Assembly (NCBI GenBank): GCA_964513375.1 | Contig: CAZEMO010000003.1 | Coordinates: forward strand, 92,730 to 156,729 | DNA length: 64,000 bases | Origin: an uncultured Bacteriovoracaceae bacterium | GTDB taxonomy: Bacteria; Desulfobacterota; Desulfomonilia; UBA1062 | Direction: 5' to 3' | Shown here: positions 1 through 64,000 of the stretch, piece by piece | How the letters are laid out: each line of letters begins with the position of its first letter | How positions within the stretch are numbered: the stretch's first letter is position 1 | Made by a program: the position numbers and the translations under genes | Notes under the pieces: model-generated | The model's database searches: none | Seen by the model: only the letters and a program-made list of their open reading frames with translations | Told to the model about the DNA's origin: nothing

Positions 1-1301
1 GGTGTTCGTATGCATCGGGCCCGGATGGCGGGTTGACGGAGATAGATCACGATAAAATTCATGACTCTGTATCTGCCATGGCCTCGAAAGGTCTTAGAAT
101 ACTTGCGTTCGCGTCAAAAAAAGAGTGTAAAGATTTTGCGAACCTGGGCCATGACGAAGTAAAATCAGGAATGACCTTTATAGGCCTCCAGGGTATGATA
201 GACCCGCCCAGAGCTGAATCGGCCGAGGCAGTCAGAAACTGCCACAACGCTGGAATTCAGGTTAAAATGATAACAGGCGACCATGCCCTTACCGCATCCG
301 CTATTGCTCAGAAAATTGGACTTGCAAATCCCGAAAACGTTCTTACAGGCAAGGATATTTCAAAGCTCGACGACGGGGAGCTTCCAGAAATCACCAGGAA
401 GGTGTCTGTCTTTGCTAGAATAGCCCCGGAACAAAAGCTTAAGCTTGTCAGCGCCATCCAGGCAAACGGCAATATTGTCGCTATGACAGGAGACGGCGTA
501 AATGACGCACCCGCCCTTAAAAGGGCAGATATCGGCGTTGCAATGGGAATCACAGGAACGGACGTGGCAAAAGAGTCGGCCGATATGGTTCTGACCGATG
601 ATAATTTCGCAACGATTGAGGCGGCAGTGGAGGAAGGCCGCGGCACATTCGACAATATAACCAAGTTCATAGTCTGGACGCTGCCAACGAACCTGGGTGA
701 AGGGCTAGTCATTCTTGCTGCAATATTTGCCGGAGTGGTGCTTCCGATACTCCCGGTCCAGATACTCTGGATTAATATGACTACCGCAGTGCTTCTCGGT
801 CTAATGCTTGTGTTCGAGCCCAAGGAAGAAGGGATTATGATACGAAAACCTCGCGACCCTGGAAAACCCATATTGACCAGAATGCTCATCAGAAGGATTG
901 TCACGGTTGGGTTCATGCTGCTCGCGGTTGCGTTCGGTTTGTTCGAGTGGGAGCTCAAGTCGGGTTCGGACATAAGCACGGCTAGAACGGTAGCAGTAAA
1001 TGTTTTCGTCATGGTTGAACTTTTTTATCTTTTCAGCTGCCGTTCGCTTAGCAAGCCTGCTTTCTCAACAGGATTTTTCTCGAATAGCTGGCTCTTTGCA
1101 GGAGTGTTTTTAATGCTCGCGCTACAGCTTCTTTTCACATATCTCCCGTTTATGAACCGGGCATTTCAAAGCAGCCCTGTCAGCCTTGTTTCATGGCTGA
1201 GAATTATCGCCGCATCAATTATAATACTTTTAGTTGTGGAGCTTGAAAAAAAATTATTAAACCCTATGAATAAGAAATCGAAATCTCTTGAGGAGAATTA
1301 A
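1..1301 (+). CDS. Cation-transporting P-type ATPase (P2/Ca2+-type), C-terminal part. The 5' end lies outside the window.
   Basis: The ORF frame is open back to the window start. Conserved hinge motif 'MTGDGVNDAPALKRADIGVAMG-ITGTDVAKESADMVLTDDNF' is present, followed by the C-terminal transmembrane helices typical of P2-type ATPases. Confidence 0.9.
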   Translation, partial: CSYASGPDGGLTEIDHDKIHDSVSAMASKGLRILAFASKKECKDFANLGHDEVKSGMTFIGLQGMIDPPRAESAEAVRNCHNAGIQVKMITGDHALTASAIAQKIGLANPENVLTGKDISKLDDGELPEITRKVSVFARIAPEQKLKLVSAIQANGNIVAMTGDGVNDAPALKRADIGVAMGITGTDVAKESADMVLTDDNFATIEAAVEEGRGTFDNITKFIVWTLPTNLGEGLVILAAIFAGVVLPILPVQILWINMTTAVLLGLMLVFEPKEEGIMIRKPRDPGKPILTRMLIRRIVTVGFMLLAVAFGLFEWELKSGSDISTARTVAVNVFVMVELFYLFSCRSLSKPAFSTGFFSNSWLFAGVFLMLALQLLFTYLPFMNRAFQSSPVSLVSWLRIIAASIIILLVVELEKKLLNPMNKKSKSLEEN

Positions 1302-1302
1302 C

Positions 1303-1500
1303 ATGCTTACAAAAAGTGGACGGAAACTTGAAGAAATCATAAAAAAAGCTATCGATGATCACGTGATAAAAAACTCTGAATATGAGGAAATTATTGAGCT
1401 TGTTCATGCAGACGGCGTTTTCGATGCGCATGAGAAGGTGCTGATGAAGGAGCTCAATGACCTTATAGCAGATAAGACAGTCAAACGGATTAACGGATGA
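1303..1500 (+). CDS. Small hypothetical protein (about 66 aa) with an acidic helical pair, weakly TerB/DjlA-N-like
   Basis: The start was chosen at the second ATG, which is preceded by GGAGAA. It overlaps the end of the ATPase gene by 14 nt. No strong family signature. Confidence 0.4.
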   Translation: MLTKSGRKLEEIIKKAIDDHVIKNSEYEEIIELVHADGVFDAHEKVLMKELNDLIADKTVKRING

Positions 1501-1565
1501 AGAGCCAAGGGTGACGGTCAGAATCCATCAATCGATTGAAATAGCTGGCACTTGTGCCTTGCCTG

Positions 1566-3212
1566 TCAAATGCTTGCTGCGCTGTATGTCCTGTATCCCC
1601 CGTTTAAATTGTAGACTTTTTGGTATCCCTTCTGCATGAGAATCCTGCATGCTACATAAGCCCTCAGGCCGATCCCGCAGTATATAATTATCCTTTTATC
1701 CTTCGGTAATTCGTCAAGACGCCCCCTTAACTCATCCAGAGGTATGTTCACCGCATCATCAAGAAAATCCGCTGCAAACTCTATTGGCGTTCTGACATCA
1801 AGCAGTATTACGTCATCTGCGCCTTCAGGAATTTCGTTCCAATGAATGATTTTCACCTTGCCGCTCAGAATATTCTCGGCAACCATTCCCGCAACATTCA
1901 CCGGATCTTTCGCGGATGAAAACGGAGGGGCATACGCATGTTCGATAACCGAGAGATCATATATTGTCCCCTTATTCTTTATTGCGGACGCAATTAGGTC
2001 TATCCTCTTGTCCACTCCTTCTTCACCTGTGACCTGTGCGCCGTATATTGTACCGCCATCAGGTGAAAACAGCAGTTTGATAGAAAGCATGAAGGCCCCG
2101 GGATAGTAACCGGCATGAGAAAAACCATGCGTTATTGAAGAAATGTATTCGATGTTAGAAGCCTTGAGCAGGCGCTCCGTCACACCTGCGCATGCGCAGT
2201 TCAGGCCGAAAACCTTGACTATGGCGGTTCCGATCGATCCATCATATCTGCTGATATCTCCAAGCGCAATATTATCCGCAACTATCCTTGCCTCTTTGTT
2301 TGCCGGCCCTGCCAGAGGAATGGCTATGGGTTTGCCCAGAATCGGATGGATCATCTCGACCGCGTCTCCGAGCGCATATATGTGAGCGTCGGATGTGCGC
2401 ATGTATTCATCCACAATTATTCCTCCGCCAGGACCCATCTCGAGACCAGCCTCTTTTGCAAGGGAAGAGTCCGGCCTTACTCCTATTGAAAGGATTATCA
2501 TGTCCGCCTTCAGGTTCCTCCCGCCTTTGAGTTGCACTGACAGGCCGTTTTCATCTCGTCTCACAGAAACGACAGTTTCGCTCAATATGAGATTTACACC
2601 CTTCTGAATCATGTGCACTTTAGCGAGAGATGCCATGTCATAATCAAACGGGGGCAATACATGATCGAGCATCTCGACCACGCTTACTTTGATTCCAAGC
2701 TGCATAAGATTTTCCGCCGCTTCTAGACCTATGAAACCCGCGCCTATGACAACGGCATTCTTCGGCTTTCTTTCTTCTATGAATGCCTTTATCCTATCGG
2801 TGTCTCCGACTGAGCGGATCGTAAAAACCGCATCGTCGTCGAAGCCGCTGATGTCAGGGCGGAAAGGATATGCACCGGGTGACAGCACTATTTTGTCGTA
2901 TCTTTCAGTATATTCTCTCCCGGTTTTAAGATATCTAGCATAAACGGTTTTGGAGGTCCTATCGATAAAGGTCACCTCATTCTTTACGCGTACATCCAGG
3001 TTATATCTTGCCCTTAGCCCTTCGGCGCTTTGAACGAAAAGGCTCTCTCTGGCCGGTATCACGCCGCCTACATAATACGGCAGTCCGCAGTTCGCATAGG
3101 AGACATAATCATCCCTCTCAAAGATAATAATTTCTGCATTTTCGTCGAGCCGCCTGAGTCTGGCAGCAGTTGAGGCCCCTCCGGCCACTCCTCCTATGAT
3201 GAGATACCTCAT
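1566..3212 (-). CDS. CoA-disulfide reductase / NADH oxidase family flavoprotein with a C-terminal rhodanese domain (CoADR-RHD)
   Basis: N-terminal 'IIGGVAGGASTAARLRR' FAD fold and the redox Cys in 'SYANCGLPYYVGG'. The C-terminal rhodanese segment is 'DVRTPIEFAADF...IIIYCGIGLRAYVACRIL' with the active-site Cys loop. Confidence 0.9.
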   Translation of the reverse strand: MRYLIIGGVAGGASTAARLRRLDENAEIIIFERDDYVSYANCGLPYYVGGVIPARESLFVQSAEGLRARYNLDVRVKNEVTFIDRTSKTVYARYLKTGREYTERYDKIVLSPGAYPFRPDISGFDDDAVFTIRSVGDTDRIKAFIEERKPKNAVVIGAGFIGLEAAENLMQLGIKVSVVEMLDHVLPPFDYDMASLAKVHMIQKGVNLILSETVVSVRRDENGLSVQLKGGRNLKADMIILSIGVRPDSSLAKEAGLEMGPGGGIIVDEYMRTSDAHIYALGDAVEMIHPILGKPIAIPLAGPANKEARIVADNIALGDISRYDGSIGTAIVKVFGLNCACAGVTERLLKASNIEYISSITHGFSHAGYYPGAFMLSIKLLFSPDGGTIYGAQVTGEEGVDKRIDLIASAIKNKGTIYDLSVIEHAYAPPFSSAKDPVNVAGMVAENILSGKVKIIHWNEIPEGADDVILLDVRTPIEFAADFLDDAVNIPLDELRGRLDELPKDKRIIIYCGIGLRAYVACRILMQKGYQKVYNLNGGYRTYSAASI

Positions 3213-3235
3213 GGTACACCGCTCCTTCTATCATC

Positions 3236-3817
3236 CTATTTTGCAGTCCCGCCTCCGCAGCATCCGACAGGCTTACCTCCGCCGCATGATACCTGAGATT
3301 TTGGATTATTTGAAGAGCCCGATGCAATGATTCTGAGCGCCATGGCTGCAGCCCTGCCTACGACATTCGAACAGTGGCCCGACATATCCTGTTTCATCGC
3401 CATGTTGGCGTCATCAGGAATTCTCAGGTTGAAGCTCCTGCCCATCAGCTTTTTTTGAATATCCGCACAGCGGCATGTCCCGTATTCAGATATGAAGTGT
3501 TCGTGAAGCTCTTTCGCAAGGTCGTAAGACTTGATTGCAGCCAGCGGGTCCTTGAATTCCAAGTATCCCCGGCCGAAGATAAGCCCTATTACCATGGCCC
3601 CTCCGGCAAGCGCGCCGCAGCTCCCGTCGCTGCTTAGTCCTATGCCGTCCGCCAGGCCGCTGGCCGCCTTGAATAGATCTTCGCTGTCAATATCAAGGAC
3701 CTCAAGAAGGGCTGCAACCGTGCTCTGGGCGCATCCTGTACAGGTTATCTCATATTCCTTTGCAATATCTCTGATCTTTTCAATATCCGCTTCTTTTATC
3801 AATTTAAGGTTTTTCAT
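3236..3817 (-). CDS. C_GCAxxG_C_C family putative redox-active protein with a Cys/Gly-rich C-terminal tail
   Basis: Motifs 'TCTGCAQSTVAALLEVL', 'SCGALAGGAMVIGLIFG', 'GTCRCADI' and 'GHCSNVVGRAAAMALRII' match the family layout. The tail is 'CGGGKPVGCCGGG'. Confidence 0.8.
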   Translation of the reverse strand: MKNLKLIKEADIEKIRDIAKEYEITCTGCAQSTVAALLEVLDIDSEDLFKAASGLADGIGLSSDGSCGALAGGAMVIGLIFGRGYLEFKDPLAAIKSYDLAKELHEHFISEYGTCRCADIQKKLMGRSFNLRIPDDANMAMKQDMSGHCSNVVGRAAAMALRIIASGSSNNPKSQVSCGGGKPVGCCGGGTAK

Positions 3818-3832
3818 GGATATTCCTCCGCA

Positions 3833-5131
3833 TCAGGCAAAATGCCACGGCTCTTTCGGTGAAAATAATATTTTATCACCCGAGACCCGTTTACGATAGC
3901 CGTTCTCGTCCAGAATCCTGGTTACAAGCACATTAGGTCTTGACGGGAAAGGAAGGCTCTTCTTGAACTTTGCCTCCGCCGTATCGAGTTTAAAGAGTTC
4001 CTCGACGATCTGTTTTACTGTAGCTTCTCCGAGCCTTGCATGAGTTTCGAGCACATCCCTCCTCAATCCCGAATAGTATTTCTCGAACGTTGAGAAGAAT
4101 GTTATGCACTCATCCTCTCCTCTGGCGCAATCCTCCAGCTGAACGGGATTGAACACCTCAATATTCAGCATGCTCAATGCATCCTTGAAAAAGGCTTTGC
4201 TCCTGTGCGCATCTGAAGCGAGCGAAACAAAACCCTGTTCTGCCATGCGCCTTAATCCTCTCACTGCGGTTATGCATTTTTCAAATGAGCTGTCGAAGAA
4301 TGGTGGATTTATCTCGACCGTGACGTCCCCGCTCAATAAAAGGCGGTTCTGCGGATCATAAAGGCATATGTGCCCGGGACTGTGAGATCCGTCATGAATG
4401 ACAAAGAAGCGACCGACCTGCCAACCCATGAATTCGGTATCGCCGAATGACCTTCTCTCGCGGCTCGAAAGCGGTAAAATTTCAGCCCTTTCGGCAAGGT
4501 TTCTCTTGTTTCCAATCAAGACGCGGTCTATGAGCAGTTTCAGGGCCATCCTGTAATCCTCGTAGCTTGAATCTGGCCTAAGCTCCGACAGGTATTTCCA
4601 TACCAGCGCATATTGGGGCTCTTCATATTCTTTGAAATTTCTGGCGTATATTTCTATCTCCTGAAGAATATCCTTCCAGGACTCGTACGGATTGAAGAAT
4701 GCCTCGAGTTTTCTGAAGTCGCCGAGCCAGTGATATGCGCTATCTATTACCGGGACCTCCGGTTCGGGCAGGAGGAACCGCACGGTCTTGAAACCGGCAT
4801 CAAGTACCAGATCGTTGTTCAGCGCATGGTCCCAGTGCCCCTGAGTGTCCATGAGTACAAGATTACCGCAGCCTGCGGCCGAATATTTTCTGAGCACTTC
4901 GAGTATCCTCTGCCTGTAGAAAGGCTGCATGCCAGAGTCCAGCATGAATACTGTGTCCCTATCTCTCAATATGTAGACATTGCTGGACGGCGGTGCGAGA
5001 AAAAAAGAAAAGCCTGCAAAACCTTCGATCTGCCAGATATCCGGGGCGATCTCCTTGACGGCTGATCTGGCAAACGCCTCTTCCATATCAGGGAAACAAA
5101 AAGGATGAAGCTTCGGACAACTTTCTTTCAT
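3833..5131 (-). CDS. Metallo-beta-lactamase-fold hydrolase (432 aa) with an uncharacterised C-terminal extension of about 140 aa
   Basis: Core motifs are 'FMLDSGM', 'DTQGHWDH' (an HxHxDH-like motif) and 'HDGSHSPGH'. GGAGG lies 6 nt before the ATG. Confidence 0.75.
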   Translation of the reverse strand: MKESCPKLHPFCFPDMEEAFARSAVKEIAPDIWQIEGFAGFSFFLAPPSSNVYILRDRDTVFMLDSGMQPFYRQRILEVLRKYSAAGCGNLVLMDTQGHWDHALNNDLVLDAGFKTVRFLLPEPEVPVIDSAYHWLGDFRKLEAFFNPYESWKDILQEIEIYARNFKEYEEPQYALVWKYLSELRPDSSYEDYRMALKLLIDRVLIGNKRNLAERAEILPLSSRERRSFGDTEFMGWQVGRFFVIHDGSHSPGHICLYDPQNRLLLSGDVTVEINPPFFDSSFEKCITAVRGLRRMAEQGFVSLASDAHRSKAFFKDALSMLNIEVFNPVQLEDCARGEDECITFFSTFEKYYSGLRRDVLETHARLGEATVKQIVEELFKLDTAEAKFKKSLPFPSRPNVLVTRILDENGYRKRVSGDKILFSPKEPWHFA

Positions 5132-5167
5132 GGTATACCTCCATTATTCGTATTTGCCCATATATGG

Positions 5168-5184
5168 AGCAAGTCTCATGCCAG
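5168..5184 (-). promoter_or_regulatory. Sigma-54 (-24/-12) promoter reading toward the MBL-fold / C_GCAxxG / CoADR-RHD operon
   Basis: The minus strand reads TGGCAT-GAGAC-TTGCT. GG and GC are spaced exactly as in the TGGCACG-N4-TTGC consensus. The predicted transcription start is about 25 nt upstream of the ATG at 5131. An enhancer-binding regulator gene lies divergently, adjacent. Confidence 0.5.
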
Positions 5185-5275
5185 CAGTGATATCTTTTTA
5201 TCTTATTGTTTTTATATAATTATATTACATTTATTTTTTATATTTATTTTTTATTGACGTTATTGGGTCATTATA

Positions 5276-8200
5276 ATGTCCATATATTGCCATTTAACAT
5301 TGCAGTACGTTGTAAATGATGATATCCGTTATCGCGGTATGGGAAAAGAGAACATAAAAAAAGACGGGTATAAACTGTCGCCTGAGCAATTAAAGATGCT
5401 CGCTTTCCTGAATGCGGTTCGAACACAGGTACATATAGATACTGTCGCTGCAATAGTTCAAATACGACCTGCCTCTCTGATTGCACTGATCAATGATGGA
5501 ATACATTCAGGATATCTTGAAGAGACACAGAAGGACGTATACTCTCTTACGGCTGATCTCCCTTCATGGATAGAGTCCGGCATCAGGATAGTCGCTGACA
5601 ACAACTTCTTCCATTCTCTTCTCGGATCGATAGAAAGCATTCAGGCTGCAGACCTGCTTCCAACAAGGTCAATGGCGGCGATTCTTGAGGGTGCGGGCAG
5701 AATGTATGAGGCGGCGTTTGCATACCATGACTCCGCATCGAAATACCTCTTGGAAGACAGCGTGGAAAATAGTCTTGAATGCGAACTGGCTGCCATAGAA
5801 ATACTCAAAAAGGAGAAGTCCTCGAAACACAGAAATTCGCTTTTCGTATCTGCAGTGATGGGACTTTCGGGTCTCTACATACGCCTCTCTCAGGCCCATC
5901 CGGAAATCATCACTCTTCTCAGGGTCGCCAGAAAGATAGCCCTCGGCATGGGCGACAGGAGGTCTTCGGTAATAATAGACCTGCATCTGGGGCGCTACTA
6001 CTTCATGAGCAACAAGCTCTCTGAAACCCTTGATGCCCTGCATAAGGCCGTCGAAGAGCTCGACGGGTTCATGGATGACGATATGAGGGATCAGGCAGGG
6101 CAGTTCGTAGGTCTTTATTATTATCTTCAGGGCAAGTATGAAGATGCGGCCGAGCATCTTGGCAAGGCAATCCATACATCTTCCAATTCACTTTACGGGG
6201 CACCAGATAATATACTGCTTCTGTTCTATGCATTCAGCTGCGCCTGCACCGGGCAGTTTCACAAGGCTATAGGCATCCTAGATGCGGGATGGCGCCGGAC
6301 TTTCAACGCTTCCAAATTCGAACAGACTTTCCATGCAAGGGCGCTCCTCGGATATATTCTTCTGTTGTGCGGAAAGAAGGATGAAGCCCTCGAACATCTC
6401 AAGGCGTCCAGATTTTATGAATGGAAAAACCCGAATGCATTCGGCAGGTGGATCACTGAGGCAGGCTTTGCCATGGAGGCATTCAGGTCAGGGCGCATAA
6501 AGGAAGCGCATGACATACTCATAAATCTTCTTTCAGAAGATATCCACATAAGACAATATCCGGTGCCCGCATTCTTCGAGATGCTTGCCGAATTTGACAG
6601 AAGGAAATATCCGGCAATAATGAACATCTCCTATGAACAGGAGAGACTCCGAATCCTGAAGGGCCCCAATGTTCATCTGAAAGGGGCGGCCTTCAGGATT
6701 ATGGCTCAGAATGTTTCATCGGCTTCTCCTGCAAGTCCTCTGATTGCGAGATATCTCTCGGAAAGCGAGAGGAATCTCGTCTCATCCGGAGATCCGGTGG
6801 AACTGGCCAAGACATACGCCGAGTTTGCAAGATACTATATCCGCAGAAAAAAGAAGGAAAAGGCATCGGAATATGCGATAAAGGCATGGGAGAGCTTTTC
6901 AGGCCTCGGGGACATATACCTTACCGATGATATAAAAAACCTGCTTACCGGCGAAATAAAATCCAGGCCTACGACCGTCGCTCGCGATGACATAACGGCG
7001 AGACTTGTAAAAATGATTGGCGACATCATACCCTCATATGATTCCGACAGCCTTTTCGACAAAGTGCTCGAGGCTATAACCGGATTTCTAAAAGCCGAGC
7101 GCTCTGCTCTGTTTCTCTTCACCAGAGAACAGGGAAAAGCACCGACATTGAAGGCTTCTCAATCCATATCTAAAGACGAGGTCAATGCACCCCCGTTCCA
7201 CAGCGCACTTTCACTGATATTCTCAGCAAGAAAAGTCAAGATGCCCGTATATAAAACACTGACTGACTATAACGGCATTGAGCGCACTGTATTATGCATA
7301 CCGGTAAATGCAGGGCCGGATTTCGATGGCGTCATGTATTTTGAATCCCTTTTCATCGCAGACGCAATGACAGACACGTCAGGTACTGTACCCGGCCTGC
7401 TCATGGATATAGCGGGCGATGCCTTTGCAAAGATAATGAGGCTTGAAACTGCAAGGAACATAACAAAATCATTACCATGTGAAGACATACATCCCTCAGA
7501 CAACAAAGATGATGAAATCATCGCAAAAAGCAGCGTAATGACCGGAATGCTCTCAGAGTTGGACAAGGCAGCCGCAACTGACGCCTCGATTCTTGTAACC
7601 GGAGAAACAGGCACAGGAAAAGAACTTATCGCCAGGCGCATACATAATAGGAGCATGCGTGCGGGAGGCCCCTTTATTACAGTCAACATCGCCGGCATAC
7701 CGGAAACACTCATAGAAAGTGAGCTGTTCGGGAATGAAAAGGGTGCTTTCACAGGGGCAGATTCACGTCACATAGGAAGAATAGAACTGGCCCACACAGG
7801 GACGCTTTTCATAGACGAGCTCGGTGAGATCCCTCTTTCAGTACAGATCAAACTCCTTCGAGTTCTCCAGGATGGGACCTTCAACCGCCTGGGTGGTGGA
7901 AGAAGCATAAAGTCCGATTTCAGACTTGTCACCGCTACAAACAAAGACCTTGAGGCCGAGGTCGAGAAAGGGGGTTTCCGCAGAGACCTGTTCTACAGGA
8001 TCAACACCTTTCATATCCGCGTACCGCCGCTTCGAGAGCGGAAAATCGATATCGTACTTATTTCTGAAGCTTTCATCAGGCACTTCACAAAAGAATTCAA
8101 CAAACCTTACGTCGAGCTTTCGCGGGAACAGCAAGAGGCTCTATTGAATTATCCATGGCCCGGCAATGTCAGAGAATTGAGAAACGTGATCGAACGCAGC

Positions 8201-8434
8201 ATCCTGCTGTCGGACAAAAATTCCATCGAACTCGCCCTTCCGGTATTGCATAATCAGGAACATAAGGACATCTTCTCCGGCACCCCTACCCTCGATGAAC
8301 TTCAAAGACGCTACATAAAACAAGTGATTGAGATGGCAGGGGGAAGAATCTCCGGGAAGAACGGCGCTTCCGCAATCCTTGGAATCAAAAGAACGACATT
8401 GAACGCAAGGATGAAGAAACTGGGCATCCGTTGA
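5276..8434 (+). CDS. Sigma-54-dependent transcriptional activator (enhancer-binding protein, EBP) with a large N-terminal TPR-like region, a GAF domain, an AAA+ sigma-54 interaction domain and a Fis-type HTH
   Basis: AAA+ motifs 'GETGTGKELIARRIH', 'ESELFGNEKGAFTGA' (GAFTGA) and 'ELGEIPLSVQIKLLRVLQDG'. C-terminal HTH 'GKNGASAILGIKRTTLNARMKKLGI'. The real start may be the ATG at 5339, because a TATAAT box overlaps the ATG at 5276. Confidence 0.9.
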   Translation: MSIYCHLTLQYVVNDDIRYRGMGKENIKKDGYKLSPEQLKMLAFLNAVRTQVHIDTVAAIVQIRPASLIALINDGIHSGYLEETQKDVYSLTADLPSWIESGIRIVADNNFFHSLLGSIESIQAADLLPTRSMAAILEGAGRMYEAAFAYHDSASKYLLEDSVENSLECELAAIEILKKEKSSKHRNSLFVSAVMGLSGLYIRLSQAHPEIITLLRVARKIALGMGDRRSSVIIDLHLGRYYFMSNKLSETLDALHKAVEELDGFMDDDMRDQAGQFVGLYYYLQGKYEDAAEHLGKAIHTSSNSLYGAPDNILLLFYAFSCACTGQFHKAIGILDAGWRRTFNASKFEQTFHARALLGYILLLCGKKDEALEHLKASRFYEWKNPNAFGRWITEAGFAMEAFRSGRIKEAHDILINLLSEDIHIRQYPVPAFFEMLAEFDRRKYPAIMNISYEQERLRILKGPNVHLKGAAFRIMAQNVSSASPASPLIARYLSESERNLVSSGDPVELAKTYAEFARYYIRRKKKEKASEYAIKAWESFSGLGDIYLTDDIKNLLTGEIKSRPTTVARDDITARLVKMIGDIIPSYDSDSLFDKVLEAITGFLKAERSALFLFTREQGKAPTLKASQSISKDEVNAPPFHSALSLIFSARKVKMPVYKTLTDYNGIERTVLCIPVNAGPDFDGVMYFESLFIADAMTDTSGTVPGLLMDIAGDAFAKIMRLETARNITKSLPCEDIHPSDNKDDEIIAKSSVMTGMLSELDKAAATDASILVTGETGTGKELIARRIHNRSMRAGGPFITVNIAGIPETLIESELFGNEKGAFTGADSRHIGRIELAHTGTLFIDELGEIPLSVQIKLLRVLQDGTFNRLGGGRSIKSDFRLVTATNKDLEAEVEKGGFRRDLFYRINTFHIRVPPLRERKIDIVLISEAFIRHFTKEFNKPYVELSREQQEALLNYPWPGNVRELRNVIERSILLSDKNSIELALPVLHNQEHKDIFSGTPTLDELQRRYIKQVIEMAGGRISGKNGASAILGIKRTTLNARMKKLGIR

Positions 8435-8468
8435 GTTTTCTATCACTGCGGTATGAAACGTTTTCCTT

Positions 8469-9095
8469 TTACTCCAGAAGACTCTGCACACATTGGACTG
8501 CGGTAAAAGCATCCGGCGCATAACCGCTGGCACCGATTTTATCTGCAAATTCCTGAGTCACCGGAGTACCGCCCACGATAATTCGTGCTGCCGGATCAAT
8601 TGCCCTTATGGCATCTATCGTCTTCTTCATATTGAGCATGGTTGAGCTCAAAAGTGCTGACAGCCCAAGTATATCCGGTTTCATGTTTTTATAGGCCTCA
8701 ACGAATCTCTCTGTTTTAATGCCTTCTCCCAGATCAACAACCTCATAGCCTGCCCCTTCAATGCACATCCGGACAAGGTTCTTGCCGATGGAATGAATAT
8801 CTCCCTCCACCGTTCCCAGCACCACCTTACCCCGATCTTTAATCTCACCCTTAAAACGTGCTTTCAGACAAACCAACCCCTCTTCCATTGCATGAGCCGC
8901 AACAATCAACTCAGGAATAAAGGCCTCTCCCTGGGCGAAACGCTCACCTATCTCCTCCATGGCCGGCATCATTGCCTGTTCCAGAATTTCCCGCGGTGTC
9001 ATCCCATTATTAATTGCCTCTTCCAAAAGAGAAGTTATTCTTTCATCATCCCCTGACTGAACAGCATTTTTGATATCTTCCAGCGTTTTTATCAT
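8469..9095 (-). CDS. Cobalamin-binding corrinoid protein (MtaC/MtbC-like)
   Basis: N-terminal B12-binding-2 helical cap and the Rossmann B12 domain with the DxHxxG motif 'EGDIHSIGKN'. Confidence 0.85.
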   Translation of the reverse strand: MIKTLEDIKNAVQSGDDERITSLLEEAINNGMTPREILEQAMMPAMEEIGERFAQGEAFIPELIVAAHAMEEGLVCLKARFKGEIKDRGKVVLGTVEGDIHSIGKNLVRMCIEGAGYEVVDLGEGIKTERFVEAYKNMKPDILGLSALLSSTMLNMKKTIDAIRAIDPAARIIVGGTPVTQEFADKIGASGYAPDAFTAVQCVQSLLE

Positions 9096-9115
9096 TGCCT
9101 TTCTCCTTTAATGTT

Positions 9116-10213
9116 TCAAACCTTAATGGGATATGTCCCGTATTTATGCGCCGCCCTCACCATAGCCAGATAATTTTCCGGTTTGCATCCCGGATGTATG
9201 GAGTTGGATGAGCTAATGATGTAGCCTCCGCCGGGTGCAGCTTTGGCTATTGTTTCCTTGACGGTCTGCTCCACTTCTTCCTCTGTTCCGAATGGCAGGA
9301 GATATGTGCAATCGATATTCCCCAGAAGACAAAGGCGGTCTTTATATCCGGCCTTAACCTCTCCTATGTCCATGCACTGGGGCTGATTGGGGTGGAAACC
9401 GTCAAAACCAGCCTCTGCTATATCGTCAAGAATGGGCCCCATATTCCCGTCCGAATGCTTGATGATTTTTAGCCCCCGTTCATGGGCGCGAGCCACTATC
9501 TCCTTATGGAACGGAAAGATGAATTGCCTGTATTGAGCGGGAGACATAAGCGTGGTCTGGTTGAATGCAAGATCGCCATCCAGTGCGAAAACGTTCGCCC
9601 CGAGCGCCGCGGCTTTATCGACCACCTCAAGTATGTAGTCAGTTACGATTCGTCCGAGATCCAGAACGAAAGAAGGCTTTTTTATGTAGTAGAACAAAAG
9701 CTTTTCCATACTGCCCAGAAGCGACCAGCTTTCCCTGAAAGGTCCAGGCTGTACAAACACCTGTGCAGTATCGCCGCCCATGCCGCCGGTTGACGCCATA
9801 AGCATGAGAAAATCCATGTCCTGGGGATGATATATCTTGAGATTTTTGAGGTCATCAGGTCCGGATATTGGCCCCCCCACGGAGGTCGCCTCACCTTCTC
9901 CGGCTACATACAGAACACGGCCCCAGCCATCCCTGTAGTGCGTCTCGTCTATTTTCTCCGTAACAGGCAGCGTGATCGAAGTAAGACCATCCAGCTCCAG
10001 AGCCTTGGCAAACGTAAACAGTGTATTGAGAAGCTTGATTTTTTCCTCCATGGTCATCTGGCTTGCGAATTTCATAGGCGGCAGGTCATCAGTGAAGAAT
10101 CTCCCGATCTTGATAATCGATTCTTCATTAAAAGCCATCTCCCAAACCGGAACCCGGTCAGGTTCTCTGCGGTCCAAAGCCGTCAGCATTCTTTCTTTTC
10201 CTGTCATATACAT
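9116..10213 (-). CDS. Uroporphyrinogen decarboxylase (URO-D) family methyltransferase (MtaA/CmuA-like, corrinoid-dependent)
   Basis: 'MLTALDRREPDRVPVWEMAFNEE' and overall URO-D-like TIM-barrel signature. The start was set at an ATG preceded by GAGGG. Confidence 0.8.
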   Translation of the reverse strand: MYMTGKERMLTALDRREPDRVPVWEMAFNEESIIKIGRFFTDDLPPMKFASQMTMEEKIKLLNTLFTFAKALELDGLTSITLPVTEKIDETHYRDGWGRVLYVAGEGEATSVGGPISGPDDLKNLKIYHPQDMDFLMLMASTGGMGGDTAQVFVQPGPFRESWSLLGSMEKLLFYYIKKPSFVLDLGRIVTDYILEVVDKAAALGANVFALDGDLAFNQTTLMSPAQYRQFIFPFHKEIVARAHERGLKIIKHSDGNMGPILDDIAEAGFDGFHPNQPQCMDIGEVKAGYKDRLCLLGNIDCTYLLPFGTEEEVEQTVKETIAKAAPGGGYIISSSNSIHPGCKPENYLAMVRAAHKYGTYPIKV

Positions 10214-10328
10214 ACCCTCTCTTGCTAATTGGATTTTGTATAACAATTTTAAATCCCTGCATTACTTGATGGCTTTTGTCAAATGTTTCAGCAGTTTTTT
10301 ACTTCTCATCTACTATTTTTTTAAATGA

Positions 10329-10356
10329 TTGACTTATTTGAGTATTCAGCTAAAAT
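10329..10356 (+). promoter_or_regulatory. Sigma-70-like promoter (TTGACT, 16-nt spacer, TAAAAT) upstream of the PKD/FGE lipoprotein gene
   Basis: Read directly from the sequence. It lies about 50 nt upstream of a GAGGGGG RBS and the ATG at 10406. Confidence 0.35.
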
Positions 10357-10405
10357 TGTAGAGTTATTTTATCGTTTCTTATAACAAAAATATGAGGGGG
10401 ACATC

Positions 10406-12250
10406 ATGAAGAAATCTTATTATTTAATACCTTTTATCAGTTTAGCTTTGATTCTGAGCGGATGCATACTTTCCAAGTCGCCTTCCACTGATTCAGTTTC
10501 CATGAATCTCGGCGATCACCAAGTATTCAGCGTGAAAATCTTTCCGTCTAAAGCAGTATATACCTGGACTCTGGATGGAGCGGCTTTGCCTAACACAGGG
10601 AATTCTTTTATTTACACAGCACAAGCCGGGCAACACTTTCTTACTGTCCGGGCAAAGCACAGTTTAGGCACTGATACCCAGTCCTGGGATATCACTACCT
10701 TTAACACTGCGCCGGTTGCCAGTGCGGGCCCTGATCAAACAGTATCAGTTAATACCAATGTAACCTTAAATGGCTCCGGCTCTTTTGACCAGGATAACAA
10801 CATTGTTTCTTATCAGTGGCAGCAGATAGACGGTCCTTCAGTAGAGCTGAACAATGCATATACTGCCATTGCAAATTTTACAGCATCTGTTGCAATAGGG
10901 TCCACTTTGACCTTCAGGCTGATCATTATAGATGCCGATGGACTTCAGTCAACCGATACATGTTCCGTTACAGTTGAGCAGCTAAACCATAATCCAATCG
11001 CCAATGCCGGCCCTGATCAATCAGTTATTGCAAATGCAACTGTAGTTTTGAATGGCTCCGGCTCTTTTGATCCTGATAATAATATTGTTTCTTATCAGTG
11101 GCAGCAGATATACGGACCTTCCGTTACCCTTAACGATGCAGACACTGCCATTGCAAGCTTTACAGCATCTGTCGAATCTGATTCTACACTGTTGTTTATG
11201 CTGACAGTTACAGATGCTGACGGACTACAGTCAACTGATACATGCTCTGTCACAGTTCCGCAGCCAAACCAGAGCCCTGTCGCTAATGCCGGTCCTGATC
11301 AGAGTGTTTCTGTAAATTCGACCGTTACTCTCTATGGCGCAGGTTCAACCGACCCGAATAATGACATTGTTTCTTATCACTGGCAGCAGAAAAGCGGGAC
11401 TTATCCATATGTAACTCTGACTAATGCGGAAACGGCCATTGCACAGTTCACAGCTACGGTTCCAATAGGAAGAGTACTGACATTTGAGCTTACTGTGACT
11501 GATGCGACAGGACTTCAATCGACAGATTCCTGTGATGTGTCAGTCTCTGTGATCAGTTCTCCTATCACCGACTTGCTTAATTCCATGATCTATCTTCCTG
11601 CCGGTACTTTCATGATGGGCAGAGAGGGCGAATATGCAGCCACCCCTGTCCATCAGGTGAACGTGCAGGGATTCGGAATCGGTGCATACGAGGTAACCCA
11701 GGCACAGTATAAGGCGGTAATGGGTGAGAATCCCTCATATTACCAGGGGCCGAGTTACCCTAACAGCGAAAACAGGCCGGTTGAACTGGTAAGCTGGGAT
11801 AATGCACGCGAATTCTGCGCCGCCCTGTCTGCCGTCACGGGACGAAACTTCACATTGCCGAGTGAAGCCCAGTGGGAATATGCCTGCAGGGCCGGGTCTG
11901 ATACCCTTTTCAGCTTCGGAGATGATGATTCACTGCTTGGCAATTATGCCTGGTACATTTTGAATTCAGGCAATCAGACGCATTACGTCGGCACAAAACT
12001 TCCAAACGCGTGGGGGCTCTACGACATGCACGGCAACGTCTCTGAATGGTGTCTGGATTCATGGCATGAAGATTATACCGGGGCTCCGTCTGACGGCAGC
12101 GCCTGGGAGCCTGATGCCGGTATCGATAGGGTTCTTCGTGATAACTCCTTTGCTTTCTCCGCGAGTGATTTGCATTTGGCGCGTCGTACTTACTCACATC
12201 AGTACACCGGTACCAATAGTTGGGGGTTCCGCATAGTCGAAATCCCTTAA
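10406..12250 (+). CDS. Lipoprotein with an N-terminal paralog-shared module, three PKD domains and a C-terminal FGE-sulfatase (DUF323 / SUMF1-like) domain
   Basis: Lipobox 'LILSGC'. Three repeats of 91 aa carry 'AGPDQxV...LNGSGSFDxDNNIVSYQWQQ'. The C-terminal domain carries 'LPAGTFMMG', 'RPVELVSWDNAREFC', 'LPSEAQWEYACRAG' and 'WGLYDMHGNVSEWC'. The FGE catalytic Cys pair is absent. Confidence 0.85.
   Translation: MKKSYYLIPFISLALILSGCILSKSPSTDSVSMNLGDHQVFSVKIFPSKAVYTWTLDGAALPNTGNSFIYTAQAGQHFLTVRAKHSLGTDTQSWDITTFNTAPVASAGPDQTVSVNTNVTLNGSGSFDQDNNIVSYQWQQIDGPSVELNNAYTAIANFTASVAIGSTLTFRLIIIDADGLQSTDTCSVTVEQLNHNPIANAGPDQSVIANATVVLNGSGSFDPDNNIVSYQWQQIYGPSVTLNDADTAIASFTASVESDSTLLFMLTVTDADGLQSTDTCSVTVPQPNQSPVANAGPDQSVSVNSTVTLYGAGSTDPNNDIVSYHWQQKSGTYPYVTLTNAETAIAQFTATVPIGRVLTFELTVTDATGLQSTDSCDVSVSVISSPITDLLNSMIYLPAGTFMMGREGEYAATPVHQVNVQGFGIGAYEVTQAQYKAVMGENPSYYQGPSYPNSENRPVELVSWDNAREFCAALSAVTGRNFTLPSEAQWEYACRAGSDTLFSFGDDDSLLGNYAWYILNSGNQTHYVGTKLPNAWGLYDMHGNVSEWCLDSWHEDYTGAPSDGSAWEPDAGIDRVLRDNSFAFSASDLHLARRTYSHQYTGTNSWGFRIVEIP
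10709..11557 (+). repeat. Three tandem in-frame repeats of about 273 nt (the PKD domains) inside the lipoprotein gene
   Basis: Near-identical stretches such as 'ggctccggctcttttga...attgtttcttatcagtggcagcagata' recur at 273-nt spacing. Confidence 0.8.
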
Positions 12251-12271
12251 GCAGCTAGTTTAAAAACTAAG

Positions 12272-12312
12272 AGGACGGCACTGAAAAGAACTTCTTTGCC
12301 GTCCTTTTTTAT
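12272..12312 (+). terminator. Rho-independent terminator
   Basis: AGGACGGCA...TGCCGTCCT stem followed by a TTTTTT run, 22 nt after the stop codon. Confidence 0.6.
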
Positions 12313-12355
12313 TGTGCGATAAGAATATGCATTAGATAATCCATCACAGGAGGCA

Positions 12356-12871
12356 ATGATGAAAAAATTATTCTTGCTGATTTCTGTGCTTGTATTTTCG
12401 GGATGTGTGAAGATTCCTCAGGGGATAGAACCTGTAAAAGGTTTTGAAGCTGACCGATATCTCGGCAAATGGTATGAAATTGCAAGGCTCGACCACAGTT
12501 TCGAGCGTGGCCTCACAAGGGTGACGGCAGAATATTCCTTGAACAGTGATGGCAGCATACGTGTGATAAACCGCGGCTATGATGAAAAGTCCGGAAAATG
12601 GAAAGAAGCCGTCGGCAAAGCCTTCTTTGTCAAAGACAATAAAACAGGGTTCTTAAAGGTTTCCTTCTTCGGGCCCTTTTACGGTTCTTATGTGATATTC
12701 GGTCTCGACAAGGATCATTATCAGTATTCTTTTGTCAGCGGGCCTGACAGGGATTACCTCTGGCTGCTTTCCCGGACGCCTGGTATCAGCAATGAAACAA
12801 AAGAGCGGTTCATCAATGAGGCATCCCGGATTGGTTTTGATACCCGAAAACTCATATATGTCGAGCAGTAG
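12356..12871 (+). CDS. blc: Bacterial lipocalin Blc (outer-membrane lipoprotein)
   Basis: Lipobox 'VFSGC' and the lipocalin signature 'GKWYEIARLDHSFERG'. Length 171 aa. Confidence 0.9.
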   Translation: MMKKLFLLISVLVFSGCVKIPQGIEPVKGFEADRYLGKWYEIARLDHSFERGLTRVTAEYSLNSDGSIRVINRGYDEKSGKWKEAVGKAFFVKDNKTGFLKVSFFGPFYGSYVIFGLDKDHYQYSFVSGPDRDYLWLLSRTPGISNETKERFINEASRIGFDTRKLIYVEQ

Positions 12872-12945
12872 ATAACCGAATCTGGACGTATATTCTTAAC
12901 TGTCAATTGTTGACAAATTGTGGAGCATGGCAGGGGAGACCCTTT

Positions 12946-13707
12946 TCAGTTCAAAATCAGATTTGTAAAACGCAGATAAGGCCTGAGGGCCGGTGTTCCT
13001 CCGCCTTCGGAAACGATCTGCAAAACCCGCAAAGGATCGGCAACTACCGCACCTCCCAGATGCGTGATCGGTGTGTTTTGGAAAGACTCCGGAACAAGCG
13101 GTGTTGATGGACCCATAAGTGCAACCAAACGTGGTTTTTCCAGTAAATTTGCCGTCTCTTCAAATGTGCCGTTGAGAAGCGTCGTGGCAGTAATGATTGC
13201 TACGTCACACTCTTTAAGCGCCTGAATTCTATTCTCCTCAGTAACCGATTCCATACGCTCGGGATTCTTCTCGATGATTGTAAGAGATGCGCCCGTGTTG
13301 CGGATACCTGGGATAAGTGGCGCGAAAAGCCCTACCATCGCTACTTTTTCACCTGGTTTCAAATTGAAATAGGTTGTCGCCTCGCGATCTTCGGCATCGT
13401 CATTGTGTGGCACTGAAAGTGCGTTAACAGCAGCGAGACCAATGGCTCGATGCAGAACACTCCTGCCTTCAATCAGGTAGTTAAGAGCGAGTGATGCTGA
13501 AGAGCCCGCATATGTTCCGGCTTCTTTTAGAACAGTGCAACTGCCAGGCGTTTTGTCTGGCAATAAGGCGGCGATCCCTGCTTTCCCGTCATCCATTTTC
13601 AGGGCTATATAAGTCAAGCCCACCCTCAAATCGGCAATCAGATGATTTTTAGCTGAAGACTCAAATCTATCATAAAGTCTTTTCAACATAGTTCCTGGTT
13701 CAAGCAT
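12946..13707 (-). CDS. DUF4213/DUF364 family protein (Rossmann-like putative chelatase-type domain)
   Basis: Recognised from overall architecture ('GLTYIALKMDDGKAGIAAL', 'VAMVGLFAPL', 'CDVAIITATTLLNGT'). This is from memory of the family, not from a search. Confidence 0.55.
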   Translation of the reverse strand: MLEPGTMLKRLYDRFESSAKNHLIADLRVGLTYIALKMDDGKAGIAALLPDKTPGSCTVLKEAGTYAGSSASLALNYLIEGRSVLHRAIGLAAVNALSVPHNDDAEDREATTYFNLKPGEKVAMVGLFAPLIPGIRNTGASLTIIEKNPERMESVTEENRIQALKECDVAIITATTLLNGTFEETANLLEKPRLVALMGPSTPLVPESFQNTPITHLGGAVVADPLRVLQIVSEGGGTPALRPYLRFTNLILN

Positions 13708-14271
13708 TAGCTTTTCCTCCTGATAAATATCATTTTTAGAATCAGCTGTCCTGGCTGGTTTATGTTCTTCTACGGCTTATGGTACTTATGCATCAATTCG
13801 ACTTTATAAACATCTCAAATAACTTATCAACACTACTTGATATTATCTGTTTATAATATCTTTTATAAATATATAGATATAATTTTTCAAAACGTCATAC
13901 CCTTATCCCTGAAGAGACAGACCGGAAATATTCTCCGACAGGCTGCCTGTTTCAGTTTCAGATTACGTACTAATACTGATCATAAAAAACGACTGACAAT
14001 AATCTCAACACCTTGAGATCAGGCCGAAGCAAATGCTGATCATGGCAGGCTGTCGCAGATAAAACTGCTAAGCCTGTTGCCCGCATTGAGTGACATTCCA
14101 TAGAAGCCCAGTTCAGTAACAGTAATCTCGCTGGTCTCGAACATGGCCGACCTGGCCTTTCTTACTGACGACGGGTTCGCAAAGAACCCTTTCTTTATTT
14201 CCACTATATTTTCCATATCAGAAAACGTTGTTGCAATATGTAACAACCCCCTTCAAATTATTCAAAGCTTT

Positions 14272-16404
14272 CTAACGCCAAGTTCTAACAACCACCGGAA
14301 GCCAGAGACATGACTGATTCTCCCGGTCATGCCATAAAAAGGCGGTTCCGGGTTTCCTTGACTGAAGGAAAAAATAATCGGAAGTCGAAACAGTAAGCCT
14401 TATCCTGTGCCCCTTTTTTATAAAGCAGGCCATGGCCCTTAAATCTGTCTGATGGAGCTGGACATTGCTTTTTACAGCCATCGCCTTTTCGGTATAGACC
14501 CTGAGCGGCGTAACGCCGTTGTTAAGAACCCTGGCATCGGCATTGATCTTTTCTGCGCCCAGGCTGTCATCCGAATTTATCGAACTTCCCGGTGGGACAT
14601 CATAGAGCTTTATGAAACAGGTTATGTCCGTAGAATTCGAAGAGAGGTACAGCTCAACGAGGGGTATGCCTGTTATTTCAGCATCATCTTTGAACGGTTC
14701 GCTTTCAAATGTGACCGATGTTTCGGTCGAATCAAACGGTTCCGGCGGTTCAGGCAGCGAGCCCTGGATTGCCTGAATTTCAGAAAGGCTTGTCTTTGCA
14801 AGCGGGATGTTCCTGAACTGGCTGCAGAGTGCTTCACTGTCATAATCAAGTGACGAGGCGTCATATTCTACCTTACCGCCTCCATTTTTTGCGCATTTCA
14901 GGTAGTTCTTTCCACCTGTCGAATGAAGCATCAGCTTCATCTCGCCGCCTTTTTCAACAAGCGGCCAGCTTCCGTAATATCTTGCCGCGTCTCCATCCGG
15001 ACCCACGATATCGTATGAAAGTTCAGGTCCGGTATCGACGTCGATGCCACTCAGATATCTGTCCATCCATTTGAGCACGATCTCTTCGTTATAGGGCGGG
15101 TTCTCGGGCAGATAGCCGTGGCCGCCCGCATACCAGTGCATCTTTGCCTCGATCCCGTTTGCCTGAATCTGCTCGAGATTGGCTATCGCCTGGTTAAGGT
15201 CGAAGACAGTGTCATCCTCGCCCTGTATGAAAAGCGCTGGTGCAAGCACATACTGCGTTCTCGTTGAGGGCGACCTCATCATCAGCTCATCCTTCATGCC
15301 GGGCTTGAATTCGTTTTCCAGCAGCAGAGTAAATATGAAGTCGGTAAGCATAGGATCGACGCCTGTCCCTTTAAGCGCCCTAGCCATACCCTGCAGATAA
15401 AAGCCGCTTGCCCATAGTATCTTGAGCGATTCGCCAGGGCACAGCGCATCAAGCAGATTGTTCCATGTCCTTTCAGGCGTGATGCAGTCTATCCTGTGGT
15501 CATATGATGCTGTCAGCACCTGAAGCGCCCCGCCATATGAGCATCCGTTCATGCCAAGAACGAAATCCCTTGTCTCATCCCCGGGTATATCGTCCTTCTC
15601 CTCTATGTCATCCTGGTTGAAATCATAATTTATGATTTTGCCGTTGTCGAAAAACCACTCCGGCCTGCTTTCCTCAATGACGAACTTCTGCTCTGCAAGC
15701 CAGTTTATAAGCCTTATGGTATCCTTGATTTCATACTGGGTCGAATCGAGTCTGACGATGCCGGTTGATTTGCCCCATCCCCGCGCCGACCAGACAAAGG
15801 TAGCGTACCCCGTATCCCTGAAGTTTTTTGCACGGCCGGCCATTTCATCAAGATCCGAATTCCATCCGTGGCCTATCATGATTACAGGGTATGGTGGCTC
15901 GCCCTTGGGGAGATAAAGCCGGCATTCGAGTTCCTCTCCATCAAAACTTTTAATGAAGAAAACTTCGCTTTCCCTCGGCGAATTGATGCCGCCGTTCTTC
16001 GGATCGCCGTCGATCGCATCCTGCAGCAGATCGCCATCAGTATCTCTTGGGTATACAGTTACAATGCACGTGTCCCCGGCTGTTTGTCCGTCAATTCCCG
16101 TGATTGTGACTTGAACGGTATATTTACCCGGGGCCTTGTAAACATGACCGGCCTGAAAACCGCTTGCACAGGTATTGTCGCCGAAATCCCATTCAACGTA
16201 CTGTGCGTCGCATGCGGGTGTAGCAAATGTGATTTTTTCAGACATATCGATTTTTCTGTCCGGGCCTGCATCTCCGACAAGATATAATTTAGGCGATTCT
16301 TCAGATGAGGCGCTGTTGTCTCCCGAGTTATTGTTTGAACAACCGGCAGTTAAAAACAGAACAATTATTGCCAGCCATATAAGATTTGAAGTTCCTCGAT
16401 GCAT
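14272..16404 (-). CDS. CocE/NonD family hydrolase (S15 X-Pro dipeptidyl-peptidase-like alpha/beta hydrolase) lipoprotein with an N-terminal PKD-like domain
   Basis: The track start is a TTG. The start was reassigned to 'MHRGTSNLIWLAIIVLFLTAGC', which has a lipobox. Motifs are 'VIMIGHGWNSD', the nucleophile elbow 'GCSYGG' and the C-terminal beta-sandwich domain typical of CocE/NonD. Confidence 0.8.
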   Translation of the reverse strand: MHRGTSNLIWLAIIVLFLTAGCSNNNSGDNSASSEESPKLYLVGDAGPDRKIDMSEKITFATPACDAQYVEWDFGDNTCASGFQAGHVYKAPGKYTVQVTITGIDGQTAGDTCIVTVYPRDTDGDLLQDAIDGDPKNGGINSPRESEVFFIKSFDGEELECRLYLPKGEPPYPVIMIGHGWNSDLDEMAGRAKNFRDTGYATFVWSARGWGKSTGIVRLDSTQYEIKDTIRLINWLAEQKFVIEESRPEWFFDNGKIINYDFNQDDIEEKDDIPGDETRDFVLGMNGCSYGGALQVLTASYDHRIDCITPERTWNNLLDALCPGESLKILWASGFYLQGMARALKGTGVDPMLTDFIFTLLLENEFKPGMKDELMMRSPSTRTQYVLAPALFIQGEDDTVFDLNQAIANLEQIQANGIEAKMHWYAGGHGYLPENPPYNEEIVLKWMDRYLSGIDVDTGPELSYDIVGPDGDAARYYGSWPLVEKGGEMKLMLHSTGGKNYLKCAKNGGGKVEYDASSLDYDSEALCSQFRNIPLAKTSLSEIQAIQGSLPEPPEPFDSTETSVTFESEPFKDDAEITGIPLVELYLSSNSTDITCFIKLYDVPPGSSINSDDSLGAEKINADARVLNNGVTPLRVYTEKAMAVKSNVQLHQTDLRAMACFIKKGHRIRLTVSTSDYFFLQSRKPGTAFLWHDRENQSCLWLPVVVRTWR

Positions 16405-16801
16405 CTTTGAATACCCCCCCCACTTAAGCAATCATAATAACAGTATCAACAGCAAATACTCATACAATAATTTAGAACTGTCAAGAAAAGACCGTCAGGA
16501 GTCTTTTCGCAGGGTAATATTTTTTAAATTATAATTTAAGTTAGCACCTCAGATGCTGTGATGGTTAGTGTCTGCTGTGTCTATCCTTGATTATCTCTGC
16601 ATGCTTTAAGATTTCAGTTTTTTCAGTCATCGTGCAAAAAGATCGTTATTTTACAATCAGCGTGTCCCTTATTGATTAGCTGATGAGTTCCTTAGATGAC
16701 TAGTAAAATCAAAGGCTTTAAGTTTTTCCTTAACAACTTATTATCTCAACAGCTATTATGTCCCGAATAGGAAGCGGAACATGTAATATAAGAAAGATTG
16801 A

Positions 16802-16841
16802 CTGCACTTCAATTGCAGTGCTACACGTAATATAAAGTGTA
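16802..16841 (+). promoter_or_regulatory. Two inverted repeats (CTGCA-N7-TGCAG and TACAC-N10-GTGTA) upstream of vapB. Likely the toxin-antitoxin operator.
   Basis: Read directly, 20-60 nt upstream of the vapB ATG. Confidence 0.3.
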
Positions 16842-16862
16842 TTTAAAAGGAGATATCATTAC

Positions 16863-17096
16863 ATGAAACAGAATATAACCATATCGATTGAAAAGGACAT
16901 GGCCACAAAGGCCCGTGTTCTGGCGGCAAAAAGAAACTCATCAATAAGCCGTTTATTAAGCACCGAACTCGCAAGGATTATCATTGAGGATGAAGCCTAT
17001 GAAAAGGCAATGAAAGATGCACTGAATCACCTTGACACAGGTTATCACCTGGGTGGCGGTAATGTAGTCTCAAGGGAAAAACTGCATGCCAGGTAG
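16863..17096 (+). CDS. vapB: VapB-type antitoxin (ribbon-helix-helix)
   Basis: 77 aa. N-terminal RHH-like 'ITISIEKDMATKARVLAAKRNSSISRLL'. It overlaps the downstream PIN gene by 11 nt. GGAGAT RBS. Confidence 0.7.
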   Translation: MKQNITISIEKDMATKARVLAAKRNSSISRLLSTELARIIIEDEAYEKAMKDALNHLDTGYHLGGGNVVSREKLHAR

Positions 17097-17508
17097 GATA
17101 TTTGTTGACACAAACATTTTAATTTATGCGCACGACAACGATGCAGGAACCAGGCATACCATTGCAAAAAATATCATAAAAGAACTCTGGTTAAATAAAA
17201 CCGGTGTGTTAAGCATGCAGGTGCTTCAGGAATTTTACGTCAAAATAACAAGAAAAATCAAAACTCCCATCAAACATCATACTGCAAGGATGATTGTTAA
17301 CGATTATATGGCGTGGCAGGTCAGGATAACTGATCCATGGCTTGTTAAAATAGCATTTAATATCGAAGACAGGTATAAACTCTCTTTCTGGGATTCTATG
17401 ATAGTGGCAGCCGCCCAATCCATGAAAGCAGATATCCTCATGACAGAAGACCTCAACAATGGACAGAATTATAATGGCGTTGCCGTTAAAAACCCTTTTC
17501 TTGAATAA
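17086..17508 (+). CDS. vapC: VapC PIN-domain toxin
   Basis: 'IFVDTNILIYAHD' contains the PIN acidic residues. 140 aa. Confidence 0.8.
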   Translation: MPGRIFVDTNILIYAHDNDAGTRHTIAKNIIKELWLNKTGVLSMQVLQEFYVKITRKIKTPIKHHTARMIVNDYMAWQVRITDPWLVKIAFNIEDRYKLSFWDSMIVAAAQSMKADILMTEDLNNGQNYNGVAVKNPFLE

Positions 17509-17575
17509 AAAAGAATTGGCTTACTGTATCATAAGTTCGATCAGCATAAGTTAGAGATTCGCAGGAGGTCAGCAA

Positions 17576-18337
17576 ATGAAAGTTAAAACCGAAAAGCTGG
17601 GTAATGTATTTGTTGTAACCATTGACCGCCTCAAAGAGCGCAACGCCATCGACCGGGAAACCGCAGAACTCCTTTATGATGCTTTCGTTGCTTTTGAAAA
17701 CGACGCTGATTTGAGGGTGGCAATCCTCTACGGAGAGCACGGCCACTTCAGCGCAGGCGCTGACCTGAAGGCCCTTTCTTCCGGTGTGTTCAACAGGCTG
17801 GAGCCCGAAGGCTCGGCCCCACTCGGCCCTACGCGTTTGAGATTGAGCAAGCCTGTTATAGCTGCTATTGCAGGCTATGCGGTTGCGGGCGGGCTGGAGC
17901 TTGCAGCCTGGTGCGATATGCGCGTCGCCGAGAAAAGCGCGGTGTTCGGCGTATTCTGCCGCAGGTGGGGCGTGCCTCTCATAGACGGCGGGACAGTGAG
18001 GCTTGCACGCATAATAGGCCAGGGACGTGCGCTTGACATGCTGCTTACGGGCAGGGCCGTGGGTGCGGATGAGGCGCTTGCATTTGGACTCGCGAACAGG
18101 GTGGTGCCTGAAGGCAAGTCGCTGGAAGCAGCCATAGAGCTTGCCGAAGAGATTGCGAAGCACCCGCAGACCTGCATGAAGAATGACAGGTTATCAATGT
18201 TTGAATCTTTCGACCTGCCCTATGAAGAGGCAATGAAGAACGAGTTCAGACGCGGGATGGATTCGATAAATTCGGGCGAGCTGTTGGACGGAGTCGAACG
18301 CTATAAAACGGGAGAGGGGAGACACGGCAAGTTCTGA
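17576..18337 (+). CDS. Enoyl-CoA hydratase/isomerase (crotonase) family protein
   Basis: 'VAILYGEHGHFSAGADLKA' and 'PVIAAIAGYAVAGGLELAAWCDMRVA'. AGGAGG RBS. Confidence 0.85.
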   Translation: MKVKTEKLGNVFVVTIDRLKERNAIDRETAELLYDAFVAFENDADLRVAILYGEHGHFSAGADLKALSSGVFNRLEPEGSAPLGPTRLRLSKPVIAAIAGYAVAGGLELAAWCDMRVAEKSAVFGVFCRRWGVPLIDGGTVRLARIIGQGRALDMLLTGRAVGADEALAFGLANRVVPEGKSLEAAIELAEEIAKHPQTCMKNDRLSMFESFDLPYEEAMKNEFRRGMDSINSGELLDGVERYKTGEGRHGKF

Positions 18338-18437
18338 TTTTGTTCTTCATTCAAGCGCTCCCTTTGTCGGCTGCGTCGGAATACTCCTCGCCATACGTCA
18401 AAGTATGTCTGCGTCGCTTCCTCCTGGCCTTCTCGGT

Positions 18438-18468
18438 ATCATCTTTAATGAAGAACAAAATTAACTAT
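18438..18468 (+). repeat. 31-bp direct repeat, copy 1 (ATCATCTTTAATGAAGAACAAAATTAACTAT)
   Basis: Exact 31-mer, also at 18652-18682. The 15-nt core AATGAAGAACAAAAT also occurs inverted at 18337-18351, abutting the crotonase stop codon. Confidence 0.7.
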
Positions 18469-18651
18469 ATACTGTAACTTTGCATACCTTTGATTCGGGC
18501 TATTGACGGCCCTCACCCTTCGGGCGCATCTTCGATGCGTCAATTTTCGTGAAGCGAAAATTTGTTATAACGTCCTGAATATAATACTTTCTGAAGCGCT
18601 TCCATTATCTCTGCACCTTCGGCTTGAGGAGCGCAGCGAAGGCGAAGAGAC

Positions 18652-18682
18652 ATCATCTTTAATGAAGAACAAAATTAACTAT
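18652..18682 (+). repeat. 31-bp direct repeat, copy 2
   Basis: Identical to 18438-18468. Confidence 0.7.
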
Positions 18683-18826
18683 GATTATCAGCATCTCTGC
18701 GTCGCTCCCCATCTCATCACTGCGGCGCAGGATAGCTGTAAAGCAAAAATCCCAGAAGCTTTTGATTCTACTTATTATCTCAACTTCTTAACATCTAATC
18801 TTCTTTTCCTGCTCAACAGCTAATCA

Positions 18827-18856
18827 TTGACATAACCGGGAGATGAGCCTTAATAT
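18827..18856 (+). promoter_or_regulatory. Sigma-70-like promoter (TTGACA, 18-nt spacer, TAATAT) for the second CocE/NonD hydrolase
   Basis: Read directly. It is followed by an AAGGTGG RBS. Confidence 0.4.
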
Positions 18857-18879
18857 TTTTTCAAAATCAAAGGTGGTGA

Positions 18880-20670
18880 ATGCCAATGAAGATATCTGAA
18901 AAATCTCCCGGTCTTCTGATTGTCGCTGCAGCACTCACAGTCTCATGCCTCATTTTCACTGGGTGCAACAAAATGAACATTGTCGCCTGGTACATGGGGC
19001 TTCCCCAGCCCCAGTACAAGATCAAGGTCACCGAAGGCGTCATGATCTCCATGAGAGACGGAGTGAAGCTGGCAACCGACCTTTATATGCCGGATAAGGC
19101 AGGCAAATACCCGGTAGTGCTCATCAGGACAATGTACGGCAGGCAGAATAAGGAGCATGGATACGATACCATAGCAAAAATATTCACATCTCAGGGATAC
19201 GCCTTCCTGGTTCAGGATGTAAGGGGCCGCTTCGATTCCGGGGGAGATTTTTATCCCTACATATACGAGGCCGCCGACGGTTATGATACTGTCGAGTGGG
19301 CAGGCACACAGGAATGGAGTACCGGCAAGGTCGGGACCATCGGCGCATCCTACTGGGGGTCAACGCAGTGGCTGCTTTCACCCAATTCAAGCAAATATCT
19401 CAAGGCCATGGTTCCCATAAACACCAGCCAGGATGTCTACCCGCGCTGGATATACTACAGCATCTTCAGGATCACTGATGTACTTGCCTGGTTTTATGAA
19501 AACGCCCCGCGCAGGGGAAGGAGTGTTGAAGGCATCGACTGGAACAAGGCTGTCTCCACGCTCCCGCTCATCAAGGCGGATGATTCGCTCGGTGAGAATA
19601 TCCCGGCCTACAACGACTGGATAAACCATCCTGTCCCGGGGCCCTACTGGGACAGAATACGTGTGGACAACAAGGTGCAGCAGATCACGGTTCCGGCCAT
19701 GATCATCGAAGGCTGGTACGACTATTATCTGGACCTGGCTCTGAATGATTTCAACCGCATGAGAAACGAAAGTGGAAGCGCTGAAGCGAAACAAAGCGTC
19801 CTCATGGTCGGCCCCTGGACCCACACCATGAAATCGAAGTTCTCAGACGCAGATTTCGGCAAGGAAGCATCATTTATAAAACAGTACAAACTCGTTATCG
19901 ACTGGTTCGACTACTGGTTGAAGGGTAAGGACAACGGTATCCTGTCAAAGGGGCCGGTAAGGATATTCACCATGGGGTCAAACACATGGAAAACAGAAAA
20001 AGAGTGGCCGCCCAAAAATGTCAAATACGAAGATTATTTCCTTCACAGCGACGGCAATGCAAACGGCCTGGAGGGTGTAGGGAAGCTCTCGAAGGCCATG
20101 CCCGGCAGCGAGAATTCTGACAATTACGACTACGACCCGGCCAATCCGGTCCCATCGATCGGCGGCACTTCGATTTACGGCAGTCTCAAGGCAGGCCCCT
20201 GTGACCAGAAAACGGTCGAGTCGCGCAGGGATGTGCTGATTTATACTAGTGCGCCGCTCGAGGCTGATATGAATATCACAGGACCCGTGAAGCTGATCTT
20301 TTACGCCTCTTCTTCTGCAAAAGATACCGACTTTGCCGCAAAACTGACCAATGTCCATCCGGACGGAAAATCCGTCAACATCCAGGCCGCAGTGATCAGG
20401 GCGAAGTACCGCGACTCCTTCGAAAAACCCGCGCTTCTGGAGAACGGAAAGGTGTACAGGTTCGAGATGCTCATCGGCTCTACCAGCCTTCTCCTTAAGA
20501 AGGGCCACAGGATAAGGCTGCAGCTCACATCATCCAATTTTCCGGAATACGGAAGAAATCTCAACACCGGTGATGACAACGGCACAACTTCCGCCATGGT
20601 GATGGCTTCGCAGGTTATCTATCACGATGCCGATCACCCCTCTAAACTCGTACTGCCGGTGATTCCGTGA
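18880..20670 (+). CDS. CocE/NonD family hydrolase (S15 X-Pro dipeptidyl-peptidase-like) lipoprotein
   Basis: Lipobox 'IFTGC'. 'VVLIRTMYGR', 'FLVQDVRGRFDSGG', the nucleophile 'GASYWGSTQW' and the C-terminal 'LQLTSSNFPEYGRNLNTGD' beta-sandwich. Confidence 0.85.
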   Translation: MPMKISEKSPGLLIVAAALTVSCLIFTGCNKMNIVAWYMGLPQPQYKIKVTEGVMISMRDGVKLATDLYMPDKAGKYPVVLIRTMYGRQNKEHGYDTIAKIFTSQGYAFLVQDVRGRFDSGGDFYPYIYEAADGYDTVEWAGTQEWSTGKVGTIGASYWGSTQWLLSPNSSKYLKAMVPINTSQDVYPRWIYYSIFRITDVLAWFYENAPRRGRSVEGIDWNKAVSTLPLIKADDSLGENIPAYNDWINHPVPGPYWDRIRVDNKVQQITVPAMIIEGWYDYYLDLALNDFNRMRNESGSAEAKQSVLMVGPWTHTMKSKFSDADFGKEASFIKQYKLVIDWFDYWLKGKDNGILSKGPVRIFTMGSNTWKTEKEWPPKNVKYEDYFLHSDGNANGLEGVGKLSKAMPGSENSDNYDYDPANPVPSIGGTSIYGSLKAGPCDQKTVESRRDVLIYTSAPLEADMNITGPVKLIFYASSSAKDTDFAAKLTNVHPDGKSVNIQAAVIRAKYRDSFEKPALLENGKVYRFEMLIGSTSLLLKKGHRIRLQLTSSNFPEYGRNLNTGDDNGTTSAMVMASQVIYHDADHPSKLVLPVIP

Positions 20671-20691
20671 AGGGCATGATTGATGCGAAAG

Positions 20692-20830
20692 AATAGCTGT
20701 TAAGCTTAAATAGCTGTTAGCTAGTAAGCTGTTTAGCTGTTAAGCAAAAGCTTAAAACCTTAGATTCTGCTTATCAGCTAATCGGCTTGTTTTTTCTTTG
20801 CTTATAAGCTTATCAGCAATTTATCATTTA
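20692..20830. repeat. AGCT-rich low-complexity array: GCTGTT(T)A(A)GC four times, AAGCTT palindromes and CTTATCAGC twice
   Basis: Read directly, between the hydrolase stop and the next gene start. Confidence 0.5.
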
Positions 20831-20870
20831 TCTTAACAACGCTCACGAAATTGCTGGTATACTTGCATAG

Positions 20871-21782
20871 ATGAACAGAAAAACCATACTGCTTCTGTTG
20901 ATGATCTTGCCGCTTTTATTTTCGGCATCAGACTCATATGCAGATGAGCCTCTCATAAAGCGCATTTCCAAGCCTGATTTCTGGTCCCAGTACACATTCG
21001 AAGCCCCTGCGGATATCGAAGACAGCGGTTACACTACCCCGGGTGAGAACCCTATGGTGAGTCTTCACGAACTTCAGACAGGTTTCATCTTCCCAATATA
21101 CATGTCCAAAGATTTTCGTATAATGAGCGGCGCAAACGTCAACTGGCACTATTTCGATTTTTCGGGTGTGGAACTGGACAATATAAATACATTCGACCTT
21201 TCCATACCCTTTAATTTCATGGTCCCGATCAATGAGCAGTGGATGATAATGGCCCTTGTCGCACCAGGAATCCACAGCGACCTCAAAAGAGTTGACTACA
21301 GGGATTTCAAGTCAGCCTTTCTTCTGCTGGCCAATTACACATACAGTGAACAACTTCAGATAAGCATGGGCGTGGCATACAGCAGAATATTCGGAAAAGA
21401 CACCTTCTTCCCTGCGGCAGGCCTGACATGGACGCCGGATAATGCATGGACCATACGCCTGATGTTTCCCAAACCGGGTATATCCTATTCGTTCAATGAG
21501 CGTTTGCGTTTCTCCCTCGGAATTGAGCCTGCAGGGGGTGAATGGAATATCAGGGATCCCAGAACCATCAACAATGATGATGAAGAATATACTTTCGAAT
21601 TCAAGGGCTGGCGTACAGGTGCCGGCGCAGAATACGACATAACGCGAAATGTATCAGCGTTCCTGGATGCAGGCTTTACCCTCAGCAGGAAATACATAAT
21701 CGGAAATGACGACGGGACAATCCTAAACTCGGATGTCGATAATACACCAGGCTTCAGGCTGGGAGTTCAGCTGCACAGATGA
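20871..21782 (+). CDS. Secreted hypothetical protein, probably beta-rich / outer-membrane associated
   Basis: Signal peptide 'LLLLMILPLLFSASDSYA'. Alternating hydrophobic beta-strand-like segments. No recognised family. Confidence 0.5.
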   Translation: MNRKTILLLLMILPLLFSASDSYADEPLIKRISKPDFWSQYTFEAPADIEDSGYTTPGENPMVSLHELQTGFIFPIYMSKDFRIMSGANVNWHYFDFSGVELDNINTFDLSIPFNFMVPINEQWMIMALVAPGIHSDLKRVDYRDFKSAFLLLANYTYSEQLQISMGVAYSRIFGKDTFFPAAGLTWTPDNAWTIRLMFPKPGISYSFNERLRFSLGIEPAGGEWNIRDPRTINNDDEEYTFEFKGWRTGAGAEYDITRNVSAFLDAGFTLSRKYIIGNDDGTILNSDVDNTPGFRLGVQLHR

Positions 21783-21958
21783 AAAGCAGACATATAAAAA
21801 AATATCGAATTGACTGACTGCTGATAATTGATTTTTTTCAGGATTATTCCTTCGGCCTGAACACATTTTACTTTACCTATTGCCAACGCTTCATGTTAGT
21901 ATTAATATTTCCATATCGGTAATTTTCCAGTCCGGTAATTCAAACAAGGAGGCATTGC

Positions 21959-22639
21959 ATGGGTATTTTAAAAAAGGCGTTATTTGTCGCCGTTTCGACT
22001 GTCGGGGTAAATGTTGCGCTCACGGTTATAAACATACTTCAGGCAGGGAGCAAATACCCTGACGGCAGGACCATGAAGGATATCCTCGGAAAAGATCCGG
22101 CAAAGGCCACTGCCGAAGATGTCGCCAGGCTATCCAGGGCGGACTGCATGCAGCTTTTCTATGCGGCCGATGTGCCAGACTTTGCAACACTGAAGGGTGA
22201 ATTCACGGCTAAAGTTCTACCCGGCGGCGTACAGGGAATGGCGAGCGAACTGTTCACCCATCACGTATTCCCGACCGGCGGCGTCACGATGAAAACCCAC
22301 TGGGAAGGGAAAGCCTTCCTGCCGGAAACTCCCACATCAGGCTATGGCTATAACATCTTCTCGGACAAGTCTTCGGGAAGCTCGAAAGTACTCAGACTCA
22401 GGAAATTCAGAACTCATGTCGGACCGACAACGCTGGGCAAAGACGGCAGAAACTCAATACATCTCGTCTATCATGACTTCAATACCGGCACGGTCAAATC
22501 AATGCACGACGAGGCACGCAGGGTAAACGACAAACTTTATATATGCGGCGGATATATGGCGCTGGGCGGAGGAGCCATAAACCCGGCACCCTTCGTTCTG
22601 ATCGGCCCGCCTTCGGAATGGGTGGGGCTGGACAAGTAA
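21959..22639 (+). CDS. Membrane-anchored hypothetical protein. The C-terminal region resembles the DUF4334 (GXWXG-associated) family.
   Basis: Perfect AAGGAGG RBS. The C-terminal 'VYHDFNTGTVKSMHDEARRVNDKLYICGGYMALGG' resembles DUF4334. This is recollection only. Confidence 0.5.
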   Translation: MGILKKALFVAVSTVGVNVALTVINILQAGSKYPDGRTMKDILGKDPAKATAEDVARLSRADCMQLFYAADVPDFATLKGEFTAKVLPGGVQGMASELFTHHVFPTGGVTMKTHWEGKAFLPETPTSGYGYNIFSDKSSGSSKVLRLRKFRTHVGPTTLGKDGRNSIHLVYHDFNTGTVKSMHDEARRVNDKLYICGGYMALGGGAINPAPFVLIGPPSEWVGLDK

Positions 22640-22655
22640 GCCAGGACCTCAAATT

Positions 22656-23108
22656 TCACAGAGAACAGGGAGGCAGCCTTCTCATATAAGGGCCTCCCTC
22701 GAAGCCGAATCGCCGGTAGAAAGAAGCGGCGCGCACATTTGCCGGATGGACCCATATTTTTATATCTGTGACCTCGCTTCTTTCGAAAAACGAAAGAGCC
22801 GATTCGACAAAGAGCTTCCCGTAACCTTTGCACCTGAGCTTCTCATGAATGAAGAGAGACTCTATTTCTCCTGTGCCGTCCTCAGCAATCGTGGAGTAGC
22901 AGTATCCTGCGAGTTCGCCGTTTTCGTAAAAAAGCTCGATGCCGGTCTTGAATCCCGATTTGTCAAGAAGCTGCCGCCTGCGCTCGGGCCACACGGTTGT
23001 CCTGACAGGCTGTCCCGTTTCAACGTCAAATTTTTTGTGCATTTCGTTGAGCAGAAACCACAAAGGTTCAATAAGGTCGATGGAATTTTTATCGATTTTT
23101 CTGAACAT
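22656..23108 (-). CDS. GNAT family N-acetyltransferase
   Basis: 'IHEKLRCKGYGKLFVESA' is the acetyl-CoA binding motif A. Confidence 0.8.
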   Translation of the reverse strand: MFRKIDKNSIDLIEPLWFLLNEMHKKFDVETGQPVRTTVWPERRRQLLDKSGFKTGIELFYENGELAGYCYSTIAEDGTGEIESLFIHEKLRCKGYGKLFVESALSFFERSEVTDIKIWVHPANVRAASFYRRFGFEGGPYMRRLPPCSL

Positions 23109-23116
23109 CTGTAAAA

Positions 23117-23446
23117 CTATTTCTGGGGCATGGAGCTCACGAAGCTGATGCAGGTCTTTACCCAGAATGAAAGGTCGCTGTCGTCCTCATATCCTTTGGG
23201 GCCTACAACGACAAAGCCTTTCATGGGCTTGCCTGTCATATCGAATTTTCTGGTGTGGGCTTTTGCAAGATAAACTTCATAATCGGATGTCCCCAGCCTG
23301 GCTATGAAATCCTCTCCTATTATACCGCAAAGCATGTTTCCGTTAAGCATGAACGCAATGCCTCCGAACATCTTCTTTTCGGTGATGCCACGGTGATCAA
23401 CAAGAATTTCTCTGATTCTCTGCGCCAGTCCTTCATCATGCGGCAT
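23117..23446 (-). CDS. TfoX/Sxy N-terminal domain protein
   Basis: The start was reassigned to 'MPHDEGL'. 'KKMFGGIAFMLNGNMLCGI' matches the TfoX_N signature. Confidence 0.6.
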   Translation of the reverse strand: MPHDEGLAQRIREILVDHRGITEKKMFGGIAFMLNGNMLCGIIGEDFIARLGTSDYEVYLAKAHTRKFDMTGKPMKGFVVVGPKGYEDDSDLSFWVKTCISFVSSMPQK

Positions 23447-23468
23447 AGTCCTGTCCTTATGGTGAAAA

Positions 23469-24104
23469 TTAGAATGTACAGCTGATGCTGAAAGAGGGAT
23501 TAAACTCTCCTGCAGTATCATTATCGGAATAATCGTCATTAAACTTGACTCGAAATAAATTGTATTCAACATCCGCCCCGACAGCCAGATTTTTGAACAC
23601 CCTGAAATCGATCCCGACAATACCCTGAGCACCTATATTAAACGAAGTCGAATTGACTGATTCATCGTAAGAGCGGCTGGAATAATCGATCTTCATTTTC
23701 CTCAAGTACAGACCAGGCCCTGCGCCAGCGTAGAAATCAATAATTTTCGAACTGTAAATGTACATGAACGTAACGGGCGCATTTACCGAGTAAAGGTCGG
23801 CCTTATAGTTTTCCCGGAATCCGTTGTCATATTCCATGGACTTGTCGCAGTAGTTGTGCGCATACCCCAGGGCTCCCCTCACCCCGAATGCACCGAACCT
23901 CCTTGCATAGGAGAGCTCATAATAAGCACCGGGGTTAAGTTCGATGTTGTCTCCTCTCGGATTGTATATCGTTATGGAAGGATTCATGTAACCCAGCTTG
24001 AACATGACGAAATTATCAGCAGGCGTTTCCCCGGCAGATGCATCAGCAAACGCGGGGAAACAGACTGCACAGAACAGCATTATGACAGCAAAACTCTTTC
24101 TCAC
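23469..24104 (-). CDS. Outer-membrane beta-barrel protein (OmpW/OmpA-like small porin family)
   Basis: Signal peptide, alternating aromatic beta-strands and a C-terminal Phe. Confidence 0.6.
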   Translation of the reverse strand: MRKSFAVIMLFCAVCFPAFADASAGETPADNFVMFKLGYMNPSITIYNPRGDNIELNPGAYYELSYARRFGAFGVRGALGYAHNYCDKSMEYDNGFRENYKADLYSVNAPVTFMYIYSSKIIDFYAGAGPGLYLRKMKIDYSSRSYDESVNSTSFNIGAQGIVGIDFRVFKNLAVGADVEYNLFRVKFNDDYSDNDTAGEFNPSFSISCTF

Positions 24105-24154
24105 ATGAACCTCATATAAATTTCAGATAATAAAACAGCTGTCTTTAATATGAT

Positions 24155-24715
24155 TTAAAATTTTTCGCCGAACCTTTCCAGATGCGTCATTGCCGAAAGC
24201 TCTTTCCTGCCCGGCGAATTTCGCAATGCCTCCGGCTTTCCGACCGGCAGCACTGCAACTACTTCGTAGCCGTCAGGAAGGCCGACTATTTTTTTGCAGG
24301 CGTCATGATCCATGAGGCCTACGACAACAGTACCCAGCCCTATCTCGTGAGCCTTCAGGCACAGGTTCTGTACAGCCAGGCCAAGGTCGAACATGAACCA
24401 TTCCTTGTGCTTGGTCAGGTCCTTGCCGCCATAACCTCCGGACACACCGGTTTTCGCGCATGCGACGATCAGTGCAGATGCGTTCAGCGCTCCTTTCGTT
24501 GCCGGATTTTTCTCCGAGAATGTTCCTACTGCCTGCTGAATCCGCTCTTTATCCCTGATGATAACGAACTCCCAGACCTGGGTGTTAGCCCATGACTGGG
24601 AAAGCCGTGCCGCTTCAAGCACCTGTTTGAGATCATCATCCGTGACCACGTAGTCCGTATATTTCCTTACGCTTCTTCTTTCCTCTATTGCCTTGTCAAG
24701 CTCCATGATTATCAT
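24155..24715 (-). CDS. Nitroreductase family protein
   Basis: 'RRSVRKYTD' FMN-binding N-terminus. Length 186 aa. Confidence 0.85.
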   Translation of the reverse strand: MIIMELDKAIEERRSVRKYTDYVVTDDDLKQVLEAARLSQSWANTQVWEFVIIRDKERIQQAVGTFSEKNPATKGALNASALIVACAKTGVSGGYGGKDLTKHKEWFMFDLGLAVQNLCLKAHEIGLGTVVVGLMDHDACKKIVGLPDGYEVVAVLPVGKPEALRNSPGRKELSAMTHLERFGEKF

Positions 24716-24723
24716 CCTCCTTC

Positions 24724-25485
24724 TTATCCCATCATCTTCATTACGAATTCGAGAGCCGAGCGCACCTGAGGGTCAAAGAAGCAGTTGAGGCTCTGCTGCC
24801 ATTCTTTATTGTCGAGCCTTGCCTGGATTGCATCGGCGACCGGCTTCTTGAGCCCTTCCTTCAATTTGATGAACGCCCTGCCAGGATTGTCGATAAACTT
24901 TGAAATGAGCTCCTTGGCCCTTGCAATAAGCAGCTCCGCCGGTACCAACTCGTCGACCGCACCGATTGCTTTGGCCTGTTCGGGCGTAAGCATTTCACCG
25001 AAGTACATCACATCGCGAAAGTTCTTGTCGCTGTTGAGGCCGAATCTTACGACTCCGGTCTGGACTACCGACAGAGGCAGGCCTATCTTGATCTCGCTCA
25101 TGCCGAATTTGATCTTGGGGTTATCTGCCATCACACGGTAATCGCAGGCCATTGAAAATATCATCCCTGCGGCAACGGCATGGCCGTTGATTGCTGCAAT
25201 GACCGGCTTTCTGCATCTGAAAAGATCCAGAAGGATCGGCTCTTCGATATCGAAGAAAGCAATAACCTCGTCGAGGTTTTTTAGCGACAGGAACATGGGC
25301 AGATCAAAACCGGAAGACATCACCTTGCCCGTGCCAGTAAGGACAATTCCCTTAATCGAATCGTCCGTGTCGGCCTTATTAACTATTTCACCGATCGCCT
25401 TGACCGTATCAAGCGTTATCGTATTCCCCTTGCCGTTTTCGAATGCAGCTATGATGATGCCGTCTTCAATTCTCGTATTTATCAT
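24724..25485 (-). CDS. Enoyl-CoA hydratase/isomerase family protein
   Basis: The start was set at the ATG preceded by GGAGGGG. 'VLTGTGKVMSSGFDL' and 'PVIAAINGHAVAAGMIFSMACDYRVMA'. Confidence 0.8.
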   Translation of the reverse strand: MINTRIEDGIIIAAFENGKGNTITLDTVKAIGEIVNKADTDDSIKGIVLTGTGKVMSSGFDLPMFLSLKNLDEVIAFFDIEEPILLDLFRCRKPVIAAINGHAVAAGMIFSMACDYRVMADNPKIKFGMSEIKIGLPLSVVQTGVVRFGLNSDKNFRDVMYFGEMLTPEQAKAIGAVDELVPAELLIARAKELISKFIDNPGRAFIKLKEGLKKPVADAIQARLDNKEWQQSLNCFFDPQVRSALEFVMKMMG

Positions 25486-25507
25486 GATCCCCTCCGAAAT
25501 TATTTTA

Positions 25508-26395
25508 TCAGTCTGAAAAGCTTGTAGAGCAGCTGACACCCAGCTGTTCATATATCTTGAGTGTGGCGCACGCCGCGTTAAGCGTATAGAAATGCACGCC
25601 CCTGACCCCGTTGTCAATCAGGTCCCTGACCTGCTCGGTCGCCCAGTGGATGCCTACCTTTTCCGCAAACCGGTCGTTCTCGGCGCGGAGAACGGCCTTC
25701 TGGAGTCGGGCCGGAATCCTTGCCCCATCGGTCTTTTCGGATATCTTCACCATGCTGTTCCTGCCCAGAACGGGCATTATTCCGGCAATTACAGGCACTT
25801 TAATCCCGATCAGCTCACAGCGCTCTCTGAAATCATAGAAGTCACGGTTGTCGAAAAAGAGCTGCGTGATTATGTAGTCTGCACCGGCGTCGACCTTGGC
25901 CTTCAGATAATCCATCTCCAGGAGCCTGTTCGGAGTTGCCGGGTGGCCTTCCGGGTAACCGGCGACACCTATGCACATGTCCGGATAGTTCTTCTTTATA
26001 TATGTGATGAGTTCAGAGGCATACCTGAATCCGTTCGCCGGCGTATCCCATATCTGGCCTGCTGGAGGGTCACCCTTAAGTGCCAGTATGTTCTCGACCC
26101 CTGCCTCCTGATATCTGTCCAGTATCCTTTTTATCTCATCCCTTGCGGCATTGACGCATGTCAGGTGGGAAACCACGGTGAGACCAATCTCGTTTTTGAT
26201 CCTGATAACAAGGTCGTGAGTGTTCTCGCGTGTCGAACCGCCTGCACCGTAGGTTACGCTTACCCATGAAGGCTTGAGGTCCTTCAATTCCGATATGGTG
26301 TTAAAAAGCTTTTCCCATCCGGGTTCAGTCTTTGGAGGAAAGAACTCGAAGCTGAATGTGATTTTGGACTGGTTAAGAATACCAACTACTTTCAC
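25508..26395 (-). CDS. metF: Methylenetetrahydrofolate reductase
   Basis: 'SFEFFPPKT' and 'VSVTYGAGGSTRENT' are MTHFR signatures. Confidence 0.9.
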   Translation of the reverse strand: MKVVGILNQSKITFSFEFFPPKTEPGWEKLFNTISELKDLKPSWVSVTYGAGGSTRENTHDLVIRIKNEIGLTVVSHLTCVNAARDEIKRILDRYQEAGVENILALKGDPPAGQIWDTPANGFRYASELITYIKKNYPDMCIGVAGYPEGHPATPNRLLEMDYLKAKVDAGADYIITQLFFDNRDFYDFRERCELIGIKVPVIAGIMPVLGRNSMVKISEKTDGARIPARLQKAVLRAENDRFAEKVGIHWATEQVRDLIDNGVRGVHFYTLNAACATLKIYEQLGVSCSTSFSD

Positions 26396-26478
26396 GAATA
26401 CCTCTTGAATTTTTTATCATATACATTTTATCAAGTCACTCAATATAACCATGGATTTTCCAGATATATATCTTCAAT

Positions 26479-26778
26479 CTAAAAGTCATCAGGAAATACA
26501 TTTGTATATTTTATGCTGTAGCGCGTCTCTTCCATGAGCCCGTCCACAATACTCCGCCATTTCAGGTAATGGGCGCTCTCCTTGTGCCTTGCGGATACGT
26601 TCATATCCTTATATATCTCGCGGAAAACGAACTTCGATGGATCATCTTCCTGCTGCATTATATCGAATCTCATAAAGCCGGGTTCATTGAGGCTGTTCTT
26701 CGCATTCTCAATGGATGCCTCCCTGAATATCTCTTCCGAACCTTTTTTCACATGAACAAAAACCAGTACGACTATCAT
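26479..26778 (-). CDS. Antibiotic-biosynthesis-monooxygenase (ABM/Dabb) domain protein
   Basis: About 100 aa. The start follows a perfect AAGGAGG. ABM-like beta-alpha-beta fold pattern. Confidence 0.65.
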   Translation of the reverse strand: MIVVLVFVHVKKGSEEIFREASIENAKNSLNEPGFMRFDIMQQEDDPSKFVFREIYKDMNVSARHKESAHYLKWRSIVDGLMEETRYSIKYTNVFPDDF

Positions 26779-26916
26779 TTGAACCTCCTTAAACCTGTTT
26801 TCTTGCCGGAGTGTATCAAGCCGGCATGTTATTATCAAGAATTGAGAATGTGTTTTCTCGATTGGCAATAATTACCGGCCTTGCGTCATTCAATCAAATC
26901 GTTTTAAAAGGATTGC

Positions 26917-27477
26917 ATGAGCATCCTTACCATTATAATTCTTGCCCTCGGACTTTCCATGGACGCCTTTGCTGTTTCCGTAACAAGCGGACTCACCATG
27001 AAGGTACTTAAAATCAGATACGCTCTCAGGATTGCCCTTTTTTTCGGGATATTCCAGGCATTGATGCCTGTCCTGGGTTATCTTGCGGGTCTGAGCATCA
27101 GGAAATACATCGAGAGCTTCGACCACTGGATAGCATTCGGGCTCCTCTCGGCAATAGGCGTAAAAATGATCTATGAATCTTTCTCGCTCAATAAGGATGA
27201 GCGGGCCATGAACCCCGACGATATCCTGCTCCTGCTGACTCTGGCCATAGCGACAAGCATTGACGCACTGGCAGTGGGTTTGAGCATATCGCTGCTCAAT
27301 GTCGATATAATGAAGCCTGCCGTTATTATCGGATCAGTTACATTCGCAATGAGCCTGGGCGGGGTTCTGCTCGGGAAGGCAGCTGGTCATCTTTTCGAGA
27401 ATAAAATCGAAATCCTGGGCGGGCTTATTCTCATAGGAATAGGAGTTAAAATACTTATAAGCCACCTGAGTGCTTGA
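26917..27477 (+). CDS. mntP: Manganese efflux pump MntP
   Basis: 'LALGLSMDAFAVSV' and a repeated DUF204 half. Confidence 0.85.
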   Translation: MSILTIIILALGLSMDAFAVSVTSGLTMKVLKIRYALRIALFFGIFQALMPVLGYLAGLSIRKYIESFDHWIAFGLLSAIGVKMIYESFSLNKDERAMNPDDILLLLTLAIATSIDALAVGLSISLLNVDIMKPAVIIGSVTFAMSLGGVLLGKAAGHLFENKIEILGGLILIGIGVKILISHLSA

Positions 27478-27480
27478 AAT

Positions 27481-27504
27481 GCGGACTGCCATAAGGCAGC
27501 CCGC
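27481..27504. terminator. Hairpin between the convergent mntP and SPFH genes (possible bidirectional terminator, no T-run)
   Basis: GCGGACTGCC-ATAA-GGCAGCCCGC, with one mismatch. Confidence 0.3.
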
Positions 27505-27513
27505 AGCTTGAAC

Positions 27514-28440
27514 TTATTTCTGCTGGATATCCGGTTTTATGACCGTCATTGCTGTTGCAATGAGCCCGGCCATGTCTGAAAGGTTTGCCGGAATAATCAT
27601 CGAGTTGTTGGTCTTGGCAAGATTTCCGAATGCATTCACAAACTGTTCGGCCACGCGGAGATTGACCGCCTGCAGCCCGTTCGATTCTCCGATGGATTTG
27701 GCTATTTCCCTTATCCCTGTTGCTGTAGCCTCTGCTACAAGCCTGATTTCGGCAGCCCTTCCCTCGGCCTCGTTTATGCGCTTCTGTTTTTCGCCTTCCG
27801 ACTTAAGTATGAACTCCCTCTTGTCGCCTTCGGCCACATTTATCTTCGCCTGCATAGCGCCTTCAGACTCTGCTATGACAGCCCTCTTCTCACGTTCGGC
27901 CCTCATCTGCTTTTCCATTGCATCCTTGATGCTCTGCGGAGGCTGGATATTCTTGATCTCGTATCGTATGACCTTTACACCCCAGGGCTCTGATGCCTTG
28001 TCCAGCGCATCCACTACGGCAGCGTTTATTTTTTCACGTTCTTCGAAGGTTCTGTCCAGTTCTATCTGGCCTATCTGTGAGCGCATTGTCGTCTGTGCAA
28101 GCTGTATGGCTGCGAACAGAAGGTTTGCTATTCCATAGCTGGCCTTTTCTGCGGACACTATCTGCAGGTAAAGCACCCCGTCCACTTCGATTGCAATGTT
28201 GTCCCTGGTTATGCATGACTGAGACGGCACATCGATTGCCGCTTCTTTCAGAGAATGCTTATAGGCGACCTTGTCTATGAACGGGATAAGCACATGAAGG
28301 CCAGCATCCCATGTAGCAAAATATTTTCCCAGCCTCTCGACCACATAGGCTGTCTTCTGCGGGACAATGCGAATCCCCCAGCCGAGAATAATGACTACTA
28401 GAACAATAATTATTGCAAGTATGACGGTTAGAACTGACAT
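27514..28440 (-). CDS. SPFH/band-7 (stomatin/QmcA-like) protein
   Basis: N-terminal transmembrane helix, an SPFH core and a coiled-coil Ala/Glu-rich C-terminus. Confidence 0.85.
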   Translation of the reverse strand: MSVLTVILAIIIVLVVIILGWGIRIVPQKTAYVVERLGKYFATWDAGLHVLIPFIDKVAYKHSLKEAAIDVPSQSCITRDNIAIEVDGVLYLQIVSAEKASYGIANLLFAAIQLAQTTMRSQIGQIELDRTFEEREKINAAVVDALDKASEPWGVKVIRYEIKNIQPPQSIKDAMEKQMRAEREKRAVIAESEGAMQAKINVAEGDKREFILKSEGEKQKRINEAEGRAAEIRLVAEATATGIREIAKSIGESNGLQAVNLRVAEQFVNAFGNLAKTNNSMIIPANLSDMAGLIATAMTVIKPDIQQK

Positions 28441-28454
28441 AATACCTCCCTTAT

Positions 28455-28928
28455 CTATTTTTTAAGCGGTTTAACCTTCAGCGTAATATTTTCCCTGCCT
28501 GTTATCTCAACACTATCACCCTCGGGTATGGCCTGGTCCGAAACAGCGAGCCATGAACTGCCCCTGAAATCCACCTTGCCTGCAATGCCGGGTTTGATAT
28601 CCTGAATGACTACCGCATTCATGCCCACATAACCCTCGAGGTATTCATCGGAAGTGCCAGGTGTCCTATTCCTGCCTACAAAAACACTGCTGAATTTCTT
28701 TCTCAGCATGAAAAGCAATGCCAGTGAAAAAACAAGAAATGCAAGCAGCTGAAAAGAAAGAGGCATCGGGATAATCCAGATGAGAAGCGCCGTGAGCATC
28801 GCGCCCAGTCCGAAGAAAAAAAGGACCAGTCCCGGAAGCGCCATCTCTACAAGGCAGAGAATCGCCCCCACAATGAACCATATGAGCACCGGATTTTTAA
28901 GAATTTCCATGAATTCCCTCCAATTCAT
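28455..28928 (-). CDS. NfeD-family membrane protein (partner of the SPFH protein)
   Basis: Two transmembrane helices plus a C-terminal OB-fold beta domain. Located directly upstream of the SPFH gene. Confidence 0.75.
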   Translation of the reverse strand: MNWREFMEILKNPVLIWFIVGAILCLVEMALPGLVLFFFGLGAMLTALLIWIIPMPLSFQLLAFLVFSLALLFMLRKKFSSVFVGRNRTPGTSDEYLEGYVGMNAVVIQDIKPGIAGKVDFRGSSWLAVSDQAIPEGDSVEITGRENITLKVKPLKK

Positions 28929-29236
28929 TCAATCAGATTCTTTCTTAGAAGAATAATACCTCAAGTTTTACTCTTCTACAAATCAAAGTGCAGGTGATGA
29001 TAAATATTCCTGCCGGATTTCATGCCTTAATTAAACGTTTCATTTAATCATTTTAATTTTTTTTAAAATTTGGATCATCGCTGCTTTCAATATGAACGTT
29101 GGATAACCAGTGAAAAATTAGCATAAATATCTGCAATTTCAAATGGTTATAATCTTTTTTTATCTGTCATCAAAAACTGGCACGCTTCTTCCTATAGAAT
29201 TGAGTATTGAAGCGAAAATTCAGGGAGGGTTAAAAA

Positions 29237-29512
29237 ATGAAAAGAACATTACAGACATTGATCGTATCGGTATTCGTAGTATTAATCACGGCGTCTTTTG
29301 CCTTTGCGGCAAACGCAATAACCGGCAGCGGCAGTTTCCCCTACTTCAACCTCGGATGTCTCATCATGGGCGGACTGACCATTGTATCTCTGAAGTACAG
29401 GTACCAGAAGATGTATCTCAGCGAAGCTATCGGATCCTTTGCACTTTATGCAGTGCTGGTTGCCCTGTTCACTGCTCCGGTGATCGAATCTGTAAAAACC
29501 CTTGTAAGCTGA
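29237..29512 (+). CDS. Small hypothetical membrane or secreted protein (91 aa)
   Basis: Signal-like N-terminus and two hydrophobic segments. GGGAGGG RBS. Confidence 0.4.
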   Translation: MKRTLQTLIVSVFVVLITASFAFAANAITGSGSFPYFNLGCLIMGGLTIVSLKYRYQKMYLSEAIGSFALYAVLVALFTAPVIESVKTLVS

Positions 29513-29572
29513 TAAAGCTATATCGGGACGGGATTCAAATCCCGCCCCGGACAAACGGAAAAGGAGACGGCT

Positions 29573-29833
29573 ATGAAAAAGATGTTCAAAGACGACAAAG
29601 CCAGAAAAGAAATGAATGATGTCCTGAGGATCAGCGCCTGGGGTTTCATAATAGTCATCTCCTCTTTCGTGTTCATGTATGTCGGACGATGGATTGATGT
29701 AAACTTCGACACCGAACCTGCCTTCATGCTTGGCATGCTTGTTCTCGGAATCTCTCTCGGGATATTCAGGATGTACAGAGACGGAGTGGACAAGACCCGG
29801 CATAATGTCTACAAACAGAACAAGACAGCCTGA
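29573..29833 (+). CDS. AtpZ/AtpI-family small membrane protein
   Basis: 'VGRWIDVNFDTEPAFMLGMLVLGISLGIF' resembles the ATPase_gene1 motif. GGAGACGG RBS. Confidence 0.5.
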   Translation: MKKMFKDDKARKEMNDVLRISAWGFIIVISSFVFMYVGRWIDVNFDTEPAFMLGMLVLGISLGIFRMYRDGVDKTRHNVYKQNKTA

Positions 29834-29903
29834 TAGGACTCCGGACGTTTCCATCCGGAGTTCTGTTCAAGAAATTATAATTCTATAGACTGGATTTTTG
29901 GAT

Positions 29904-30734
29904 TCACCCGGCTTTTCTTTTCTTCGGTTTTCTTCTGTTTTTTTCAGCAGGTTTTTCCTGAGCAATAACGGGTTCAGGCAGGGTCTTTCCGGTTATCAGA
30001 TATAAGCCGGCAGCAATTATGAAGAAAGATATCCATTGTGCCTGAGACATATTAAAACCGACGTTCGGGTTAATGCGGACAATTTCGATTGCAAATCTCA
30101 TTATCCCGTGAATGGTAAGAAAAACGCCGAACAGGGCTGCGGGTTTCTTAAGCCTGTTCCTTAATATCATCAGTATAATAAATGTTATCAGCGCCCCGAA
30201 AGCCTCTATTATGGGTGTGTTAAGCACCACATCGGCCGTTGGAGTAGATCCGTTCGGAAATGACATACATAAAGGGGCAGGCCAGTTGAGACCCAGCCGG
30301 CTGCATGGCTCGCCGTAGCACCCGTCACCTGAAAGAAAACAACCTATCCTGCCGAAGCCATATCCAATAGCGATTGCCGGAGCCGAAGCATCCATAAGGG
30401 TCGTCAATGATATTTTTTTTCTATATCCTGCATAGAGGATAAATGCAGATGCGAAGATTAAGCCCCCATACCATGAACTCCCCATGTTTCTTATGGCTGA
30501 TATGAGATTCAACCCGGATAAACTGTTCGGATGATCCATTATGTGGAAAAGCCTTGCCCCGATGAATGCTCCAATTAGCCCGAGCAGTATTTCAGTAGAG
30601 GCGAATTCTTCCGGAATTCCCCTTCTCTTGAATTCATATCCAAGAAGAAAATAGGCGCACATGAATCCCAGAGCGAGCATAACTCCGTATGAAGTCACAG
30701 GTATTGATCCAATTTTAAAAAATACAGGTATCAT
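29904..30734 (-). CDS. lgt: Prolipoprotein diacylglyceryl transferase
   Basis: Lgt signature 'FGRIGCFLSGDGCYGEP'. Confidence 0.9.
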   Translation of the reverse strand: MIPVFFKIGSIPVTSYGVMLALGFMCAYFLLGYEFKRRGIPEEFASTEILLGLIGAFIGARLFHIMDHPNSLSGLNLISAIRNMGSSWYGGLIFASAFILYAGYRKKISLTTLMDASAPAIAIGYGFGRIGCFLSGDGCYGEPCSRLGLNWPAPLCMSFPNGSTPTADVVLNTPIIEAFGALITFIILMILRNRLKKPAALFGVFLTIHGIMRFAIEIVRINPNVGFNMSQAQWISFFIIAAGLYLITGKTLPEPVIAQEKPAEKNRRKPKKRKAG

Positions 30735-30865
30735 TTGAAACGATTCTGGCCTTTTAATGATTAAAAGTCAAACATCAGTAGAACTTACAGTTAATTAGCC
30801 CTTATCTGAACCATCAAGAGAAACAGGGGGATCAATGAACGATCCCCCGGATTATATATTTTCTC

Positions 30866-31915
30866 CTATTCTCCCCAGGTGTTGATGACGATATCGTCAA
30901 GGTAGATATTATCTATGATAAACAGATCGTCATATACAAAGTTGATTGTCGAAACCACTGTGTTGACTGCCCATGTGCGCTGAACCCAGGTATTGGGATC
31001 TTTCGGATCCAGGATGTGATACTTGCCGTCAATCCCATGCGGATCGCGGGGGGCAGGAATTCCATTGAGCATAAGAGTCCCATCAACATAGAGCCTGCTG
31101 TGGACTGCAGAAGAACTGCTACCCTTTCTGTACATCCAGGCGCTTATTGAATAGACATAGGTTGGCTGCGGGAATGGGAAGCTCAGGACAAGCTTGTTGT
31201 CGTTATCATGGCCTGTTTGGGCATCAGGTTTAAAAGACAGGAAACCGCCATGTACATAATCGCTCGGGAATGAATAGTCCACATTGTCTGCAACAGTTAT
31301 AACCCATGGCGCTGATATGCATGATTCGAAGCTTCCGTTAAATGTATCGAGAGTGACCTTGCTTGCCTTGCTGAAAAGGTCTCCGTCGGATACTACGAGA
31401 TTGAACACATAGCTGCCTTCTTTGTCCGGTATGAATGTCGGACTTACGGCAGTTTCACCGGAAAGTGCAGCTGTGCTGCCAGTAGGTTTCTGCGTTATAC
31501 TCCAGGCATAGGTCAGGTCGGAGCCATCAGGGTCATAACTCGCTGTGCCATCCATGATCACCTTGCCGCCGAACTGAACAATGCTGCTGTTGATTGCGGC
31601 AATGGCGATAGGCGGGCTGTTAACCTTTATATTCCATGTATGTGTATCCATGCCCAGACCATGTTTGGCTTTGACAGTCAGTGTGTGTTCCCCGGCTTCA
31701 GCAGTATAAATATAGGACCATTCAGAATTTGGAAGGTCAACATCATCCATGGTCCAGGTGTAGACGGCATTTGACGGAAACACTTTCATGCTGAAAGTCA
31801 TGATCTCGCCCAGCGTCATGTCAATATCATTTGTATCCGGCGATTTAGACAAGACACAGCCGCTCAGGAAAGTAGCAATAATTATAACATACAAAAAACA
31901 AAGAGATCGTTTCAT
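30866..31915 (-). CDS. Lipoprotein paralog: shared N-terminal module, a PKD/Ig-like domain and a C-terminal beta domain of unknown function
   Basis: The start was reassigned to 'MKRSLCFLYVIIIATFLSGC'. The N-terminal 90 aa are clearly homologous to the N-terminus of the 10406 gene. 'DGTASYDPDGSDLTYAWS' is a PKD motif. Confidence 0.7.
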   Translation of the reverse strand: MKRSLCFLYVIIIATFLSGCVLSKSPDTNDIDMTLGEIMTFSMKVFPSNAVYTWTMDDVDLPNSEWSYIYTAEAGEHTLTVKAKHGLGMDTHTWNIKVNSPPIAIAAINSSIVQFGGKVIMDGTASYDPDGSDLTYAWSITQKPTGSTAALSGETAVSPTFIPDKEGSYVFNLVVSDGDLFSKASKVTLDTFNGSFESCISAPWVITVADNVDYSFPSDYVHGGFLSFKPDAQTGHDNDNKLVLSFPFPQPTYVYSISAWMYRKGSSSSAVHSRLYVDGTLMLNGIPAPRDPHGIDGKYHILDPKDPNTWVQRTWAVNTVVSTINFVYDDLFIIDNIYLDDIVINTWGE

Positions 31916-32022
31916 AAAGTTCCTCCTCAACTGATTTTTTATTGAATCAAAACATAAAAACTTTTTTTTATTTATAGCATACACTGCAAACACAAGTCAA
32001 CGTAATGGAATTTGCCATTAAA

Positions 32023-32250
32023 TTAAAGATCTCCCCTGCCTGATATTTCGACCTTTGACTCAAGGAGTTTTCTGATTTTTTCCTCATCCACCTGTTCAAT
32101 CCGCAGACATACACCGCAGTTTGAACTTATGTGTCTTGGAACAGGAATAAGCTTGTGCGATACGCCCTCTGCTTTTAATATTTTTTCAGCCATCATCGCA
32201 TGGCTGACCGATTCAAAAAGCAAAGCGACATATTCTCTGACAGGACTCAT
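32023..32250 (-). CDS. DUF3343 family protein
   Basis: 75 aa. 'IPVPRHISSNCGVCLRI' is the characteristic motif. Confidence 0.65.
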   Translation of the reverse strand: MSPVREYVALLFESVSHAMMAEKILKAEGVSHKLIPVPRHISSNCGVCLRIEQVDEEKIRKLLESKVEISGRGDL

Positions 32251-32846
32251 GGTTTGATCAGTCTGGTTGCTGATGACATGACTGAAAGAATCTCGAACAT
32301 GTTTGTAATCTTTCCCGCTCCGGTTTTGCCGGACAGGTTAAAGAAATTGACGCATGTGCCGCACAGAAGAATCTCCACTCCGGCATCGGTAAGGTTTTCA
32401 AGGTCTTCCAATACTTCCGAATCAACTGCCGCCAATTTGACACCCGCATTGTAAAACAGCAGTTTTGAAGGAAGCTCATCCGCTTGAATTAGGGTATGAA
32501 TGAACGCCTTCATGAGAACCTTTCCAAGTTCGTCATCTCCCCTCCCCATTGTTTCAGAAGAGATCACGGCGACCAGTTCGCCCGATGAAGCGCTGCATGA
32601 GACTGGAACATCCGCAATAGCAGCCGTTTCGATATTCACCCCTGTCATATGTATATTGAATTCGCTTTCCCCGGAGTTCTCGATTTCCACTGAACAGCCT
32701 AGCTTTGCTCCCAGCCTTCTGACGTTTTCCATTGCAGTTTTATTATCGACGATGACAACGATGCTCTCGTTTTCTTCAAGGGCTTTTTTTGCAAGGATAA
32801 CCGGCTGCGGGCAGTTCAAACCGCGTGCATCAACGGTTTTCTTCAT
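32247..32846 (-). CDS. yedF: YedF-like protein: TusA-like domain plus DsrE/DsrF-like domain
   Basis: N-terminal 'RGLNCPQPV' CPxP motif. C-terminal 'VISSETMGRGDDELG' and 'LLCGTCVNFF'. Confidence 0.7.
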   Translation of the reverse strand: MKKTVDARGLNCPQPVILAKKALEENESIVVIVDNKTAMENVRRLGAKLGCSVEIENSGESEFNIHMTGVNIETAAIADVPVSCSASSGELVAVISSETMGRGDDELGKVLMKAFIHTLIQADELPSKLLFYNAGVKLAAVDSEVLEDLENLTDAGVEILLCGTCVNFFNLSGKTGAGKITNMFEILSVMSSATRLIKP

Positions 32847-32860
32847 ATTTCAAACTCCTT

Positions 32861-34027
32861 TCATGAACTTCGGCTGATTTCATATAGAGCCTTCAGGCTG
32901 TAATCTATCTCTTCTTCCGTATTGAAATACGCGAAACTGAACCGCAAGGTGCCCGCCGGGAATGTCCCGATTGTTCTATGAGCTTGTGGCGCACAGTGGA
33001 GGCCGGGCCTGCACATTATATTATATTTTTCATCCAGGATAAGGGAAGCTTCCGACGGGCTTATGCCTGAAAGGTTGAATGAAACAACAGCAATCCTGTC
33101 CGAAACCAGCTGCGGCCCGTAAACAATTGCACCTTTTATCTTTTTCAACCCTTCAATGAATTGAGAGATGAGCGACACCTCCTTATCCCTGATTATATCG
33201 ACTCCAGTTTTTTCTATGAACCGGATGCCGGCATTGAGGCCTGCAATCCCGATTGCGTTCGGCGTTCCCGATTCATATTTATCAGGCATGAAATCAGGCT
33301 GCTGCTCAAATTCAGATTTGCTGCCCGTGCCCCCGGACATTATTGGAGAAATAGCTTGTTCCAGTCCCTTTCTTATATAAAGTCCCCCAGTACCCTGCGG
33401 CCCGAACAAAGATTTGTGCCCTGTAAAAGCAAGAATATCGACACCCATGCCTTTGACATCAATCGGTAATGCGCCTGCTGTCTGTGCAGCATCCGCACAG
33501 AATATTATTCCGTGATCCCGTGCAATACGCCCGACTTCGGTAACAGGCATGACTGCGCCTGTAACATTTGAGGCATGAGTCAGGTATATCGCCCTGGTAT
33601 CCGGCTTTATTGCACGCCTTATACCATCCGGGTCAAGCATGCCTGTTTCGGAACAGCCTACGATATCAAGCCTGACGCCTGACAATTCCAATGACCTTAA
33701 GGGCCGCATGACTGAGTTATGCTCCATGCTTGAAGTTACGCAGTGGTCTCCAGGTTTCAGCAGTCCTTTTATTGCTATATTGAGAGCTTCTGTGGCATTT
33801 TTAGTGAGTACAATACGCAGAGGATCATCAGCCCCTAAGATACTGGCTATTCTATCCCTTGCCTCGAATATGACCCTTCCTGAATCAATGGACTTTTTGT
33901 GGCCAGACCGGCCAGGACTGGCCCCGATTCCGACGCTGAAATCCGTCATGGCCTCTATCATTGATTCCGGCTTTGGCCACGAAGTAGCAGCGTTGTCGAA
34001 ATAAACAGTTTCCACCTGTATGATCAC
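32861..34027 (-). CDS. Cysteine desulfurase family protein (class-V aminotransferase)
   Basis: 'YFDNAATSWPKP', PLP lysine 'FTGHKSLFGPQGTGGLYI' and a C-terminal Cys loop 'RPGLHCAPQAH'. Confidence 0.85.
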   Translation of the reverse strand: MIIQVETVYFDNAATSWPKPESMIEAMTDFSVGIGASPGRSGHKKSIDSGRVIFEARDRIASILGADDPLRIVLTKNATEALNIAIKGLLKPGDHCVTSSMEHNSVMRPLRSLELSGVRLDIVGCSETGMLDPDGIRRAIKPDTRAIYLTHASNVTGAVMPVTEVGRIARDHGIIFCADAAQTAGALPIDVKGMGVDILAFTGHKSLFGPQGTGGLYIRKGLEQAISPIMSGGTGSKSEFEQQPDFMPDKYESGTPNAIGIAGLNAGIRFIEKTGVDIIRDKEVSLISQFIEGLKKIKGAIVYGPQLVSDRIAVVSFNLSGISPSEASLILDEKYNIMCRPGLHCAPQAHRTIGTFPAGTLRFSFAYFNTEEEIDYSLKALYEISRSS

Positions 34028-35214
34028 TCCGTAATTTCCATAAGTGCCTGCACCCTTGTTTTTATCTGTTTAATATCGCTTTCCGAATAATCTGTCTCAA
34101 TCTTCAGGAACGGCAGGCTGTGTCTTGTCTTTACGTGCTCCCTCACCCTGAATGATTCGATGTTGTACGCATGGCATGCATGGAGGATTACGTCAATCAC
34201 CATGTCTGGCCTGTATTTTTCAATCAGTTCATCAAGCTTGTTTAGCCTTCTATCATTGGGTGACATGCATGAGCAGTGGAGATCCATATACCGTTCTGAC
34301 AGTGCCATCACAGGGTCGTCAGTGTCTTCGGCAATTGTTCCCATAAAGGGCTTAAACCCCGTACAATTATCGATGGCGACAATGACGCCACCGGACTCTT
34401 CTACGGCACGATAGACCTTCATGGCATCACCGCCGACAGGACACCCCGTTATGAGAACACGAGGCAAATCGGCACTTCCAATCGAGAGACACTGCTCTTT
34501 CCTTATCTGAAGTTTCTTTAGACAATCTTCAAGGATGGGTTTCATATCTTCATATGTTGCAGGCTGGGCAAGATATGTAAGGTCATATATCTCGGCCCAT
34601 TTCAGATATGAAGGTTTCATTGCAGCATAGCTGAAAATCTGTTCAAGCAGCTTGTTCTTCATGTTTGAATCCCTGATCTCGTTCTCGATAGCTGAATCAT
34701 CGATTTTAACCGAAAAGGTCTCTTCAAAGAACGACTGAAGGTTTCTTATTATCTGAGCCCAGTTTTTCCTTGCTGTCATACTGTCGGGCATTTGCGGAAG
34801 GTCCATCACATACATTGGTTTTTTATCCGCGATAAGTTCAAACATCTTTTTTTTGCCGTCACAGGTGGTTTCAGCGACAACCGCTTCGGATAAAGCGAAA
34901 AACGGGCATGAATCCGATATTATGAACCCATAGCTGGATTTGATGAGAGGGCACAGATTTGAAGGCAATACAGACTCGGAAACATCAATCGTCTTATTTG
35001 AAAAAGCGCACAGAACTGCGGGGACCGCACCCATTGCCCTGAAAAGTTCCAGAGGCGCAAAACCGCAGTAGGTACCGATTATGGGCCTGCCTTCTTCCCT
35101 CTTCGACTGTATATATGACAGAGCCCTTTTGCTCGGCTCGCCAGCAAACTGATCGTTAAAAAGTGGTTCAATAGTATTGTCTTTGAGCATAATCACCTCA
35201 TTTGCTTTTTTCAT
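34024..35214 (-). CDS. HgdB/BcrC/BadD family protein (2-hydroxyacyl-CoA dehydratase D-component-like, possible double-cubane-cluster protein)
   Basis: 'GRPIIGTYCGFAPLELFRAMGAVPAVLC' is the hallmark of the HGD-D family, and there are multiple conserved Cys. It overlaps the desulfurase gene by 4 nt. Confidence 0.7.
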   Translation of the reverse strand: MKKANEVIMLKDNTIEPLFNDQFAGEPSKRALSYIQSKREEGRPIIGTYCGFAPLELFRAMGAVPAVLCAFSNKTIDVSESVLPSNLCPLIKSSYGFIISDSCPFFALSEAVVAETTCDGKKKMFELIADKKPMYVMDLPQMPDSMTARKNWAQIIRNLQSFFEETFSVKIDDSAIENEIRDSNMKNKLLEQIFSYAAMKPSYLKWAEIYDLTYLAQPATYEDMKPILEDCLKKLQIRKEQCLSIGSADLPRVLITGCPVGGDAMKVYRAVEESGGVIVAIDNCTGFKPFMGTIAEDTDDPVMALSERYMDLHCSCMSPNDRRLNKLDELIEKYRPDMVIDVILHACHAYNIESFRVREHVKTRHSLPFLKIETDYSESDIKQIKTRVQALMEITE

Positions 35215-35224
35215 CCGGCATGTA

Positions 35225-35254
35225 AGTATATTTAAGATTGACAGGTTTAATCAA
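35225..35254 (-). promoter_or_regulatory. Sigma-70-like promoter (TTGATT, 18-nt spacer, TATACT) for the HgdB-like operon. The transcript would be near-leaderless.
   Basis: Read from the minus strand. The -10 box ends about 11 nt before the ATG, and no SD is present. Confidence 0.35.
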
Positions 35255-35321
35255 ATAACTAGAATTAATAAAATACATCATCATATTCAAGATTATCATA
35301 AATATTGTAGAGGAGATTATA

Positions 35322-35714
35322 ATGGAAACCGTCAAGTTCAGAATTCTGGCGTATTTCGAGATTCTCACTGCTGTCGGTCTAATCCTTTTCTGGATTTGTT
35401 TCTTCACAATCGGTCTTGCGCCTGCGAATGCGCCTGAGTGCTATTTTGCATATGAGCATTCTTTTCCTTTGCCCGATATAACCATGGCTGTTTTCATGCT
35501 TGCCGGAGGAGTTCTGCTTTTAAAAGGCAGCAATACCGGCAGAATGATCTCTCTTGCATGTTCGGGAGGACTGGTTTTCCTGGGCTTGCTCGACTTCAGC
35601 TTCAATATTCAGAACGGGGTTTATCTCACATCAACGATGGATATGATTCTTAATGCTTTTATAAATATCTGGTGTGTTGTCTTCGGTTTTACCATTTTTA
35701 TGAAGCTGAAATAG
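35322..35714 (+). CDS. Hypothetical integral membrane protein (4 transmembrane helices)
   Basis: Hydrophobic segments. GAGGAG RBS. Confidence 0.5.
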   Translation: METVKFRILAYFEILTAVGLILFWICFFTIGLAPANAPECYFAYEHSFPLPDITMAVFMLAGGVLLLKGSNTGRMISLACSGGLVFLGLLDFSFNIQNGVYLTSTMDMILNAFINIWCVVFGFTIFMKLK

Positions 35715-35802
35715 CAACTGTTTCAAGCTTCATGTAGACAGGTCTTGCCTGTTGCCGGGAAAATGACGACATGTTGTATCAATGAAACGGGAAAGCTTAA
35801 AT

Positions 35803-36810
35803 CTATTTTTGCTTTAAATCATTCAAATCCAGCGTGTTAAGCCATCGCATCGTTTCTTCAAAGCCCATGCTGTATGGTATCCTGGGTTTCCAGTCAAGCT
35901 CCTCCCTGGCCTTTTTGATTGAGAATACCATCCTTGAGTGAAGATTTTTAACTGTATAAGTGGTCAGCAGAGGACGCGACTCTATTTTAAAGAGTCTCCA
36001 CACAACCTCCATCACTAATGCAGCCAAGTAAGCAGCAGTATAAGGTATATATGTCTTAATCTCGATAGCGTTAACGGCTTTTGCAATGCCTGCACAGAAC
36101 TGTTCAAGGGTAACCGATACGCCGTCATGCACAAGATAGCCGTTGCCGATAGCCCTGTCGTCTTCTGAAACAATCATCAGCAGATCCATGAGATTATCTA
36201 TGTAAGTGGGCCAGATAATCGCCCCCTTCTGCCAGAATATCATATCTTTTTTTATGATGGCGTCTGCGAGCAGAGGCACAAACGTCTTATCTCCCGGGCC
36301 ATATACCCATAACGGGTAGACCATACTTACAGACAGACCGTGTTCCTTGTGATATTTCCAGGCGATTTTTTCCGCCATGATTTTTGAATCGGGATATGGT
36401 TCTTTCCAGAAACGCAGCGGCAGGGTTTCATCTATTGTAATGTCTTCACGAAGTCCGAATACATCGCTTGTGCTTATATCAATGAACCTTTTAACGCCCG
36501 CATTCAGTGATGCTTTACAGATATTCTCCATACCGCCTACAGTCACCTCCATGAACATCTTTTTTGGAGCCCAATCCGTTGCAACTGCAGCACAGTGGAA
36601 AATAACATCCCTACCAACACAAGCTTTTTCCAGTGACTTGTATTTCCTCATGTCTCCATAGCAGACCTCGACACCTCTGCTCTTAAGCACCACTCCCTCG
36701 GTGTCACCCTGCATGACCAAAGCGGCTACGGCATCCCCTCTTGTAAGACAGGTATTGACGATATGGCTGCCTATAAATCCTGTTGCACCGGTCACCAGAA
36801 CCCTTCTCAT
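35803..36810 (-). CDS. NAD-dependent epimerase/dehydratase (extended SDR)
   Basis: 'VLVTGATGFIGSH' and the catalytic YxxxK 'YPDSK'. Confidence 0.85.
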   Translation of the reverse strand: MRRVLVTGATGFIGSHIVNTCLTRGDAVAALVMQGDTEGVVLKSRGVEVCYGDMRKYKSLEKACVGRDVIFHCAAVATDWAPKKMFMEVTVGGMENICKASLNAGVKRFIDISTSDVFGLREDITIDETLPLRFWKEPYPDSKIMAEKIAWKYHKEHGLSVSMVYPLWVYGPGDKTFVPLLADAIIKKDMIFWQKGAIIWPTYIDNLMDLLMIVSEDDRAIGNGYLVHDGVSVTLEQFCAGIAKAVNAIEIKTYIPYTAAYLAALVMEVVWRLFKIESRPLLTTYTVKNLHSRMVFSIKKAREELDWKPRIPYSMGFEETMRWLNTLDLNDLKQK

Positions 36811-36925
36811 GAAAAGCCTCCCGAACCAAATGTATATTACCTTCTTGCTCTTGCTGATTTATGATTTATATTATATGTAGTTGAGGTTTAACAATAATAA
36901 TTATTTCAATGTGAGGTAAGGGGAT

Positions 36926-39379
36926 ATGAAACATTCATTATTAATCGGCAGCAAGTTCATCATCTTTTCGTTTCTGGCGATTTTGATTACTTTTTCAGGC
37001 TGCAAACTTAAGCCAGTTCCGGCAGGCACTTTTGTCATGGGCAGCCCGGAAAACGAGTTCGGTCACAGGGCAAATGAAGTTCAGCATGAAGTGACCCTGA
37101 CATATGATATCGAAGTCGCTTCGACAGAGGTCACCTGGAGCGATTTCAAAAGCCTCATGGGATTTGATCCGAGCTATTTCTCAAAAACCCTGCCAAATCC
37201 GGGAAAGCCCGTTGAAAACGTCAGCTGGTATGATGCCCTTGCATATGCAAACGCAAAGTCCATTAAAAAGGGGCTTGCCCCTGCCTACATATTAAATAAC
37301 GCCGTATGCGATGATGGCACAGCGGTTACCGACTGTATGGAATGCAAGACTCACGGGGGAATTAAATCCGCTGATGTCAGTCTGAACGGCATTGCCAGCG
37401 TTTACCAGGCAGAGGGATACCGACTTCCGACAGAGGCCGAATGGGAATATGCGGCACGTGCCGGGTCGACCTCACCTGTTTACAACGGCGAGATTTCTGT
37501 TCCAGGATGCGAAGGCGACCCCATACTTGATAAAATCGCCTGGTACTGTGCTAACAGCTCAAGTTTCACACATAACGTCGGCCTCAAATCACCAAATAAA
37601 TGGGGCCTTTATGACATGAGCGGGAACATCGAGGAGTGGTGCTGGGATAATTACGGAGACTATGCAGGCGATATAATCAATCCCACTGGCCCGGATACCG
37701 GACATTTCAAGGTTGTACGCGGCGGCAGCATCCGTTTCGACGGTTCCTCCAGGCTGCGTTCGGCATACCGTGAAGGATTCACTCCAGGCTACAGATGCCG
37801 TTTTATTGGCTTCCGCCTGGTAAAAACCAAGAACCCTTCCGCCAGCGCCGGAATCAATGTTGTATTAAACCCCGCCACACCACCTTCTTATGAATTAACA
37901 GCGAGCATACCTGATTACCCGAATGCACTGCCATTCTCATTCACGAGGGTAGATGAAGGCACACCTCTTACAGATGCAGAGATAAAGGCCTTTACGAAAA
38001 AGATCACAGGCCTATGGAAAGACACTCACTATTTTGAATGGATGTATCTTACAAGCAACGGGATGGACGAGTCCAACCCTTACGGCATGCCATGGTATAA
38101 GGCGCACCTGCAGGATTTTTCAGCCGAGAAGAACGGAGACACCGTCACATTCCACCACGGCGGAGGATCGGATAACCTCTGGATCCGTTCGGGTAAGATG
38201 CTCAACAATGTGATTGCAGGGTACCTGGCAAGCAGCGATCCTCTCATGGGAAAGATCGCCGAAAGCTATTGCAGGGGTATCGAAGCATTCTTCAAGGGCG
38301 AAGAATACAGCGACAATGACCCTGAAAGAACCATCATGCCCCGCTGCATATTCACGCAAAACCATGAATACACAGTACTCGGCAGAAAGGTTAAGGTTGA
38401 TTATGACCCGGTCAAGACGCACGGCGAGAAATATGACTGGAATGCACACACCATACCTAACCACATCAATCCGTATTACGGCGATATCTATATAAGGAAT
38501 ATGAGGAGCAAGGACGATGTCCCGCATATCTACAGAATGGTCCCGATGATAATGCGGCTTGCAAAAGAGGCCCCTGATGCAAACATAAGAAACGCTGCAA
38601 CAAGGGCGGTTGCCTACCTGCAGGCGTTCGCCAAAGACATAGTTGATTCCGGCTATTACATCAGAGCGAAGGACAAGGAAGGGAACACTAAAATAATGTT
38701 TGAAGAGGAAACTTCCTGGCTGGTAAAAGACCTGATGAGTTTCGTGAATTTCGAAATGCTGGTGCCTAACGCTGAATGCAACGCCAAGATGACATCCGCC
38801 ATTCTGGGCTATCAGGATCCGCTCTGCAACGACTGCGGAAGCGGAACAATAAACCTTTACGATATGGTCGCCGGTCAAATCCATTATTACAACATGGCGA
38901 TCGTAGTATATTTCCATCAGGCCGCTATTTCGAATGCGCTTACAAATAATAAGGACTACATAGCACTGGAACTGATCCAGGGAATGTCGGACAGGATGGA
39001 TGCCATGATGGCCGGAAAAGGCAAACCGACAAAAGAACCATGCCCTGACTGGGAGCCTGATCTCGCAACCCACCTTCTGGTTGCCGCATCAAACGGGCTT
39101 CCTCTGAAGTCATCTGAAGCAAGACTGATCGCAAACGAGTACAGCAAGGCTGTGGATCATTATATAACATGGCCCAACTGGAACCTCTGGTCGCCGACAG
39201 TTCCGAACGGCATTGTATCCTACATACCGGGGAACAGCCCGACAACCGATACCCGTGTCGTGGGAGCGGACGAGCTCGCATACCTCCTGGAGTACTGCTA
39301 CTCTCCGTTAAAAAACTCGACCGGAGCAAAGCTCTGTGACTGCAGCATAGTGCTTGACCCCTCACGCTGGGGTGAGTAA
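36926..39379 (+). CDS. Lipoprotein with an N-terminal FGE-sulfatase (DUF323) domain fused to a C-terminal domain of about 530 aa with unknown function
   Basis: Lipobox 'TFSGC'. 'PAGTFVMGSP', 'VSWYDALAYANAKS', 'LPTEAEWEYAARAG', 'WGLYDMSGNIEEWC' and 'RGGS'. No catalytic Cys pair. The remainder (aa 290-817) matches nothing I recognise. Confidence 0.8.
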   Translation: MKHSLLIGSKFIIFSFLAILITFSGCKLKPVPAGTFVMGSPENEFGHRANEVQHEVTLTYDIEVASTEVTWSDFKSLMGFDPSYFSKTLPNPGKPVENVSWYDALAYANAKSIKKGLAPAYILNNAVCDDGTAVTDCMECKTHGGIKSADVSLNGIASVYQAEGYRLPTEAEWEYAARAGSTSPVYNGEISVPGCEGDPILDKIAWYCANSSSFTHNVGLKSPNKWGLYDMSGNIEEWCWDNYGDYAGDIINPTGPDTGHFKVVRGGSIRFDGSSRLRSAYREGFTPGYRCRFIGFRLVKTKNPSASAGINVVLNPATPPSYELTASIPDYPNALPFSFTRVDEGTPLTDAEIKAFTKKITGLWKDTHYFEWMYLTSNGMDESNPYGMPWYKAHLQDFSAEKNGDTVTFHHGGGSDNLWIRSGKMLNNVIAGYLASSDPLMGKIAESYCRGIEAFFKGEEYSDNDPERTIMPRCIFTQNHEYTVLGRKVKVDYDPVKTHGEKYDWNAHTIPNHINPYYGDIYIRNMRSKDDVPHIYRMVPMIMRLAKEAPDANIRNAATRAVAYLQAFAKDIVDSGYYIRAKDKEGNTKIMFEEETSWLVKDLMSFVNFEMLVPNAECNAKMTSAILGYQDPLCNDCGSGTINLYDMVAGQIHYYNMAIVVYFHQAAISNALTNNKDYIALELIQGMSDRMDAMMAGKGKPTKEPCPDWEPDLATHLLVAASNGLPLKSSEARLIANEYSKAVDHYITWPNWNLWSPTVPNGIVSYIPGNSPTTDTRVVGADELAYLLEYCYSPLKNSTGAKLCDCSIVLDPSRWGE

Positions 39380-39384
39380 ATAAA

Positions 39385-39420
39385 AAAATCCCCTTCCGCT
39401 CCCGGAAGGGGATTTTTGTT
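39385..39420 (+). terminator. Rho-independent terminator
   Basis: AAATCCCCTTCCG-CTCC-CGGAAGGGGATTT followed by TTGTT, 6 nt after the stop codon. Confidence 0.7.
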
Positions 39421-39493
39421 ATTAGAGTGTTGACATTTCGGATTTGAAGTTGATTATCAGATAAACAGTCAAATTAAAATCCAGGAGCATAAA

Positions 39494-40258
39494 GTGAATA
39501 TAAAAGATATTCTTCCTGTACCTGACATGCGTGAGGCAAAAAGAATACTCTGCATCCAGCCGCACCCCGATGATATGGACATAAGTGCAGGGGCAACCCT
39601 TTCCATGCTTTCAGACCTGGGTATTGAGATAATTTATCTGACGGTTACCGACGACTCGGCAGGATTCAAGGATGCAGGCGCAGATGACCTTGTTCGCAGA
39701 CAGGACCAGCGCAAGGAAGAGCAGATGGCAGCCGGCAAAATTATTGGCGTAAAAGACTATTACTGGCTCAATTACACCGATGCGGGCAACTGGTCCCAAT
39801 ATGACGCCAGGAACCAGATCATCAAATATATCCGCATGCTGAGGCCCGATTTTATTTTCACAGTCGACCCCTGGCTTATTTATGAAGCGCATATGGACCA
39901 TATCAAGACGGGGCATGCCGCAAGCGAGGCGCTGCTGCTTTACAACTTCCCGTTTATCGTCACCGAGCCTGATATTGACAAGAAATTTGAACCCTATGAC
40001 ATCGCAGGAATCGCCTTTTCATTCACTGCAAGGCCGAATGTCGTCATTGATGTAGGCAAATACAGAGAGCGGAAATTTACGGCTATTGCCGAGCACAGAA
40101 GCCAGTTCACTGAAGAATCGCTGGGCATGCTCAAGATGTATGACGAGATGAGATGCAAAAGCCTGGCACAAGGCAAAGGCTTCGAGTCCGGCGAAGGGTT
40201 CAAGGTTCTTCATGCACAGTACATGCTTCACTGCTTCCCCGAAGCGATAGATTATTGA
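39494..40258 (+). CDS. PIG-L/LmbE family N-acetylglucosaminyl deacetylase
   Basis: 'ILCIQPHPDDMDISAGATL' (HPDD) and the downstream 'HMDHIKTGHAA' zinc ligands. Confidence 0.85.
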   Translation: MNIKDILPVPDMREAKRILCIQPHPDDMDISAGATLSMLSDLGIEIIYLTVTDDSAGFKDAGADDLVRRQDQRKEEQMAAGKIIGVKDYYWLNYTDAGNWSQYDARNQIIKYIRMLRPDFIFTVDPWLIYEAHMDHIKTGHAASEALLLYNFPFIVTEPDIDKKFEPYDIAGIAFSFTARPNVVIDVGKYRERKFTAIAEHRSQFTEESLGMLKMYDEMRCKSLAQGKGFESGEGFKVLHAQYMLHCFPEAIDY

Positions 40259-40338
40259 TGACAGTGATAAATTAAGAGCATTTTTAATAAATTTTACAGA
40301 ACTTTTCTTCACTAATATGAATCCGGAACTGAAGAAAG

Positions 40339-41754
40339 ATGGATGAAACAATGTCCTTTTTGAAAGCAGGTGTTGACAGAATAATCATAACGCCTCCCCG
40401 CGGTATTTATCTGATCGGATATTCAGGAAGAAAGGGCGGTGCGGAAGAAGTACATTCCGACCTTACGTCAACAGCACTCATCCTCGATGATGGAAATGAA
40501 AAGTTGGTCCTTATTTCACTCGATCTGCTCGCACTCAACCGGGAGACGGTTGACGCCATAAAGAGAGGTATAACTGCAAGACTCGGAACTGCTGCAAATA
40601 GCATAAGGCTTTTCTGCTCACATACTCATTCGGGACCCATTGCCTGGCCGCCATATAAACCCGCAATCAAAGACAGGATGAAATATTACCTTTACAGGCT
40701 AATGCTTTCGGCAGAGGAACCGCTCTCGACAAAAGGCATAATGACCAACTATTTTTACTGTGACTGGCTGGTGAAAAGCATTATTGCGTCTGCAACTCGC
40801 GCTGAGGCAAACCTTATGGATGCCGAAATAAACCATGCCCGGACAGAATGCTCTATCGGCATCAACAGAAGGGAAAGGCTTCCTGACGGCACAACCGTCA
40901 TAGGCTGGAATAAGGAAGGCACTGTTGACAGGAGTGTTGATATCTTAAGGGTTTCAAGCGGCGCGAAACCTGTTGTCACGATTGTCAATTACGCCTGCCA
41001 TGCCTGCGTGCTGGGCGAAGAAAGCAACGTGATCTCCGCTGACTGGCCGGGAGCGATGAGGGCTCGGGTTGAAAAGGAGCTGGGCGGCCTCTGCATGTTC
41101 ATTCAGGGGGCATGCGCCAACATAAACCCCGATGTAGAGTGGTCGGACGACAACAGACCTGATGTAGAGCGGCTTGGCGGTATAGTCGCTGAATCTGTTA
41201 TTGAGGCTGAAGGAAGGCTGACTAAAATAAACTCTCTACCCTTGTCAGGTGTTACGGGCGAGACCAATGCCTATTTGGATGTTCCCGCAGGCATGGAAAG
41301 TTTGAGTGTTAAAAGGATTTACAGGCCCATGCTTAAAAAAGGGGCTGCCATGCTCATGGAAGGTGCGGTGATACCCGAATTTATGATAGACCCGTTTCTT
41401 GATGTCCGCTATCCCTGGAAGACTATATTGAACCGTGATGATAAGGGCTATTTCACCCCAATACGAACCGGCGTGATTCGCATAGGCGATATTGCAATTG
41501 CCTCGGTAGCGATGGAGACATTTACGGAAACAGGCATTGAGACGAAGAAGGCATCAACCGCACCGATAACCCTTTTCACGGGATATACCGACGGTATGAC
41601 CGGCTACCTTCCGACTGCTGAGGAAATCTCCTTTGGAGGCTACGAGGTCGATGTCGTGGCTTACATTTACAAGCTACCTGGAAGATTCAGGCTTGATACG
41701 GAAAAAAATGTAAGAAAACTTCTTTTGGATCAAATTAATATGATCTTTGCGTAA
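40339..41754 (+). CDS. Neutral/alkaline ceramidase-like hydrolase (N-terminal ceramidase_alk domain)
   Basis: 'VDRIIITPPRGIYLIGYSGR' and 'GNEKLVLISLDLLAL' resemble the neutral ceramidase N-terminus. 'CSHTHSGP' is also present. Confidence 0.6.
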   Translation: MDETMSFLKAGVDRIIITPPRGIYLIGYSGRKGGAEEVHSDLTSTALILDDGNEKLVLISLDLLALNRETVDAIKRGITARLGTAANSIRLFCSHTHSGPIAWPPYKPAIKDRMKYYLYRLMLSAEEPLSTKGIMTNYFYCDWLVKSIIASATRAEANLMDAEINHARTECSIGINRRERLPDGTTVIGWNKEGTVDRSVDILRVSSGAKPVVTIVNYACHACVLGEESNVISADWPGAMRARVEKELGGLCMFIQGACANINPDVEWSDDNRPDVERLGGIVAESVIEAEGRLTKINSLPLSGVTGETNAYLDVPAGMESLSVKRIYRPMLKKGAAMLMEGAVIPEFMIDPFLDVRYPWKTILNRDDKGYFTPIRTGVIRIGDIAIASVAMETFTETGIETKKASTAPITLFTGYTDGMTGYLPTAEEISFGGYEVDVVAYIYKLPGRFRLDTEKNVRKLLLDQINMIFA

Positions 41755-41773
41755 GTTAAATAAGGGAGGGCAA

Positions 41774-43645
41774 ATGGAAAGGACGTCATTATTATTTGTA
41801 TTTGTGTTTGTTACCATCATAACAGGTTGTTCATACTTTAATAAGAACATGCCTGATCATGACATCATGGTATCTCATAAAAAGTGGAGATACTTTTTAA
41901 TGTTTAGAAAAATTATCGTAATCATTACTTTGATACTTTTCCTTTCAATTTCTGCGAATGCAGAGTCATTGCAACAGTTGCCTCAAATCTCGAAAGAAGA
42001 TTTTTATCAGCTTATCAAGAAAGCAGATACTAGTGATGCCAATGCGCAGTTTTTGCTTGGCATGCGATATTTGCATGGATGGAGCACAAACAAGGACGAG
42101 ATGGAGGGTGTCAAATGGCTGACAAAAGCTGCTGACCAAGACCATGCTTATGCGGAATTCTTTATTGGAGTCATTTACTGTTCCGGAGGTAGCGTTATTA
42201 AAGCCGATAACAATAAATGTATTGATTTGATTACTAAAGCCGCTAAACAAAATATCAAAGAAGCACAAACATTTCTCGGCCAATTTTACTGTGATGGTGA
42301 AATAGTCACAAAGGATTATGTAAAAGCTATGGAATGGTTTAAAAAAGCAGCAGATCAGGGATATGAAGATGCTCAGTATAGAATTGGCAAACTATATGAA
42401 GAAGGAAAAGGCGTTTCTAAAAATGATCAAGAAGCTGTTAATTGGTACGCAAAAGCTGCAACACAAGGATACGGCAAAGCCCAGATGGTATTAGGTTATA
42501 TATATTCTAATGGCGATGAGTCTGTAAGAGATTATAAAAATTCGTTTGAATGGTATGTCAAGGCTGCTCAGTCAGGTATCCAAGAAGCTTTTTTCAATGT
42601 AGGTTTGATGTATGAACAAGGAAGGGGAACGGGAAAAGACTACGCAAAAGCAATAGAGTGGTACAGGAAAGCAGCTGAATACAATGATGCCAAAGCTTTA
42701 TATGCAATCGGCAATATGCATGAGAAAGGTTTGGGAGTTAGAAAAGACTGTAATGAGGCTTTGAAATGGTATCAAAAATTAACTGATAACGGATCTGTTC
42801 AAATTATGTTTTATATTGGAATGATGTACTGGAATGGCTCTTGTGTTCAGAAAAATGATGTGCAGGCTTTAAAATGGTTTTTAAAAGCTGCAAAAGAAGG
42901 ACAACCTGATGCTCAGGCCATGGTCGGGATTATGTATTATGAGGGAGAAGGTGCATCACAAAATTACTCTGAAAGCATGAGATGGCTTTTAAAGGCATCA
43001 GAACAGGGTAATCCGGAATCACCCTATTATTTATATCAAATGTATAAGAATGGAAAGGGAGTTCAGATTAATAATAATGAAGCGGCTAAGTGTTTAAAGC
43101 TATCAGCAGAAAGGGGATATTCTGAAGCGCAAAGAAACCTTGGAACAAGTTATTATTTTGGAAAGGTCACAGAAAAAAATAAAGATGAAGCTGTCAAATG
43201 GTATAAAAAAGCCGCAGAACAAGGTGATGATAAAGCGCAGCAAAGACTTGGAAAGATATATCTTCTAGATGAAAACTTTAAAGAAGCAGTTACATGGCTT
43301 GAGAAGTCAGCTAATCAAAATAATGCAGAAGCCCAAAATGATTTGGGTTATATGTATGATAAGGGACTAGGTGTTACTCAGGATTATACAAAAGCTTTTG
43401 AACTTTATAAGCTCTCATCTGAACGTGGATATATGTATGCCCAACATAATCTTGCTATATTGTTTGAGCAGGGACATGGAACAAAACTTGACATTGTACA
43501 GGCATATAAATGGTTTTCTTTATCTGCTGAACAGGGCGATGAACAAGCAAAAGGTAAAGTTAGTGAGCTTGATAAGCTTTTGCCAAAAGAACAGATTAAC
43601 GAGGCAAAACGCTTGATTGCAGAATATAAGTCTGAAAAGAATTAA
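41774..43645 (+). CDS. Sel1-repeat (SLR/TPR-like) lipoprotein
   Basis: The start was set at 'MERTSLL', which follows a strong AAGGGAGGG RBS, with lipobox 'IITGC'. There are about 14 repeats of 'A..W..KAA.QG...AQ..LG.MY..G.GV..D...A'. GC is markedly lower (about 35%) than in neighbouring genes. Confidence 0.85.
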   Translation: MERTSLLFVFVFVTIITGCSYFNKNMPDHDIMVSHKKWRYFLMFRKIIVIITLILFLSISANAESLQQLPQISKEDFYQLIKKADTSDANAQFLLGMRYLHGWSTNKDEMEGVKWLTKAADQDHAYAEFFIGVIYCSGGSVIKADNNKCIDLITKAAKQNIKEAQTFLGQFYCDGEIVTKDYVKAMEWFKKAADQGYEDAQYRIGKLYEEGKGVSKNDQEAVNWYAKAATQGYGKAQMVLGYIYSNGDESVRDYKNSFEWYVKAAQSGIQEAFFNVGLMYEQGRGTGKDYAKAIEWYRKAAEYNDAKALYAIGNMHEKGLGVRKDCNEALKWYQKLTDNGSVQIMFYIGMMYWNGSCVQKNDVQALKWFLKAAKEGQPDAQAMVGIMYYEGEGASQNYSESMRWLLKASEQGNPESPYYLYQMYKNGKGVQINNNEAAKCLKLSAERGYSEAQRNLGTSYYFGKVTEKNKDEAVKWYKKAAEQGDDKAQQRLGKIYLLDENFKEAVTWLEKSANQNNAEAQNDLGYMYDKGLGVTQDYTKAFELYKLSSERGYMYAQHNLAILFEQGHGTKLDIVQAYKWFSLSAEQGDEQAKGKVSELDKLLPKEQINEAKRLIAEYKSEKN

Positions 43646-43750
43646 ATAAATTTCATAAGATGCAAAGTATGATTTCTAAATCATGGGGGGATGCGATCTG
43701 TCGTATCTGTCTAGTTATAAAAAGAGTAATAAGCAGGAGGTAATTTTTAT

Positions 43751-44740
43751 ATGGATTTCAGGAAAGTTCCCAGCAAGGAATCGCTTCTGGACAAATCGAA
43801 GAAGCATCTGTTCATGTTTTCCCACCACGACGATGAAATCGTATGCGCAGGGATAATACAGAGGCTGCAGCCGGGTGCTGCACTCATGTGGCTGACGAAT
43901 TCGGACGGCCTTTATTTCAAGGAGAACGTCACACCCGAAGAGTATGGAAAAAAACGTGTCGCCGAAGGATGGAACGTTTCGCGCGAACTGGGTTTCAGGG
44001 ATGAGGACGTCACCAACGGGCTTTATTCCGAAGTGGACAATTACAGGCTCTTTGTGGACTCGATCAAGAGCGAGGCGCAATTCGAAGAAGGCATTTCTTT
44101 CTGGAGAAAACAGGGCCGCGACATTTACGCCAAGATAAAGAAACACGACCCGGACATAATCTGGACATATGCATTCCAGGGCGGCATGCCTGAGCATGAT
44201 CTTACCCATGTCCTGACAGCTGCTTGTATAGACAGCTACGAGAAGGAGTTCGGAAAGAAAATCCAGATGGTGGAGATCCCGGCATACGAACTTACCGTTC
44301 TCATCTCCTTCCGCTTCAATCCCTGGTATAAGGGAACCAAGTATTACATCGACATGACGCGTGAAGAGCTCTTAAAGAAGCTTGCTGCCGCCTTTCACTA
44401 CCCTTCGCAGGTTGAGCTTATAGAGAAATTCAGGAAAGTCATCGACAATCTCGGCAAGGCCTCTGGCCTCATCGGAAAGCCTTTTAATTTCGAATCATAC
44501 TGCGGCAGGGAATATTTTGCGCCTGTCTGCGAACCGCGTGACTATTCGAGACCCCCCTACCGTATAGACTTCTTCAACTACATGTTCGATGACTATCTGG
44601 GTGAGCCTGTCAAATTTATCGGCATGATGGACAGAATTTTTCATGAACTCTCAAAACCCGTGTTTCATATCAGGCAGGAAAACGCCGTTGATGACGAGTC
44701 GCATTCCTGCCACCAGAAAGGCTGCGCATGCTGTGAATAG
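43751..44740 (+). CDS. PIG-L/LmbE-like deacetylase family protein with a Cys-rich C-terminus
   Basis: 'LFMFSHHDDEIVCAGII'. The tail is 'SHSCHQKGCACCE'. Confidence 0.7.
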   Translation: MDFRKVPSKESLLDKSKKHLFMFSHHDDEIVCAGIIQRLQPGAALMWLTNSDGLYFKENVTPEEYGKKRVAEGWNVSRELGFRDEDVTNGLYSEVDNYRLFVDSIKSEAQFEEGISFWRKQGRDIYAKIKKHDPDIIWTYAFQGGMPEHDLTHVLTAACIDSYEKEFGKKIQMVEIPAYELTVLISFRFNPWYKGTKYYIDMTREELLKKLAAAFHYPSQVELIEKFRKVIDNLGKASGLIGKPFNFESYCGREYFAPVCEPRDYSRPPYRIDFFNYMFDDYLGEPVKFIGMMDRIFHELSKPVFHIRQENAVDDESHSCHQKGCACCE

Positions 44741-44822
44741 CTTGAAGCCTTGACAATAGGGCGATAATAAATTTAAACCGATGACTGATTTTTAAATATC
44801 AGGAAAAAGGACTGATAAAGAC

Positions 44823-45848
44823 ATGAATCTCAATGATTCCGGATACACAAAGTTTTCTCTAGTTAATGAAATGATGGAAGCGCCGTCCATAATCAAGAGT
44901 TTTGATCCCAAGATTTCAAGACCTGTCGCTTATTCCGTGATTCACAAGCACAGGCTTTTATTTACTGGCGAGGGCTCATCGCGTATATTCCCGGCAAAGA
45001 ATGCCATCTATCAGGCAAACAGAAGGGGACTTGCATTCAACATGATTACTGACGGCGGCAGGCAGTCCATGGAATATAACCTCAAAGACCATGTGATCGT
45101 TGCAGCCAGCAATTCCGGCAAGACAAAGGAAGTTGTTTCACTTCTGAGAAAATTGAATGCTGAAGGGTGCGATAACATCTTTGGCATTACTGCGCACGAC
45201 AAGACCCCTATAATGGAGTTATCAAAGAAGGGTTTTCTGCTCACATGCGGCGAAGAAAATGCAGTCGCTGCAACAAAATCGATTATCGAACAGGCGCTGT
45301 TCATGCTTTCTATTGTAGAGAATCTTTCTCCTACGGGCATGAATGAGTCCCTGCCTTCACTTGCCGATGCTTTCGAACAGGTGCTAACGATGAAGATCGA
45401 TCCCGGAATTATAAAAACCCTCTCAGACGCACCTCAGATATATTTTGCCGGCCGCAACAACGGAGTGGCCGAGGAACTTACGCTCAAAACAAATGAAATA
45501 ACGCGCAAAAAGGCGGATTTCCTTGAAGGCACCTATGCAGTGCACGGCATAGAAGAGGTCATGAATCCCCGCGAGGTCCTGGTTCTTATCGAACCATTCG
45601 CAGAGGAGATTCAGAAATTCAGCGACGTGCTGGTAAAGGGCGTGGGCATGAAGATCATCGCTATCGACCACAAGGAGACCCCCTTCCCCACAATAATCAT
45701 TCCCGGGCTTGATCCCTATGACGAGTTCCTGCAGATAGCATCCGGCTGGAACCTGCTCGTCGAAACCGGCATAGCAGAAGGCATCAACCTGGACAAGCCT
45801 CTCAGAGCCAGAAAAGTTGGGAACATAGACGAAGGGCCGGCCCGTTGA
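44823..45848 (+). CDS. Tandem SIS-domain sugar-phosphate isomerase/deaminase (AgaS / GlmS C-terminal-like)
   Basis: 'VIVAASNSGKTKEVV' is the SIS phosphate-binding loop. A second SIS half lies in the C-terminal region. Confidence 0.8.
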   Translation: MNLNDSGYTKFSLVNEMMEAPSIIKSFDPKISRPVAYSVIHKHRLLFTGEGSSRIFPAKNAIYQANRRGLAFNMITDGGRQSMEYNLKDHVIVAASNSGKTKEVVSLLRKLNAEGCDNIFGITAHDKTPIMELSKKGFLLTCGEENAVAATKSIIEQALFMLSIVENLSPTGMNESLPSLADAFEQVLTMKIDPGIIKTLSDAPQIYFAGRNNGVAEELTLKTNEITRKKADFLEGTYAVHGIEEVMNPREVLVLIEPFAEEIQKFSDVLVKGVGMKIIAIDHKETPFPTIIIPGLDPYDEFLQIASGWNLLVETGIAEGINLDKPLRARKVGNIDEGPAR

Positions 45849-45909
45849 ACAGAAAGTCGAATTTCTCGATCAGGAAACACTGCAATGCAAGATAGCTACT
45901 GATATAACA

Positions 45910-47265
45910 ATGATCAAGGCAATCATATTTGATTTTGACGGGACCATCATGGACACCGAAAGCACTTCGTTCAACATATGGCGTGAGATCTATTCCACCC
46001 ACGGACACGAACTGACTCTGGAAAAATGGGCTGAATGCGTAGGCATACCGGAAAGCAGCTTCGATCCTTATGAAGACCTGATGGAACTTACCGGCCTACC
46101 GCTTGACCGCATGGAAATGGCCCTTACCTACGTGACAAGGGAGTCTGAATTGAATAAGGGATTGCCTTTGCTTCCGGGCATTGAAAAGATAATCCTTGCT
46201 GCAAAAAGTATCGGCCTTAAGCTCGGAATTGCCTCAAGTGCGGACCATAACTGGATCGAGGAACACCTTGGAAGAAAAAGACTTCTGGGCAGGTTTGACG
46301 CAATCATATGCAGGGAGGATACTGAAAGACACAAACCTTTTCCCGACCCTTATCTCAAGGCAATTGAGGTTCTCGGCTGCAAACCCAGTGAAGCTATTGC
46401 CATAGAAGATTCTCCGAACGGCATAAAAGCAGCCAAGGCTGCCGGTCTATTCACAGTTGCAGTCCCAAATCAGGTAACCCATTCCTTTGTAGGCGATGAG
46501 GCTGACCTTAAACTAAAATCGCTGGCTGATATTACACTCAAAGAACTACTGGCAAGGGGGGTTCGTATGATAAACAATTTAATCAATCAGGTGATTACCG
46601 ATAGCAGTAAATATCTTGCCGGTTTTGCAGACATGACCGGCCTCATTAATGAAAAATACTCCGGATACAATTATGCAATATCTCTTGCCCGACATCTTGA
46701 CAGTGAAATCATCGATTCCATAGATAAAGGCCCGAACAGAGCTTATTTCGATCATTATAATGAAGTTAACCGGGAATTGACCGAAGCAGTCCAGAAGATA
46801 TCAGCAAAGCTTACCGGAGACGGGTTTGACAACATCCCGATAAATCCAACCGTTACAGATGATATTCTCACCGATAATTATTATAAGACCTTAAGAATGG
46901 CATTTTCTCACAAGATGGCTGCCACCAGGGCTGGAATCGGCTGGATAGGAAAAACCGACCTGCTTGTCACAAAGGAATATGGCCCGAGGGTAAGGCTGGC
47001 AAGCATTCTTTTGAAAGAGAGAATCACTGAGCCGAATGCGCCGCTTGAAGAAAGTTTGTGTGGGGATTGCGAGGTCTGCGTTGTCAACTGTCCTGCGCAG
47101 GCCGCAACCGGAGAATTATGGAATATACACACCGACAGGGATAAATTCTATAATCCCTTCAAGTGCATGAAAAAGTGCAGAGAACTGTCATTAAACAATC
47201 TGAACGAACATATCAGCCTCTGTGGCATATGCGTGTCTCTTTGCCCGAAGGGACGACAAACATAA
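45910..47265 (+). CDS. Fusion protein: N-terminal HAD-superfamily hydrolase (beta-PGM-like) plus a C-terminal QueG-like 4Fe-4S domain
   Basis: 'IIFDFDGTIMDTE' is HAD motif I, with 'IEDSPNGIKAAKAAG' as motif III. The C-terminal 'AGIGWIGKTDLLVTKEYGPRVRLASILL', 'CGDCEVCVVNCP' and 'CGICVSLCP' resemble the epoxyqueuosine reductase core. Confidence 0.7.
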   Translation: MIKAIIFDFDGTIMDTESTSFNIWREIYSTHGHELTLEKWAECVGIPESSFDPYEDLMELTGLPLDRMEMALTYVTRESELNKGLPLLPGIEKIILAAKSIGLKLGIASSADHNWIEEHLGRKRLLGRFDAIICREDTERHKPFPDPYLKAIEVLGCKPSEAIAIEDSPNGIKAAKAAGLFTVAVPNQVTHSFVGDEADLKLKSLADITLKELLARGVRMINNLINQVITDSSKYLAGFADMTGLINEKYSGYNYAISLARHLDSEIIDSIDKGPNRAYFDHYNEVNRELTEAVQKISAKLTGDGFDNIPINPTVTDDILTDNYYKTLRMAFSHKMAATRAGIGWIGKTDLLVTKEYGPRVRLASILLKERITEPNAPLEESLCGDCEVCVVNCPAQAATGELWNIHTDRDKFYNPFKCMKKCRELSLNNLNEHISLCGICVSLCPKGRQT

Positions 47266-47272
47266 GAGACTT

Positions 47273-48163
47273 CTATTCAATATCGGTTACAACCGGCTGC
47301 GCCTGATGATGAATCCAGCTTTCAATGCCGAAGATAATGAGCGCAAACCATATTACCCCAAATCCGATAAGCTTGGAAAGATTGAAGGGTTCTTTATAGA
47401 TAACTACCCCTACGAGAAACTGCAGAGTCGGTGCGATATACTGAAGTATTCCTATCGTCGTAAGAGGAATCTTCTTTACCGCTGAGGCAAACATGAGGAG
47501 CGGCACTACAGTGATGACACCTGCGCCCATAAGCAGCATGATCGTGGAAATTCCTGCATGAAAAACTACTCCCCTGCCGTTTAATTCCATGAAGGTAATG
47601 TAGACAAGCGCCGGCAGCAGAAGGATTCCAGTCTCGAGCGTAAGCCCGTCAAGCGAATTGAGTTCTCCCTTCTTCTTTACCATTCCATAAAATCCGAACG
47701 AGAAGGCAAGTACAAGGGCTATCCACGGTATCTTGCCATAGGCGAAGGTGAGGAACGCCACACCCGCGCCTGCTATGAGTATGGGGACCCACTGCCAGAT
47801 GCGAAGCCTTTCCTTGAGAAAGAACACCCCGAGTAGAACGCTTATCAGCGGATTTATAAAATACCCGAGGCTCGCCTCGACTATAAATCCAGCACCTACG
47901 GCCCATACATAGGTAAACCAGTTTACACCAATCAGCATTGCTGCCAGAAAATATATCTTGAGAACAACGGTGTTTCTTAATGATTTTACAAATCCTTCAA
48001 ATCGTGATGCAGCCAGGATTACGATGAGCAGGCATAGGAAAGACCATATGATCCTGTGGCTCAAGAGCTGCGGCGCAGGGACATCACTCAGCTGCTTTAT
48101 ATATACCGGGATGAATCCCCATATGATAAATGCCGAAACAGCATACCAGATACCTCTGTTCAT
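47273..48163 (-). CDS. rarD: RarD (DMT/EamA superfamily transporter)
   Basis: 'IWYAVSAFIIWGFIPVYIK' is the RarD signature. 10 transmembrane helices. Confidence 0.8.
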   Translation of the reverse strand: MNRGIWYAVSAFIIWGFIPVYIKQLSDVPAPQLLSHRIIWSFLCLLIVILAASRFEGFVKSLRNTVVLKIYFLAAMLIGVNWFTYVWAVGAGFIVEASLGYFINPLISVLLGVFFLKERLRIWQWVPILIAGAGVAFLTFAYGKIPWIALVLAFSFGFYGMVKKKGELNSLDGLTLETGILLLPALVYITFMELNGRGVVFHAGISTIMLLMGAGVITVVPLLMFASAVKKIPLTTIGILQYIAPTLQFLVGVVIYKEPFNLSKLIGFGVIWFALIIFGIESWIHHQAQPVVTDIE

Positions 48164-48254
48164 CCTTTACCCTGTAACAAACAAGCTCTCTTATAACAAA
48201 GAAATAAAATCACATTCAGTTTCCTTTTCCGGCATAATTTAAGAAATCATATTG

Positions 48255-48286
48255 AAATAAAAAAGGCCGCCAGAAGGCAGCCTTTC
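48255..48286 (-). terminator. Rho-independent terminator downstream of the thiolase gene (minus strand)
   Basis: On the minus strand: AAAGGCTGCC-TTCT-GGCGGCCTTT followed by TTTTTATTT. Confidence 0.5.
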
Positions 48287-48307
48287 TTATTGTTTATTTG
48301 AATCAAT

Positions 48308-49537
48308 CTAGCAAAGCTCGAATATCGCGGCAGCACCCATTCCGCCACCGATGCACATTGACTCGATTCCATATTTCTTTCCGAGTCTCTGCATATTGGC
48401 AACAAGGGTGGCAGCCAGTTTTGCGCCTGTGCAGCCCAGCGGATGGCCGAGTGCTATTGCGCCGCCGTTAACGTTGATTATTCTCTTGTCGCTTTCATGC
48501 GACCAGAGTTCTTCGTCACTGATTCCCAGTTCGCGGGCACAGTAGAGCGCCTGGGATGCAAATGCCTCGTTCAGCTCAAATATGCCGTCTTTCTTCATGT
48601 CATCTATCGTCATCCCTGCAATCTTAAGAACCTTGGGAATGGCATATCTCGGGCCAACGCCCATCTCGTCTGCCCTGCAACCGGCAACAGCATATGCTTT
48701 AATCTTTGCGATAGGCTTTACGCCAAGCCTCTTTACTGCTTCGCCGCTCATTACAAGTGTTGCCGCTGCGCCGTCGGTCGTCTGTGAAGAGTTGCCTGCT
48801 GTTACGGTACCGCAGTTCTTTACCCATGGGTTTGCATTGGAAAATGCCGGCTTCAGCTTGGCAAGACCTTCCATTGTCGTATCAGCACGGACGCCGTCAT
48901 CAAATGTCTGCATCGTGACTGTCTTTACCCAGTCTCCGCCCTTTTCAACATACTTCACAGCAGGTGTGGGAATTATTTCTGTAAAGAGTCCCTTTTCCTG
49001 TGCTGCAGCAGCTTTCTTGTTTGATGAGACAGCAAATGTATCCTGCATTTCTCTGGTTATGTCGTATCTCTGGGCAACGTTTTCAGCCGTCATGCCCATA
49101 GATATATAGACATTCGGGTTTTCCCTGGCCCATTCCGGATGAGGCCTGGGAAGGTTCCCGCCCATGGGAACTATCGACATGGACTCAAGCCCTGCACCGA
49201 TTGCGACTTCGCACCATCCCGAAAGAATTCGTGAAGTCTGAAGTGCTATTGCCTCAAGGCCTGACGAGCAGAACCTGTTAATAGTTGCACCGCATGTGTC
49301 ATCCGGGAATCCGCACATCTGTGCAATTATCCTGCCTATATTAAGACCCTGTTCCGCTTCCGGGAATGCGCAACCGACAAGAATGTCTTCCACTTCCTTC
49401 TTGTCGACACCAGCCCTTTCCATAAGGCCGTTTAATGCGGTTTTAAGAAGATCTTCCGGTCTGGTCTGATTGAAAGCTCCGCGAGCCCTTCTGCAACCGG
49501 GTGTCCTAACTGCCTGAACTATATAAGCTTCTCTCAT
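48308..49537 (-). CDS. Acetyl-CoA C-acyltransferase (thiolase)
   Basis: 'NRFCSSGLEAI' is the active-site Cys. The C-terminal 'GCTGAKLAATL...SMCIGGGMGAA'. Confidence 0.9.
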   Translation of the reverse strand: MREAYIVQAVRTPGCRRARGAFNQTRPEDLLKTALNGLMERAGVDKKEVEDILVGCAFPEAEQGLNIGRIIAQMCGFPDDTCGATINRFCSSGLEAIALQTSRILSGWCEVAIGAGLESMSIVPMGGNLPRPHPEWARENPNVYISMGMTAENVAQRYDITREMQDTFAVSSNKKAAAAQEKGLFTEIIPTPAVKYVEKGGDWVKTVTMQTFDDGVRADTTMEGLAKLKPAFSNANPWVKNCGTVTAGNSSQTTDGAAATLVMSGEAVKRLGVKPIAKIKAYAVAGCRADEMGVGPRYAIPKVLKIAGMTIDDMKKDGIFELNEAFASQALYCARELGISDEELWSHESDKRIINVNGGAIALGHPLGCTGAKLAATLVANMQRLGKKYGIESMCIGGGMGAAAIFELC

Positions 49538-49565
49538 TGTTAATCCTCCTGTCCTACAATTTAGC

Positions 49566-51971
49566 CTACAAGAACAGCGGTTTGCCGGTGGTCATGATGT
49601 TCTCGGCCATTTTCTGCGTGTTCTCGGTTTTCCACAGTTCAACGAATGCTTCCCTTTCAAGCTTCTGTAGATACTCTTCGCTGACCAGTGTTCCTGATGG
49701 TACATCTCCGCCCGACATGCAGAACCCTATCTTCTTGGATATCAATTCCATATGCGGAGTGATCTTCCAGCCGAGTCTGAGATTCAGCATTTCAGCCTCT
49801 ATCATGCCCTGCGCTTCTTTTCCGAATACCGGTATTTTCTTCTTGAGCGGTGGTGCATAGCCATCCTCAACCATCCTGAGGACTTCTTTCTTGGCTTCGC
49901 CGATGAGGTTGTCGCGATTCATGACAATGCGGTCTTCAGCTGTGAGGAAACCCCTCGCCCTTGCTTCTTTGGCTGACATGGTCGTCTTTGCCATTGCCAC
50001 GCACATGAACGCCTCGAGGAAGAAACCGGCAAGATCTGTAACCTTTGAAATTTCAGGTTTGGATGTTATTGTCTTTCTCCAGAGGTTTATCATTCCGCAT
50101 CCGCCTGGAACAAGGCCTGCACCGATCTCAACAAGACCGATTATCAGGTCCATATGTGCGACTATCCTGTCTGATGCAAGGCATACTTCGCATCCGCCGC
50201 CGATTGAAATACCGTAAGGTGCTGCAACTACCGGGAACGGGGCATAACGCAAGCCCATGATTCCTGAATGGACATTTTTAATGAAATTGTCTATCTCGTC
50301 GAATTTGCCTTCTTTTGCTGCTCCCAGCATATATGCAAGGTCTCCGCCAGCCGAAAATGCGCCGGGCATTCCGCCTGCCTGATTTCCGATTACCATACCT
50401 ACGCCGTTTTCATTTACATAGTTTCCGGCTTCAGCCATGAAATCGACCATCACCTTGTTGATCGCGTTCATCTTCGAATGGAACTCGAGACAGAATACGC
50501 CGTCTCCGATGTCTATCAATGACGCTGAAGCAGATGTCTTTACGACCTTGTTCTCAGCCCTCAATGCTGCAAGACTGATAGCTGAAGGATTGACCTTGAC
50601 TGCTTTGTATGCGCCTGAATCAAAGTCAAAGAACATCTTCTTGCCTTTTTCCAGCTTGTAGAATGATTTGGCGCCTGATGCTAGCATCTTCTCGACGTTA
50701 GCCGGAATTTTCATTCCGTCTGCCTTCATCTTCGCTATTGATTTCTCTACTCCGATTGCATCCCAGGACTCGAATGGACCGAGTTCCCAGTTGTATCCCC
50801 ATTTCATTGCGTTGTCGATTTCGACAACTGTATCAGAAATTTCCGGGATCCTGTTTGCGGAATAAATGAATGCACCAGCAACAACCTTCCATGCAAACTG
50901 AGCGCCCTTATCGTCTCCGTAAACAACTGCCTGCAGTTTATCGGAGAGGGTCTTGGCTGCTTTTGCCGCATCAAGACATGGGAATGTCGGTTTTCCTGCT
51001 TCTACGTACTCACCTGTCTTGGCATCGATAACCAGTTTAACCCTTTTGCCTTCTGGTGTTTTGTCTTTCTTGTAGAAACCGGCTTTTGTTTTATTTCCCA
51101 GAAGTTTCTTGTCCAGCATCGCCTTTATGAAATCCGGGATTATAAATACATCTCTTTCTTCGTCGTTCACACACTTGTCATAAGTTCCCTGTGTGACGTG
51201 TGTCATTGTGTCAAGACCTACAAGGTCTGCCGTTGCGAAAATAGCGGTCTTCGGGCGGCCGAGTGCCGGTCCGAAAAGTGCATCAACTTCGGGGATTGAA
51301 AGCCCGTCTTTGAGCATCTGATTGATTGTAAGGCTTATTCCATGGATACCTATGCGGTTTCCGATGAAGTTTGGTGTGTCCTTCGCCCAGACAATGCCCT
51401 TGCCGAGTCTGTTCTCTCCGAAATCGGCAACAAAATCGAGTATCTCCTTCTTTGTTTCAGCACCCGGGATGATCTCAAGCAGATGCATCCAGCGGACAGG
51501 ATTGAAGAAGTGCGTCCCGAGGAAATGCTCTTTGAAACCCTTGCTTAATCCCTCTGACATGTCTTTAAGAGGAATTCCGGAAGTGTTTGATGAAATAATC
51601 GTGTCGGGTTTCCTGATTGTTTCCAGCCTCTTGAAGAGCTCCTGTTTGATCTTGAGGTTTTCAACAACGACCTCTACGATCCAGTCACAGTCTGCAAGCT
51701 TGTCAAAGTCATCAGTAAGGTTGCCGGTTTTAATGCGTGCCAGGTCTTCTTTCTGGAACAGCAACGGCGGTTTTGCCTTCTGCAGAGCTTCCATGCCTGC
51801 TAAAACAAACCTGTTTCTGGCCTTGGGATCGTTCTTTTCCTCATCCTTCAGGTCGAACGGTACGATGTCAAGAAGTACGACATCTACGCCAGCACCGGCC
51901 AGCAGAGCGGCTATTCCACCACCCATGATGCCTGAGCCGATAACTCCAGCCTTTTTGATTCTCCTAACCAT
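49566..51971 (-). CDS. Bifunctional 3-hydroxyacyl-CoA dehydrogenase / enoyl-CoA hydratase (FadN-type, about 800 aa)
   Basis: N-terminal 'KAGVIGSGIMGGGIAALLA' NAD fold. The C-terminal crotonase half carries 'GAFSAGGDL'. Confidence 0.9.
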   Translation of the reverse strand: MVRRIKKAGVIGSGIMGGGIAALLAGAGVDVVLLDIVPFDLKDEEKNDPKARNRFVLAGMEALQKAKPPLLFQKEDLARIKTGNLTDDFDKLADCDWIVEVVVENLKIKQELFKRLETIRKPDTIISSNTSGIPLKDMSEGLSKGFKEHFLGTHFFNPVRWMHLLEIIPGAETKKEILDFVADFGENRLGKGIVWAKDTPNFIGNRIGIHGISLTINQMLKDGLSIPEVDALFGPALGRPKTAIFATADLVGLDTMTHVTQGTYDKCVNDEERDVFIIPDFIKAMLDKKLLGNKTKAGFYKKDKTPEGKRVKLVIDAKTGEYVEAGKPTFPCLDAAKAAKTLSDKLQAVVYGDDKGAQFAWKVVAGAFIYSANRIPEISDTVVEIDNAMKWGYNWELGPFESWDAIGVEKSIAKMKADGMKIPANVEKMLASGAKSFYKLEKGKKMFFDFDSGAYKAVKVNPSAISLAALRAENKVVKTSASASLIDIGDGVFCLEFHSKMNAINKVMVDFMAEAGNYVNENGVGMVIGNQAGGMPGAFSAGGDLAYMLGAAKEGKFDEIDNFIKNVHSGIMGLRYAPFPVVAAPYGISIGGGCEVCLASDRIVAHMDLIIGLVEIGAGLVPGGCGMINLWRKTITSKPEISKVTDLAGFFLEAFMCVAMAKTTMSAKEARARGFLTAEDRIVMNRDNLIGEAKKEVLRMVEDGYAPPLKKKIPVFGKEAQGMIEAEMLNLRLGWKITPHMELISKKIGFCMSGGDVPSGTLVSEEYLQKLEREAFVELWKTENTQKMAENIMTTGKPLFL

Positions 51972-52156
51972 ACTACCTCCTGCGTTAGTGATTTATTAAC
52001 ATTTCTATAAAGCCGAAATTTATGATTGAAGAATGAATCAACGTTCAGTCTATACAGCATGCTCCATGTTAAATCAAGAGTTCTTTATTATAAATATAGT
52101 TTTTGCTAATGTATATATGTTCTCTATCGAATAGTTTTTATTAAGGTTGGGCTTAT

Positions 52157-53035
52157 ATGAGAAAACACTTATCCCCGGAATCAATCGGGGCATTATGGAT
52201 GGTATCATCTTCTATACTGTTCAGTTTCATGGCCGTACTTGTCAGATTCGCAAACAGCCAATATTCCCTGAGCGGATGGAAGACTTCCGAGATGAGATTC
52301 GCAGTCTGCATACTTATCATTCTCGGGCTGTCTCTATCTAAGAAGTACCCTTTAAAATTTGTCAAATACTCATGGCTTGCTTCCCGTGGAATTTTCGGTG
52401 GTATAGCCGTCTGTATCTTCTTCTATTCAATAAACAAAATCGGCATGGCAAAGGCTACCGTCCTGACCTTCACCTATCCGATATGGGCTGCCATGCTCTC
52501 ACCCCTTGTTTTTAAAAAACCGGTTTCAAAGGGCCTTTGGATTGCTATTATTACTGGTTTTATAGGATTGTATCTGATAATCATCCCGCCTGATGGTCTT
52601 GTTTCAATTTCTGCAAAGGATTTATTGGCCCTTTTTGCCGGTCTTCTGTCCGGCTGGGCAATCCTCTCAATCAAAAAACTGCATGAAACTGATTCATCAA
52701 GGGCAATTTTGTTTTCTCAATGCTTGTTCGGCCTCATGTTCGCCATAGTTCCATCGTCAAGAGAGGGGTATTCATTTCCATTAGAAGCATGGGGTGTGCT
52801 GATTCTTATCGGTGTTTTAGCAGCCATTGCCCAGCTCCAGATGACACATGCATATAGGTTTGTGGGGGCAACGGAAGGTTCGCTAATCAGCATACTTAAT
52901 CCTGTACTAAACGTTTTTCTTGGGGTAATATTTTTTAAGGAACCGCTTACACTCAGAATGTTTTTGGGTTGTGCAATCGTATTTGCATGCTGCATTTATG
53001 CTGCAATACCCGGAAAATATGAAAGGGAGTGTTAG
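52157..53035 (+). CDS. EamA/DMT family transporter
   Basis: Ten predicted transmembrane helices in two EamA halves. Confidence 0.75.
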   Translation: MRKHLSPESIGALWMVSSSILFSFMAVLVRFANSQYSLSGWKTSEMRFAVCILIILGLSLSKKYPLKFVKYSWLASRGIFGGIAVCIFFYSINKIGMAKATVLTFTYPIWAAMLSPLVFKKPVSKGLWIAIITGFIGLYLIIIPPDGLVSISAKDLLALFAGLLSGWAILSIKKLHETDSSRAILFSQCLFGLMFAIVPSSREGYSFPLEAWGVLILIGVLAAIAQLQMTHAYRFVGATEGSLISILNPVLNVFLGVIFFKEPLTLRMFLGCAIVFACCIYAAIPGKYEREC

Positions 53036-53090
53036 TTCATTTACTTGCACCGCAGCAATCTTCAATATTTTAATCAGGAGGACTTTTTAA

Positions 53091-54308
53091 ATGACGAAGC
53101 TTTCCCAAAAAACCAGTTCTGCATTAACTGCGATTCTATTCATTATTATTTTATCTTTCCCGGCAACCGCCTTTTCCGCTTCCTGTGATATGGATCCGCC
53201 TTTTCCTTCAAACAATCCGGTATGGCAGACATTTAAATTACAATGGGATAAACACTGGGATGGGAAGAACATCGATCAGTTGATCTCCACACTCAAGGGA
53301 CTCGAGAAAACAGACTCCGGCAATGTCAGTCTCAATCTATGGCTCTCAAGGGTCTATTGTCTTAAAGGGAAACGTTCATCCGGTAAAACGAAAACGGAAT
53401 CTTTCAGTAATGCTTTGAATTATGCCGTAAAAGCCAGGGAATTGGACAAGGACAATGTTTTAGCTGTAAGACTGCTTTTCGATGCAGCCTCAAACATGGA
53501 CTCATATGCAACTATAGCATCGAAATATGAAAACTGGATAAAAGAAATTTCCCCTCAGCCTTACATCGAAACAGTTGATGCGGCTTCGAACCAGCCGGGC
53601 TGGGATGCATTTGCCAAACTCTGGGCAAATCGTTATGACATCGAAAAGGCTGTTCAGGCACAGAAAATTTCAGAAGGATGGGCAAATGCAAATCCTGGCA
53701 ATTGCCTTCTCCAGCTTTGGGCATGCAGAACAAGCTACAGCGTGGGTGAATACTGGGACAGCTTCGGGGAACACGATTCAAAGGCTCTGCCGTATTACAA
53801 AAAAGGCATCATATACGGTGAGAAAGCAGTGAAATTAACCCCTAACAGCGTGCCTGCCAAATACTGGCACAACGCATGCCTTGGGAGATCTGTACAAACT
53901 TCGAGCATTTTTACAAAAGCAAGTCATTTCTCTACTTTTTTCGAGCTTGTCCTTTTTTTGTGGCGTGAAAATCCCCAGTATCATTATTTCGGGTTCGGCC
54001 TGACAATGTCGCCAATGATAACAAACGGCGGATGGGTCACGGAAAAAGGCATGAATGCGGCGGGAGTTACAGTTGAAAATGTGCTTGCAACACTGGATGT
54101 GGCTGCAATAATGTACCCAGACTTCATTCAGATACAGTATTCGAAAGCGTTGCTCTTATCATATAAAGGCAAAAAGAATGAGGCCATGAGGATACTCGAG
54201 AATATCATTGCCAAAAACGCTGACAAGGGATCTGCGATAATGGCCGAGAACAGATGCAATCAAAGAATGGCAAAAATGCTGTACAACAACCTTAAGAAAG
54301 GAAAGTGA
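53091..54308 (+). CDS. Secreted hypothetical protein (signal peptide, all-alpha / TPR-like)
   Basis: 'LTAILFIIILSFPATAFSAS' signal peptide. No family recognised. Confidence 0.5.
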   Translation: MTKLSQKTSSALTAILFIIILSFPATAFSASCDMDPPFPSNNPVWQTFKLQWDKHWDGKNIDQLISTLKGLEKTDSGNVSLNLWLSRVYCLKGKRSSGKTKTESFSNALNYAVKARELDKDNVLAVRLLFDAASNMDSYATIASKYENWIKEISPQPYIETVDAASNQPGWDAFAKLWANRYDIEKAVQAQKISEGWANANPGNCLLQLWACRTSYSVGEYWDSFGEHDSKALPYYKKGIIYGEKAVKLTPNSVPAKYWHNACLGRSVQTSSIFTKASHFSTFFELVLFLWRENPQYHYFGFGLTMSPMITNGGWVTEKGMNAAGVTVENVLATLDVAAIMYPDFIQIQYSKALLLSYKGKKNEAMRILENIIAKNADKGSAIMAENRCNQRMAKMLYNNLKKGK

Positions 54309-54314
54309 TTTATT

Positions 54315-54935
54315 ATGAAATATGTCTATTGCTCAGGCCCACTATTCTGCCCTGAAGAAACCGCAGGTATGGCTGCAATAGCGAAAGTACTTGAGGATGC
54401 GGGATTCAAAACTTTTCTGCCCCAGAGGGATGGCATCGAGCGCTTTGTAACAGGTTTTATAAACACCCCTTTAAATGTGGATATACTCGGCAGCAGGAGG
54501 AATATGGACAAGGCCATATTCGCCCTGGATGTCTATCAGATTGTCAAAAGGTGCGACTGCCTTGTAATGAATATGAACGGGAGAGTGCCCGATGAAGGGG
54601 CAGTCGCAGAGGCAGGCATCGCATTTGCCGCCGGAAAACCTGTTGTATTGTACAAGAATGATGTCAGAACGATATTTAAAGGCGGCGACAATTCAATGAT
54701 AACAGGCCTTTCTGCATATCCACCGGTTAGGAATCTCAAAATGCTGCCAGATGCCATGAGGGTCATTGAGTCAACTGCTTCAAATATTTCAGGAAGACTG
54801 CTTGAGGTAGCAAATTTTGGAGAAAAGATCTGGTCTTTTCTGAAGCATGTCCCGCCTTCAGGATTGAACAGTAAGGAACAGGATGAAATTATTAAGAAAA
54901 TAATCATGATATCAGAGGCTCAGACAGACAATTAA
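54315..54935 (+). CDS. Nucleoside 2-deoxyribosyltransferase-like (flavodoxin-like fold) protein
   Basis: 'VYCSGPLF' and 'EAGIAFAAGKPVVLY' resemble the Nuc_deoxyrib_tr family. Confidence 0.5.
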   Translation: MKYVYCSGPLFCPEETAGMAAIAKVLEDAGFKTFLPQRDGIERFVTGFINTPLNVDILGSRRNMDKAIFALDVYQIVKRCDCLVMNMNGRVPDEGAVAEAGIAFAAGKPVVLYKNDVRTIFKGGDNSMITGLSAYPPVRNLKMLPDAMRVIESTASNISGRLLEVANFGEKIWSFLKHVPPSGLNSKEQDEIIKKIIMISEAQTDN

Positions 54936-54957
54936 TTTATTAACAGGGAGGAATTAT

Positions 54958-55692
54958 ATGCGCAATCCTTTGGTTAATACATTAAAAATCATATGGCTTT
55001 CATTATGGGCTGTAATTGCCACTCTGGTGCTTTTTATACCCATTACATCAGCAGCCTTGTTCAGCAGAACAGGCAACCTTGCGTTCACACTTTCAAAACT
55101 CTGGGCTTATACCCTCCTTATTATTACAAATGTCCGTCCTCATATTATCGGAAAGGAAAATATCAGAAAAGGACAGTCATATATAATAATATCAAACCAT
55201 CAGTCCGAGTTTGACATACTCGCGCTGGTGACCACTCTCGGCATACAGTTCAGATGGATCATCAAAAAAGAACTGAAGAAAGCCCCCCTATTTGGTTATG
55301 CCCTCTATAAATCGAGAAATATCTTTATCGACCGGTCAAATACCAAAGACGCCATAAACAGCATCAACGAAGGTGTAAGCAGACTTCCTGAAGGGGCAAG
55401 CGTGATGTTCTTCGCCGAAGGAACCAGGAGCAATGACGGAAGCATTCAGGCATTCAAGAAAGGCGGCTTCATGATAGCAGTTGAAAGAGGCCTTCCCATA
55501 CTTCCGGTTACCGTGAACGGCAGCCGCAGAACGCTGCCCAAGAAAAGCCTCGTTTTCAGTCCAGGCCCCATTGAAGTAGTAGTCGGTAAGCCTGTTGAAA
55601 CAACAGGATTTTCTCATGAAACCATACAGAAGCTGATTGACAGGACCCGCGGAATAATAATTTCAAACTATAAGATAAACTATCCGGATTAG
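54958..55692 (+). CDS. plsC: 1-acyl-sn-glycerol-3-phosphate acyltransferase
   Basis: 'IISNHQSEFDIL' (HX4D) and 'FAEGTRS'. Confidence 0.85.
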   Translation: MRNPLVNTLKIIWLSLWAVIATLVLFIPITSAALFSRTGNLAFTLSKLWAYTLLIITNVRPHIIGKENIRKGQSYIIISNHQSEFDILALVTTLGIQFRWIIKKELKKAPLFGYALYKSRNIFIDRSNTKDAINSINEGVSRLPEGASVMFFAEGTRSNDGSIQAFKKGGFMIAVERGLPILPVTVNGSRRTLPKKSLVFSPGPIEVVVGKPVETTGFSHETIQKLIDRTRGIIISNYKINYPD

Positions 55693-55764
55693 GGAAGAGG
55701 CCGTAAGACCGGCATCCTTTCATTAACCTTAAATTCTGTTTCGGATCGGATATCATTTATACTG

Positions 55765-56262
55765 TTATTCTGCCTTTTTGTCTTTTTTTTCAGGTACAAA
55801 AAAGGTGTAGATCAGAAGACCTACCATGCCGACTGAGATATACATGTCGGCGACATTGAATGTAGGCCATCGGTATGTTAATATATGGACGTTGATGAAG
55901 TCCACCACCTCATTATGAACAATCCTGTCCGTCAGGTTTCCGATTGCCCCTGCAAGTATAAGGCAGAGTATAGCCTTCAATATCAGAGAGTCATCGTTGG
56001 ACTGCTTGAAAATAATAAATATGGCTACTATGGCAACTACTGTCACCGTAAGGAAGAAAACAAGCCTGTATGAATCGGGTATGTCCTGCAAAAGACCGAA
56101 TGCAACCCCCGTGTTCCTTACATGTATGATCTCGAAATAGTTGGGAATTACGGTTATGCTGTCCCCTATCTGCATTCTTGTCAGTATTATCCATTTCGTT
56201 ACTTGATCTATCAGATAGAGGGGGAACATCATCAGAAGCCCCCACTTCAAATATGATTTCAT
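55765..56262 (-). CDS. lspA: Lipoprotein signal peptidase II
   Basis: 'NTGVAFGLL' and 'FNVADMYISVG'. The start ATG overlaps the ileS stop codon (ATGA). Confidence 0.85.
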   Translation of the reverse strand: MKSYLKWGLLMMFPLYLIDQVTKWIILTRMQIGDSITVIPNYFEIIHVRNTGVAFGLLQDIPDSYRLVFFLTVTVVAIVAIFIIFKQSNDDSLILKAILCLILAGAIGNLTDRIVHNEVVDFINVHILTYRWPTFNVADMYISVGMVGLLIYTFFVPEKKDKKAE

Positions 56263-59042
56263 GTCAGCTGGGAAGCGCATCTTGCACATACCTCCGGGTG
56301 ATTTTGATTAGCACCTACATCTTTGCTGTAGTTCCAGCACCTGGGACACTTTATACCTGTAGATTTTGAAACCGAAATACCAAGCTGCTTGAAGCTTTCG
56401 CTTTCAATAAAGGGGCCATCACCCTTTGCTACTTCTACTTCGGATACGATAAATATATCCTTCAGGAAACCTTTGACCGATTCAACGAAAGTAAAAGTTT
56501 CGCCATCGGCAGCAATCTTCACAACCGCATCAAGCGGATGTCCGATAATCTTATCGCGTCTGGCTTGTTCCATAGTCTTAGATACTTCCTGCTTGAGGGC
56601 TATAATTTTCTCCCATTTCCCTGCCAGGGCATCATCCTTATTGGCTTTTTCAACAACAGGCATAGCCGAAAGGTGCACACTTGCTTCCTTGCCTTCAAAA
56701 GCGGGCATGTAATCCCATATCTCTTCAGCCGTGAATGATAAAATCGGCGCAACAAGCTTCGTGAGGCTGGAAAGAATATTGAAGAGCGCTGTCTGTGCAG
56801 AACGTCTTTCTATACTGTCTTTCTTGTAGACATACAGCCGGTCCTTCAAGATATCGAGGTAAAAGGCGCTCATATCCACGACGCAGAAATTATAAATCTG
56901 CTGGTAGATGGCATAGGGCTCGAAATCATCATAAGCCTTCCTGACCTTTTCAATAAGATCCTGCAGCAGATGAAGGGCGTAGCGGTCCAGTTCGAGCATA
57001 TCGGAATACGCTACAGTGTCTTTTCCCGGGTTAAAATCAGAAAGGTTGCCTAATATGAACCTGACCGTATTCCTTATCTTGCGGTATGTCTCGACGAGCC
57101 GGTCAACTATTTCATTTGAAATGCGTATGTCGTTTGTATAGTCCTGGGCGCTGACCCACAGCCTTAAAACCTCTGCGCCGTATTTGTCTATTATTTCCTG
57201 CGGGGCTATGGTGTTGCCAAGCGATTTGGACATCTTGCGGCCTTCGCCGTCCACAACGAATCCATGCGTGAGCACAGATCGGTAAGGGGCATCTCCTCTT
57301 GTTCCTACAGAGCACAGCAGGGTCGAATGGAACCACCCCCTGTGCTGGTCAGAACCCTCCAGATACATATCAACCGGCGAGCCTATCCTTTCGTCCTTTT
57401 CACATACCGCCGCATAGCTTACGCCTGAATCAAACCATACATCGACAATGTCCTGCTCTTTTTCAAACTCTTCGGATGAACAGTTCGGGCATTTGGTCCC
57501 TTTGGGCAAAAGCTCTTCCGCTTTTAAAGCAAACCAGGCGTCAGAACTTTTTTCAGCGAATATATTCGCAACATTTTCAGCCGCTTCGCCTGAAATCAGG
57601 ACCTCGTTGCATGATTTGCAATAAAAGACCGGAATTGGAATACCCCAATCTCTCTGACGTGAGATGCACCAGTCAGGTCTGTTCAAAATCATGTTGTATA
57701 TCCTGTCACGGCCCCATCCAGGTATCCAGCGCACTTTATCGATTGCCTTTAATGCTTTTTCGCGGAGGCCGTCATGTTCCATTGAGATAAACCACTGCCA
57801 TGTAGAGCGAAAAATGATAGGGCTCTTGCAGCGCCAGCAATAAGGGTAGGAGTGGGAATATTTATCTTCATTAAGCAAAGTGCCCTTCTCAGACAGCACC
57901 CTGTTAACATTCGGATTTGCATCGAAGACGAACTGGCCTGCGAAACCTTCAACATCTTTTGTAAACCTGCCGTCATTATCGACCGGTGCATAAACTTCAA
58001 GTCCGTACTGTTTCCCTATCTCATAGTCTTCTTCGCCGTGGCCAGGTGCGATATGAACACATCCCGAACCGGTATCAAGGGTTACAAATGGTGCATTGAT
58101 AATCAACGAATCACGCTCATAAATAGGATGACAGGCCTTCATGCCTTCAAGCGCCTCACCCTTGAATACTGCAAGGGTCTTATATTCGTTTACTCCTGAT
58201 GCTTTCATGACACTTTCAACCAGTTCTGAAGCCATAATCAGGACATCAAACCTGTCTGTCTTGACAGCCGAATATTCCATGTCAGGATGCAGGGCTATGG
58301 CCAGGTTAGCCGGTATCGTCCATGGGGTTGTGGTCCATATTACGACATAGATATTCTCCCCTTTAAGTTCCGGTATAATTCCGGAGACATCCGTTGTCAT
58401 TTTAAACCTGACAAATATGGCGGGCGTTACCTGATCATGATATTCAACCTCGGCTTCAGCGAGCGCTGTTTTACACTTTGCGCACCAGTAAACAGGCTTT
58501 CTAGCCTTATAAAGCGATCCTGCAGAAATGAACCTTCCAAGCTCATGGGCAATAGACGATTCGTATTCATTTTTCATCGTAAGATACGGGTCTTCCCAAA
58601 GGCCGAGAACCCCAAGCCTTTTGAATTCATCTCTCTGTATGCCTATGAACTTTTCCGCATATTTCCTGCATTCTTTCCTGATATCAAGCTTGCTGAGCTC
58701 GACTTTCTTCTCTCCCATGTTTATTTCGACCTGATGCTCTATCGGAAGGCCGTGGCAATCCCATCCGGGCTTGTAAAAGGTATCGTATCCCATCATGAAA
58801 AAGGACTTGACGATTATATCCTTTAAGATTTTGTTGAGTGCGGTCCCAAGGTGTATATGGCCATTGGCATATGGAGGTCCGTCATGAAGTATGAACTTTC
58901 TCCTGCCTTTGGATTTTTCAATAATCTTATGATAGAGTTCTGTTTCTTCCCAACGATGAAGAAGCTCAGGCTCTTTTTTTGTAAGGCTCGCCTTCATGGG
59001 AAATGCAGTTTGCGGCAGACAAAGCGTATCCTTGTAATCCAT
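56259..59042 (-). CDS. ileS: Isoleucyl-tRNA synthetase
   Basis: 'PYANGHIHLGT' (HIGH), 'KMSKS' and a C-terminal zinc knuckle 'CPRCWNY...CARC'. Confidence 0.95.
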   Translation of the reverse strand: MDYKDTLCLPQTAFPMKASLTKKEPELLHRWEETELYHKIIEKSKGRRKFILHDGPPYANGHIHLGTALNKILKDIIVKSFFMMGYDTFYKPGWDCHGLPIEHQVEINMGEKKVELSKLDIRKECRKYAEKFIGIQRDEFKRLGVLGLWEDPYLTMKNEYESSIAHELGRFISAGSLYKARKPVYWCAKCKTALAEAEVEYHDQVTPAIFVRFKMTTDVSGIIPELKGENIYVVIWTTTPWTIPANLAIALHPDMEYSAVKTDRFDVLIMASELVESVMKASGVNEYKTLAVFKGEALEGMKACHPIYERDSLIINAPFVTLDTGSGCVHIAPGHGEEDYEIGKQYGLEVYAPVDNDGRFTKDVEGFAGQFVFDANPNVNRVLSEKGTLLNEDKYSHSYPYCWRCKSPIIFRSTWQWFISMEHDGLREKALKAIDKVRWIPGWGRDRIYNMILNRPDWCISRQRDWGIPIPVFYCKSCNEVLISGEAAENVANIFAEKSSDAWFALKAEELLPKGTKCPNCSSEEFEKEQDIVDVWFDSGVSYAAVCEKDERIGSPVDMYLEGSDQHRGWFHSTLLCSVGTRGDAPYRSVLTHGFVVDGEGRKMSKSLGNTIAPQEIIDKYGAEVLRLWVSAQDYTNDIRISNEIVDRLVETYRKIRNTVRFILGNLSDFNPGKDTVAYSDMLELDRYALHLLQDLIEKVRKAYDDFEPYAIYQQIYNFCVVDMSAFYLDILKDRLYVYKKDSIERRSAQTALFNILSSLTKLVAPILSFTAEEIWDYMPAFEGKEASVHLSAMPVVEKANKDDALAGKWEKIIALKQEVSKTMEQARRDKIIGHPLDAVVKIAADGETFTFVESVKGFLKDIFIVSEVEVAKGDGPFIESESFKQLGISVSKSTGIKCPRCWNYSKDVGANQNHPEVCARCASQLT

Positions 59043-59121
59043 TACTACCTCCTAGAATATTCATCGTCTGTATCGCATGAATCCTCTAATTGTCAATGCC
59101 AGAGCTTTCTTACAGCCAAAT

Positions 59122-59153
59122 AAAAAAGGGCCGGTGGAAACCGGCCCTTTTTT
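59122..59153. terminator. Bidirectional rho-independent terminator (A-run, stem, T-run)
   Basis: AAAAAA-GGGCCGGT-GGAA-ACCGGCCC-TTTTTT. It lies just downstream of the repeat-lipoprotein gene on the minus strand. Confidence 0.6.
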
Positions 59154-59173
59154 AAATGTTTTCAATCTGTATC

Positions 59174-60610
59174 TTACAAACCTAATATCGTCTGTACGTT
59201 ATAGTATTCGCTCTTGAATATCTGCTCATTTGCACCGTCGGACTGCTGCCAGGAAATAGCCGCATTGCCGCTGCTGCTCATAACTACCTGGGGAACAATG
59301 GCATCCTGATTGTCCTGGCTTATATTATCAGTCAGGGACTGAGGCAGTGACCAATTCAGAAGCTGAGCCGGCAGGCCTGAAATCGCACGAAATTCGCTCT
59401 TGAATATCTGGTATTTCCCTGCGGCCTCATTCTGCGAATCACGCTGATACCAGACGATAATAGAATTTCCTTTATTGTCTATCGCCACCTGAGGAAGCCA
59501 TGCAGATGTATCTGCAACGCTTATGCTGTCTGATATATTTGAGGGATGAGCCCATACTTTGCTTCTCAATTCACTTTTGTATATCCTCACTATTCCGTTA
59601 TCAAGTTCCTGTTCCCACGTAATCACGGCACTTCCGCTATCGTTCATTGCAACCTGAGGATAGTATGCATTACCTGCATCAGGACTTATATTGTCTGAAA
59701 GTCCGGTTGGATGATCCCATGCTTCGTCTGAGAAGAAGCTCATAAATATCTGATATCTGTAACCGTCATTCTGCTCCCATGTAATGATAGCCTGTCCAGA
59801 ATCATTCATTGCCGCCTGCGGATAATATGCATCCTCCGAGTTGGGGCTTATATTATCCCCGAGACTTAAAGGATTCGCCCAGATGCCATCTCTCCGCTCA
59901 CTCTTGAATATCTGCCATTTAGCCCCGTCAAACTGCTCCCATGCAACTATTGCATCCCCTATCTCATCCATTGCAACTACTGGATAATATGCGTCCTGCC
60001 CGTCAGGACTGATGTTGACCATAACGGCTCCCGGATGCATCCAAAACCCATTCGTACGTTCGCTCTTGAATATCTGGTAAACTGATCCGTCAGACTGCTG
60101 CCATACAATTACGGCATCTCCTGAAGTGTTCATTACAACCCTGGGATAATTGGCATCAGTCCCTGCAGGGCTTATTGAATCATCAAAATCAAGAGGATGA
60201 GTCCACACCCAGTTTTTCCTCTCACTCTTATAAATTCTGTAATTTGTACCATCATGCTGGACCCATACTATAATGGCATCTCCGTTATCATTGATTGCGA
60301 CCCTTGGATAATAAGCGTTTCTTCCTTCAGGGCTGATATTATCCGTCAGTTTGGTTTTTGCCCATAGGCCGTTTACAAACTCTGCCTTGTAAATCTGGGA
60401 ATTGACTCCATCGGATTGTTCCCATACAACCAGGCCGTTTCCGGCTGAATTGATGGCCATCTGGGGATTTATTGCATCCTGACCTTCAGGGCTTATATTG
60501 TCTGCAAGGCCTGTCGGGTTCGTCCATTTTTTACAGCCAACCGATAAACCGCCAGCAAGAATTATAAAAATAATCATGATACACAGCTTGCTTTTAACCG
60601 GACTCTTCAT
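59174..60610 (-). CDS. Lipoprotein with eight tandem repeats of about 52 aa ('DNISPxGxDAyyPqVAMNxxGxAiIxWeQxDG...IfKSE'), predicted beta-propeller-like
   Basis: The start was reassigned to 'MKSPVKS', which follows AAAGGAGAGG, with lipobox 'SVGC'. The periodic repeats are visible in the translation. Confidence 0.7.
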   Translation of the reverse strand: MKSPVKSKLCIMIIFIILAGGLSVGCKKWTNPTGLADNISPEGQDAINPQMAINSAGNGLVVWEQSDGVNSQIYKAEFVNGLWAKTKLTDNISPEGRNAYYPRVAINDNGDAIIVWVQHDGTNYRIYKSERKNWVWTHPLDFDDSISPAGTDANYPRVVMNTSGDAVIVWQQSDGSVYQIFKSERTNGFWMHPGAVMVNISPDGQDAYYPVVAMDEIGDAIVAWEQFDGAKWQIFKSERRDGIWANPLSLGDNISPNSEDAYYPQAAMNDSGQAIITWEQNDGYRYQIFMSFFSDEAWDHPTGLSDNISPDAGNAYYPQVAMNDSGSAVITWEQELDNGIVRIYKSELRSKVWAHPSNISDSISVADTSAWLPQVAIDNKGNSIIVWYQRDSQNEAAGKYQIFKSEFRAISGLPAQLLNWSLPQSLTDNISQDNQDAIVPQVVMSSSGNAAISWQQSDGANEQIFKSEYYNVQTILGL

Positions 60611-60795
60611 AACCTCTCCTTTGAAAAAAGATGCTCTGTGAATTGAGCAATTTTGTTCTTTAAATGCAAAAAACATGCAAAATTCCAAGTCGTTGAAATT
60701 AATAGCCTCATTATAATCCAGCTTTAATAATTCCTCATAATAATGAAAACATTTCTACTGATTCTGGAAATTGTTTGCTTAGATGGTTGAATCTA

Positions 60796-61716
60796 TCAGA
60801 TTTCCAGCTTTCCGCATATATCTTTTATCCCCTTAATACCGTGATCGAAAAAGTATCCTGATATGCCTTCAATTATACCCGGCAGGCAGAACGGTTCTAC
60901 AAGAAGTTGTGTCCCGACCTGAACAGCTGATGCCCCTGCCAGGAAAAACTGTATGGCGTCCTTGTATGATGCTATACCCCCTGCCCCTATAACAGGTATT
61001 GCTACATGCCTCGATACATCCCACACTGTTTTCAAGGCTACAGGCTTTATGGCCGGGCCTGACAACCCACCCGTAACATTGCCAAGGACAGGCCTTCTTG
61101 TTTCCTCATCGATCACCATTGCAGGTACTGTGTTTATGCATGTGAGAGCATCCGCCCCGGCCTCCTGTGCTGAAGCTGCCATCCTGCAGATATCACTGGA
61201 CATGGGAGATAGTTTTACAATCAAAGATTTTTCAGTTTTTTTACGAACTGAGCTGACGAGTTCTCCAAGGACATCGGGGTCTCTGCCGAACTGTATACCC
61301 CCTTTTTTGACATTCGGACAGCTGACATTCATCTCAAGGGCTGAAATACCATCGACATCGAGTTTTTCAGCCATCAAAACATATTCTTCCTCAGAGTTTC
61401 CAAAAAAGTTTACAATTACAGGGGTATTAAACCCCTTCAAAAATGGAAGCTTTTCTTTAAGGAACTTCTCGACACCCACATTCTCCAAGCCTATTGAATT
61501 GACCATACCACTCGCAGCTTCGGCTACGCGTGGTGTCGGATTTCCTTCTTTCGGGTCAATGGACAGACCTTTGGTTATGATGCCGCCCATAATATTCAAA
61601 TCCAGTATCTTTGAAAATTCTTCTCCATATGCAAAAGTGCCGGATGCATTCATAACAGGGTTCTTGAGCACCAGTCCGCGCCCGAGATCGACTGTCAATT
61701 GAGATTGCTTTACCAT
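60796..61716 (-). CDS. pyrD: Dihydroorotate dehydrogenase, catalytic subunit (class 1B)
   Basis: 'NASGTFAYG', 'NVSCPN' and 'IPVIGAGGI'. The start overlaps the pyrK stop codon. Confidence 0.9.
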   Translation of the reverse strand: MVKQSQLTVDLGRGLVLKNPVMNASGTFAYGEEFSKILDLNIMGGIITKGLSIDPKEGNPTPRVAEAASGMVNSIGLENVGVEKFLKEKLPFLKGFNTPVIVNFFGNSEEEYVLMAEKLDVDGISALEMNVSCPNVKKGGIQFGRDPDVLGELVSSVRKKTEKSLIVKLSPMSSDICRMAASAQEAGADALTCINTVPAMVIDEETRRPVLGNVTGGLSGPAIKPVALKTVWDVSRHVAIPVIGAGGIASYKDAIQFFLAGASAVQVGTQLLVEPFCLPGIIEGISGYFFDHGIKGIKDICGKLEI

Positions 61717-62447
61717 ATGATTTCCTCTGCTTTGAAAACAGGGCCAAGCGCACATACACTTTTATTTCCCGAAACTGTTTTAACGACGCAACCGGCGCAC
61801 ACTCCGAAACCGCATGCCATTCTTTCTTCCAGGGAAACCTGGCAGGAGACTTCCAAATGCTTTGTCATGTCGGCCACTTCTTTCAACATTGCCATAGGGC
61901 CGCAGGCATACACTATGCATGGCTTTTTCAGGCTCATGCCCGACAGCAGCCCCGTAACAAGTCCTTTGTATCCGACAGAACCGTCTTCTGTGGCGATTTC
62001 AGCCCTGGCTGGTATATAATCGAAAGGGATATCTTCTTCAGTCTTCGCACCAATCAGAAATTTTCCTTTCTTAAGTTTGTTATAAAGAGACAGGAGTGGA
62101 GGAAGACCTATTCCACCGGCTACATAAACCACCTGGCCTTTATCCTCAATGCTGAATCCATTTCCGAGAGGACCCATGACGGAAATTGTTTCACCCTCCC
62201 TGAGCATGGAAAGCGCAATCGTACCTTCACCTCTTGTCTTATAAAGCAGCGCAAGCACCCCGTCTTTAAGTTCCATTATCCCGAGAGGCCTTCTTAGAAA
62301 TGCCCCCGGCGATGGTGCTTTAACCATCACAAACTGGCCCGGACTGTACGGGTCCATCTTGCATTCAAGGGTTAAAAGATAAGTATTTGCTGCAATCTGT
62401 CTATTGCTGATGACAGTGGATGTTAACTCCTTCAAGGAACCCTCCAT
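61710..62447 (-). CDS. pyrK: Dihydroorotate dehydrogenase electron-transfer subunit
   Basis: FAD/NAD-binding fold and a C-terminal 2Fe-2S 'CGFGVCAGC'. Confidence 0.85.
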   Translation of the reverse strand: MEGSLKELTSTVISNRQIAANTYLLTLECKMDPYSPGQFVMVKAPSPGAFLRRPLGIMELKDGVLALLYKTRGEGTIALSMLREGETISVMGPLGNGFSIEDKGQVVYVAGGIGLPPLLSLYNKLKKGKFLIGAKTEEDIPFDYIPARAEIATEDGSVGYKGLVTGLLSGMSLKKPCIVYACGPMAMLKEVADMTKHLEVSCQVSLEERMACGFGVCAGCVVKTVSGNKSVCALGPVFKAEEIIW

Positions 62448-62468
62448 ATTGATAAACTACTTATTTTC

Positions 62469-63149
62469 TTATGAAGCACATTTCCATAATACTGCTGCCG
62501 AGACCCCCAGGATAAAAGCACCCGCCCAGGAATACCGCGAATGCATTCTTTTGCCTGTTACAAGACCGGCAAGGCCAATCATTACTGAAACCGCAGGCAT
62601 ATATGAAAAAACCTTCATGGCTATCTGAGGCATCACCGGAATTATAAACCATGCAATTGATGAAAATACCGAAACGCAAACAGCAGTAATCACAAGTATC
62701 TTGATATATGCTTCCGCCAGAGATTTGATCATCACCAAATCGATTTTCTTAAGCCAGTCATCTCCAAGCATGTCTGGGATATCTTCATTCGTTTTCATGA
62801 TATATGCATCCATTTCCCTTCCGATAATAAGAGACGGCACACACAATACGAGCGCAAATCCTGCTGCTGGGAGATTCTCCATTGTCTGTGAGGCTACATA
62901 TGCCACGGGGAGGGCAACAACCGTACAGAAATTCTCGTCATATGGGAGATAACCGCCGACCGGCGGTGCATAAAGCCCTATAATTTCCAATGAAACTCCT
63001 ATTATAAGGGCCAATTGGATATTACCCAGGATTAAGCCGAGAATTGCAGAAATAACAACAGGCCTGCTTATTTGAATCTGAAGCGCATACTCTCTATCCA
63101 TCCAGAGCAGTGCACCGATAAATACTGATGCTGTGATGGATGTTATCAT
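62469..63149 (-). CDS. PTS mannose/sorbose-family EIIC component
   Basis: 'RPVVISAILGLILGNIQLALIIGVSLE' is typical of ManY-type EIIC. Confidence 0.7.
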   Translation of the reverse strand: MITSITASVFIGALLWMDREYALQIQISRPVVISAILGLILGNIQLALIIGVSLEIIGLYAPPVGGYLPYDENFCTVVALPVAYVASQTMENLPAAGFALVLCVPSLIIGREMDAYIMKTNEDIPDMLGDDWLKKIDLVMIKSLAEAYIKILVITAVCVSVFSSIAWFIIPVMPQIAMKVFSYMPAVSVMIGLAGLVTGKRMHSRYSWAGAFILGVSAAVLWKCAS

Positions 63150-63631
63150 TCTTCTAGAGTATCGAGTATATGATTAATGTCAATCTCTTTTTCTCTCGGT
63201 ACAGACTGAAGATTAATTGATATTCCCTGTGCTATCATTTCTTTGAGCATAAGGATATCCTCTTTGTTCACCCAGAACGAATGCATCAGCTGCTTATCAC
63301 AACCGGATGAACGCATGTTGCCGAGATTTATTCTTGCGGGAATTCCTTTTTGTACAATCCTGTATGCATCTAACACAGAGGATACGATTATCAGTGTCGT
63401 TTTATTCAGAAGTTCAGGGTCTTCTGAAAGATCCTTTACGCTTTCGACACCAACCATTCTGAGTTTAATTCTTTCGGGCACTGCCATTGAGAGTATAGCC
63501 ATCTGGAACTGGTCTTCTGAGAGCATATCATTTGCTACCACAACACATTGCGCCTTCAGATAAGGAATCCATGATTCGAGTATCTGGCCATGAATCAGTC
63601 TGTCATCGACCCTTATCAGAACTATATTCAT
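63146..63631 (-). CDS. PTS mannose/sorbose-family EIIB component
   Basis: 'MNIVLIRVDDRLIHGQI' contains the phospho-His loop. Confidence 0.8.
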   Translation of the reverse strand: MNIVLIRVDDRLIHGQILESWIPYLKAQCVVVANDMLSEDQFQMAILSMAVPERIKLRMVGVESVKDLSEDPELLNKTTLIIVSSVLDAYRIVQKGIPARINLGNMRSSGCDKQLMHSFWVNKEDILMLKEMIAQGISINLQSVPREKEIDINHILDTLEE

Positions 63632-64000
63632 TATTTTTTTGCGGTGGGCGCCAGTATTTCAGATGCAATATATATATTGCTCTTTCCGCTTTCTTTTAAC
63701 AATTGCGCCATTTCTTTTATTGACCTGTTCTCCCGTTTTGTTATTGCCCCTATCAACATGGGAAGATTTACACCGGTTATGACCTCAACTTGTTCTTCAA
63801 GGAATGACAGACTTATATTGGACGGCGTTCCTCCGAACATGTCGGTCAGGATTATAACACCATCGCCTGTATTAACTTCCTTGATAGAAGTCTTAAGCAT
63901 TTTTCTGAGCTTTTCCACATCGCTTCCCTGACAGAACGAACATGCCTTCACACCTTCTACATGGCCTACTATAAGCTCTGCAGTTTCAATTAACGAAGAT
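63631..64000 (-). CDS. PTS mannose-family EIIA component. The 5' end lies outside the window.
   Basis: The frame stays open to the window edge ('...LIETAELIVGHVEGVKAC...'). The track's 'M' here is a GTG. Confidence 0.6.
   Translation of the reverse strand, partial: SSLIETAELIVGHVEGVKACSFCQGSDVEKLRKMLKTSIKEVNTGDGVIILTDMFGGTPSNISLSFLEEQVEVITGVNLPMLIGAITKRENRSIKEMAQLLKESGKSNIYIASEILAPTAKK

Follow-up and report, generated by a model that had tools for sequence, protein, structure and literature searches.

The locus considered here raises the question of what is achieved by an operon that brings together an MBL-fold metallo-enzyme, a C_GCAxxG_C_C protein and a CoA-disulfide-reductase-like flavoprotein-rhodanese fusion (CoADR-RHD), and how such an operon is switched on. 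It lies in a stretch of 64,000 nucleotides, which was analysed as a whole and is called the window below. A sequence-only reading of this DNA had proposed a sigma-54-driven module for handling sulfane sulfur or reactive thiols. In the present study we describe the operon, its regulatory region and its products, and compare gene neighbourhoods across 45 related loci, the close relatives all being metagenome-assembled genomes.

Operon organization and promoter

The three genes lie on the minus strand. Gene 1 (3833-5131, ATG at 5131-5129) encodes the MBL-fold metallo-enzyme of 432 aa and gene 2 (3236-3817) the C_GCAxxG_C_C protein of 193 aa, both identified from the open reading frame and Pfam; gene 3 (1566-3212), identified from Pfam and PDB matches, encodes the 548-aa fusion, of Npsr/CoAPR type. 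All of the Pfam families named in advance by the sequence-only reading (Lactamase_B, C_GCAxxG_C_C, and Pyr_redox_2 plus Rhodanese) were recovered. No terminator-like site was found between the three genes. The proposal of a tightly packed operon is borne out by intergenic gaps of 15 and 23 nt, by a GGAGG/GAAGGAG of its own ahead of each downstream gene, and by the identical three-gene order in loci L001, L004, L009 and L054.

A sigma-54 (-24/-12) promoter, TGGCAT-GAGAC-TTGCT (TGGCATGAGACTTGCT), was located at 5168-5183 on the minus strand by consensus match and position weight matrix (PWM), with TGGCAT at 5183-5178, the spacer GAGAC, and TTGCT at 5172-5168. The same TGGCAT-N5-TTGCT had been placed at 5168-5184, and only its boundary needs correction, 5184 being the preceding C. 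The distance from promoter to the ATG of gene 1 is 38 nt; transcription is expected to start at ~5157-5158, which is ~11-12 nt past the -12 GC and leaves a leader of ~26 nt. A GGAGG ribosome-binding site (5138-5142, minus strand), read from the sequence, stands 6 nt before this ATG and is retained in orthologous loci.

The exact consensus TGGCAY-N5-TTGCW has one match in the 64 kb against 0.22 expected, and 19 of 100 shuffles contained at least one. A PWM trained solely on nine orthologous promoters, with ~128,000 window positions scored, ranked the 5168-5183 site first at 17.9 bits (runner-up 13.2). The PWM search suggested earlier thus favours the site by rank, but its score is attained by 13% of random 64-kb sequences. 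Sequence score by itself leaves chance possible, and it is the context that raises the promoter above it. The site lies in a ~200-bp intergenic region adjoining the window's only GAFTGA activator gene, and the -24/-12 element (GG-N10-GC) and its spacing are retained, in the same place, in all nine of the orthologous loci that have a linked activator. No such sigma-54 promoter was found in L002, the sole checked locus that has the operon and lacks the activator. With exact consensus, top PWM rank and a geometry kept in nine loci, the promoter first proposed by eye holds. rpoN was not found within the 64-kb window, and its presence elsewhere in the genome is therefore an assumption.

A divergent activator and two upstream palindromes

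The gene on the far side of the intergenic region (5339-8434, plus strand) encodes a divergent sigma-54 activator of ~1031 aa, recognized from Pfam, its GAFTGA motif and orthologue alignment. It had been overlooked by the sequence-only reading. The protein matches Sigma54_activat (220 bits), AAA_lid_14 and HTH_8, and consists of a ~700-aa TPR-like and GAF-like sensor region, an AAA+ domain carrying the GAFTGA, and HTH_8; GAF and TPR_MalT matches were found on its orthologues. Its start is likely the ATG at 5339, not the ORF-finder start at 5276, because orthologues align only from residues 27-35 on and because one of the palindromes described below (site A) overlaps the ATG at 5276. The orthologous activator of L001 starts at the equivalent of ORF residue 22, behind a ribosome-binding site.

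Both copies of a 16-bp palindrome of the TGACC-N6-GGTCA type (consensus TGACCATATAAGGTCA) lie between the divergent genes. These putative upstream activator sites, site A (TGTCCATATATTGCCA, 5277-5292) and site B (TGACGTTATTGGGTCA, 5255-5270), were identified by PWM and conserved position, and are 22 bp apart from centre to centre, with 80 bp between site B and the GG of the -24 element. When the window was scored with a PWM derived from 16 sites of other genomes, site B ranked first (18.5 bits) and site A second (16.7 bits); the next unrelated match scored 9.4 bits, and the null maximum was 13.1 +/- 1.9. Across nine activator-linked loci the spacings are 21-22 bp from A to B, 80-82 bp from B to the GG, and 36-41 nt from the -12 element to the start codon. 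The nine loci that share this geometry are diverged. An AT-rich spacer (5184-5254; 63 of 71 bases A or T, and 71-73 bp long in the nine loci) separates the activator sites from the promoter, and is presumed to be a bendable loop region where bending or IHF binding may occur. The operon is very probably an activator-dependent sigma-54 operon, with the divergent gene product as cognate activator and the two palindromes as its upstream sites.

The three gene products

Gene 3 is the best understood of the three. Besides Pyr_redox_2, Pyr_redox_dim and Rhodanese, it has full-length matches to 3ICR (8e-170), 3NTA (8e-156) and 8A56 (2e-150), matches Archaeoglobus fulgidus Npsr (6PFZ) at 8e-114, and retains both catalytic cysteines, in ANCGLPYY and YCGIGLR. 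Characterised members of the CoADR-rhodanese family reduce persulfides and CoA-persulfide (PMC9405070, PMC7969121). The full-length matches and the two cysteines uphold the earlier assignment to this persulfide-reducing family, and from that membership the protein is probably a persulfide-type reductase.

The gene 2 product matches C_GCAxxG_C_C at 86 bits (cut-off 27) and has the Cys/Gly tail described earlier (SCGGGKPVGCCGGGTAK), a disordered segment of residues 168-193. [quoted passage not shown] On the fold, a single remote structural match, there is an even chance that the protein is an iron-centre protein or redox carrier. Its likely iron-centre nature had gone unmentioned in the sequence-only reading. 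The 'novel iron centre' of 1H21 was reportedly described by Abreu et al. in 2003 as a Cys-ligated [2Fe-2S] cluster.

Gene 1 belongs to a very small, separate and rare MBL family. It matches Lactamase_B at 41.5 bits (cut-off 22.7) and carries the motifs QxHxDH (residues 97-102), H254, D269 and H309; in the family the metal ligands are invariant, the first His being replaced by Gln in most members. The MBL core extends to ~residue 320 and includes a ~90-aa helical insertion at ~123-205, because of which the Lactamase_B match is limited to residues 229-281. The insertion had escaped earlier notice. A helical and beta-hairpin domain follows at ~329-425. The 432-aa MBL-fold enzyme first described stands, with an unexplained C-terminal part of ~100-110 aa, not ~140 aa. 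The family is unlike persulfide dioxygenases. In sequence, the PDB entries closest to gene 1 are TTHA1623 (2ZWR) and YcbL (2XF4), matched through an H-x-PGH-x-x-YDP-x-GD block. The resemblance to glyoxalase-II-like proteins is confined to a stretch of ~30 residues (E 7e-7 to 4e-5), one such match being annotated as a hydroxyacylglutathione thioester hydrolase, and the fold is equally near many kinds of hydrolase, among them dehalogenase, alkylsulfatase, LACTB2 and PqsE, at 12-18% identity; the substrate class is for these reasons a guess. A thioester-type hydrolase is a tentative and rather doubtful reading, and the weakest step of the explanation given below.

Conservation in related loci

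The constant unit across the 45 loci is a regulator, either a sigma-54 activator or TetR, with the MBL gene, often accompanied by the C_GCAxxG_C_C gene. The latter two stand side by side in 13 loci or more, under one or the other regulator, and are fused once (P0020); two-gene and single-gene forms that have a regulator of their own are also frequent. CoADR-RHD, present in 7-8 of the 45 loci, is accessory and may be only loosely tied to the MBL/C_GCAxxG_C_C pair, since most related loci lack it. Loci without it carry genes for acyl-CoA metabolism, SCP2 and flavoprotein reductases, and no other sulfur-oxidation or sulfur-transfer genes were found among their annotated neighbours. In the larger operons of L002, L003, L016 and L053 the pair, with or without CoADR-RHD, shares one strand with CoA ligase, acyl-CoA dehydrogenase, thiolase, SCP2 and nitroreductase-type genes. 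Neighbours of this CoA-related kind are frequent in these genomes, and their presence may be a coincidence.

The proposal of a module for sulfane sulfur or reactive thiols consequently survives for the family of gene 3 and is unlikely for the operon as a whole, given that CoADR-RHD is scarce and that the loci lacking it have acyl-CoA genes, not sulfur genes, as neighbours. Of the three genes, gene 3 alone fits a 'sulfur stress' role, the conserved core being a rare metal-dependent hydrolase and a small cysteine-rich protein.

Proposed function and alternatives

From the sequence anatomy and its conservation we infer activator binding, looping and a signal. Our best explanation, held with slightly better than even confidence, is an inducible CoA/thiol-chemistry module under activator-dependent sigma-54 control. 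The activator (~1030 aa) would bind the two palindromes, which lie ~80 and 102 bp ahead of the -24 element, and, once its TPR/GAF-like N-terminal region has sensed a small molecule, loop across the AT-rich spacer and spend ATP opening the promoter at 5168-5183. All three genes would be transcribed as a single mRNA, and their products would form a cytoplasmic module around CoA/thiol chemistry. Here the metal-dependent hydrolase of gene 1 might act on a hydrophobic or CoA-linked compound, cleaving its thioester or a comparable adduct, with the gene 2 protein as the enzyme's obligate partner, whose five invariant cysteines would bind an iron centre or serve as redox thiols. Gene 3 would supply an NAD(P)H-dependent persulfide, polysulfide or CoA-persulfide reductase that clears sulfane sulfur from the CoA/thiol pool.

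A dedicated detoxification operon for sulfane sulfur (persulfide, polysulfide or S8), as proposed earlier, is unlikely. It would entail FisR-like sensing, an MBL enzyme acting on persulfides or polysulfanes, a C_GCAxxG_C_C tail carrying sulfur, and sulfide production by CoADR-RHD. Such an operon would suit the close full-length homology of CoADR-RHD to persulfide/CoA-persulfide reductases (PMC7969121, PMC9405070) and the existence of a sulfide-responsive sigma-54 activator, FisR (PMC7315123); SCP2 partners could bind hydrophobic S8 or polysulfanes, and one cysteine of the sensor region is invariant in an alignment of ten full-length activator sequences. However, the architecture of that sensor region bears no relation to FisR, CoADR-RHD is an accessory, and loci without it have no rhodanese, SQR, PDO, TusA or DsrE among their annotated neighbours. 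Cys/Gly tails occur on 6 of the 7 C_GCAxxG_C_C proteins whose genes accompany CoADR-RHD and on none of the first four examined without it, but the link, predicted beforehand, failed at L067, where a Cys-bearing tail occurs with no CoADR-RHD within 7 kb.

It is improbable that the operon encodes a NorR/NorVW-like reductive detoxification chain, switched by the GAF-bearing sigma-54 activator and running from NAD(P)H through gene 3 and gene 2 to gene 1 as a di-iron MBL reductase of O2, NO or another oxidant. The gene layout fits, many family members have weak Pfam matches to ODP (oxygen-binding di-iron), and in L016 and L053 the MBL gene has MCP genes beside it, an arrangement also seen for ODP. 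Nearly every extended locus also has an NAD(P)H flavoprotein or Fe-S reductase, including a Fer4-GltD-nitroreductase fusion, Flavodoxin_2 and an FAD/NAD/Fer2 fusion. Yet the metal motif Q/H-x-H-x-D-H is of hydrolase type, not the H-x-E-x-D-H of flavodiiron proteins; the ODP score of gene 1 (23.8) falls below the cut-off of 27.2 and covers ~40 residues only; the flavodoxin domain is absent; and gene 3 keeps its CoA-cysteine and rhodanese cysteine and is not of NorW or rubredoxin-reductase type.

Quite improbable, too, is the view that the three genes are what is left of a larger operon for the breakdown of a hydrophobic carboxylic acid, possibly one containing sulfur, by CoA activation, dehydrogenation and thiolysis, and that they have no stand-alone stress role. 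The larger operons embed the pair among CoA/beta-oxidation-type genes, and catabolic genes are usually controlled by TetR or a ligand-type sigma-54 activator. Against this, the three-gene form with its own activator is unchanged in the four loci that share its gene order, no substrate can be named, and the two-gene and single-gene forms are common, so the core functions without beta-oxidation genes. Finally, a fortuitous -24/-12 match, with an ordinary sigma-70 promoter reading the operon, is extremely improbable: on score alone 13-19% of random 64-kb sequences do equally well, but element, palindromes and spacing are conserved in nine loci adjoining a sigma-54 activator, and no sigma-70-like site in the operon direction was found between the activator gene and gene 1.

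Comparison with known systems

The inducible CoA/thiol-chemistry module that we favour resembles two known arrangements in part. In E. coli norR-norVW, a sigma-54 activator with a GAF-type sensor is likewise divergent from genes for an MBL-fold metalloprotein and a Pyr_redox_2 flavoprotein; the operon described here differs in lacking a flavodoxin or rubredoxin domain, in its hydrolase-type metal motif, and in having a CoADR-rhodanese fusion as flavoprotein. In Cupriavidus and Acinetobacter, the sigma-54 activator FisR is divergent from pdo-sqr, sulfide-oxidation operons, and a divergent activator next to an MBL-fold enzyme and sulfur-handling functions is common to both systems (PMC7315123). 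The ~700-aa TPR-like and GAF-like sensor sets the present activator apart from FisR, its MBL enzyme is not a persulfide dioxygenase, and SQR is missing from the operon.

Gene 1 shares the MBL fold and metal ligands with YcbL of Salmonella (2XF4) and TTHA1623 of Thermus (2ZWR). Its best fold matches are MBL hydrolases of ~290-350 residues (TTHA1429 2ZO4, LACTB2 4AD9, 8D2Z, 5U8O), with 250-290 aligned residues compared to ~205-210 for plain beta-lactamases. Identity to glyoxalase-II-like proteins and MBL hydrolases is 12-19%, and the ~90-aa helical insertion and the Gln in place of the first His belong to the gene 1 family. The gene 2 product, unlike split-Soret cytochrome c (1H21), has neither a haem domain nor CXXCH motifs, and is predicted to be a stand-alone cytoplasmic protein of 193 aa with a Cys/Gly tail.

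Gene 3 shares architecture and catalytic cysteines with Shewanella loihica Npsr (3NTA), Bacillus anthracis CoADR-RHD (3ICR) and Enterococcus faecalis CoAPR (8A56). Like A. fulgidus Npsr, for which a protective role was suggested, it occurs in a sulfate-reducer-type lineage (PMC7969121). E. faecalis responds to sulfide stress with higher levels of CoAPR and of two uncharacterised thioesterases (PMC9405070). Gene 3 does not belong to a CstR-repressed cst-like operon with rhodaneses (PMC9405070), and is instead the last gene of a sigma-54 operon, after the MBL and C_GCAxxG_C_C genes.

Promoter, operators and activator

The three genes lie in tandem on the minus strand and encode a 432-aa MBL-fold metallo-enzyme (gene 1, 3833-5131), a 193-aa C_GCAxxG_C_C protein (gene 2, 3236-3817), and a 548-aa CoADR-rhodanese fusion (CoADR-RHD; gene 3, 1566-3212). 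The intergenic gaps are 15 and 23 nt, and genes 2 and 3 each have their own Shine-Dalgarno sequence. Pfam assigned Lactamase_B, C_GCAxxG_C_C, and Pyr_redox_2 with Pyr_redox_dim and Rhodanese to the three products, and the description of these genes in the sequence-only reading was therefore accurate. The predicted sigma-54 promoter, TGGCAT-GAGAC-TTGCT, occupies 5168-5183 of the minus strand (TGGCAT 5183-5178, TTGCT 5172-5168), and is followed by a ribosome-binding site, GGAGG (5142-5138), and the gene 1 ATG at 5131 on the same strand; the minus-strand sequence of the region reads ...CTGGCATGAGACTTGCTCCATATATGGGCAAATACGAATAATGGAGGTATACCATG. The outer end originally given for the promoter, 5184, is merely the C preceding TGG, while the 5168 end stands. 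Scanning of 1200-5600 revealed neither a terminator inside the operon nor a convincing sigma-70 promoter for it. A weak hairpin after the operon stop codon, GGCAC-AA-GTGCC (1547-1558), was not counted as a part, and no RpoN-box protein was found within the 64-kb window.

The GG and GC dinucleotides of the promoter are spaced exactly 10 nt apart, and the site is an exact match to TGGCAY-N5-TTGCW. This pattern occurs once in the window against 0.22 expected, and 19 of 100 shuffled sequences also yield a match. With a PWM built from nine orthologous sites, the window site came top at 17.9 bits (next 13.2), a score that 13% of random 64-kb sequences also reach. The score alone thus exceeds chance only weakly, and becomes significant once position is counted. 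The second-best sigma-54-like site, CTGGCACGCTTCTTCCTA at 29177-29194 on the plus strand (13.2 bits), has TTCC in place of TTGC.

Comparative evidence is what decides the promoter question. Searching 185,579 species genomes with an MBL protein alignment gave 36 true loci, and more were added by contig look-ups. GG-N10-GC is kept in every locus in which a long activator gene is divergent from an orthologous MBL gene (9/9, among them L001, L003, L004, L005, L006, L009, L054, and L055), with the orthologous form (T/C/A)GG(C/T)A(C/T)-N5-(T/C/A)TGC. The element is absent from L002, the activator-less locus checked, where the genes lie inside a longer operon. The activator-linked loci also contain two 16-bp palindromes, candidate upstream activator sites (UAS), with the consensus TGACCATATAAGGTCA. 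A UAS PWM made from 16 sites, none of them from the window, placed its top two window matches at 5255-5270 (site B, 18.5 bits) and 5277-5292 (site A, 16.7 bits); the next match reached 9.4 bits, and the null maximum was 13.1 +/- 1.9.

The geometry of these elements is near invariant over the nine loci, although the proteins share only 54-79% identity. The two palindromes are 21-22 bp apart centre to centre, the proximal one lies 80-82 bp from the GG of the -24 element (80 and 102 bp for the two window palindromes, in the range of ∼80-150 bp expected of upstream activator sites), the spacer measures 71-73 bp (A or T at 63 of 71 bases in the window), and the -12 element is 36-41 nt from the start codon. 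This is the anatomy of a textbook activator-dependent sigma-54 promoter, and the matter is settled as far as sequence analysis allows. The promoter and three-gene operon first proposed are upheld by the exact consensus, the short gaps and this conserved geometry. A further palindrome, TGCCCATATATGG(A) = TGCCCATATATGGA, is found directly downstream of the -12 element (5155-5168), with the CCATATATGG core as in site A. It is outside the 12 best UAS PWM matches, the lowest of which scores 7.9 bits, no counterpart was seen in the orthologues, and it may be an additional operator or have arisen by chance.

The sequence-only reading overlooked the divergent activator gene that adjoins the promoter. 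The ORF called by the ORF finder spans 5276-8434 on the plus strand and starts inside site A. Its product has Sigma54_activat (220 bits), AAA_lid_14, and a Fis-type HTH_8 domain (23.5 bits, cut-off 22) in Pfam, and GAFTGA begins near 7742, the sole such motif in the 64-kb window. With an AAA+ GAFTGA domain and a C-terminal HTH, the protein belongs with the bacterial enhancer-binding proteins of the NtrC/NifA class. It reached none of the NCBIfam equivalog cut-offs and so falls in no named subfamily. The ∼700 residues before the AAA+ domain gave weak TPR matches alone in the window protein, and TPR_MalT and GAF matches on orthologues. One cysteine of the sensor region, residue 674 of the 1052-aa ORF, is invariant. 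A homologue search with this sensor region listed 8 proteins, and among the matches listed there was no clue to a ligand. Orthologous activators align from ORF residues 27-35 onward, and the L001 ORF begins at the equivalent of residue 22 behind a ribosome-binding site, so that the real start is probably the ATG at 5339; neither window ATG (5276, 5339) is preceded by a convincing ribosome-binding site. In L001, a Desulfomonilia MAG with the closest orthologue in the genome collection, two ORFs of 639 and 384 aa (4659-7755) stand in place of a single activator gene, owing to a frameshift, pseudogene formation or an assembly error, and the promoter and palindromes there are intact.

The CoADR-rhodanese fusion

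Gene 3 carries Pyr_redox_2 (2-285), Pyr_redox_dim (330-433), and Rhodanese (465-545) domains in one chain (Pfam). It aligns end to end with the CoADR-RHD of B. anthracis (3ICR, E 8e-170), the persulfide reductase Npsr of Shewanella (3NTA, E 8e-156), the CoA-persulfide reductase (CoAPR) of E. faecalis (8A56, E 2e-150), and Npsr of A. fulgidus (E 8e-114). The redox cysteine is kept (YANCGLPYY opposite FANCGLPYY of 3ICR), as is that of the rhodanese loop (YCGIGLRAY opposite TCQLGMRGY). A classical CoA-disulfide reductase was considered and rejected, the scores being below the NCBIfam equivalog cut-offs TIGR03385 (463 vs 579), NF007123 (385 vs 458), and NF010037 (342 vs 394). CoADR-RHD fusions act on persulfides and polysulfide, not on CoA disulfide (PMC7969121, PMC9405070), and the sub-cut-off scores agree with this published activity. 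Gene 3 is a predicted persulfide-type reductase.

Gene neighbourhoods

A census of neighbours covered 45 loci. The long sigma-54 activator is present in 11, all of Thermodesulfobacteriota type, and a TetR gene is near the MBL gene in 14, including Actinomycetota and Bacillota (directly adjacent in 12). CoADR(-RHD) was found in 8 loci, one of them a Bacteroidota-labelled MAG (L031), CoA ligase in 7, acyl-CoA dehydrogenase in 6, and SCP2 as a separate gene in 4 (L002, L003, L016, and L053). The C_GCAxxG_C_C protein of L031 has a probable SCP2-like C-terminal extension ending GCCGGS, as read from the sequence. The C_GCAxxG_C_C gene adjoins the MBL gene in at least 13 loci, under a sigma-54 activator or TetR, and the two are fused in protein P0020 of L053. 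In the TetR versions L066 and L067 the order is reversed, with C_GCAxxG_C_C before MBL and overlapping stops and starts. These counts indicate a constant unit of a private regulator and MBL, usually with C_GCAxxG_C_C, to which CoADR-RHD is an add-on.

The themes that recur among the neighbours are CoA thioesters, hydrophobic-ligand carriers, and NAD(P)H-linked reductases. This bears on the role proposed from sequence alone, a pure sulfane-sulfur module: gene 3 is homologous to persulfide reductases and FisR offers a regulatory precedent, but classical sulfur oxidation and sulfur transfer are not among the recurring themes of the extended loci, and the interpretation is partly supported.

Another rival takes the operon for a trimmed remnant of a larger catabolic one. 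Larger gene sets do occur: L002 encodes two acyl-CoA dehydrogenases, a Fer4/GltD-like/nitroreductase fusion, CoA ligase, MBL, SCP2, C_GCAxxG_C_C, and CoADR-RHD; L003 has the activator, then MBL, thiolase, the Fer4/GltD-like/nitroreductase fusion, CoA ligase, SCP2, a methyltransferase, C_GCAxxG_C_C, and CoADR-RHD; the sets of L016 and L053 are similar. The constant unit seen in the census points to a smaller core, and in a sister subgroup (L056, L057) activator and MBL are accompanied by Flavodoxin_2, an MFS transporter, and FAD/NAD/Fer2 reductases.

Genes for methyl-accepting chemotaxis proteins lie beside the MBL clusters of two unrelated loci (L016, 6172-7707; L053, 15593-17149). This proximity recalls the pairing of chemoreceptors with ODP, an oxygen-binding di-iron family, and may be coincidence. 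In the window, two minus-strand genes at 8469-10246 are convergent with the activator gene. One encodes a 208-aa corrinoid protein that binds B12, the other a 376-aa URO-D-like protein with an MtaA-type methyltransferase fold; they resemble a corrinoid methyltransferase pair and seem to have no connection with the operon. Three more genes occupy 10406-13707. One product is of secreted type and combines three PKD-like domains with an FGE-sulfatase (formylglycine-generating enzyme-like) domain; the others are a bacterial lipocalin and a DUF364/DUF4213 'heavy-metal chelation' protein. A P-type cation ATPase gene truncated by the window edge, of which the C-terminal part is present, and after it a 70-aa ORF without a Pfam match occupy 33-1500; both are convergent with gene 3.

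The C_GCAxxG_C_C protein

Gene 2 exceeds the cut-offs of both Pfam PF09719 (86 vs 27) and TIGR01909 (59.3 vs 47.4), and falls below that of the DVU_1555 subfamily (53.7 vs 103). Cys26, Cys29, Cys67, Cys117, and Cys149 are invariant among 31 sequences. The protein has an all-alpha core and, from residue 168, a disordered tail carrying SCGGGKPVGCCGGGTAK. A single-sequence search of the PDB gave no match. With the structural model, Foldseek placed the split-Soret cytochrome c of Desulfovibrio desulfuricans (1H21) first, with probability 0.99 and as the one outstanding relative; the family profile also retrieves 1H21 (E 0.03), with the CGAL..G..GR and HC motifs aligned. The title of this entry mentions "a novel iron centre", which, in 2003 work by Abreu and colleagues, was reportedly a [2Fe-2S] cluster of the non-haem domain, ligated by cysteines. 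From the likeness in fold and this iron centre we infer that gene 2 may encode an iron-centre or redox-thiol protein.

A literature search on C_GCAxxG_C_C returned mentions of expression only and no functional data: induction by acetone in Desulfococcus biacutus (PMC4103992) and by syngas in Clostridium ljungdahlii (PMC5640608). Close homologues elsewhere are mostly stand-alone genes in unrelated contexts, so the family alone offers no hint of a pathway.

The Cys/Gly tail was considered as a marker of partnership with CoADR-RHD. In a first count it was present in 6 of 7 proteins with CoADR-RHD vs 0 of 4 without. The one prospective test went against the link, as the protein of L067 (TetR, C_GCAxxG_C_C, MBL) has a Cys tail without CoADR-RHD, and in L002 CoADR-RHD is present and the tail absent. 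The marker was downgraded to a weak tendency, and after the failed test the tail as a handle is kept solely as a speculative case.

The MBL protein

Gene 1 has the alpha-beta/beta-alpha fold and metal ligands (HxHxDH, H, D, H) of the MBL superfamily, with H99, D101, H102, H254, D269, and H309 invariant; the first metal motif opens with Gln in most members, and with His in a single subgroup. In a confident AF2 model (pLDDT 93), the MBL core extends to ∼residue 320 and is interrupted by a helical insertion of ∼90 residues (123-205), which accounts for the restricted Pfam match (229-281). The C-terminal block (329-425) consists of four helices and a beta-hairpin. Sequence comparison with the PDB gave solely local matches, to the glyoxalase-II-like 2ZWR and 2XF4 around the PGH...YDP...GD block. 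A glyoxalase-II-like hydrolase is a tentative and rather doubtful assignment for gene 1, and the weakest link of the model. The family is small, with 78 proteins in an index of 5.8 billion sequences and, out of 1.84 billion representatives, only 35 clusters at E<=1e-30, many of which are fragments. Its close relatives all come from metagenome-assembled genomes, the nearest named being a Desulfomonilia bacterium.

Two other identities were rejected. Gene 1 lacks the close sequence or fold similarity to persulfide dioxygenases (ETHE1/CstB/Blh type), and their compact domain (∼230-300 aa). As a flavodiiron/ODP protein it falls short, since the ODP score is 23.8 (cut-off 27.2) and covers just residues 250-290, and the flavodoxin domain is absent; a rival explanation for the operon, a NorR/NorVW-like chain passing electrons to a di-iron MBL, sits poorly with this result.

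Discussion

As follows from the anatomy of promoter, operators and activator, the activator would bind both palindromes and loop across the AT-rich spacer, and a signal received via its TPR/GAF-like region would lead it to open the sigma-54 complex. TetR control in other phyla likewise points to a ligand that is small and probably hydrophobic. The three enzymes would form a module centred on CoA or thiols: the gene 1 hydrolase would split a thioester or adduct and so release a thiol, probably CoA, the gene 2 protein would serve as iron-centre or thiol partner, and the persulfide-type reductase of gene 3 would, in this genome, clear sulfane sulfur from the same pool.

A bolder reading, which we consider very improbable, is that the three proteins are a previously undescribed NAD(P)H-driven sulfur-handling relay switched on by a new TPR-GAF class of sigma-54 sensor. 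Speculatively, MBL would break a C-S or an S-S bond of some hydrophobic sulfur compound (such as organic polysulfanes or S8) that SCP2 would present where the operon is larger; the flexible Cys/Gly tail of the iron-centre C_GCAxxG_C_C protein would receive the sulfur or oxidising equivalent, and the rhodanese domain of CoADR-RHD would take it from there for reduction to sulfide. Were this true, the large orphan family PF09719 would gain a first function, and CoADR-RHD enzymes would acquire a protein substrate.

The CoA/thiol-centred module has a partial precedent in E. faecalis, where CoAPR and uncharacterised thioesterases are raised by sulfide stress (PMC9405070). The original observation is confirmed and considerably strengthened, with a clean, comparatively validated sigma-54 unit (activator, two palindromes, fixed looping distance, and promoter) in an uncultured Desulfomonilia-type lineage. 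Repeated adjacency under two types of regulator, together with one natural fusion, links the very rare MBL family with C_GCAxxG_C_C, a widespread orphan family, the iron-centre domain of the split-Soret cytochrome provides a structural lead on the nature of the latter, and an enzyme of persulfide-reductase type is found in a new genetic context. Current knowledge is not overturned, and the value lies in a well-defined entry point to two uncharacterised protein families. The core pair of MBL and C_GCAxxG_C_C belongs to known superfamilies and is uncharacterised in function, and the regulatory unit is of an ordinary kind, a well-defined new example with an uncharacterised type of sensor.

Follow-up and report, generated by a model that had tools for sequence, protein, structure and literature searches.

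The window, a 64,000-nt stretch of DNA, carries a long open reading frame for a putative sigma-54 activator that is transcribed divergently from an operon with a sigma-54 promoter. Is this frame a single gene, does its product control the divergent operon, and what might its large N-terminal region sense? Desulfobacterota have the largest known sets of sigma-54 activators, with up to 69 per genome (PMC12316311). Our literature search turned up no description of a bacterial enhancer-binding protein (bEBP) that has a TPR sensor.

The activator gene and its family

The sequence-only reading had proposed an activator of 1052 aa. The single ORF stands, as the maximal frame at 5276..8434 (plus strand) counts 1052 aa from its first ATG, but the length from the most likely start is 1031 aa. 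The true start is probably the ATG at 5339 (M22), 21 codons inside the maximal ORF, because the N-termini of homologues, among them the NCBI-annotated P0003, align with M22 and because 5276-5338 overlaps a conserved regulatory site (5277-5292). Residue numbers below refer to the maximal ORF unless stated otherwise.

5339..8434, plus strand: bEBP coding sequence from the most likely start, 1031 aa
7517..8236, plus strand: sigma-54 interaction AAA+ domain and lid (aa 748-987; Pfam)
7601-7624, plus strand: Walker A motif GETGTGKE (aa 776-783), intact
7742-7759, plus strand: GAFTGA loop (aa 823-828), intact
7805-7819, plus strand: Walker B motif LFIDE (aa 844-848), intact
8288..8422, plus strand: Fis-type HTH (aa 1005-1049), recognition helix KRTTLNARMKKLG

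The ORF at 5276-8434 is a real single gene for a sigma-54 activator. It is hardly credible that the long frame is an artefact of two joined genes or of a start codon lying far downstream: although the homologous gene at locus L012 is split into frames of 639 and 384 aa, in this sole split copy of the regulator the break falls on an A7 homopolymer of a long-read assembly and the downstream frame resumes the GAF sequence, whereas more than 100 representative homologues are unbroken at 1010-1080 aa and conserved over their entire length, and the AlphaFold2 (AF2) model is confident and continuous. The N-terminal region is thus contiguous with the motor in these homologues rather than the product of a separate gene.

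The Pfam scan agreed with the earlier placement of a GAFTGA-containing AAA+ domain and a Fis HTH at the C-terminus. Sigma54_activat (PF00158) was matched at aa 748-914 (E 1.7e-65), AAA_lid_14 at aa 920-987 and HTH_8 at aa 1005-1049 (23.5 bits; cutoff 22). By its domain content the protein is a bEBP, and ATP-dependent activation is predicted.

Homology searches indicate that the protein is not an oddity and is one of a family that spans hundreds of clusters, at least 382 of which (50% identity) match the regulator at E<=1e-30. Nearly all full-length members have 1010-1080 aa, and a subclass of 910-960 aa is devoid of the winged-helix-like part described below. Judged by the names of the metagenome-assembled genomes (MAGs) that carry the homologues, the family is a sizeable one in anaerobic Desulfobacterota-type bacteria; this spread was taken from MAG names because a single-protein scan of genome contigs gave one close relative alone, L014 (75% identity), which is labelled as an uncultured Bacteriovoracaceae MAG. 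A 927-aa ORF at 56259-59042 was considered as a paralogue and rejected, as it has no similarity to the regulator.

The divergent operon and its control region

At all family loci examined the regulator gene is divergent from an operon, and most of these operons have an upstream GG-N10-GC element. The operon in the window comprises three genes.

3833..5131, minus strand: operon gene 1, MBL-fold protein, 432 aa; QGHWDH replaces HxHxDH
3236..3817, minus strand: operon gene 2, C_GCAxxG_C_C putative redox protein, 193 aa
1566..3212, minus strand: operon gene 3, CoA-disulfide/persulfide reductase with C-terminal rhodanese domain, 548 aa

The regulator is head-to-head with an MBL-fold gene in eight distinct loci (the window, L001/L002, L004, L012, L003, L005, L015 and L016, with L014 counted together with L004, to which it is identical in the stretch read); in L016 one flavoprotein gene lies between the two. 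The constant partner in the near clade is an MBL-fold protein of 430-440 aa, usually followed by a C_GCAxxG_C_C protein, and a natural fusion of the two occurs in P0202 (604 aa). By this comparison the MBL-fold and C_GCAxxG_C_C proteins are the conserved core of the operon. The MBL-fold protein was modelled by AF2 with a pLDDT of 92.6. As to its function, NCBIfam gave no match, a PDB sequence search gave only weak glyoxalase-II-like matches, and the Foldseek matches, to alkylsulfatases, PqsE and LACTB2, reached a TM of about 0.5, too unspecific for an assignment.

Gene 3 encodes Pyr_redox_2, dimerisation and C-terminal rhodanese domains (Pfam). Its product matches the PDB structures 3icr (CoADR-rhodanese; E 8e-170), 3nta (Npsr; E 8e-156) and 8a56 (CoA-persulfide reductase; E 2e-150), while it scores 463 against TIGR03385, short of the 579 required for an equivalog. 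The operon had been called a sulfur-redox operon, and the CoADR-rhodanese assignment of gene 3 partly bears this out in the window; the name, however, derives solely from gene 3, which is limited to the closest loci and missing from more distant ones. In L003 and L005, the MBL/C_GCAxxG_C_C genes are accompanied by acyl-CoA synthetase, thiolase, acyl-CoA dehydrogenase or SCP2 genes. The corrinoid-protein and MtaA-like genes on the other side of the regulator (8469-10246) were rejected as targets, being convergent and kept only in the closest loci.

The region between the two divergent genes contains the following elements, the last three without assigned strand.

5168..5183, minus strand: sigma-54 promoter (-24 GG / -12 GC), TGGCATGAGACTTGCT
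5184..5254: spacer between promoter and upstream activating sites (UAS), 71 nt, 89% A+T; length kept in seven loci
5255..5270: candidate upstream activating site 1, TGACGTTATTGGGTCA, palindrome TGAC-N8-GTCA, centre about -105
5277..5292: candidate upstream activating site 2, TGTCCATATATTGCCA, centre about -127

The regulator gene does lie head-to-head with the sigma-54 promoter of the operon, as first read. The promoter at 5168-5183 is the sole exact match to TGGCAY-N5-TTGCW in the 64-kb window and is located 37 nt upstream of the ATG of the gene at 3833-5131, so that transcription would start near 5157, 26 nt ahead of the ATG at 5131. It is also kept in L002, L004, L012, L003 and L005, and the MBL ATG follows it at 36-39 nt in five loci, with a longer gap of 51 nt in L005.

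Counted from the promoter 16-mer, site 1 occupies +87 to +102 in each of six loci. Site 2 lies 22 nt away from it and covers part of the ATG at 5276-5278. In these six loci the sigma-54 promoter and two TGACC-N6-GGTCA sites recur at base-for-base identical offsets, and the N-terminal regions of their regulators have 32-100% identity. A seventh locus, L015, which was found via a homologue of the MBL gene 54% identical to that of the window, matches this geometry in both intervals (22 nt and 71 nt). The shared sites of the three closest loci weigh little because these loci are related by descent; by sequence comparison, independent support for the site geometry comes from L012, L003, L005 and L015, and for L003, L005 and L015 the DNA around the sites otherwise fails to align with that of the window. 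A recognition helix with LN(A/G)R goes with TGACC-N6-GGTCA sites and one with LY(S/H)R with other palindromes, a co-variation of helix and site types that follows the phylogeny of the regulators compared. No IHF consensus was found within one mismatch in the spacer of the window, and matches in the relatives were inconsistent.

The eight head-to-head loci and the promoter and site offsets shared by six of them lend strong comparative support to the proposal that this protein is the dedicated regulator of the divergent operon. The regulator most likely switches on the operon via the two conserved upstream sites.

The N-terminal module and its possible signals

The sensory region, previously estimated at about 600 aa, extends over about 720 aa and was modelled by AF2 with a pLDDT of 82.6 and a pTM of 0.79. 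In the model a winged-helix-like domain is followed by a TPR-like solenoid of about 460 aa and then by a divergent GAF domain.

5381..5548, plus strand: winged-helix-like domain (aa 36-91), from AF2 topology only
5564..6949, plus strand: TPR-like alpha-solenoid of about 24 helices (aa 97-558)
6971..7471, plus strand: divergent GAF domain (aa 566-732), whose long terminal helix leads into the AAA+ domain

The TPR-like plus GAF architecture expected from the sequence-only reading was recovered, the GAF domain lying directly ahead of the AAA+ domain in the AF2 model, but the leading winged-helix-like domain had been missed. This domain is composed of three helices and a beta hairpin (residues 15-70 of the AF2 model, pLDDT about 85-91), and a search for a matching sequence family returned none. 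The Pfam scan and the AF2 model also agree with an all-helical TPR-like part that has neither a REC nor a PAS domain. The best Pfam match for TPR repeats in the window protein was TPR_10 at 25.2 bits (gathering score 27.5), and homologues exceed the gathering score of TPR_12 (35-40 bits against 30.1). The GAF domain of the window protein is too divergent for detection by Pfam; its C674, in LCIPV, is nearly invariant in the family.

The solenoid is kept in every family member listed. It contains the family-invariant polar motifs GDRRS (226-230), GQFHxAIG (326-333), NVHLKG (465-470) and SGDPVELAKT (504-513), and R229, D267, D269, H467, R474 and S497 are invariant polar residues across the family. 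This conservation suggests that the solenoid presents a surface for binding or contacts and is more than a scaffold. A more speculative and rather less likely reading is that the winged-helix-like/TPR/GAF module is a true ligand receptor, working like the TPR sensors of MalT or NprR and mounted on a sigma-54 motor, and that the family may constitute a new widespread class.

It is possible, if somewhat doubtful, that the solenoid is not a small-molecule receptor and instead serves as a docking platform for a partner protein such as an anti-activator or a signal carrier, as in NifL-NifA and PspA-PspF, with the signal carried by the GAF domain or the partner. TPR repeats commonly mediate contacts between proteins, the closest profile and Foldseek matches of the solenoid are protein-binding TPRs (Pins/LGN, OGT and APC subunits), and the invariant polar patches could make a protein interface. 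However, no conserved candidate partner gene adjoins the regulator across the loci examined, where the sole constant neighbour is the MBL gene, the first product of the promoter, and every full-length member carries the sensor within the same polypeptide.

We consider it unlikely that the GAF domain alone senses the signal, as in NorR, NifA and FhlA, and that the winged-helix-like and TPR parts provide assembly, dimerisation or extra DNA contacts. As in known GAF-containing bEBPs, the GAF domain immediately precedes the AAA+ domain and a long helix connects the two, and the winged-helix-like part appears dispensable for the basic function of the family because one subclass is devoid of it. Nevertheless, the solenoid has more invariant polar positions than the GAF domain, which is so divergent that Pfam misses it, and all family members listed retain 460 aa of conserved solenoid.

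Sensing of reactive sulfur (persulfide, polysulfide or CoA persulfide) by a regulator of a sulfur-detoxifying operon, in effect like FisR or CstR, is improbable. MBL-fold enzymes include persulfide dioxygenases, and such a role would suit the close structural matches of gene 3 and the putative redox function of the C_GCAxxG_C_C protein. Yet the CoADR-rhodanese is confined to the closest loci, whereas in L003 and L005 the regulator, the UAS geometry and the MBL gene persist next to acyl-CoA-related genes. Nor did the MBL protein, which carries QGHWDH, match persulfide dioxygenases specifically. Redox-sensing cysteines were rejected as a family feature, since C322-x-C324 is restricted to the near clade and is absent from P0006, which nevertheless shares the MBL partner and the UAS.

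We are fairly confident that the protein is a one-component sigma-54 activator of about 1031 aa which is controlled by its sensor and drives the divergent operon via the upstream sites. The C-terminal Fis-type HTH would bind the two 16-bp palindromes (TGACC-N6-GGTCA), probably as dimers, at sites 22 bp apart and about 105 and 127 bp upstream of the sigma-54 promoter. Active AAA+ domains would form a ring, loop across the A+T-rich 71-nt spacer and, powered by ATP, act through the GAFTGA loop to open the closed complex of sigma-54. The 720-aa module would set the activity, most likely by blocking the AAA+ domain as long as no cytoplasmic small molecule is bound; which sub-domain receives the signal is a matter of inference, as is its identity, which may be an organic acid, a thioester or a CoA-related compound tied to the substrate of the operon. 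Inactivity imposed by the sensor and relieved by ligand is proposed by analogy, because intramolecular repression is known for NorR. XylR/DmpR are subject to intramolecular repression likewise.

The family pairs a large conserved sensor with acyl-CoA-type catabolism operons in uncultured anaerobes (Desulfomonilia and Smithella-like syntrophs). If the module is a ligand receptor, syntrophic and sulfate-reducing Desulfobacterota would have in these proteins a new class of one-component regulators, with every member sensing the substrate of its divergent catabolic operon, which in the near clade includes the MBL-fold/C_GCAxxG_C_C enzyme pair. The regular control region, with its promoter, 71-nt spacer and two sites 22 bp apart, is a ready reporter design that could find the inducing compound and hence the substrate of these enzymes, and the regulator could serve as a new ligand-controlled sigma-54 switch. 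The understanding of sigma-54 activation itself is unchanged by this family.

Comparison with known regulators

The RRNPP receptors (NprR, Rap and AimR) and MalT sensor domain III are 9-12% identical to the regulator, and Foldseek does not rank them. In contrast to RRNPP receptors, the regulator is devoid of an XRE-type HTH, its output is a sigma-54 AAA+ motor, and no peptide gene was identified; RRNPP receptors are to our knowledge a Bacillota group, whereas this family occurs in Desulfobacterota-type MAGs. Unlike in the MalT/LAL STAND regulators, the HTH is of the Fis type and not of the LuxR type. A STAND NTPase domain is absent as well, since Pfam found no NB-ARC, NACHT or AAA_16 domain in the N-terminal part, and TPR_MalT was sub-threshold in homologues (28.3 against 45).

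The GAF-containing bEBPs NorR, NifA and FhlA share with this regulator the order of GAF, GAFTGA-containing sigma-54 AAA+ and Fis-type HTH domains as well as the one-component logic. They differ in that the regulator has about 540 extra N-terminal residues, comprising the winged-helix-like domain and the TPR-like solenoid, and a highly divergent GAF domain. None of the NCBIfam equivalog cutoffs was reached (NifA 320/528.85, NorR 311/476, FhlA 304/830), and these matches span roughly aa 717-1051 only. The locus resembles norR-norVW in that the regulator gene is divergent from its target operon, which has an MBL-like protein and a pyridine-nucleotide-disulfide oxidoreductase.

XylR/DmpR, PrpR, AcoR and AtoC are substrate-sensing catabolic bEBPs divergent from sigma-54-driven catabolic operons, and their sensors are V4R, PrpR_N, PAS/GAF or REC domains. 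Pfam and NCBIfam searches detected no V4R, PrpR_N, PAS, GAF or REC domain in the window protein. As in these activators, a substrate or intermediate of the operon would be likely to relieve N-terminal repression.

Domain structure and gene start of the regulator

The regulator gene at 5276-8434 (+) is an unbroken ORF of 1052 codons counted from the first ATG, from which residues are numbered here. Its product was analyzed by Pfam and by an AlphaFold2 model of aa 22-745 (16-sequence alignment; mean pLDDT 82.6, pTM 0.79).

Parts of the regulator
aa 36-91: winged-helix-like topology, three helices and a beta hairpin (AlphaFold2)
aa 97-558: TPR-like solenoid, ~24 helices, followed by a short, low-confidence linker (AlphaFold2)
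aa 566-732: GAF fold, a helix, six-stranded sheet and long exit helix (AlphaFold2)
aa 748-914: sigma-54 interaction domain (Pfam, E 1.7e-65)
aa 776-783: Walker A, GETGTGKE, intact
aa 823-828: GAFTGA, intact
aa 844-848: Walker B, intact
aa 920-987: AAA+ lid (Pfam)
aa 1005-1049: Fis-type HTH (Pfam)

The regulator is an enhancer-binding protein (EBP) on every sequence criterion applied, and the C-terminal AAA+ domain with GAFTGA and the Fis HTH described in the sequence-only reading were recovered as Pfam domains with intact motifs. N-terminal of aa 748, Pfam found no REC, PAS, V4R or GAF domain in the regulator, and its TPR matches (~279-375) were all sub-threshold. The NifA, NorR, FhlA, PrdR and other NCBIfam models matched only the AAA+/HTH part, with scores far under their cutoffs. 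The TPR-like and GAF architecture proposed earlier, with the GAF domain immediately before the AAA+ domain and no obvious receiver or PAS domain, agrees with the model, which adds the winged-helix-like domain. The GAF assignment was made because the family profile (positions 546-713) matches the solved GAF domains of CyaB2 (1ykd, E 4e-5) and 4mcw (E 1.6e-4) and homologues pass the Pfam GAF threshold in the aligned stretch. Polar residues in the solenoid are family-invariant (motifs GDRRS, GDxD, GQFHxAIG, NVHL(K/R)G and SGDPVELAKT), which suggests a surface conserved for binding or contact.

When aa 1-740 served as the query, the identical protein was recovered from NCBI/Logan together with 28 relatives. 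These belong to Desulfomonilia, Smithella, Syntrophobacteraceae and unclassified deltaproteobacterial MAGs; nearly all are 1014-1067 aa long and have the same C-terminal domains. The regulator and these relatives can be aligned end to end at a mean column identity of 52%. With the N-terminal profile, HMMER found at least 382 proteins at E<=1e-30 among 1.84 billion cluster representatives, and the best 150 were almost all 1010-1080 aa or else obvious fragments. Judged by this family-wide length and full-length alignment, the long N-terminus is therefore characteristic of the family and did not arise from faulty gene calling; a separate upstream gene or a start far downstream is not supported. 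In the related locus L012 (L012:7001-10097), the orthologous regulator comes as two pieces of 639 and 384 aa. The break coincides with an A7 homopolymer of a long-read metagenome assembly, and the GAF sequence resumes in the next frame; this is probably a sequencing frameshift and possibly a pseudogene. Database names of the family are limited to 'sigma-54 dependent transcriptional regulator' and 'transcriptional regulator with GAF, ATPase, and Fis domain'.

The family also includes a 910-960 aa subclass without the first ~120 residues, which carry the winged-helix-like domain (P0017, P0020, P0023, P0026, P0028 and L013:7001-9784). The short L013 regulator is still divergent from a thiolase/acyl-CoA synthetase/ABC-transporter operon and has its own large palindrome. 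In a Smithella-like clade of the family alignment, P0021, P0024 and P0029 have degenerate GAFTGA loops (GAYAAA, GASAAA and GAFPAA) and keep the remaining AAA+ domain; the usual contact with sigma-54 may be impossible for them.

The regulator likely starts at ATG 5339, giving 1031 aa, because in the full-length alignment the N-termini of homologues, among them the NCBI-annotated P0003, fall at the M22 position and the 63 nt of 5276-5338 contain a conserved putative regulatory site. In support, this site (site 2) overlaps ATG 5276. The length of 1052 aa stated previously thus holds for the ORF but probably not for the protein.

The divergent operon and its neighbors

Genes of the divergent operon in the window
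3833-5131 (-): MBL-fold protein, 432 aa
3236-3817 (-): C_GCAxxG_C_C protein
1566-3212 (-): CoA-disulfide-reductase-type flavoprotein with a rhodanese domain

The 1566-3212 product is very near B. anthracis CoADR-RHD (3icr, E 8e-170), Shewanella Npsr (3nta) and CoA-persulfide reductase (8a56). The MBL-fold protein, in which HxHxDH is replaced by QGHWDH, had no NCBIfam match and only weak glyoxalase-II-like matches in a PDB sequence search, and its model (pLDDT 92.6) reached a TM of only ~0.5 against alkylsulfatases, PqsE and LACTB2. Its 604 aa homologue P0202 is a natural fusion of the MBL fold with a C_GCAxxG_C_C domain, which supports the idea that the first two operon genes act together.

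Genes opposite the regulator in related loci
L001/L002, L004, L012: the same three genes
L003 (regulator 52% identical): MBL protein, thiolase, large Fe-S flavoprotein, acyl-CoA synthetase, SCP2, methyltransferase
L005 (regulator 32%): MBL protein, C_GCAxxG_C_C, SCP2, acyl-CoA dehydrogenase, acyl-CoA synthetase, thiolase
L015, L016 (via MBL homologues 54% and 43% identical): MBL-containing operon opposite a family EBP of 1044-1046 aa
More distant family members: operons with DUF2148, SDR, thiolase, acyl-CoA synthetase or acyl-CoA dehydrogenase genes

These arrangements indicate that the family controls divergent catabolic operons and that the MBL protein is the constant partner in the window's clade, usually with C_GCAxxG_C_C. 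The 'sulfur-redox' label given to the operon is thereby confined to the CoADR-RHD/Npsr-like third gene of the closest relatives. Acetone strongly induces a C_GCAxxG_C_C protein of Desulfococcus biacutus (ORF 04510), whose cluster also carries thiolase, enoyl-CoA hydratase and alcohol dehydrogenase genes (PMC4103992); this would further link this protein family to acyl-CoA-type catabolism, not to sulfur chemistry.

Convergent with the regulator, 8469-10246 (-) encodes a corrinoid (B12-binding) protein and a URO-D/MtaA-like methyltransferase; these genes are probably not connected with the regulator, because their conservation extends to L001/L002 and L004 and stops short of L012, L003 and L005. 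Beyond them, 10406-12250 (+) encodes a 614 aa protein in which three PKD-type domains precede an FGE-sulfatase (sulfatase-modifying-factor-like) domain. At the start of the window, 33-1301 (+) encodes the C-terminal portion of a P-type cation ATPase that the window edge truncates.

Promoter and putative upstream activating sites

The sole exact match to TGGCAY-N5-TTGCW in the 64 kb window is TGGCATGAGACTTGCT at 5168-5183 (-). As shuffled sequence yields 0.22 matches per window, it is very improbable that a match would fall by chance in the 150-nt interval and on the correct strand. The element lies 37 nt from the operon ATG with GGAGG in between, and the distance from its equivalents to the MBL ATG is 36-39 nt in L002, L004, L012 and L003 and 51 nt in L005. 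The head-to-head arrangement of the regulator with a sigma-54 promoter, noted in the sequence-only reading, is thus retained.

Anchoring six loci (window, L002, L004, L012, L003 and L005) on the promoter element revealed two 16-bp sites of the type TGACC-N6-GGTCA at identical offsets, +87 to +102 and +109 to +124.

Putative upstream activating sites (site 1; site 2)
Window, 5255-5270 and 5277-5292: TGACGTTATTGGGTCA; TGTCCATATATTGCCA
L012: AGACCATATTGGGTCA; TGACCTTATACGGTCA
L003: TGACCAAAATAAGTCT; TGACCTTATATGGTCA
L005: TGGCAAAATATGGTCA; CGACCTGATATGGTCA
L002, L004: both similar to the others
L015: TGACTAAATAAGATCG; TGTCCATATATGGTCA (same 22-nt spacing, same 71-nt gap to the promoter)

The promoter and sites form a good phylogenetic footprint, because they are kept among six loci found via regulators that are 32-100% identical across the N-terminal region, while the intergenic DNA of L003, L005 and L015 does not align to the window outside these elements. 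Relative to a transcription start predicted near 5157, the sites are centered at about -105 and -127, where enhancer sites usually lie. The A+T content of the 71-nt spacer is 89%, versus 54% for the window, and no IHF consensus was found in the window's spacer. Regulators of loci with TGACC-N6-GGTCA-type sites carry the recognition helix KRT(T/S)LN(A/G)R, and in four loci whose palindromes differ the helix reads LY(S/H)R; this co-variation fits the HTH reading the sites but also tracks phylogeny.

Another element, TGCCCATATATGGA at 5155-5168, is located between the -12 element and the operon ATG, near the predicted transcription start. Its complementarity to site 2 (5279-5292) is 86%, and it repeats the core of that site; L004/L014 conserve the element, L002 does not. 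This element could be a third, promoter-proximal regulator site.

Proposed mechanism and comparison with known activators

At this locus, an intact sigma-54 AAA+ activator, whose large conserved N-terminal module places a GAF domain beside the motor, faces an operon that has a cognate promoter. Two conserved sites lie at enhancer distance, and the pairing of regulator and operon is itself conserved. The pairing and the two putative sites favor the earlier proposal that the protein is the likely dedicated regulator of this operon. The HTH would bind both upstream sites, and the regulator would assemble into a ring, loop over the A+T-rich spacer and, by means of GAFTGA, open the promoter complex. 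The N-terminal module would hold the regulator off until a cytoplasmic signal linked to the operon substrate appears, a proposal modeled on the intramolecular repression of NorR; XylR and DmpR are repressed in the same manner. The signal might be bound by the solenoid, the GAF domain or both, and a partner protein may take part.

The regulator is no equivalog of any activator defined in NCBIfam, NifA, NorR and FhlA included. An RRNPP or MalT-type identity was rejected because the HTH and NTPase parts defining those regulators are missing. Our literature search turned up no description of an EBP whose sensor is of the TPR type. As EBP repertoires are very large in Thermodesulfobacteriota (Desulfobacteria class; PMC12316311), a new sensor type in this phylum is plausible, not startling.

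Follow-up and report, generated by a model that had tools for sequence, protein, structure and literature searches.

A two-gene cassette of a URO-D-fold enzyme and a corrinoid protein, a candidate methyl-transfer module of uncultured bacteria

The stretch of DNA analysed (the window) is 64 kb long and carries on its minus strand a URO-D-family gene followed by a gene for a B12-binding protein (Table 1). Both ORFs were present and the gap between them was exactly 20 nt, as the first-pass annotation had described. The unit had been placed at 8469-10246; the longest URO-D ORF (9116-10246, minus strand) does begin with a TTG at 10246, but the start is most likely the ATG at 10207, because homologues of the protein begin MTGKER and an AGAGGG ribosome-binding site is located 7 nt before this codon. 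The spacer contains an AAAGGAG ribosome-binding site for the corrinoid-protein gene, and because of this arrangement the two genes are probably co-transcribed as an operon. They were likewise tightly spaced or overlapping in homologous loci.

Table 1. Features of the gene pair and its upstream region
Feature	Position	Strand	Details and basis
URO-D-fold putative methyltransferase gene, uncharacterised clade	9116..10207	-	363 aa; Pfam, AF2 model, homologue starts
Spacer between the two genes	9096..9115	-	20 nt; sequence read directly
Gene for predicted methyltransferase-type corrinoid protein	8469..9095	-	208 aa; Pfam, NCBIfam, PDB match, motif
Intergenic region upstream of the pair, shared with a divergent lipoprotein gene	10208..10405	.	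presumed operon promoter region

The operon promoter is presumably located in the intergenic region. No minus-strand sigma-70-like promoter was matched upstream of the operon, where scan counts were not above those of shuffled sequences, and no sigma-54 consensus was found within the region. The only good sigma-54 promoter was at 5168-5183 on the minus strand and serves a divergent operon (5131 to 1566); none was found upstream of the pair. Regulation by the adjoining 1052-aa sigma-54 activator was rejected, as the activator gene converges on the pair. Rfam families gave no match across the whole window; therefore, no cobalamin riboswitch was detected, and such a switch or another RNA element upstream of the pair was discarded as a candidate.

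The corrinoid protein matched two Pfam models past their cut-offs, B12-binding_2 (E 1.4e-22) and B12-binding (E 9.5e-25), with the B12-binding_2 cap first and the Rossmann B12-binding domain second. The DxHxxG motif claimed for it was found as D99-I-H101-S-I-G104, so that the His ligand is present (H101), and it is part of a complete base-off/His-on motif, DxHxxG/SxL/GG, continuing with x41, S146-A-L148, x26 and G175-G176. The best PDB match was the Moorella protein 1y80 (184 bits, E 2.6e-53, full-length), followed by 150 bits to the MttC-type protein 7xcn, compared with only about 38 bits to B12 photoreceptor-type proteins. By sequence, it is therefore predicted to be a methyltransferase-type corrinoid protein, most similar to the corrinoid proteins of methyltransferases. 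The NCBIfam scores were under the cut-offs (TIGR02370, 175.6 vs. 215.3 bits; MtgC_2, 188 vs. 370 bits), and because the protein falls below the cut-off of every substrate-specific model, no known substrate system was assignable to it.

The partner does belong to the URO-D family (Pfam URO-D, E 3e-34). The narrower label given earlier, 'MtaA/CmuA-like', did not hold: the enzyme scored 75.4 bits against TIGR01463 (MtaA/CmuA; cut-off 235.4), 78.3 bits against PRK06252 (cut-off 244) and 62 bits against MtaA_Meth (cut-off 400), each match spanning residues 168-369 only, and its identity to MtaA was 21%. The best NCBIfam matches were methylcobalamin:CoM methyltransferase models, all sub-threshold. 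Grouping with HemE, which the same annotation had named as a check, was not seen either; the HemE model TIGR01464 gave 35.4 bits against a cut-off of 302.95, HemE identity was rejected on this score, and no haem-biosynthesis genes were found by Pfam among the scanned ORFs of the window. Because the scores are far under both curated cut-offs, the enzyme is neither a HemE nor an MtaA/CmuA member.

The AF2 model of the enzyme (pLDDT 87.9, pTM 0.90) predicted a URO-D TIM-barrel fold, and its top Foldseek match in the PDB was MtaA, 4ay7 (E 4e-16, TM 0.74/0.80). In the alignment to 4ay7, the MtaA zinc ligands His-Cys-Cys were opposite His251, Asp253 and Asn335: H-I-C faced H251-S-D253, the second Cys faced N335, and the thiolate zinc site (His-x-Cys...Cys) was thus missing. 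Among 117 clade representatives, the first ligand position was His in all, the second was Asp in 113 and the third was Asn or His in 114. The family-conserved residues (H251, D253, D269, H272, Q275-P-Q-C278-M, N297, D299, S333, N335 and H338) were placed by the model at the ends of four beta strands in succession. According to a preprint on the UroD superfamily (PMC10418091), S-methyltransferases have His-Cys-Cys, and O-methyltransferases have carboxylate or non-coordinating residues in place of Cys. The His-Asp-Asn triad fits the O-methyltransferase rule, which is survey-based and drawn from the superfamily as a whole rather than from experiment on this clade. Counting against the triad as a metal site, its third residue, Asn, binds metals poorly.

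The scan of species genomes placed 401 loci in the URO-D clade, for which 349 half-identity clusters were counted at E<1e-30. The best 80 of the 401 loci were all in MAGs of uncultured sediment and subsurface lineages, and the closest genome matches were labelled Desulfomonilia, a bacterial class. Wherever URO-D identity was at least 67% and the flank was long enough, the corrinoid gene came directly downstream, in loci from Desulfomonilia, Actinomycetota (Geothermincolia), Dehalococcoidales, Spirochaetota and Leptospirales; between Desulfomonilia and Actinomycetota the URO-D protein was 73-77% identical. Identity of the corrinoid protein dropped in parallel with that of the URO-D protein across loci, and natural fusions of a corrinoid domain with a clade URO-D domain were found (P0132, 604 aa; P0261, 610 aa). 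The linkage, the parallel identity and the fusions suggest that the two proteins are functionally coupled. At 51-64% identity, about half of the clade members had no corrinoid gene nearby; therefore, parts of the clade may work differently. Three copies of the pair encode approximately 94% identical proteins (the window, L005 and L093), with DNA homology confined to the two genes. Since the flanks differ even between such copies, the pair behaves as a two-gene cassette across phyla.

The window had been said to contain no second methyltransferase or activase, and this was borne out in the Pfam scan, which detected no MtrH, Pterin_bind, MttB, MtaB or RACo domain. The scan took in about 55 of the 68 listed ORFs, namely those of 150 aa or more that were neither nested within a longer ORF nor antisense to one. 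No second methyltransferase or activase was found beside the pair in the dozen Pfam-annotated homologous loci either, and the isolation of the pair is thus a conserved property of the cassette, not a peculiarity of the window. The metF gene that had been taken to indicate a C1 context is real (25508-26395, minus strand; MTHFR, 322 bits), but the argument drawn from it did not stand: the gene lies upstream of the minus-strand operon at a distance of 15 kb, and the interval contains more than 12 genes that are unrelated and occupy both strands. An MTHFR gene was near the pair in one lineage only among the annotated homologous loci (L091/L092, two genes away), and the link of metF to the pair is weak. 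Other neighbours of related pairs were a DUF1638 gene, which abuts the pair in four loci (L014, L019, L020 and L098), and a CdhD-like gene near the pair in L095. DUF1638 has been genetically tied to B12 reactivation (PMC5764234). Together with the MTHFR gene of L091/L092, these neighbours connect relatives of the pair to C1 metabolism and corrinoid redox chemistry, in favour of a methyl-transfer role. Four genomes (DYIU01, CAVXKM01, CAYPZH01 and CAZGWK01) had both a pair-type copy and a 54-56% identical paralogue, the latter without a corrinoid gene of its own and with an FGGY kinase directly after it; a paralogue of the same kind was present in a fifth genome, JAFGDU01 (L052), where the contig ends before the downstream gene.

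Two genes next to related pairs were considered and set aside. The approximately 278-aa gene after the corrinoid gene in L066, L074, L077 and L080 was rejected as an MT-II, being a short-chain dehydrogenase (scanned in L066 and L080, with L074 and L077 assumed alike from length and position). In L021/L091, the pair is followed by a 184-aa gene for a membrane protein restricted to that lineage; the window has no homologue of it.

The first-pass annotation had raised the alternative that the URO-D enzyme is itself the MT-I, and this fits best, with His-Asp-Asn in place of His-Cys-Cys under the PMC10418091 rule. We give a probability of about one half to the reading that the pair is a substrate-specific MT-I for an O-methyl donor together with its carrier, with unloading and reactivation encoded elsewhere. 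The URO-D-fold enzyme would accommodate a small O-methylated substrate at the C-terminal opening of the TIM barrel, where the ether oxygen would be activated, probably by a His/Asp(/Asn)-ligated metal or an acid-base centre, and CH3-Co(III) would form as the methyl group moves to Co(I) on the His-on corrinoid protein (208 aa). A tetrahydrofolate-dependent MT-II or a second URO-D paralogue would then take the methyl group off in trans, and Co(II) would occasionally be re-reduced by an ATP-dependent RACo/RamA-type activase, possibly with DUF1638; both functions would be shared and encoded elsewhere in the genome. The analysis shows the gene pair, its motifs and fold, the conserved linkage and fusions and the lack of partners in cis. 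We infer which way the methyl group moves and that the donor is an O-methyl compound, and we assume partners encoded in trans, since no MT-II or activase was found in the window or in the dozen annotated homologous loci.

The O-demethylase and haloalkane MT-Is (OdmB, VdmB, MtvB, MtoB and CdmBCA) resemble the pair in combining a URO-D-fold MT-I with a small His-on corrinoid protein and in having a non-thiolate active site, and they carry the methyl group as CH3-Co(III), as proposed here. In known O-demethylase systems an MT-II normally adjoins the MT-I and corrinoid protein, and often an activase, whereas none was found in cis for the pair, in the window or in the annotated homologous loci. The only member of this group compared, CdmB (9rui), gave 26.7 bits (E 2e-5), no closer than human UroD, and it is without the His and Asp that the clade keeps. 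Among the MtaA/MtbA/MtsA/CmuA enzymes (TIGR01463) is the closest structural match (4ay7, TM 0.74-0.80), their models gave the best sub-threshold family matches, and they also work with a cognate corrinoid protein; they are set apart from the enzyme by the 21% identity of MtaA, the family score (75 vs. 235 bits) and the change from His-Cys-Cys to His-Asp-Asn. Given the Desulfomonilia label of the closest genome matches, the host is most likely a bacterium, and coenzyme M is, to our knowledge, not an expected methyl acceptor in bacteria. The corrinoid proteins Moorella thermoacetica 1y80, MttC, MtgC and MtbC have the same domain order and DxHxxG/SxL/GG motif as the protein of the pair, which nevertheless scores under the curated cut-off of every substrate-specific corrinoid-protein model. 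Type 1 mlp clusters (Kountz & Balskus, PMC10418091) are, like the pair, widespread in anaerobes and combine UroD-superfamily methyltransferases and a corrinoid protein without an H4folate methyltransferase; they contain two or three Mlps and a Ram/RACE activase, with His-Cys-Cys and S/Se chemistry, whereas the pair, with one URO-D enzyme, no activase and His-Asp-Asn, falls outside this group. The Bathyarchaeia 'MtgB' MT1 was rejected as a relative, as it belongs to an unrelated family of approximately 300 aa.

It is unlikely that the pair is a self-sufficient two-component shuttle, resembling MtsA/MtsB or an in-vitro combination of MT-I and corrinoid protein, for which a second methyltransferase would be unnecessary. 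The occurrence of the cassette in unrelated contexts with no second methyltransferase adjoining in the examined loci would suit such a shuttle, and there is a precedent, since Methanosarcina MtsA, of the URO-D family, performs both half-reactions with MtsB. A study of guaiacol demethylation with thiol traps reportedly used one O-demethylase MT-I and its corrinoid protein, with no MT-II. According to PMC10946705, cobalamin-dependent methyltransferases can demethylate guaiacol derivatives anaerobically with thiols as methyl traps, which also favours a shuttle, as does the lack of an H4folate methylase in type 1 mlp clusters (PMC10418091). However, the His-Cys-Cys zinc site of MtsA-type chemistry is missing here, the acceptor cannot be named, an activase, likewise missing in cis, would still be needed, and the second clade paralogue of some genomes is a possible missing partner.

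That paralogue is part of another proposal, which we consider quite unlikely: the URO-D enzyme would be an MT-II-like unloader that takes the methyl group off the CH3-Co(III) protein and hands it to a conserved acceptor, and variable MT-Is, for example the FGGY-linked paralogue, would be encoded elsewhere. The cross-phylum identity of 73-77% is easier to reconcile with a universal acceptor than with a niche substrate, and the four genomes with both copies, the fifth with its paralogue at a contig end, and the methylcobalamin:CoM methyltransferase models as top sub-threshold matches point the same way. The enzyme, however, has neither a thiolate-type zinc site nor a pterin-binding fold, an oxygen nucleophile is a chemically unfavourable acceptor for the methyl group of CH3-Co(III), and the closest orthologue (94%, L093) is within a substrate-processing, glycan-degrading operon, the place expected for an MT-I. 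Highly improbable is a decarboxylase or other TIM-barrel enzyme without methyltransferase function, merely co-located with a separate B12 sensor or carrier, for although many 51-64% members without a corrinoid gene are beside kinases, transporters and signalling proteins, and PAS/GGDEF/HD-GYP genes are frequent neighbours, the two domains are joined in fusion proteins, linkage is strict within the close clade, the B12 protein scored 150-184 bits to methyltransferase corrinoid proteins vs. about 38 to the photoreceptor type, and the HemE model gave 35 bits against a cut-off of 303.

With the pair read as an MT-I and its carrier, recurrent sugar-catabolic neighbours hint at methylated sugars as donors. 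In L093, a same-strand series encodes a GH78 rhamnosidase, the URO-D and corrinoid proteins, a metallophosphoesterase, Amidohydro_2, an NAD-epimerase, GH31 and a sulfatase; a 55% paralogue is flanked by a GH29 alpha-L-fucosidase and an FGGY kinase. An FGGY kinase gene directly followed the URO-D gene in seven loci, and a galactonate-transporter-like MFS gene directly preceded it in seven. Other neighbours included SDR, an ILVD/EDD dehydratase, Amidohydro_2, a 2-hydroxyacid dehydrogenase, a GPH sugar transporter and a uxuA/kdgK/GH2 block. Counting against sugars, the flanks of the pair in the window contain no glycoside hydrolase, and other loci have acyl-CoA ligases, HpaB, and penicillin amidase or carboxylesterase instead. 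We therefore regard it as a doubtful lead that enzymes of the clade remove O-methyl groups from methylated sugars or sugar acids in a corrinoid-dependent reaction. The donors could be 2-O-methyl-fucose, 3-O-methyl-rhamnose, 6-O-methyl-galactose or 4-O-methyl-glucuronate, released from often sulfated polysaccharides, and by analogy the system could do under anoxic conditions what P450 sugar demethylases do with oxygen, and supply C1 metabolism with the methyl groups. No published corrinoid system for methylated-sugar demethylation was found among the titles and abstract openings screened.

Which methylated compounds anaerobes can convert to acetate, CO2 or methane precursors depends on their corrinoid methyltransferase systems. 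The pair stands for a large clade whose best 80 loci all come from uncultured lineages, an unstudied branch of a known superfamily, and its conserved His-Asp-Asn site and persistent two-gene architecture provide concrete experimental handles. If the sugar lead is true, it would show what becomes, without oxygen, of the methyl-ether sugars in plant and algal glycans; if false, the pair would be one more orphan MT-I/corrinoid-protein module, of a kind already common in anaerobes.

Literature searches (Geothermincolia with corrinoid, URO-D family with corrinoid protein, and methylated-sugar demethylation) returned nothing about the clade. The relatives were mostly named generically in their source records as 'uroporphyrinogen decarboxylase (family protein)', and two had been labelled automatically by homology, P0272 as 'methylcobalamin:coenzyme M methyltransferase' and the fusion protein P0297 as 'MtbC1/uroporphyrinogen-III decarboxylase'.

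Both minus-strand open reading frames reported in the first-pass annotation were present in the window (see table). The smaller encodes a corrinoid protein whose B12-binding motif, DxHxxG as claimed, reads D99-x-H101-x-x-G104 and is followed after 41 residues by S146-x-L148 and after a further 26 by G175-G176; with both B12-binding Pfam domains, the protein has, as read from its sequence, the complete base-off/His-on signature. The spacer of 20 nt was also as described and contains AAAGGAG. The URO-D homologues are 363-366 aa long with the N-terminus MTGKER, and ATG 10207 has an AGAGGG ribosome-binding site 7 nt upstream, so the gene most likely begins there; TTG 10246, formerly taken as its end, bounds only the longest ORF.

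By tblastn, the corrinoid gene directly followed the URO-D gene in all homologous loci of at least 67% identity with enough downstream sequence, with the exception of L029. In that locus the URO-D match ended at residue 312 and only 94 corrinoid-protein residues followed; its pair looks degraded, perhaps as a pseudogene or through assembly error. At 65% identity two loci (L022 and L041) had the corrinoid gene and one (L035) did not, none was found nearby in a Dehalococcoidia group at 62-64%, and about half of the 51-57% group carried one, before or after the URO-D gene. Two protein representatives, P0132 (604 aa) and P0261 (610 aa), are natural fusions with the DxHxxG corrinoid domain N-terminal and the URO-D domain of this clade C-terminal, and both have the same KHSDG...SSNS motifs. 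The linkage and the fusions argue that the two proteins are very likely direct functional partners. The fusions and their cluster members were single-chain proteins on short metagenome contigs.

The two genes are a genuine and conserved corrinoid methyl-transfer module, from a UroD-superfamily clade that is widespread and uncharacterised. A word-indexed search yielded over 120 clusters, with identities to the URO-D protein of 54-100%, all of them named only generically as 'uroporphyrinogen decarboxylase family protein', and an exhaustive HMMER search of 1.84 billion representatives gave 9643 matches at E<1e-3, of which 349 had E<1e-30. With each GTDB species represented by a single genome, 401 loci were detected, and the best 80 came without exception from MAGs of Desulfomonilia, other Desulfobacterota, Dehalococcoidia, Spirochaetota, Leptospirales, Holophagae, Actinomycetota (Ca. 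Solincola, Geothermincola, Anoxymicrobiaceae) and others. The closest matches were L004 (97%) and L005, a Desulfomonilia MAG (94%). The window is probably of Desulfomonilia origin too.

The label 'MtaA/CmuA-like' did not hold, since the URO-D protein scored 75 bits against a cut-off of 235 with the NCBIfam MtaA/CmuA subfamily model; the MtaA equivalog gave 62 bits (cut-off 400). HemE was rejected at 35 bits (cut-off 303). Among solved structures the top sequence match was MtaA (4ay7), with only 40 bits; about 27 bits were reached both by human UroD and by CdmB, the chloromethane MT-I. The AlphaFold model, for which 17 family members were used, was confident (pLDDT 87.9, pTM 0.90) and predicted a URO-D TIM barrel, with MtaA as its top PDB match (TM 0.74/0.80, 21% identity) and UroDs next. 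H251/D253, H272/Q275/C278, N297/D299 and S333/N335/H338 lie at or just past the C-terminal ends of four consecutive model beta strands. Active sites of TIM barrels are at the C-terminal ends of the strands, and the conserved residues probably sit in the active site. H251 and D212 were present in all 117 full-length clade representatives, D253 in 113 (Cys in 4), D299 in 111, N297 in 109 and N335 in 95 (His in 19). The MtaA zinc ligands H-x-C...C align opposite H251-S-D253...N335. S-methyltransferases of the superfamily have a His-Cys-Cys sphere, and in O-methyltransferases one or both Cys are replaced by carboxylate or non-coordinating residues (Kountz & Balskus, PMC10418091); by that rule the URO-D protein would be an O-type methyltransferase.

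The absence of a second methyltransferase or activase from the window was borne out: no MtrH, pterin-binding, MttB, MtaB or RACo domain was found by Pfam in about 55 of 68 listed ORFs, namely the longest ones of 150 aa or more that do not overlap one another on either strand. Rfam gave no match across the window, and therefore no cobalamin riboswitch. The metF gene is genuine, but its use as evidence for a methyl-branch C1 context has at most faint backing, echoed by the single L091/L092 lineage: it lies 15 kb from the pair, on the upstream side of the minus-strand operon, with over a dozen unrelated genes, some on each strand, in between, and was not found as a recurrent neighbour of homologous loci.

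Isolation of the pair is a conserved feature. No MtrH/pterin-binding protein or RACo was seen within ±8-10 kb in a dozen Pfam-annotated homologous loci, and 80 genes taken as putative operon mates at 76 loci included MFS transporters (9), FGGY kinases (5-6), penicillin amidases (5), SDRs (4), carboxylesterases (3), 2-hydroxyacid dehydrogenases (3), acyl-CoA ligases (2) and Amidohydro_2 (2), with no MT-II or activase family among the 25 listed. DNA homology between the window, L005 and L093 was confined to the two genes (pairs about 94% identical at the protein level), so the pair behaves as a two-gene cassette. L004 shares the pair and a lipocalin gene with the window but lacks one segment, an insertion or deletion that separates two close relatives. 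On this contig, 92% identical, the lipoprotein gene is missing and the lipocalin gene stands immediately next to the pair. In the published view, MT-I, corrinoid protein, MT-II and often an activase are usually clustered, whereas mlp clusters, a known exception, lack the H4folate methylase (PMC10418091). Methyltransferase systems are numerous in many anaerobes; A. dehalogenans, for one, has 26.

The most likely reading, which the first-pass annotation had offered as an alternative, is that the URO-D enzyme is the MT-I. The enzyme would transfer a methyl group from an O-methyl donor to the corrinoid carrier, and trans-encoded functions would unload and reactivate the carrier. We give this whole statement a probability of about 0.5; that the two proteins form a corrinoid-dependent methyltransferase pair is much more probable. 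That the pair works as a self-sufficient shuttle is unlikely, and an MT-II-like role for the URO-D enzyme is less likely still. That the pair is not a methyltransferase at all is highly improbable.

Homologous loci give some hints about partners and chemistry. A DUF1638 gene, convergent and directly after the pair, adjoins it in four loci of one actinobacterial sublineage; in Phaeobacter, genetic evidence links DUF1638 and a RamA-like protein to B12 reactivation (PMC5764234). No DUF1638 homologue was found in the window. L091/L092 have an MTHFR gene at a distance of two genes from the pair, and a CdhD-like gene is 2.4 kb from it in L095. In four genomes a pair-type copy occurs together with a 54-56% paralogue that has an FGGY kinase gene after it and no corrinoid gene of its own, and a fifth has the same kind of paralogue on a contig that ends ahead of the following gene; such a paralogue might use the pair's corrinoid protein as well. 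Geothermincolia-type genomes (L012 among them) stack up to three different URO-D and corrinoid pairs within 14 kb, with paralogues of 388 and 412 aa at about 26-28% identity to the window protein. Genes for an FGGY kinase, a saccharopine-dehydrogenase-like protein, an aldo-keto reductase, an acyl-CoA ligase and a 3-hydroxyacyl-CoA dehydrogenase adjoin these pairs, and neither MT-II nor RACo was seen at these loci.

The genes on either side of the pair in the window, one for a convergent sigma-54 activator and one for a divergent lipoprotein, are uninformative on substrate. In the metagenome contigs L093/L094 a 94% orthologue lies inside a same-strand glycan-degradation cluster (GH78 rhamnosidase, URO-D, corrinoid protein, metallophosphoesterase, Amidohydro_2, NAD-epimerase, GH31, sulfatase), and L055 has a GH29 alpha-L-fucosidase (373 bits to 1hl8), a small ORF, a URO-D paralogue and an FGGY kinase. 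FGGY kinases (LsrK/XylB-like) lie 20-69 bp downstream of the URO-D gene in seven loci. The 54-56% paralogue without adjacent corrinoid gene is followed by one in L055, L043, L045, L049, L050, L051 and L054, and in L086 this kinase forms a fusion with a 2-hydroxyacid dehydrogenase. Galactonate-transporter-like MFS genes lie 56-94 bp upstream in seven loci, and further neighbours include a GPH sugar transporter, FBPase, ILVD/EDD dehydratase, Amidohydro_2, SDR and a GH2/uxuA/kdgK/LacI block. These carbohydrate-related neighbours, weak and heterogeneous as leads, suggest a carbohydrate-derived substrate, probably anionic or a deoxy-sugar. Other loci point elsewhere, with acyl-CoA ligases in L006 and L026, HpaB-like and AMP-binding genes in L002, and penicillin amidase or carboxylesterase genes directly upstream in Geothermincolia. 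A sugar O-demethylase is a possible, though rather unlikely, reading of the pair.

Coordinates of features in the window and in homologous loci
Feature	Source	Position	Strand	Remarks
Corrinoid protein gene	window	8469-9095	-	208 aa; Pfam B12-binding_2 (E 1.4e-22), B12-binding (E 9.5e-25)
URO-D protein gene	window	9116-10207 (most likely)	-	Pfam URO-D (E 3e-34)
metF	window	25508-26395	-	
Segment lacking in L004	window	10300-12134		
Lipoprotein gene	window	10406-12250		three PKD domains, FGE-sulfatase domain
Sigma-54 promoter, near-consensus	window	5168-5183	-	TGGCATGAGACTTGCT
Operon behind promoter	window	5131->1566	-	MBL/ODP-like, C_GCAxxG_C_C, CoA-disulfide-reductase-like (rhodanese domain) proteins
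TPR + sigma-54 activator	window	5276-8434	+	1052 aa
Peptidase_S15 and FGE-sulfatase-domain genes	window	14272-16431; 18880-20670; 36926-39379	-; +; +	
HGD-D cluster	window	32247-35214	-	
Sel1-repeat protein	window	41747-43645		632 aa, 11 repeats
Compositional outlier	window	42001-44000		GC 0.384, GC skew +0.24
Glycan-degradation cluster	L093	3-12624		
Fucosidase locus	L055	8112-12662		
Degraded-looking pair	L029	10001-11200		
Stacked pairs	L098; L085; L014; L019	1878-13199; 13491-18313;;		
DUF1638 gene	L098	9772-10446	-	
DUF1638 gene	L014	11843-12496		
DUF1638 gene	L019	11766-12401		
DUF1638 gene	L020	1881-2534		

The sigma-54 activator is divergent from the operon that has the sigma-54 promoter ahead of it, and so probably governs that operon and not the corrinoid pair. 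The cluster of an HGD-D (2-hydroxyglutaryl-CoA dehydratase D-like) protein, a class-V aminotransferase/cysteine desulfurase and a TusA-domain protein appears to have no bearing on the pair. The compositional outlier coincides with the Sel1-repeat protein. Many secreted or lipoprotein hydrolase-like genes occur in the region, among them two CocE/NonD-type (Peptidase_S15) hydrolases, one with a PKD domain, and a second large FGE-sulfatase-domain protein.
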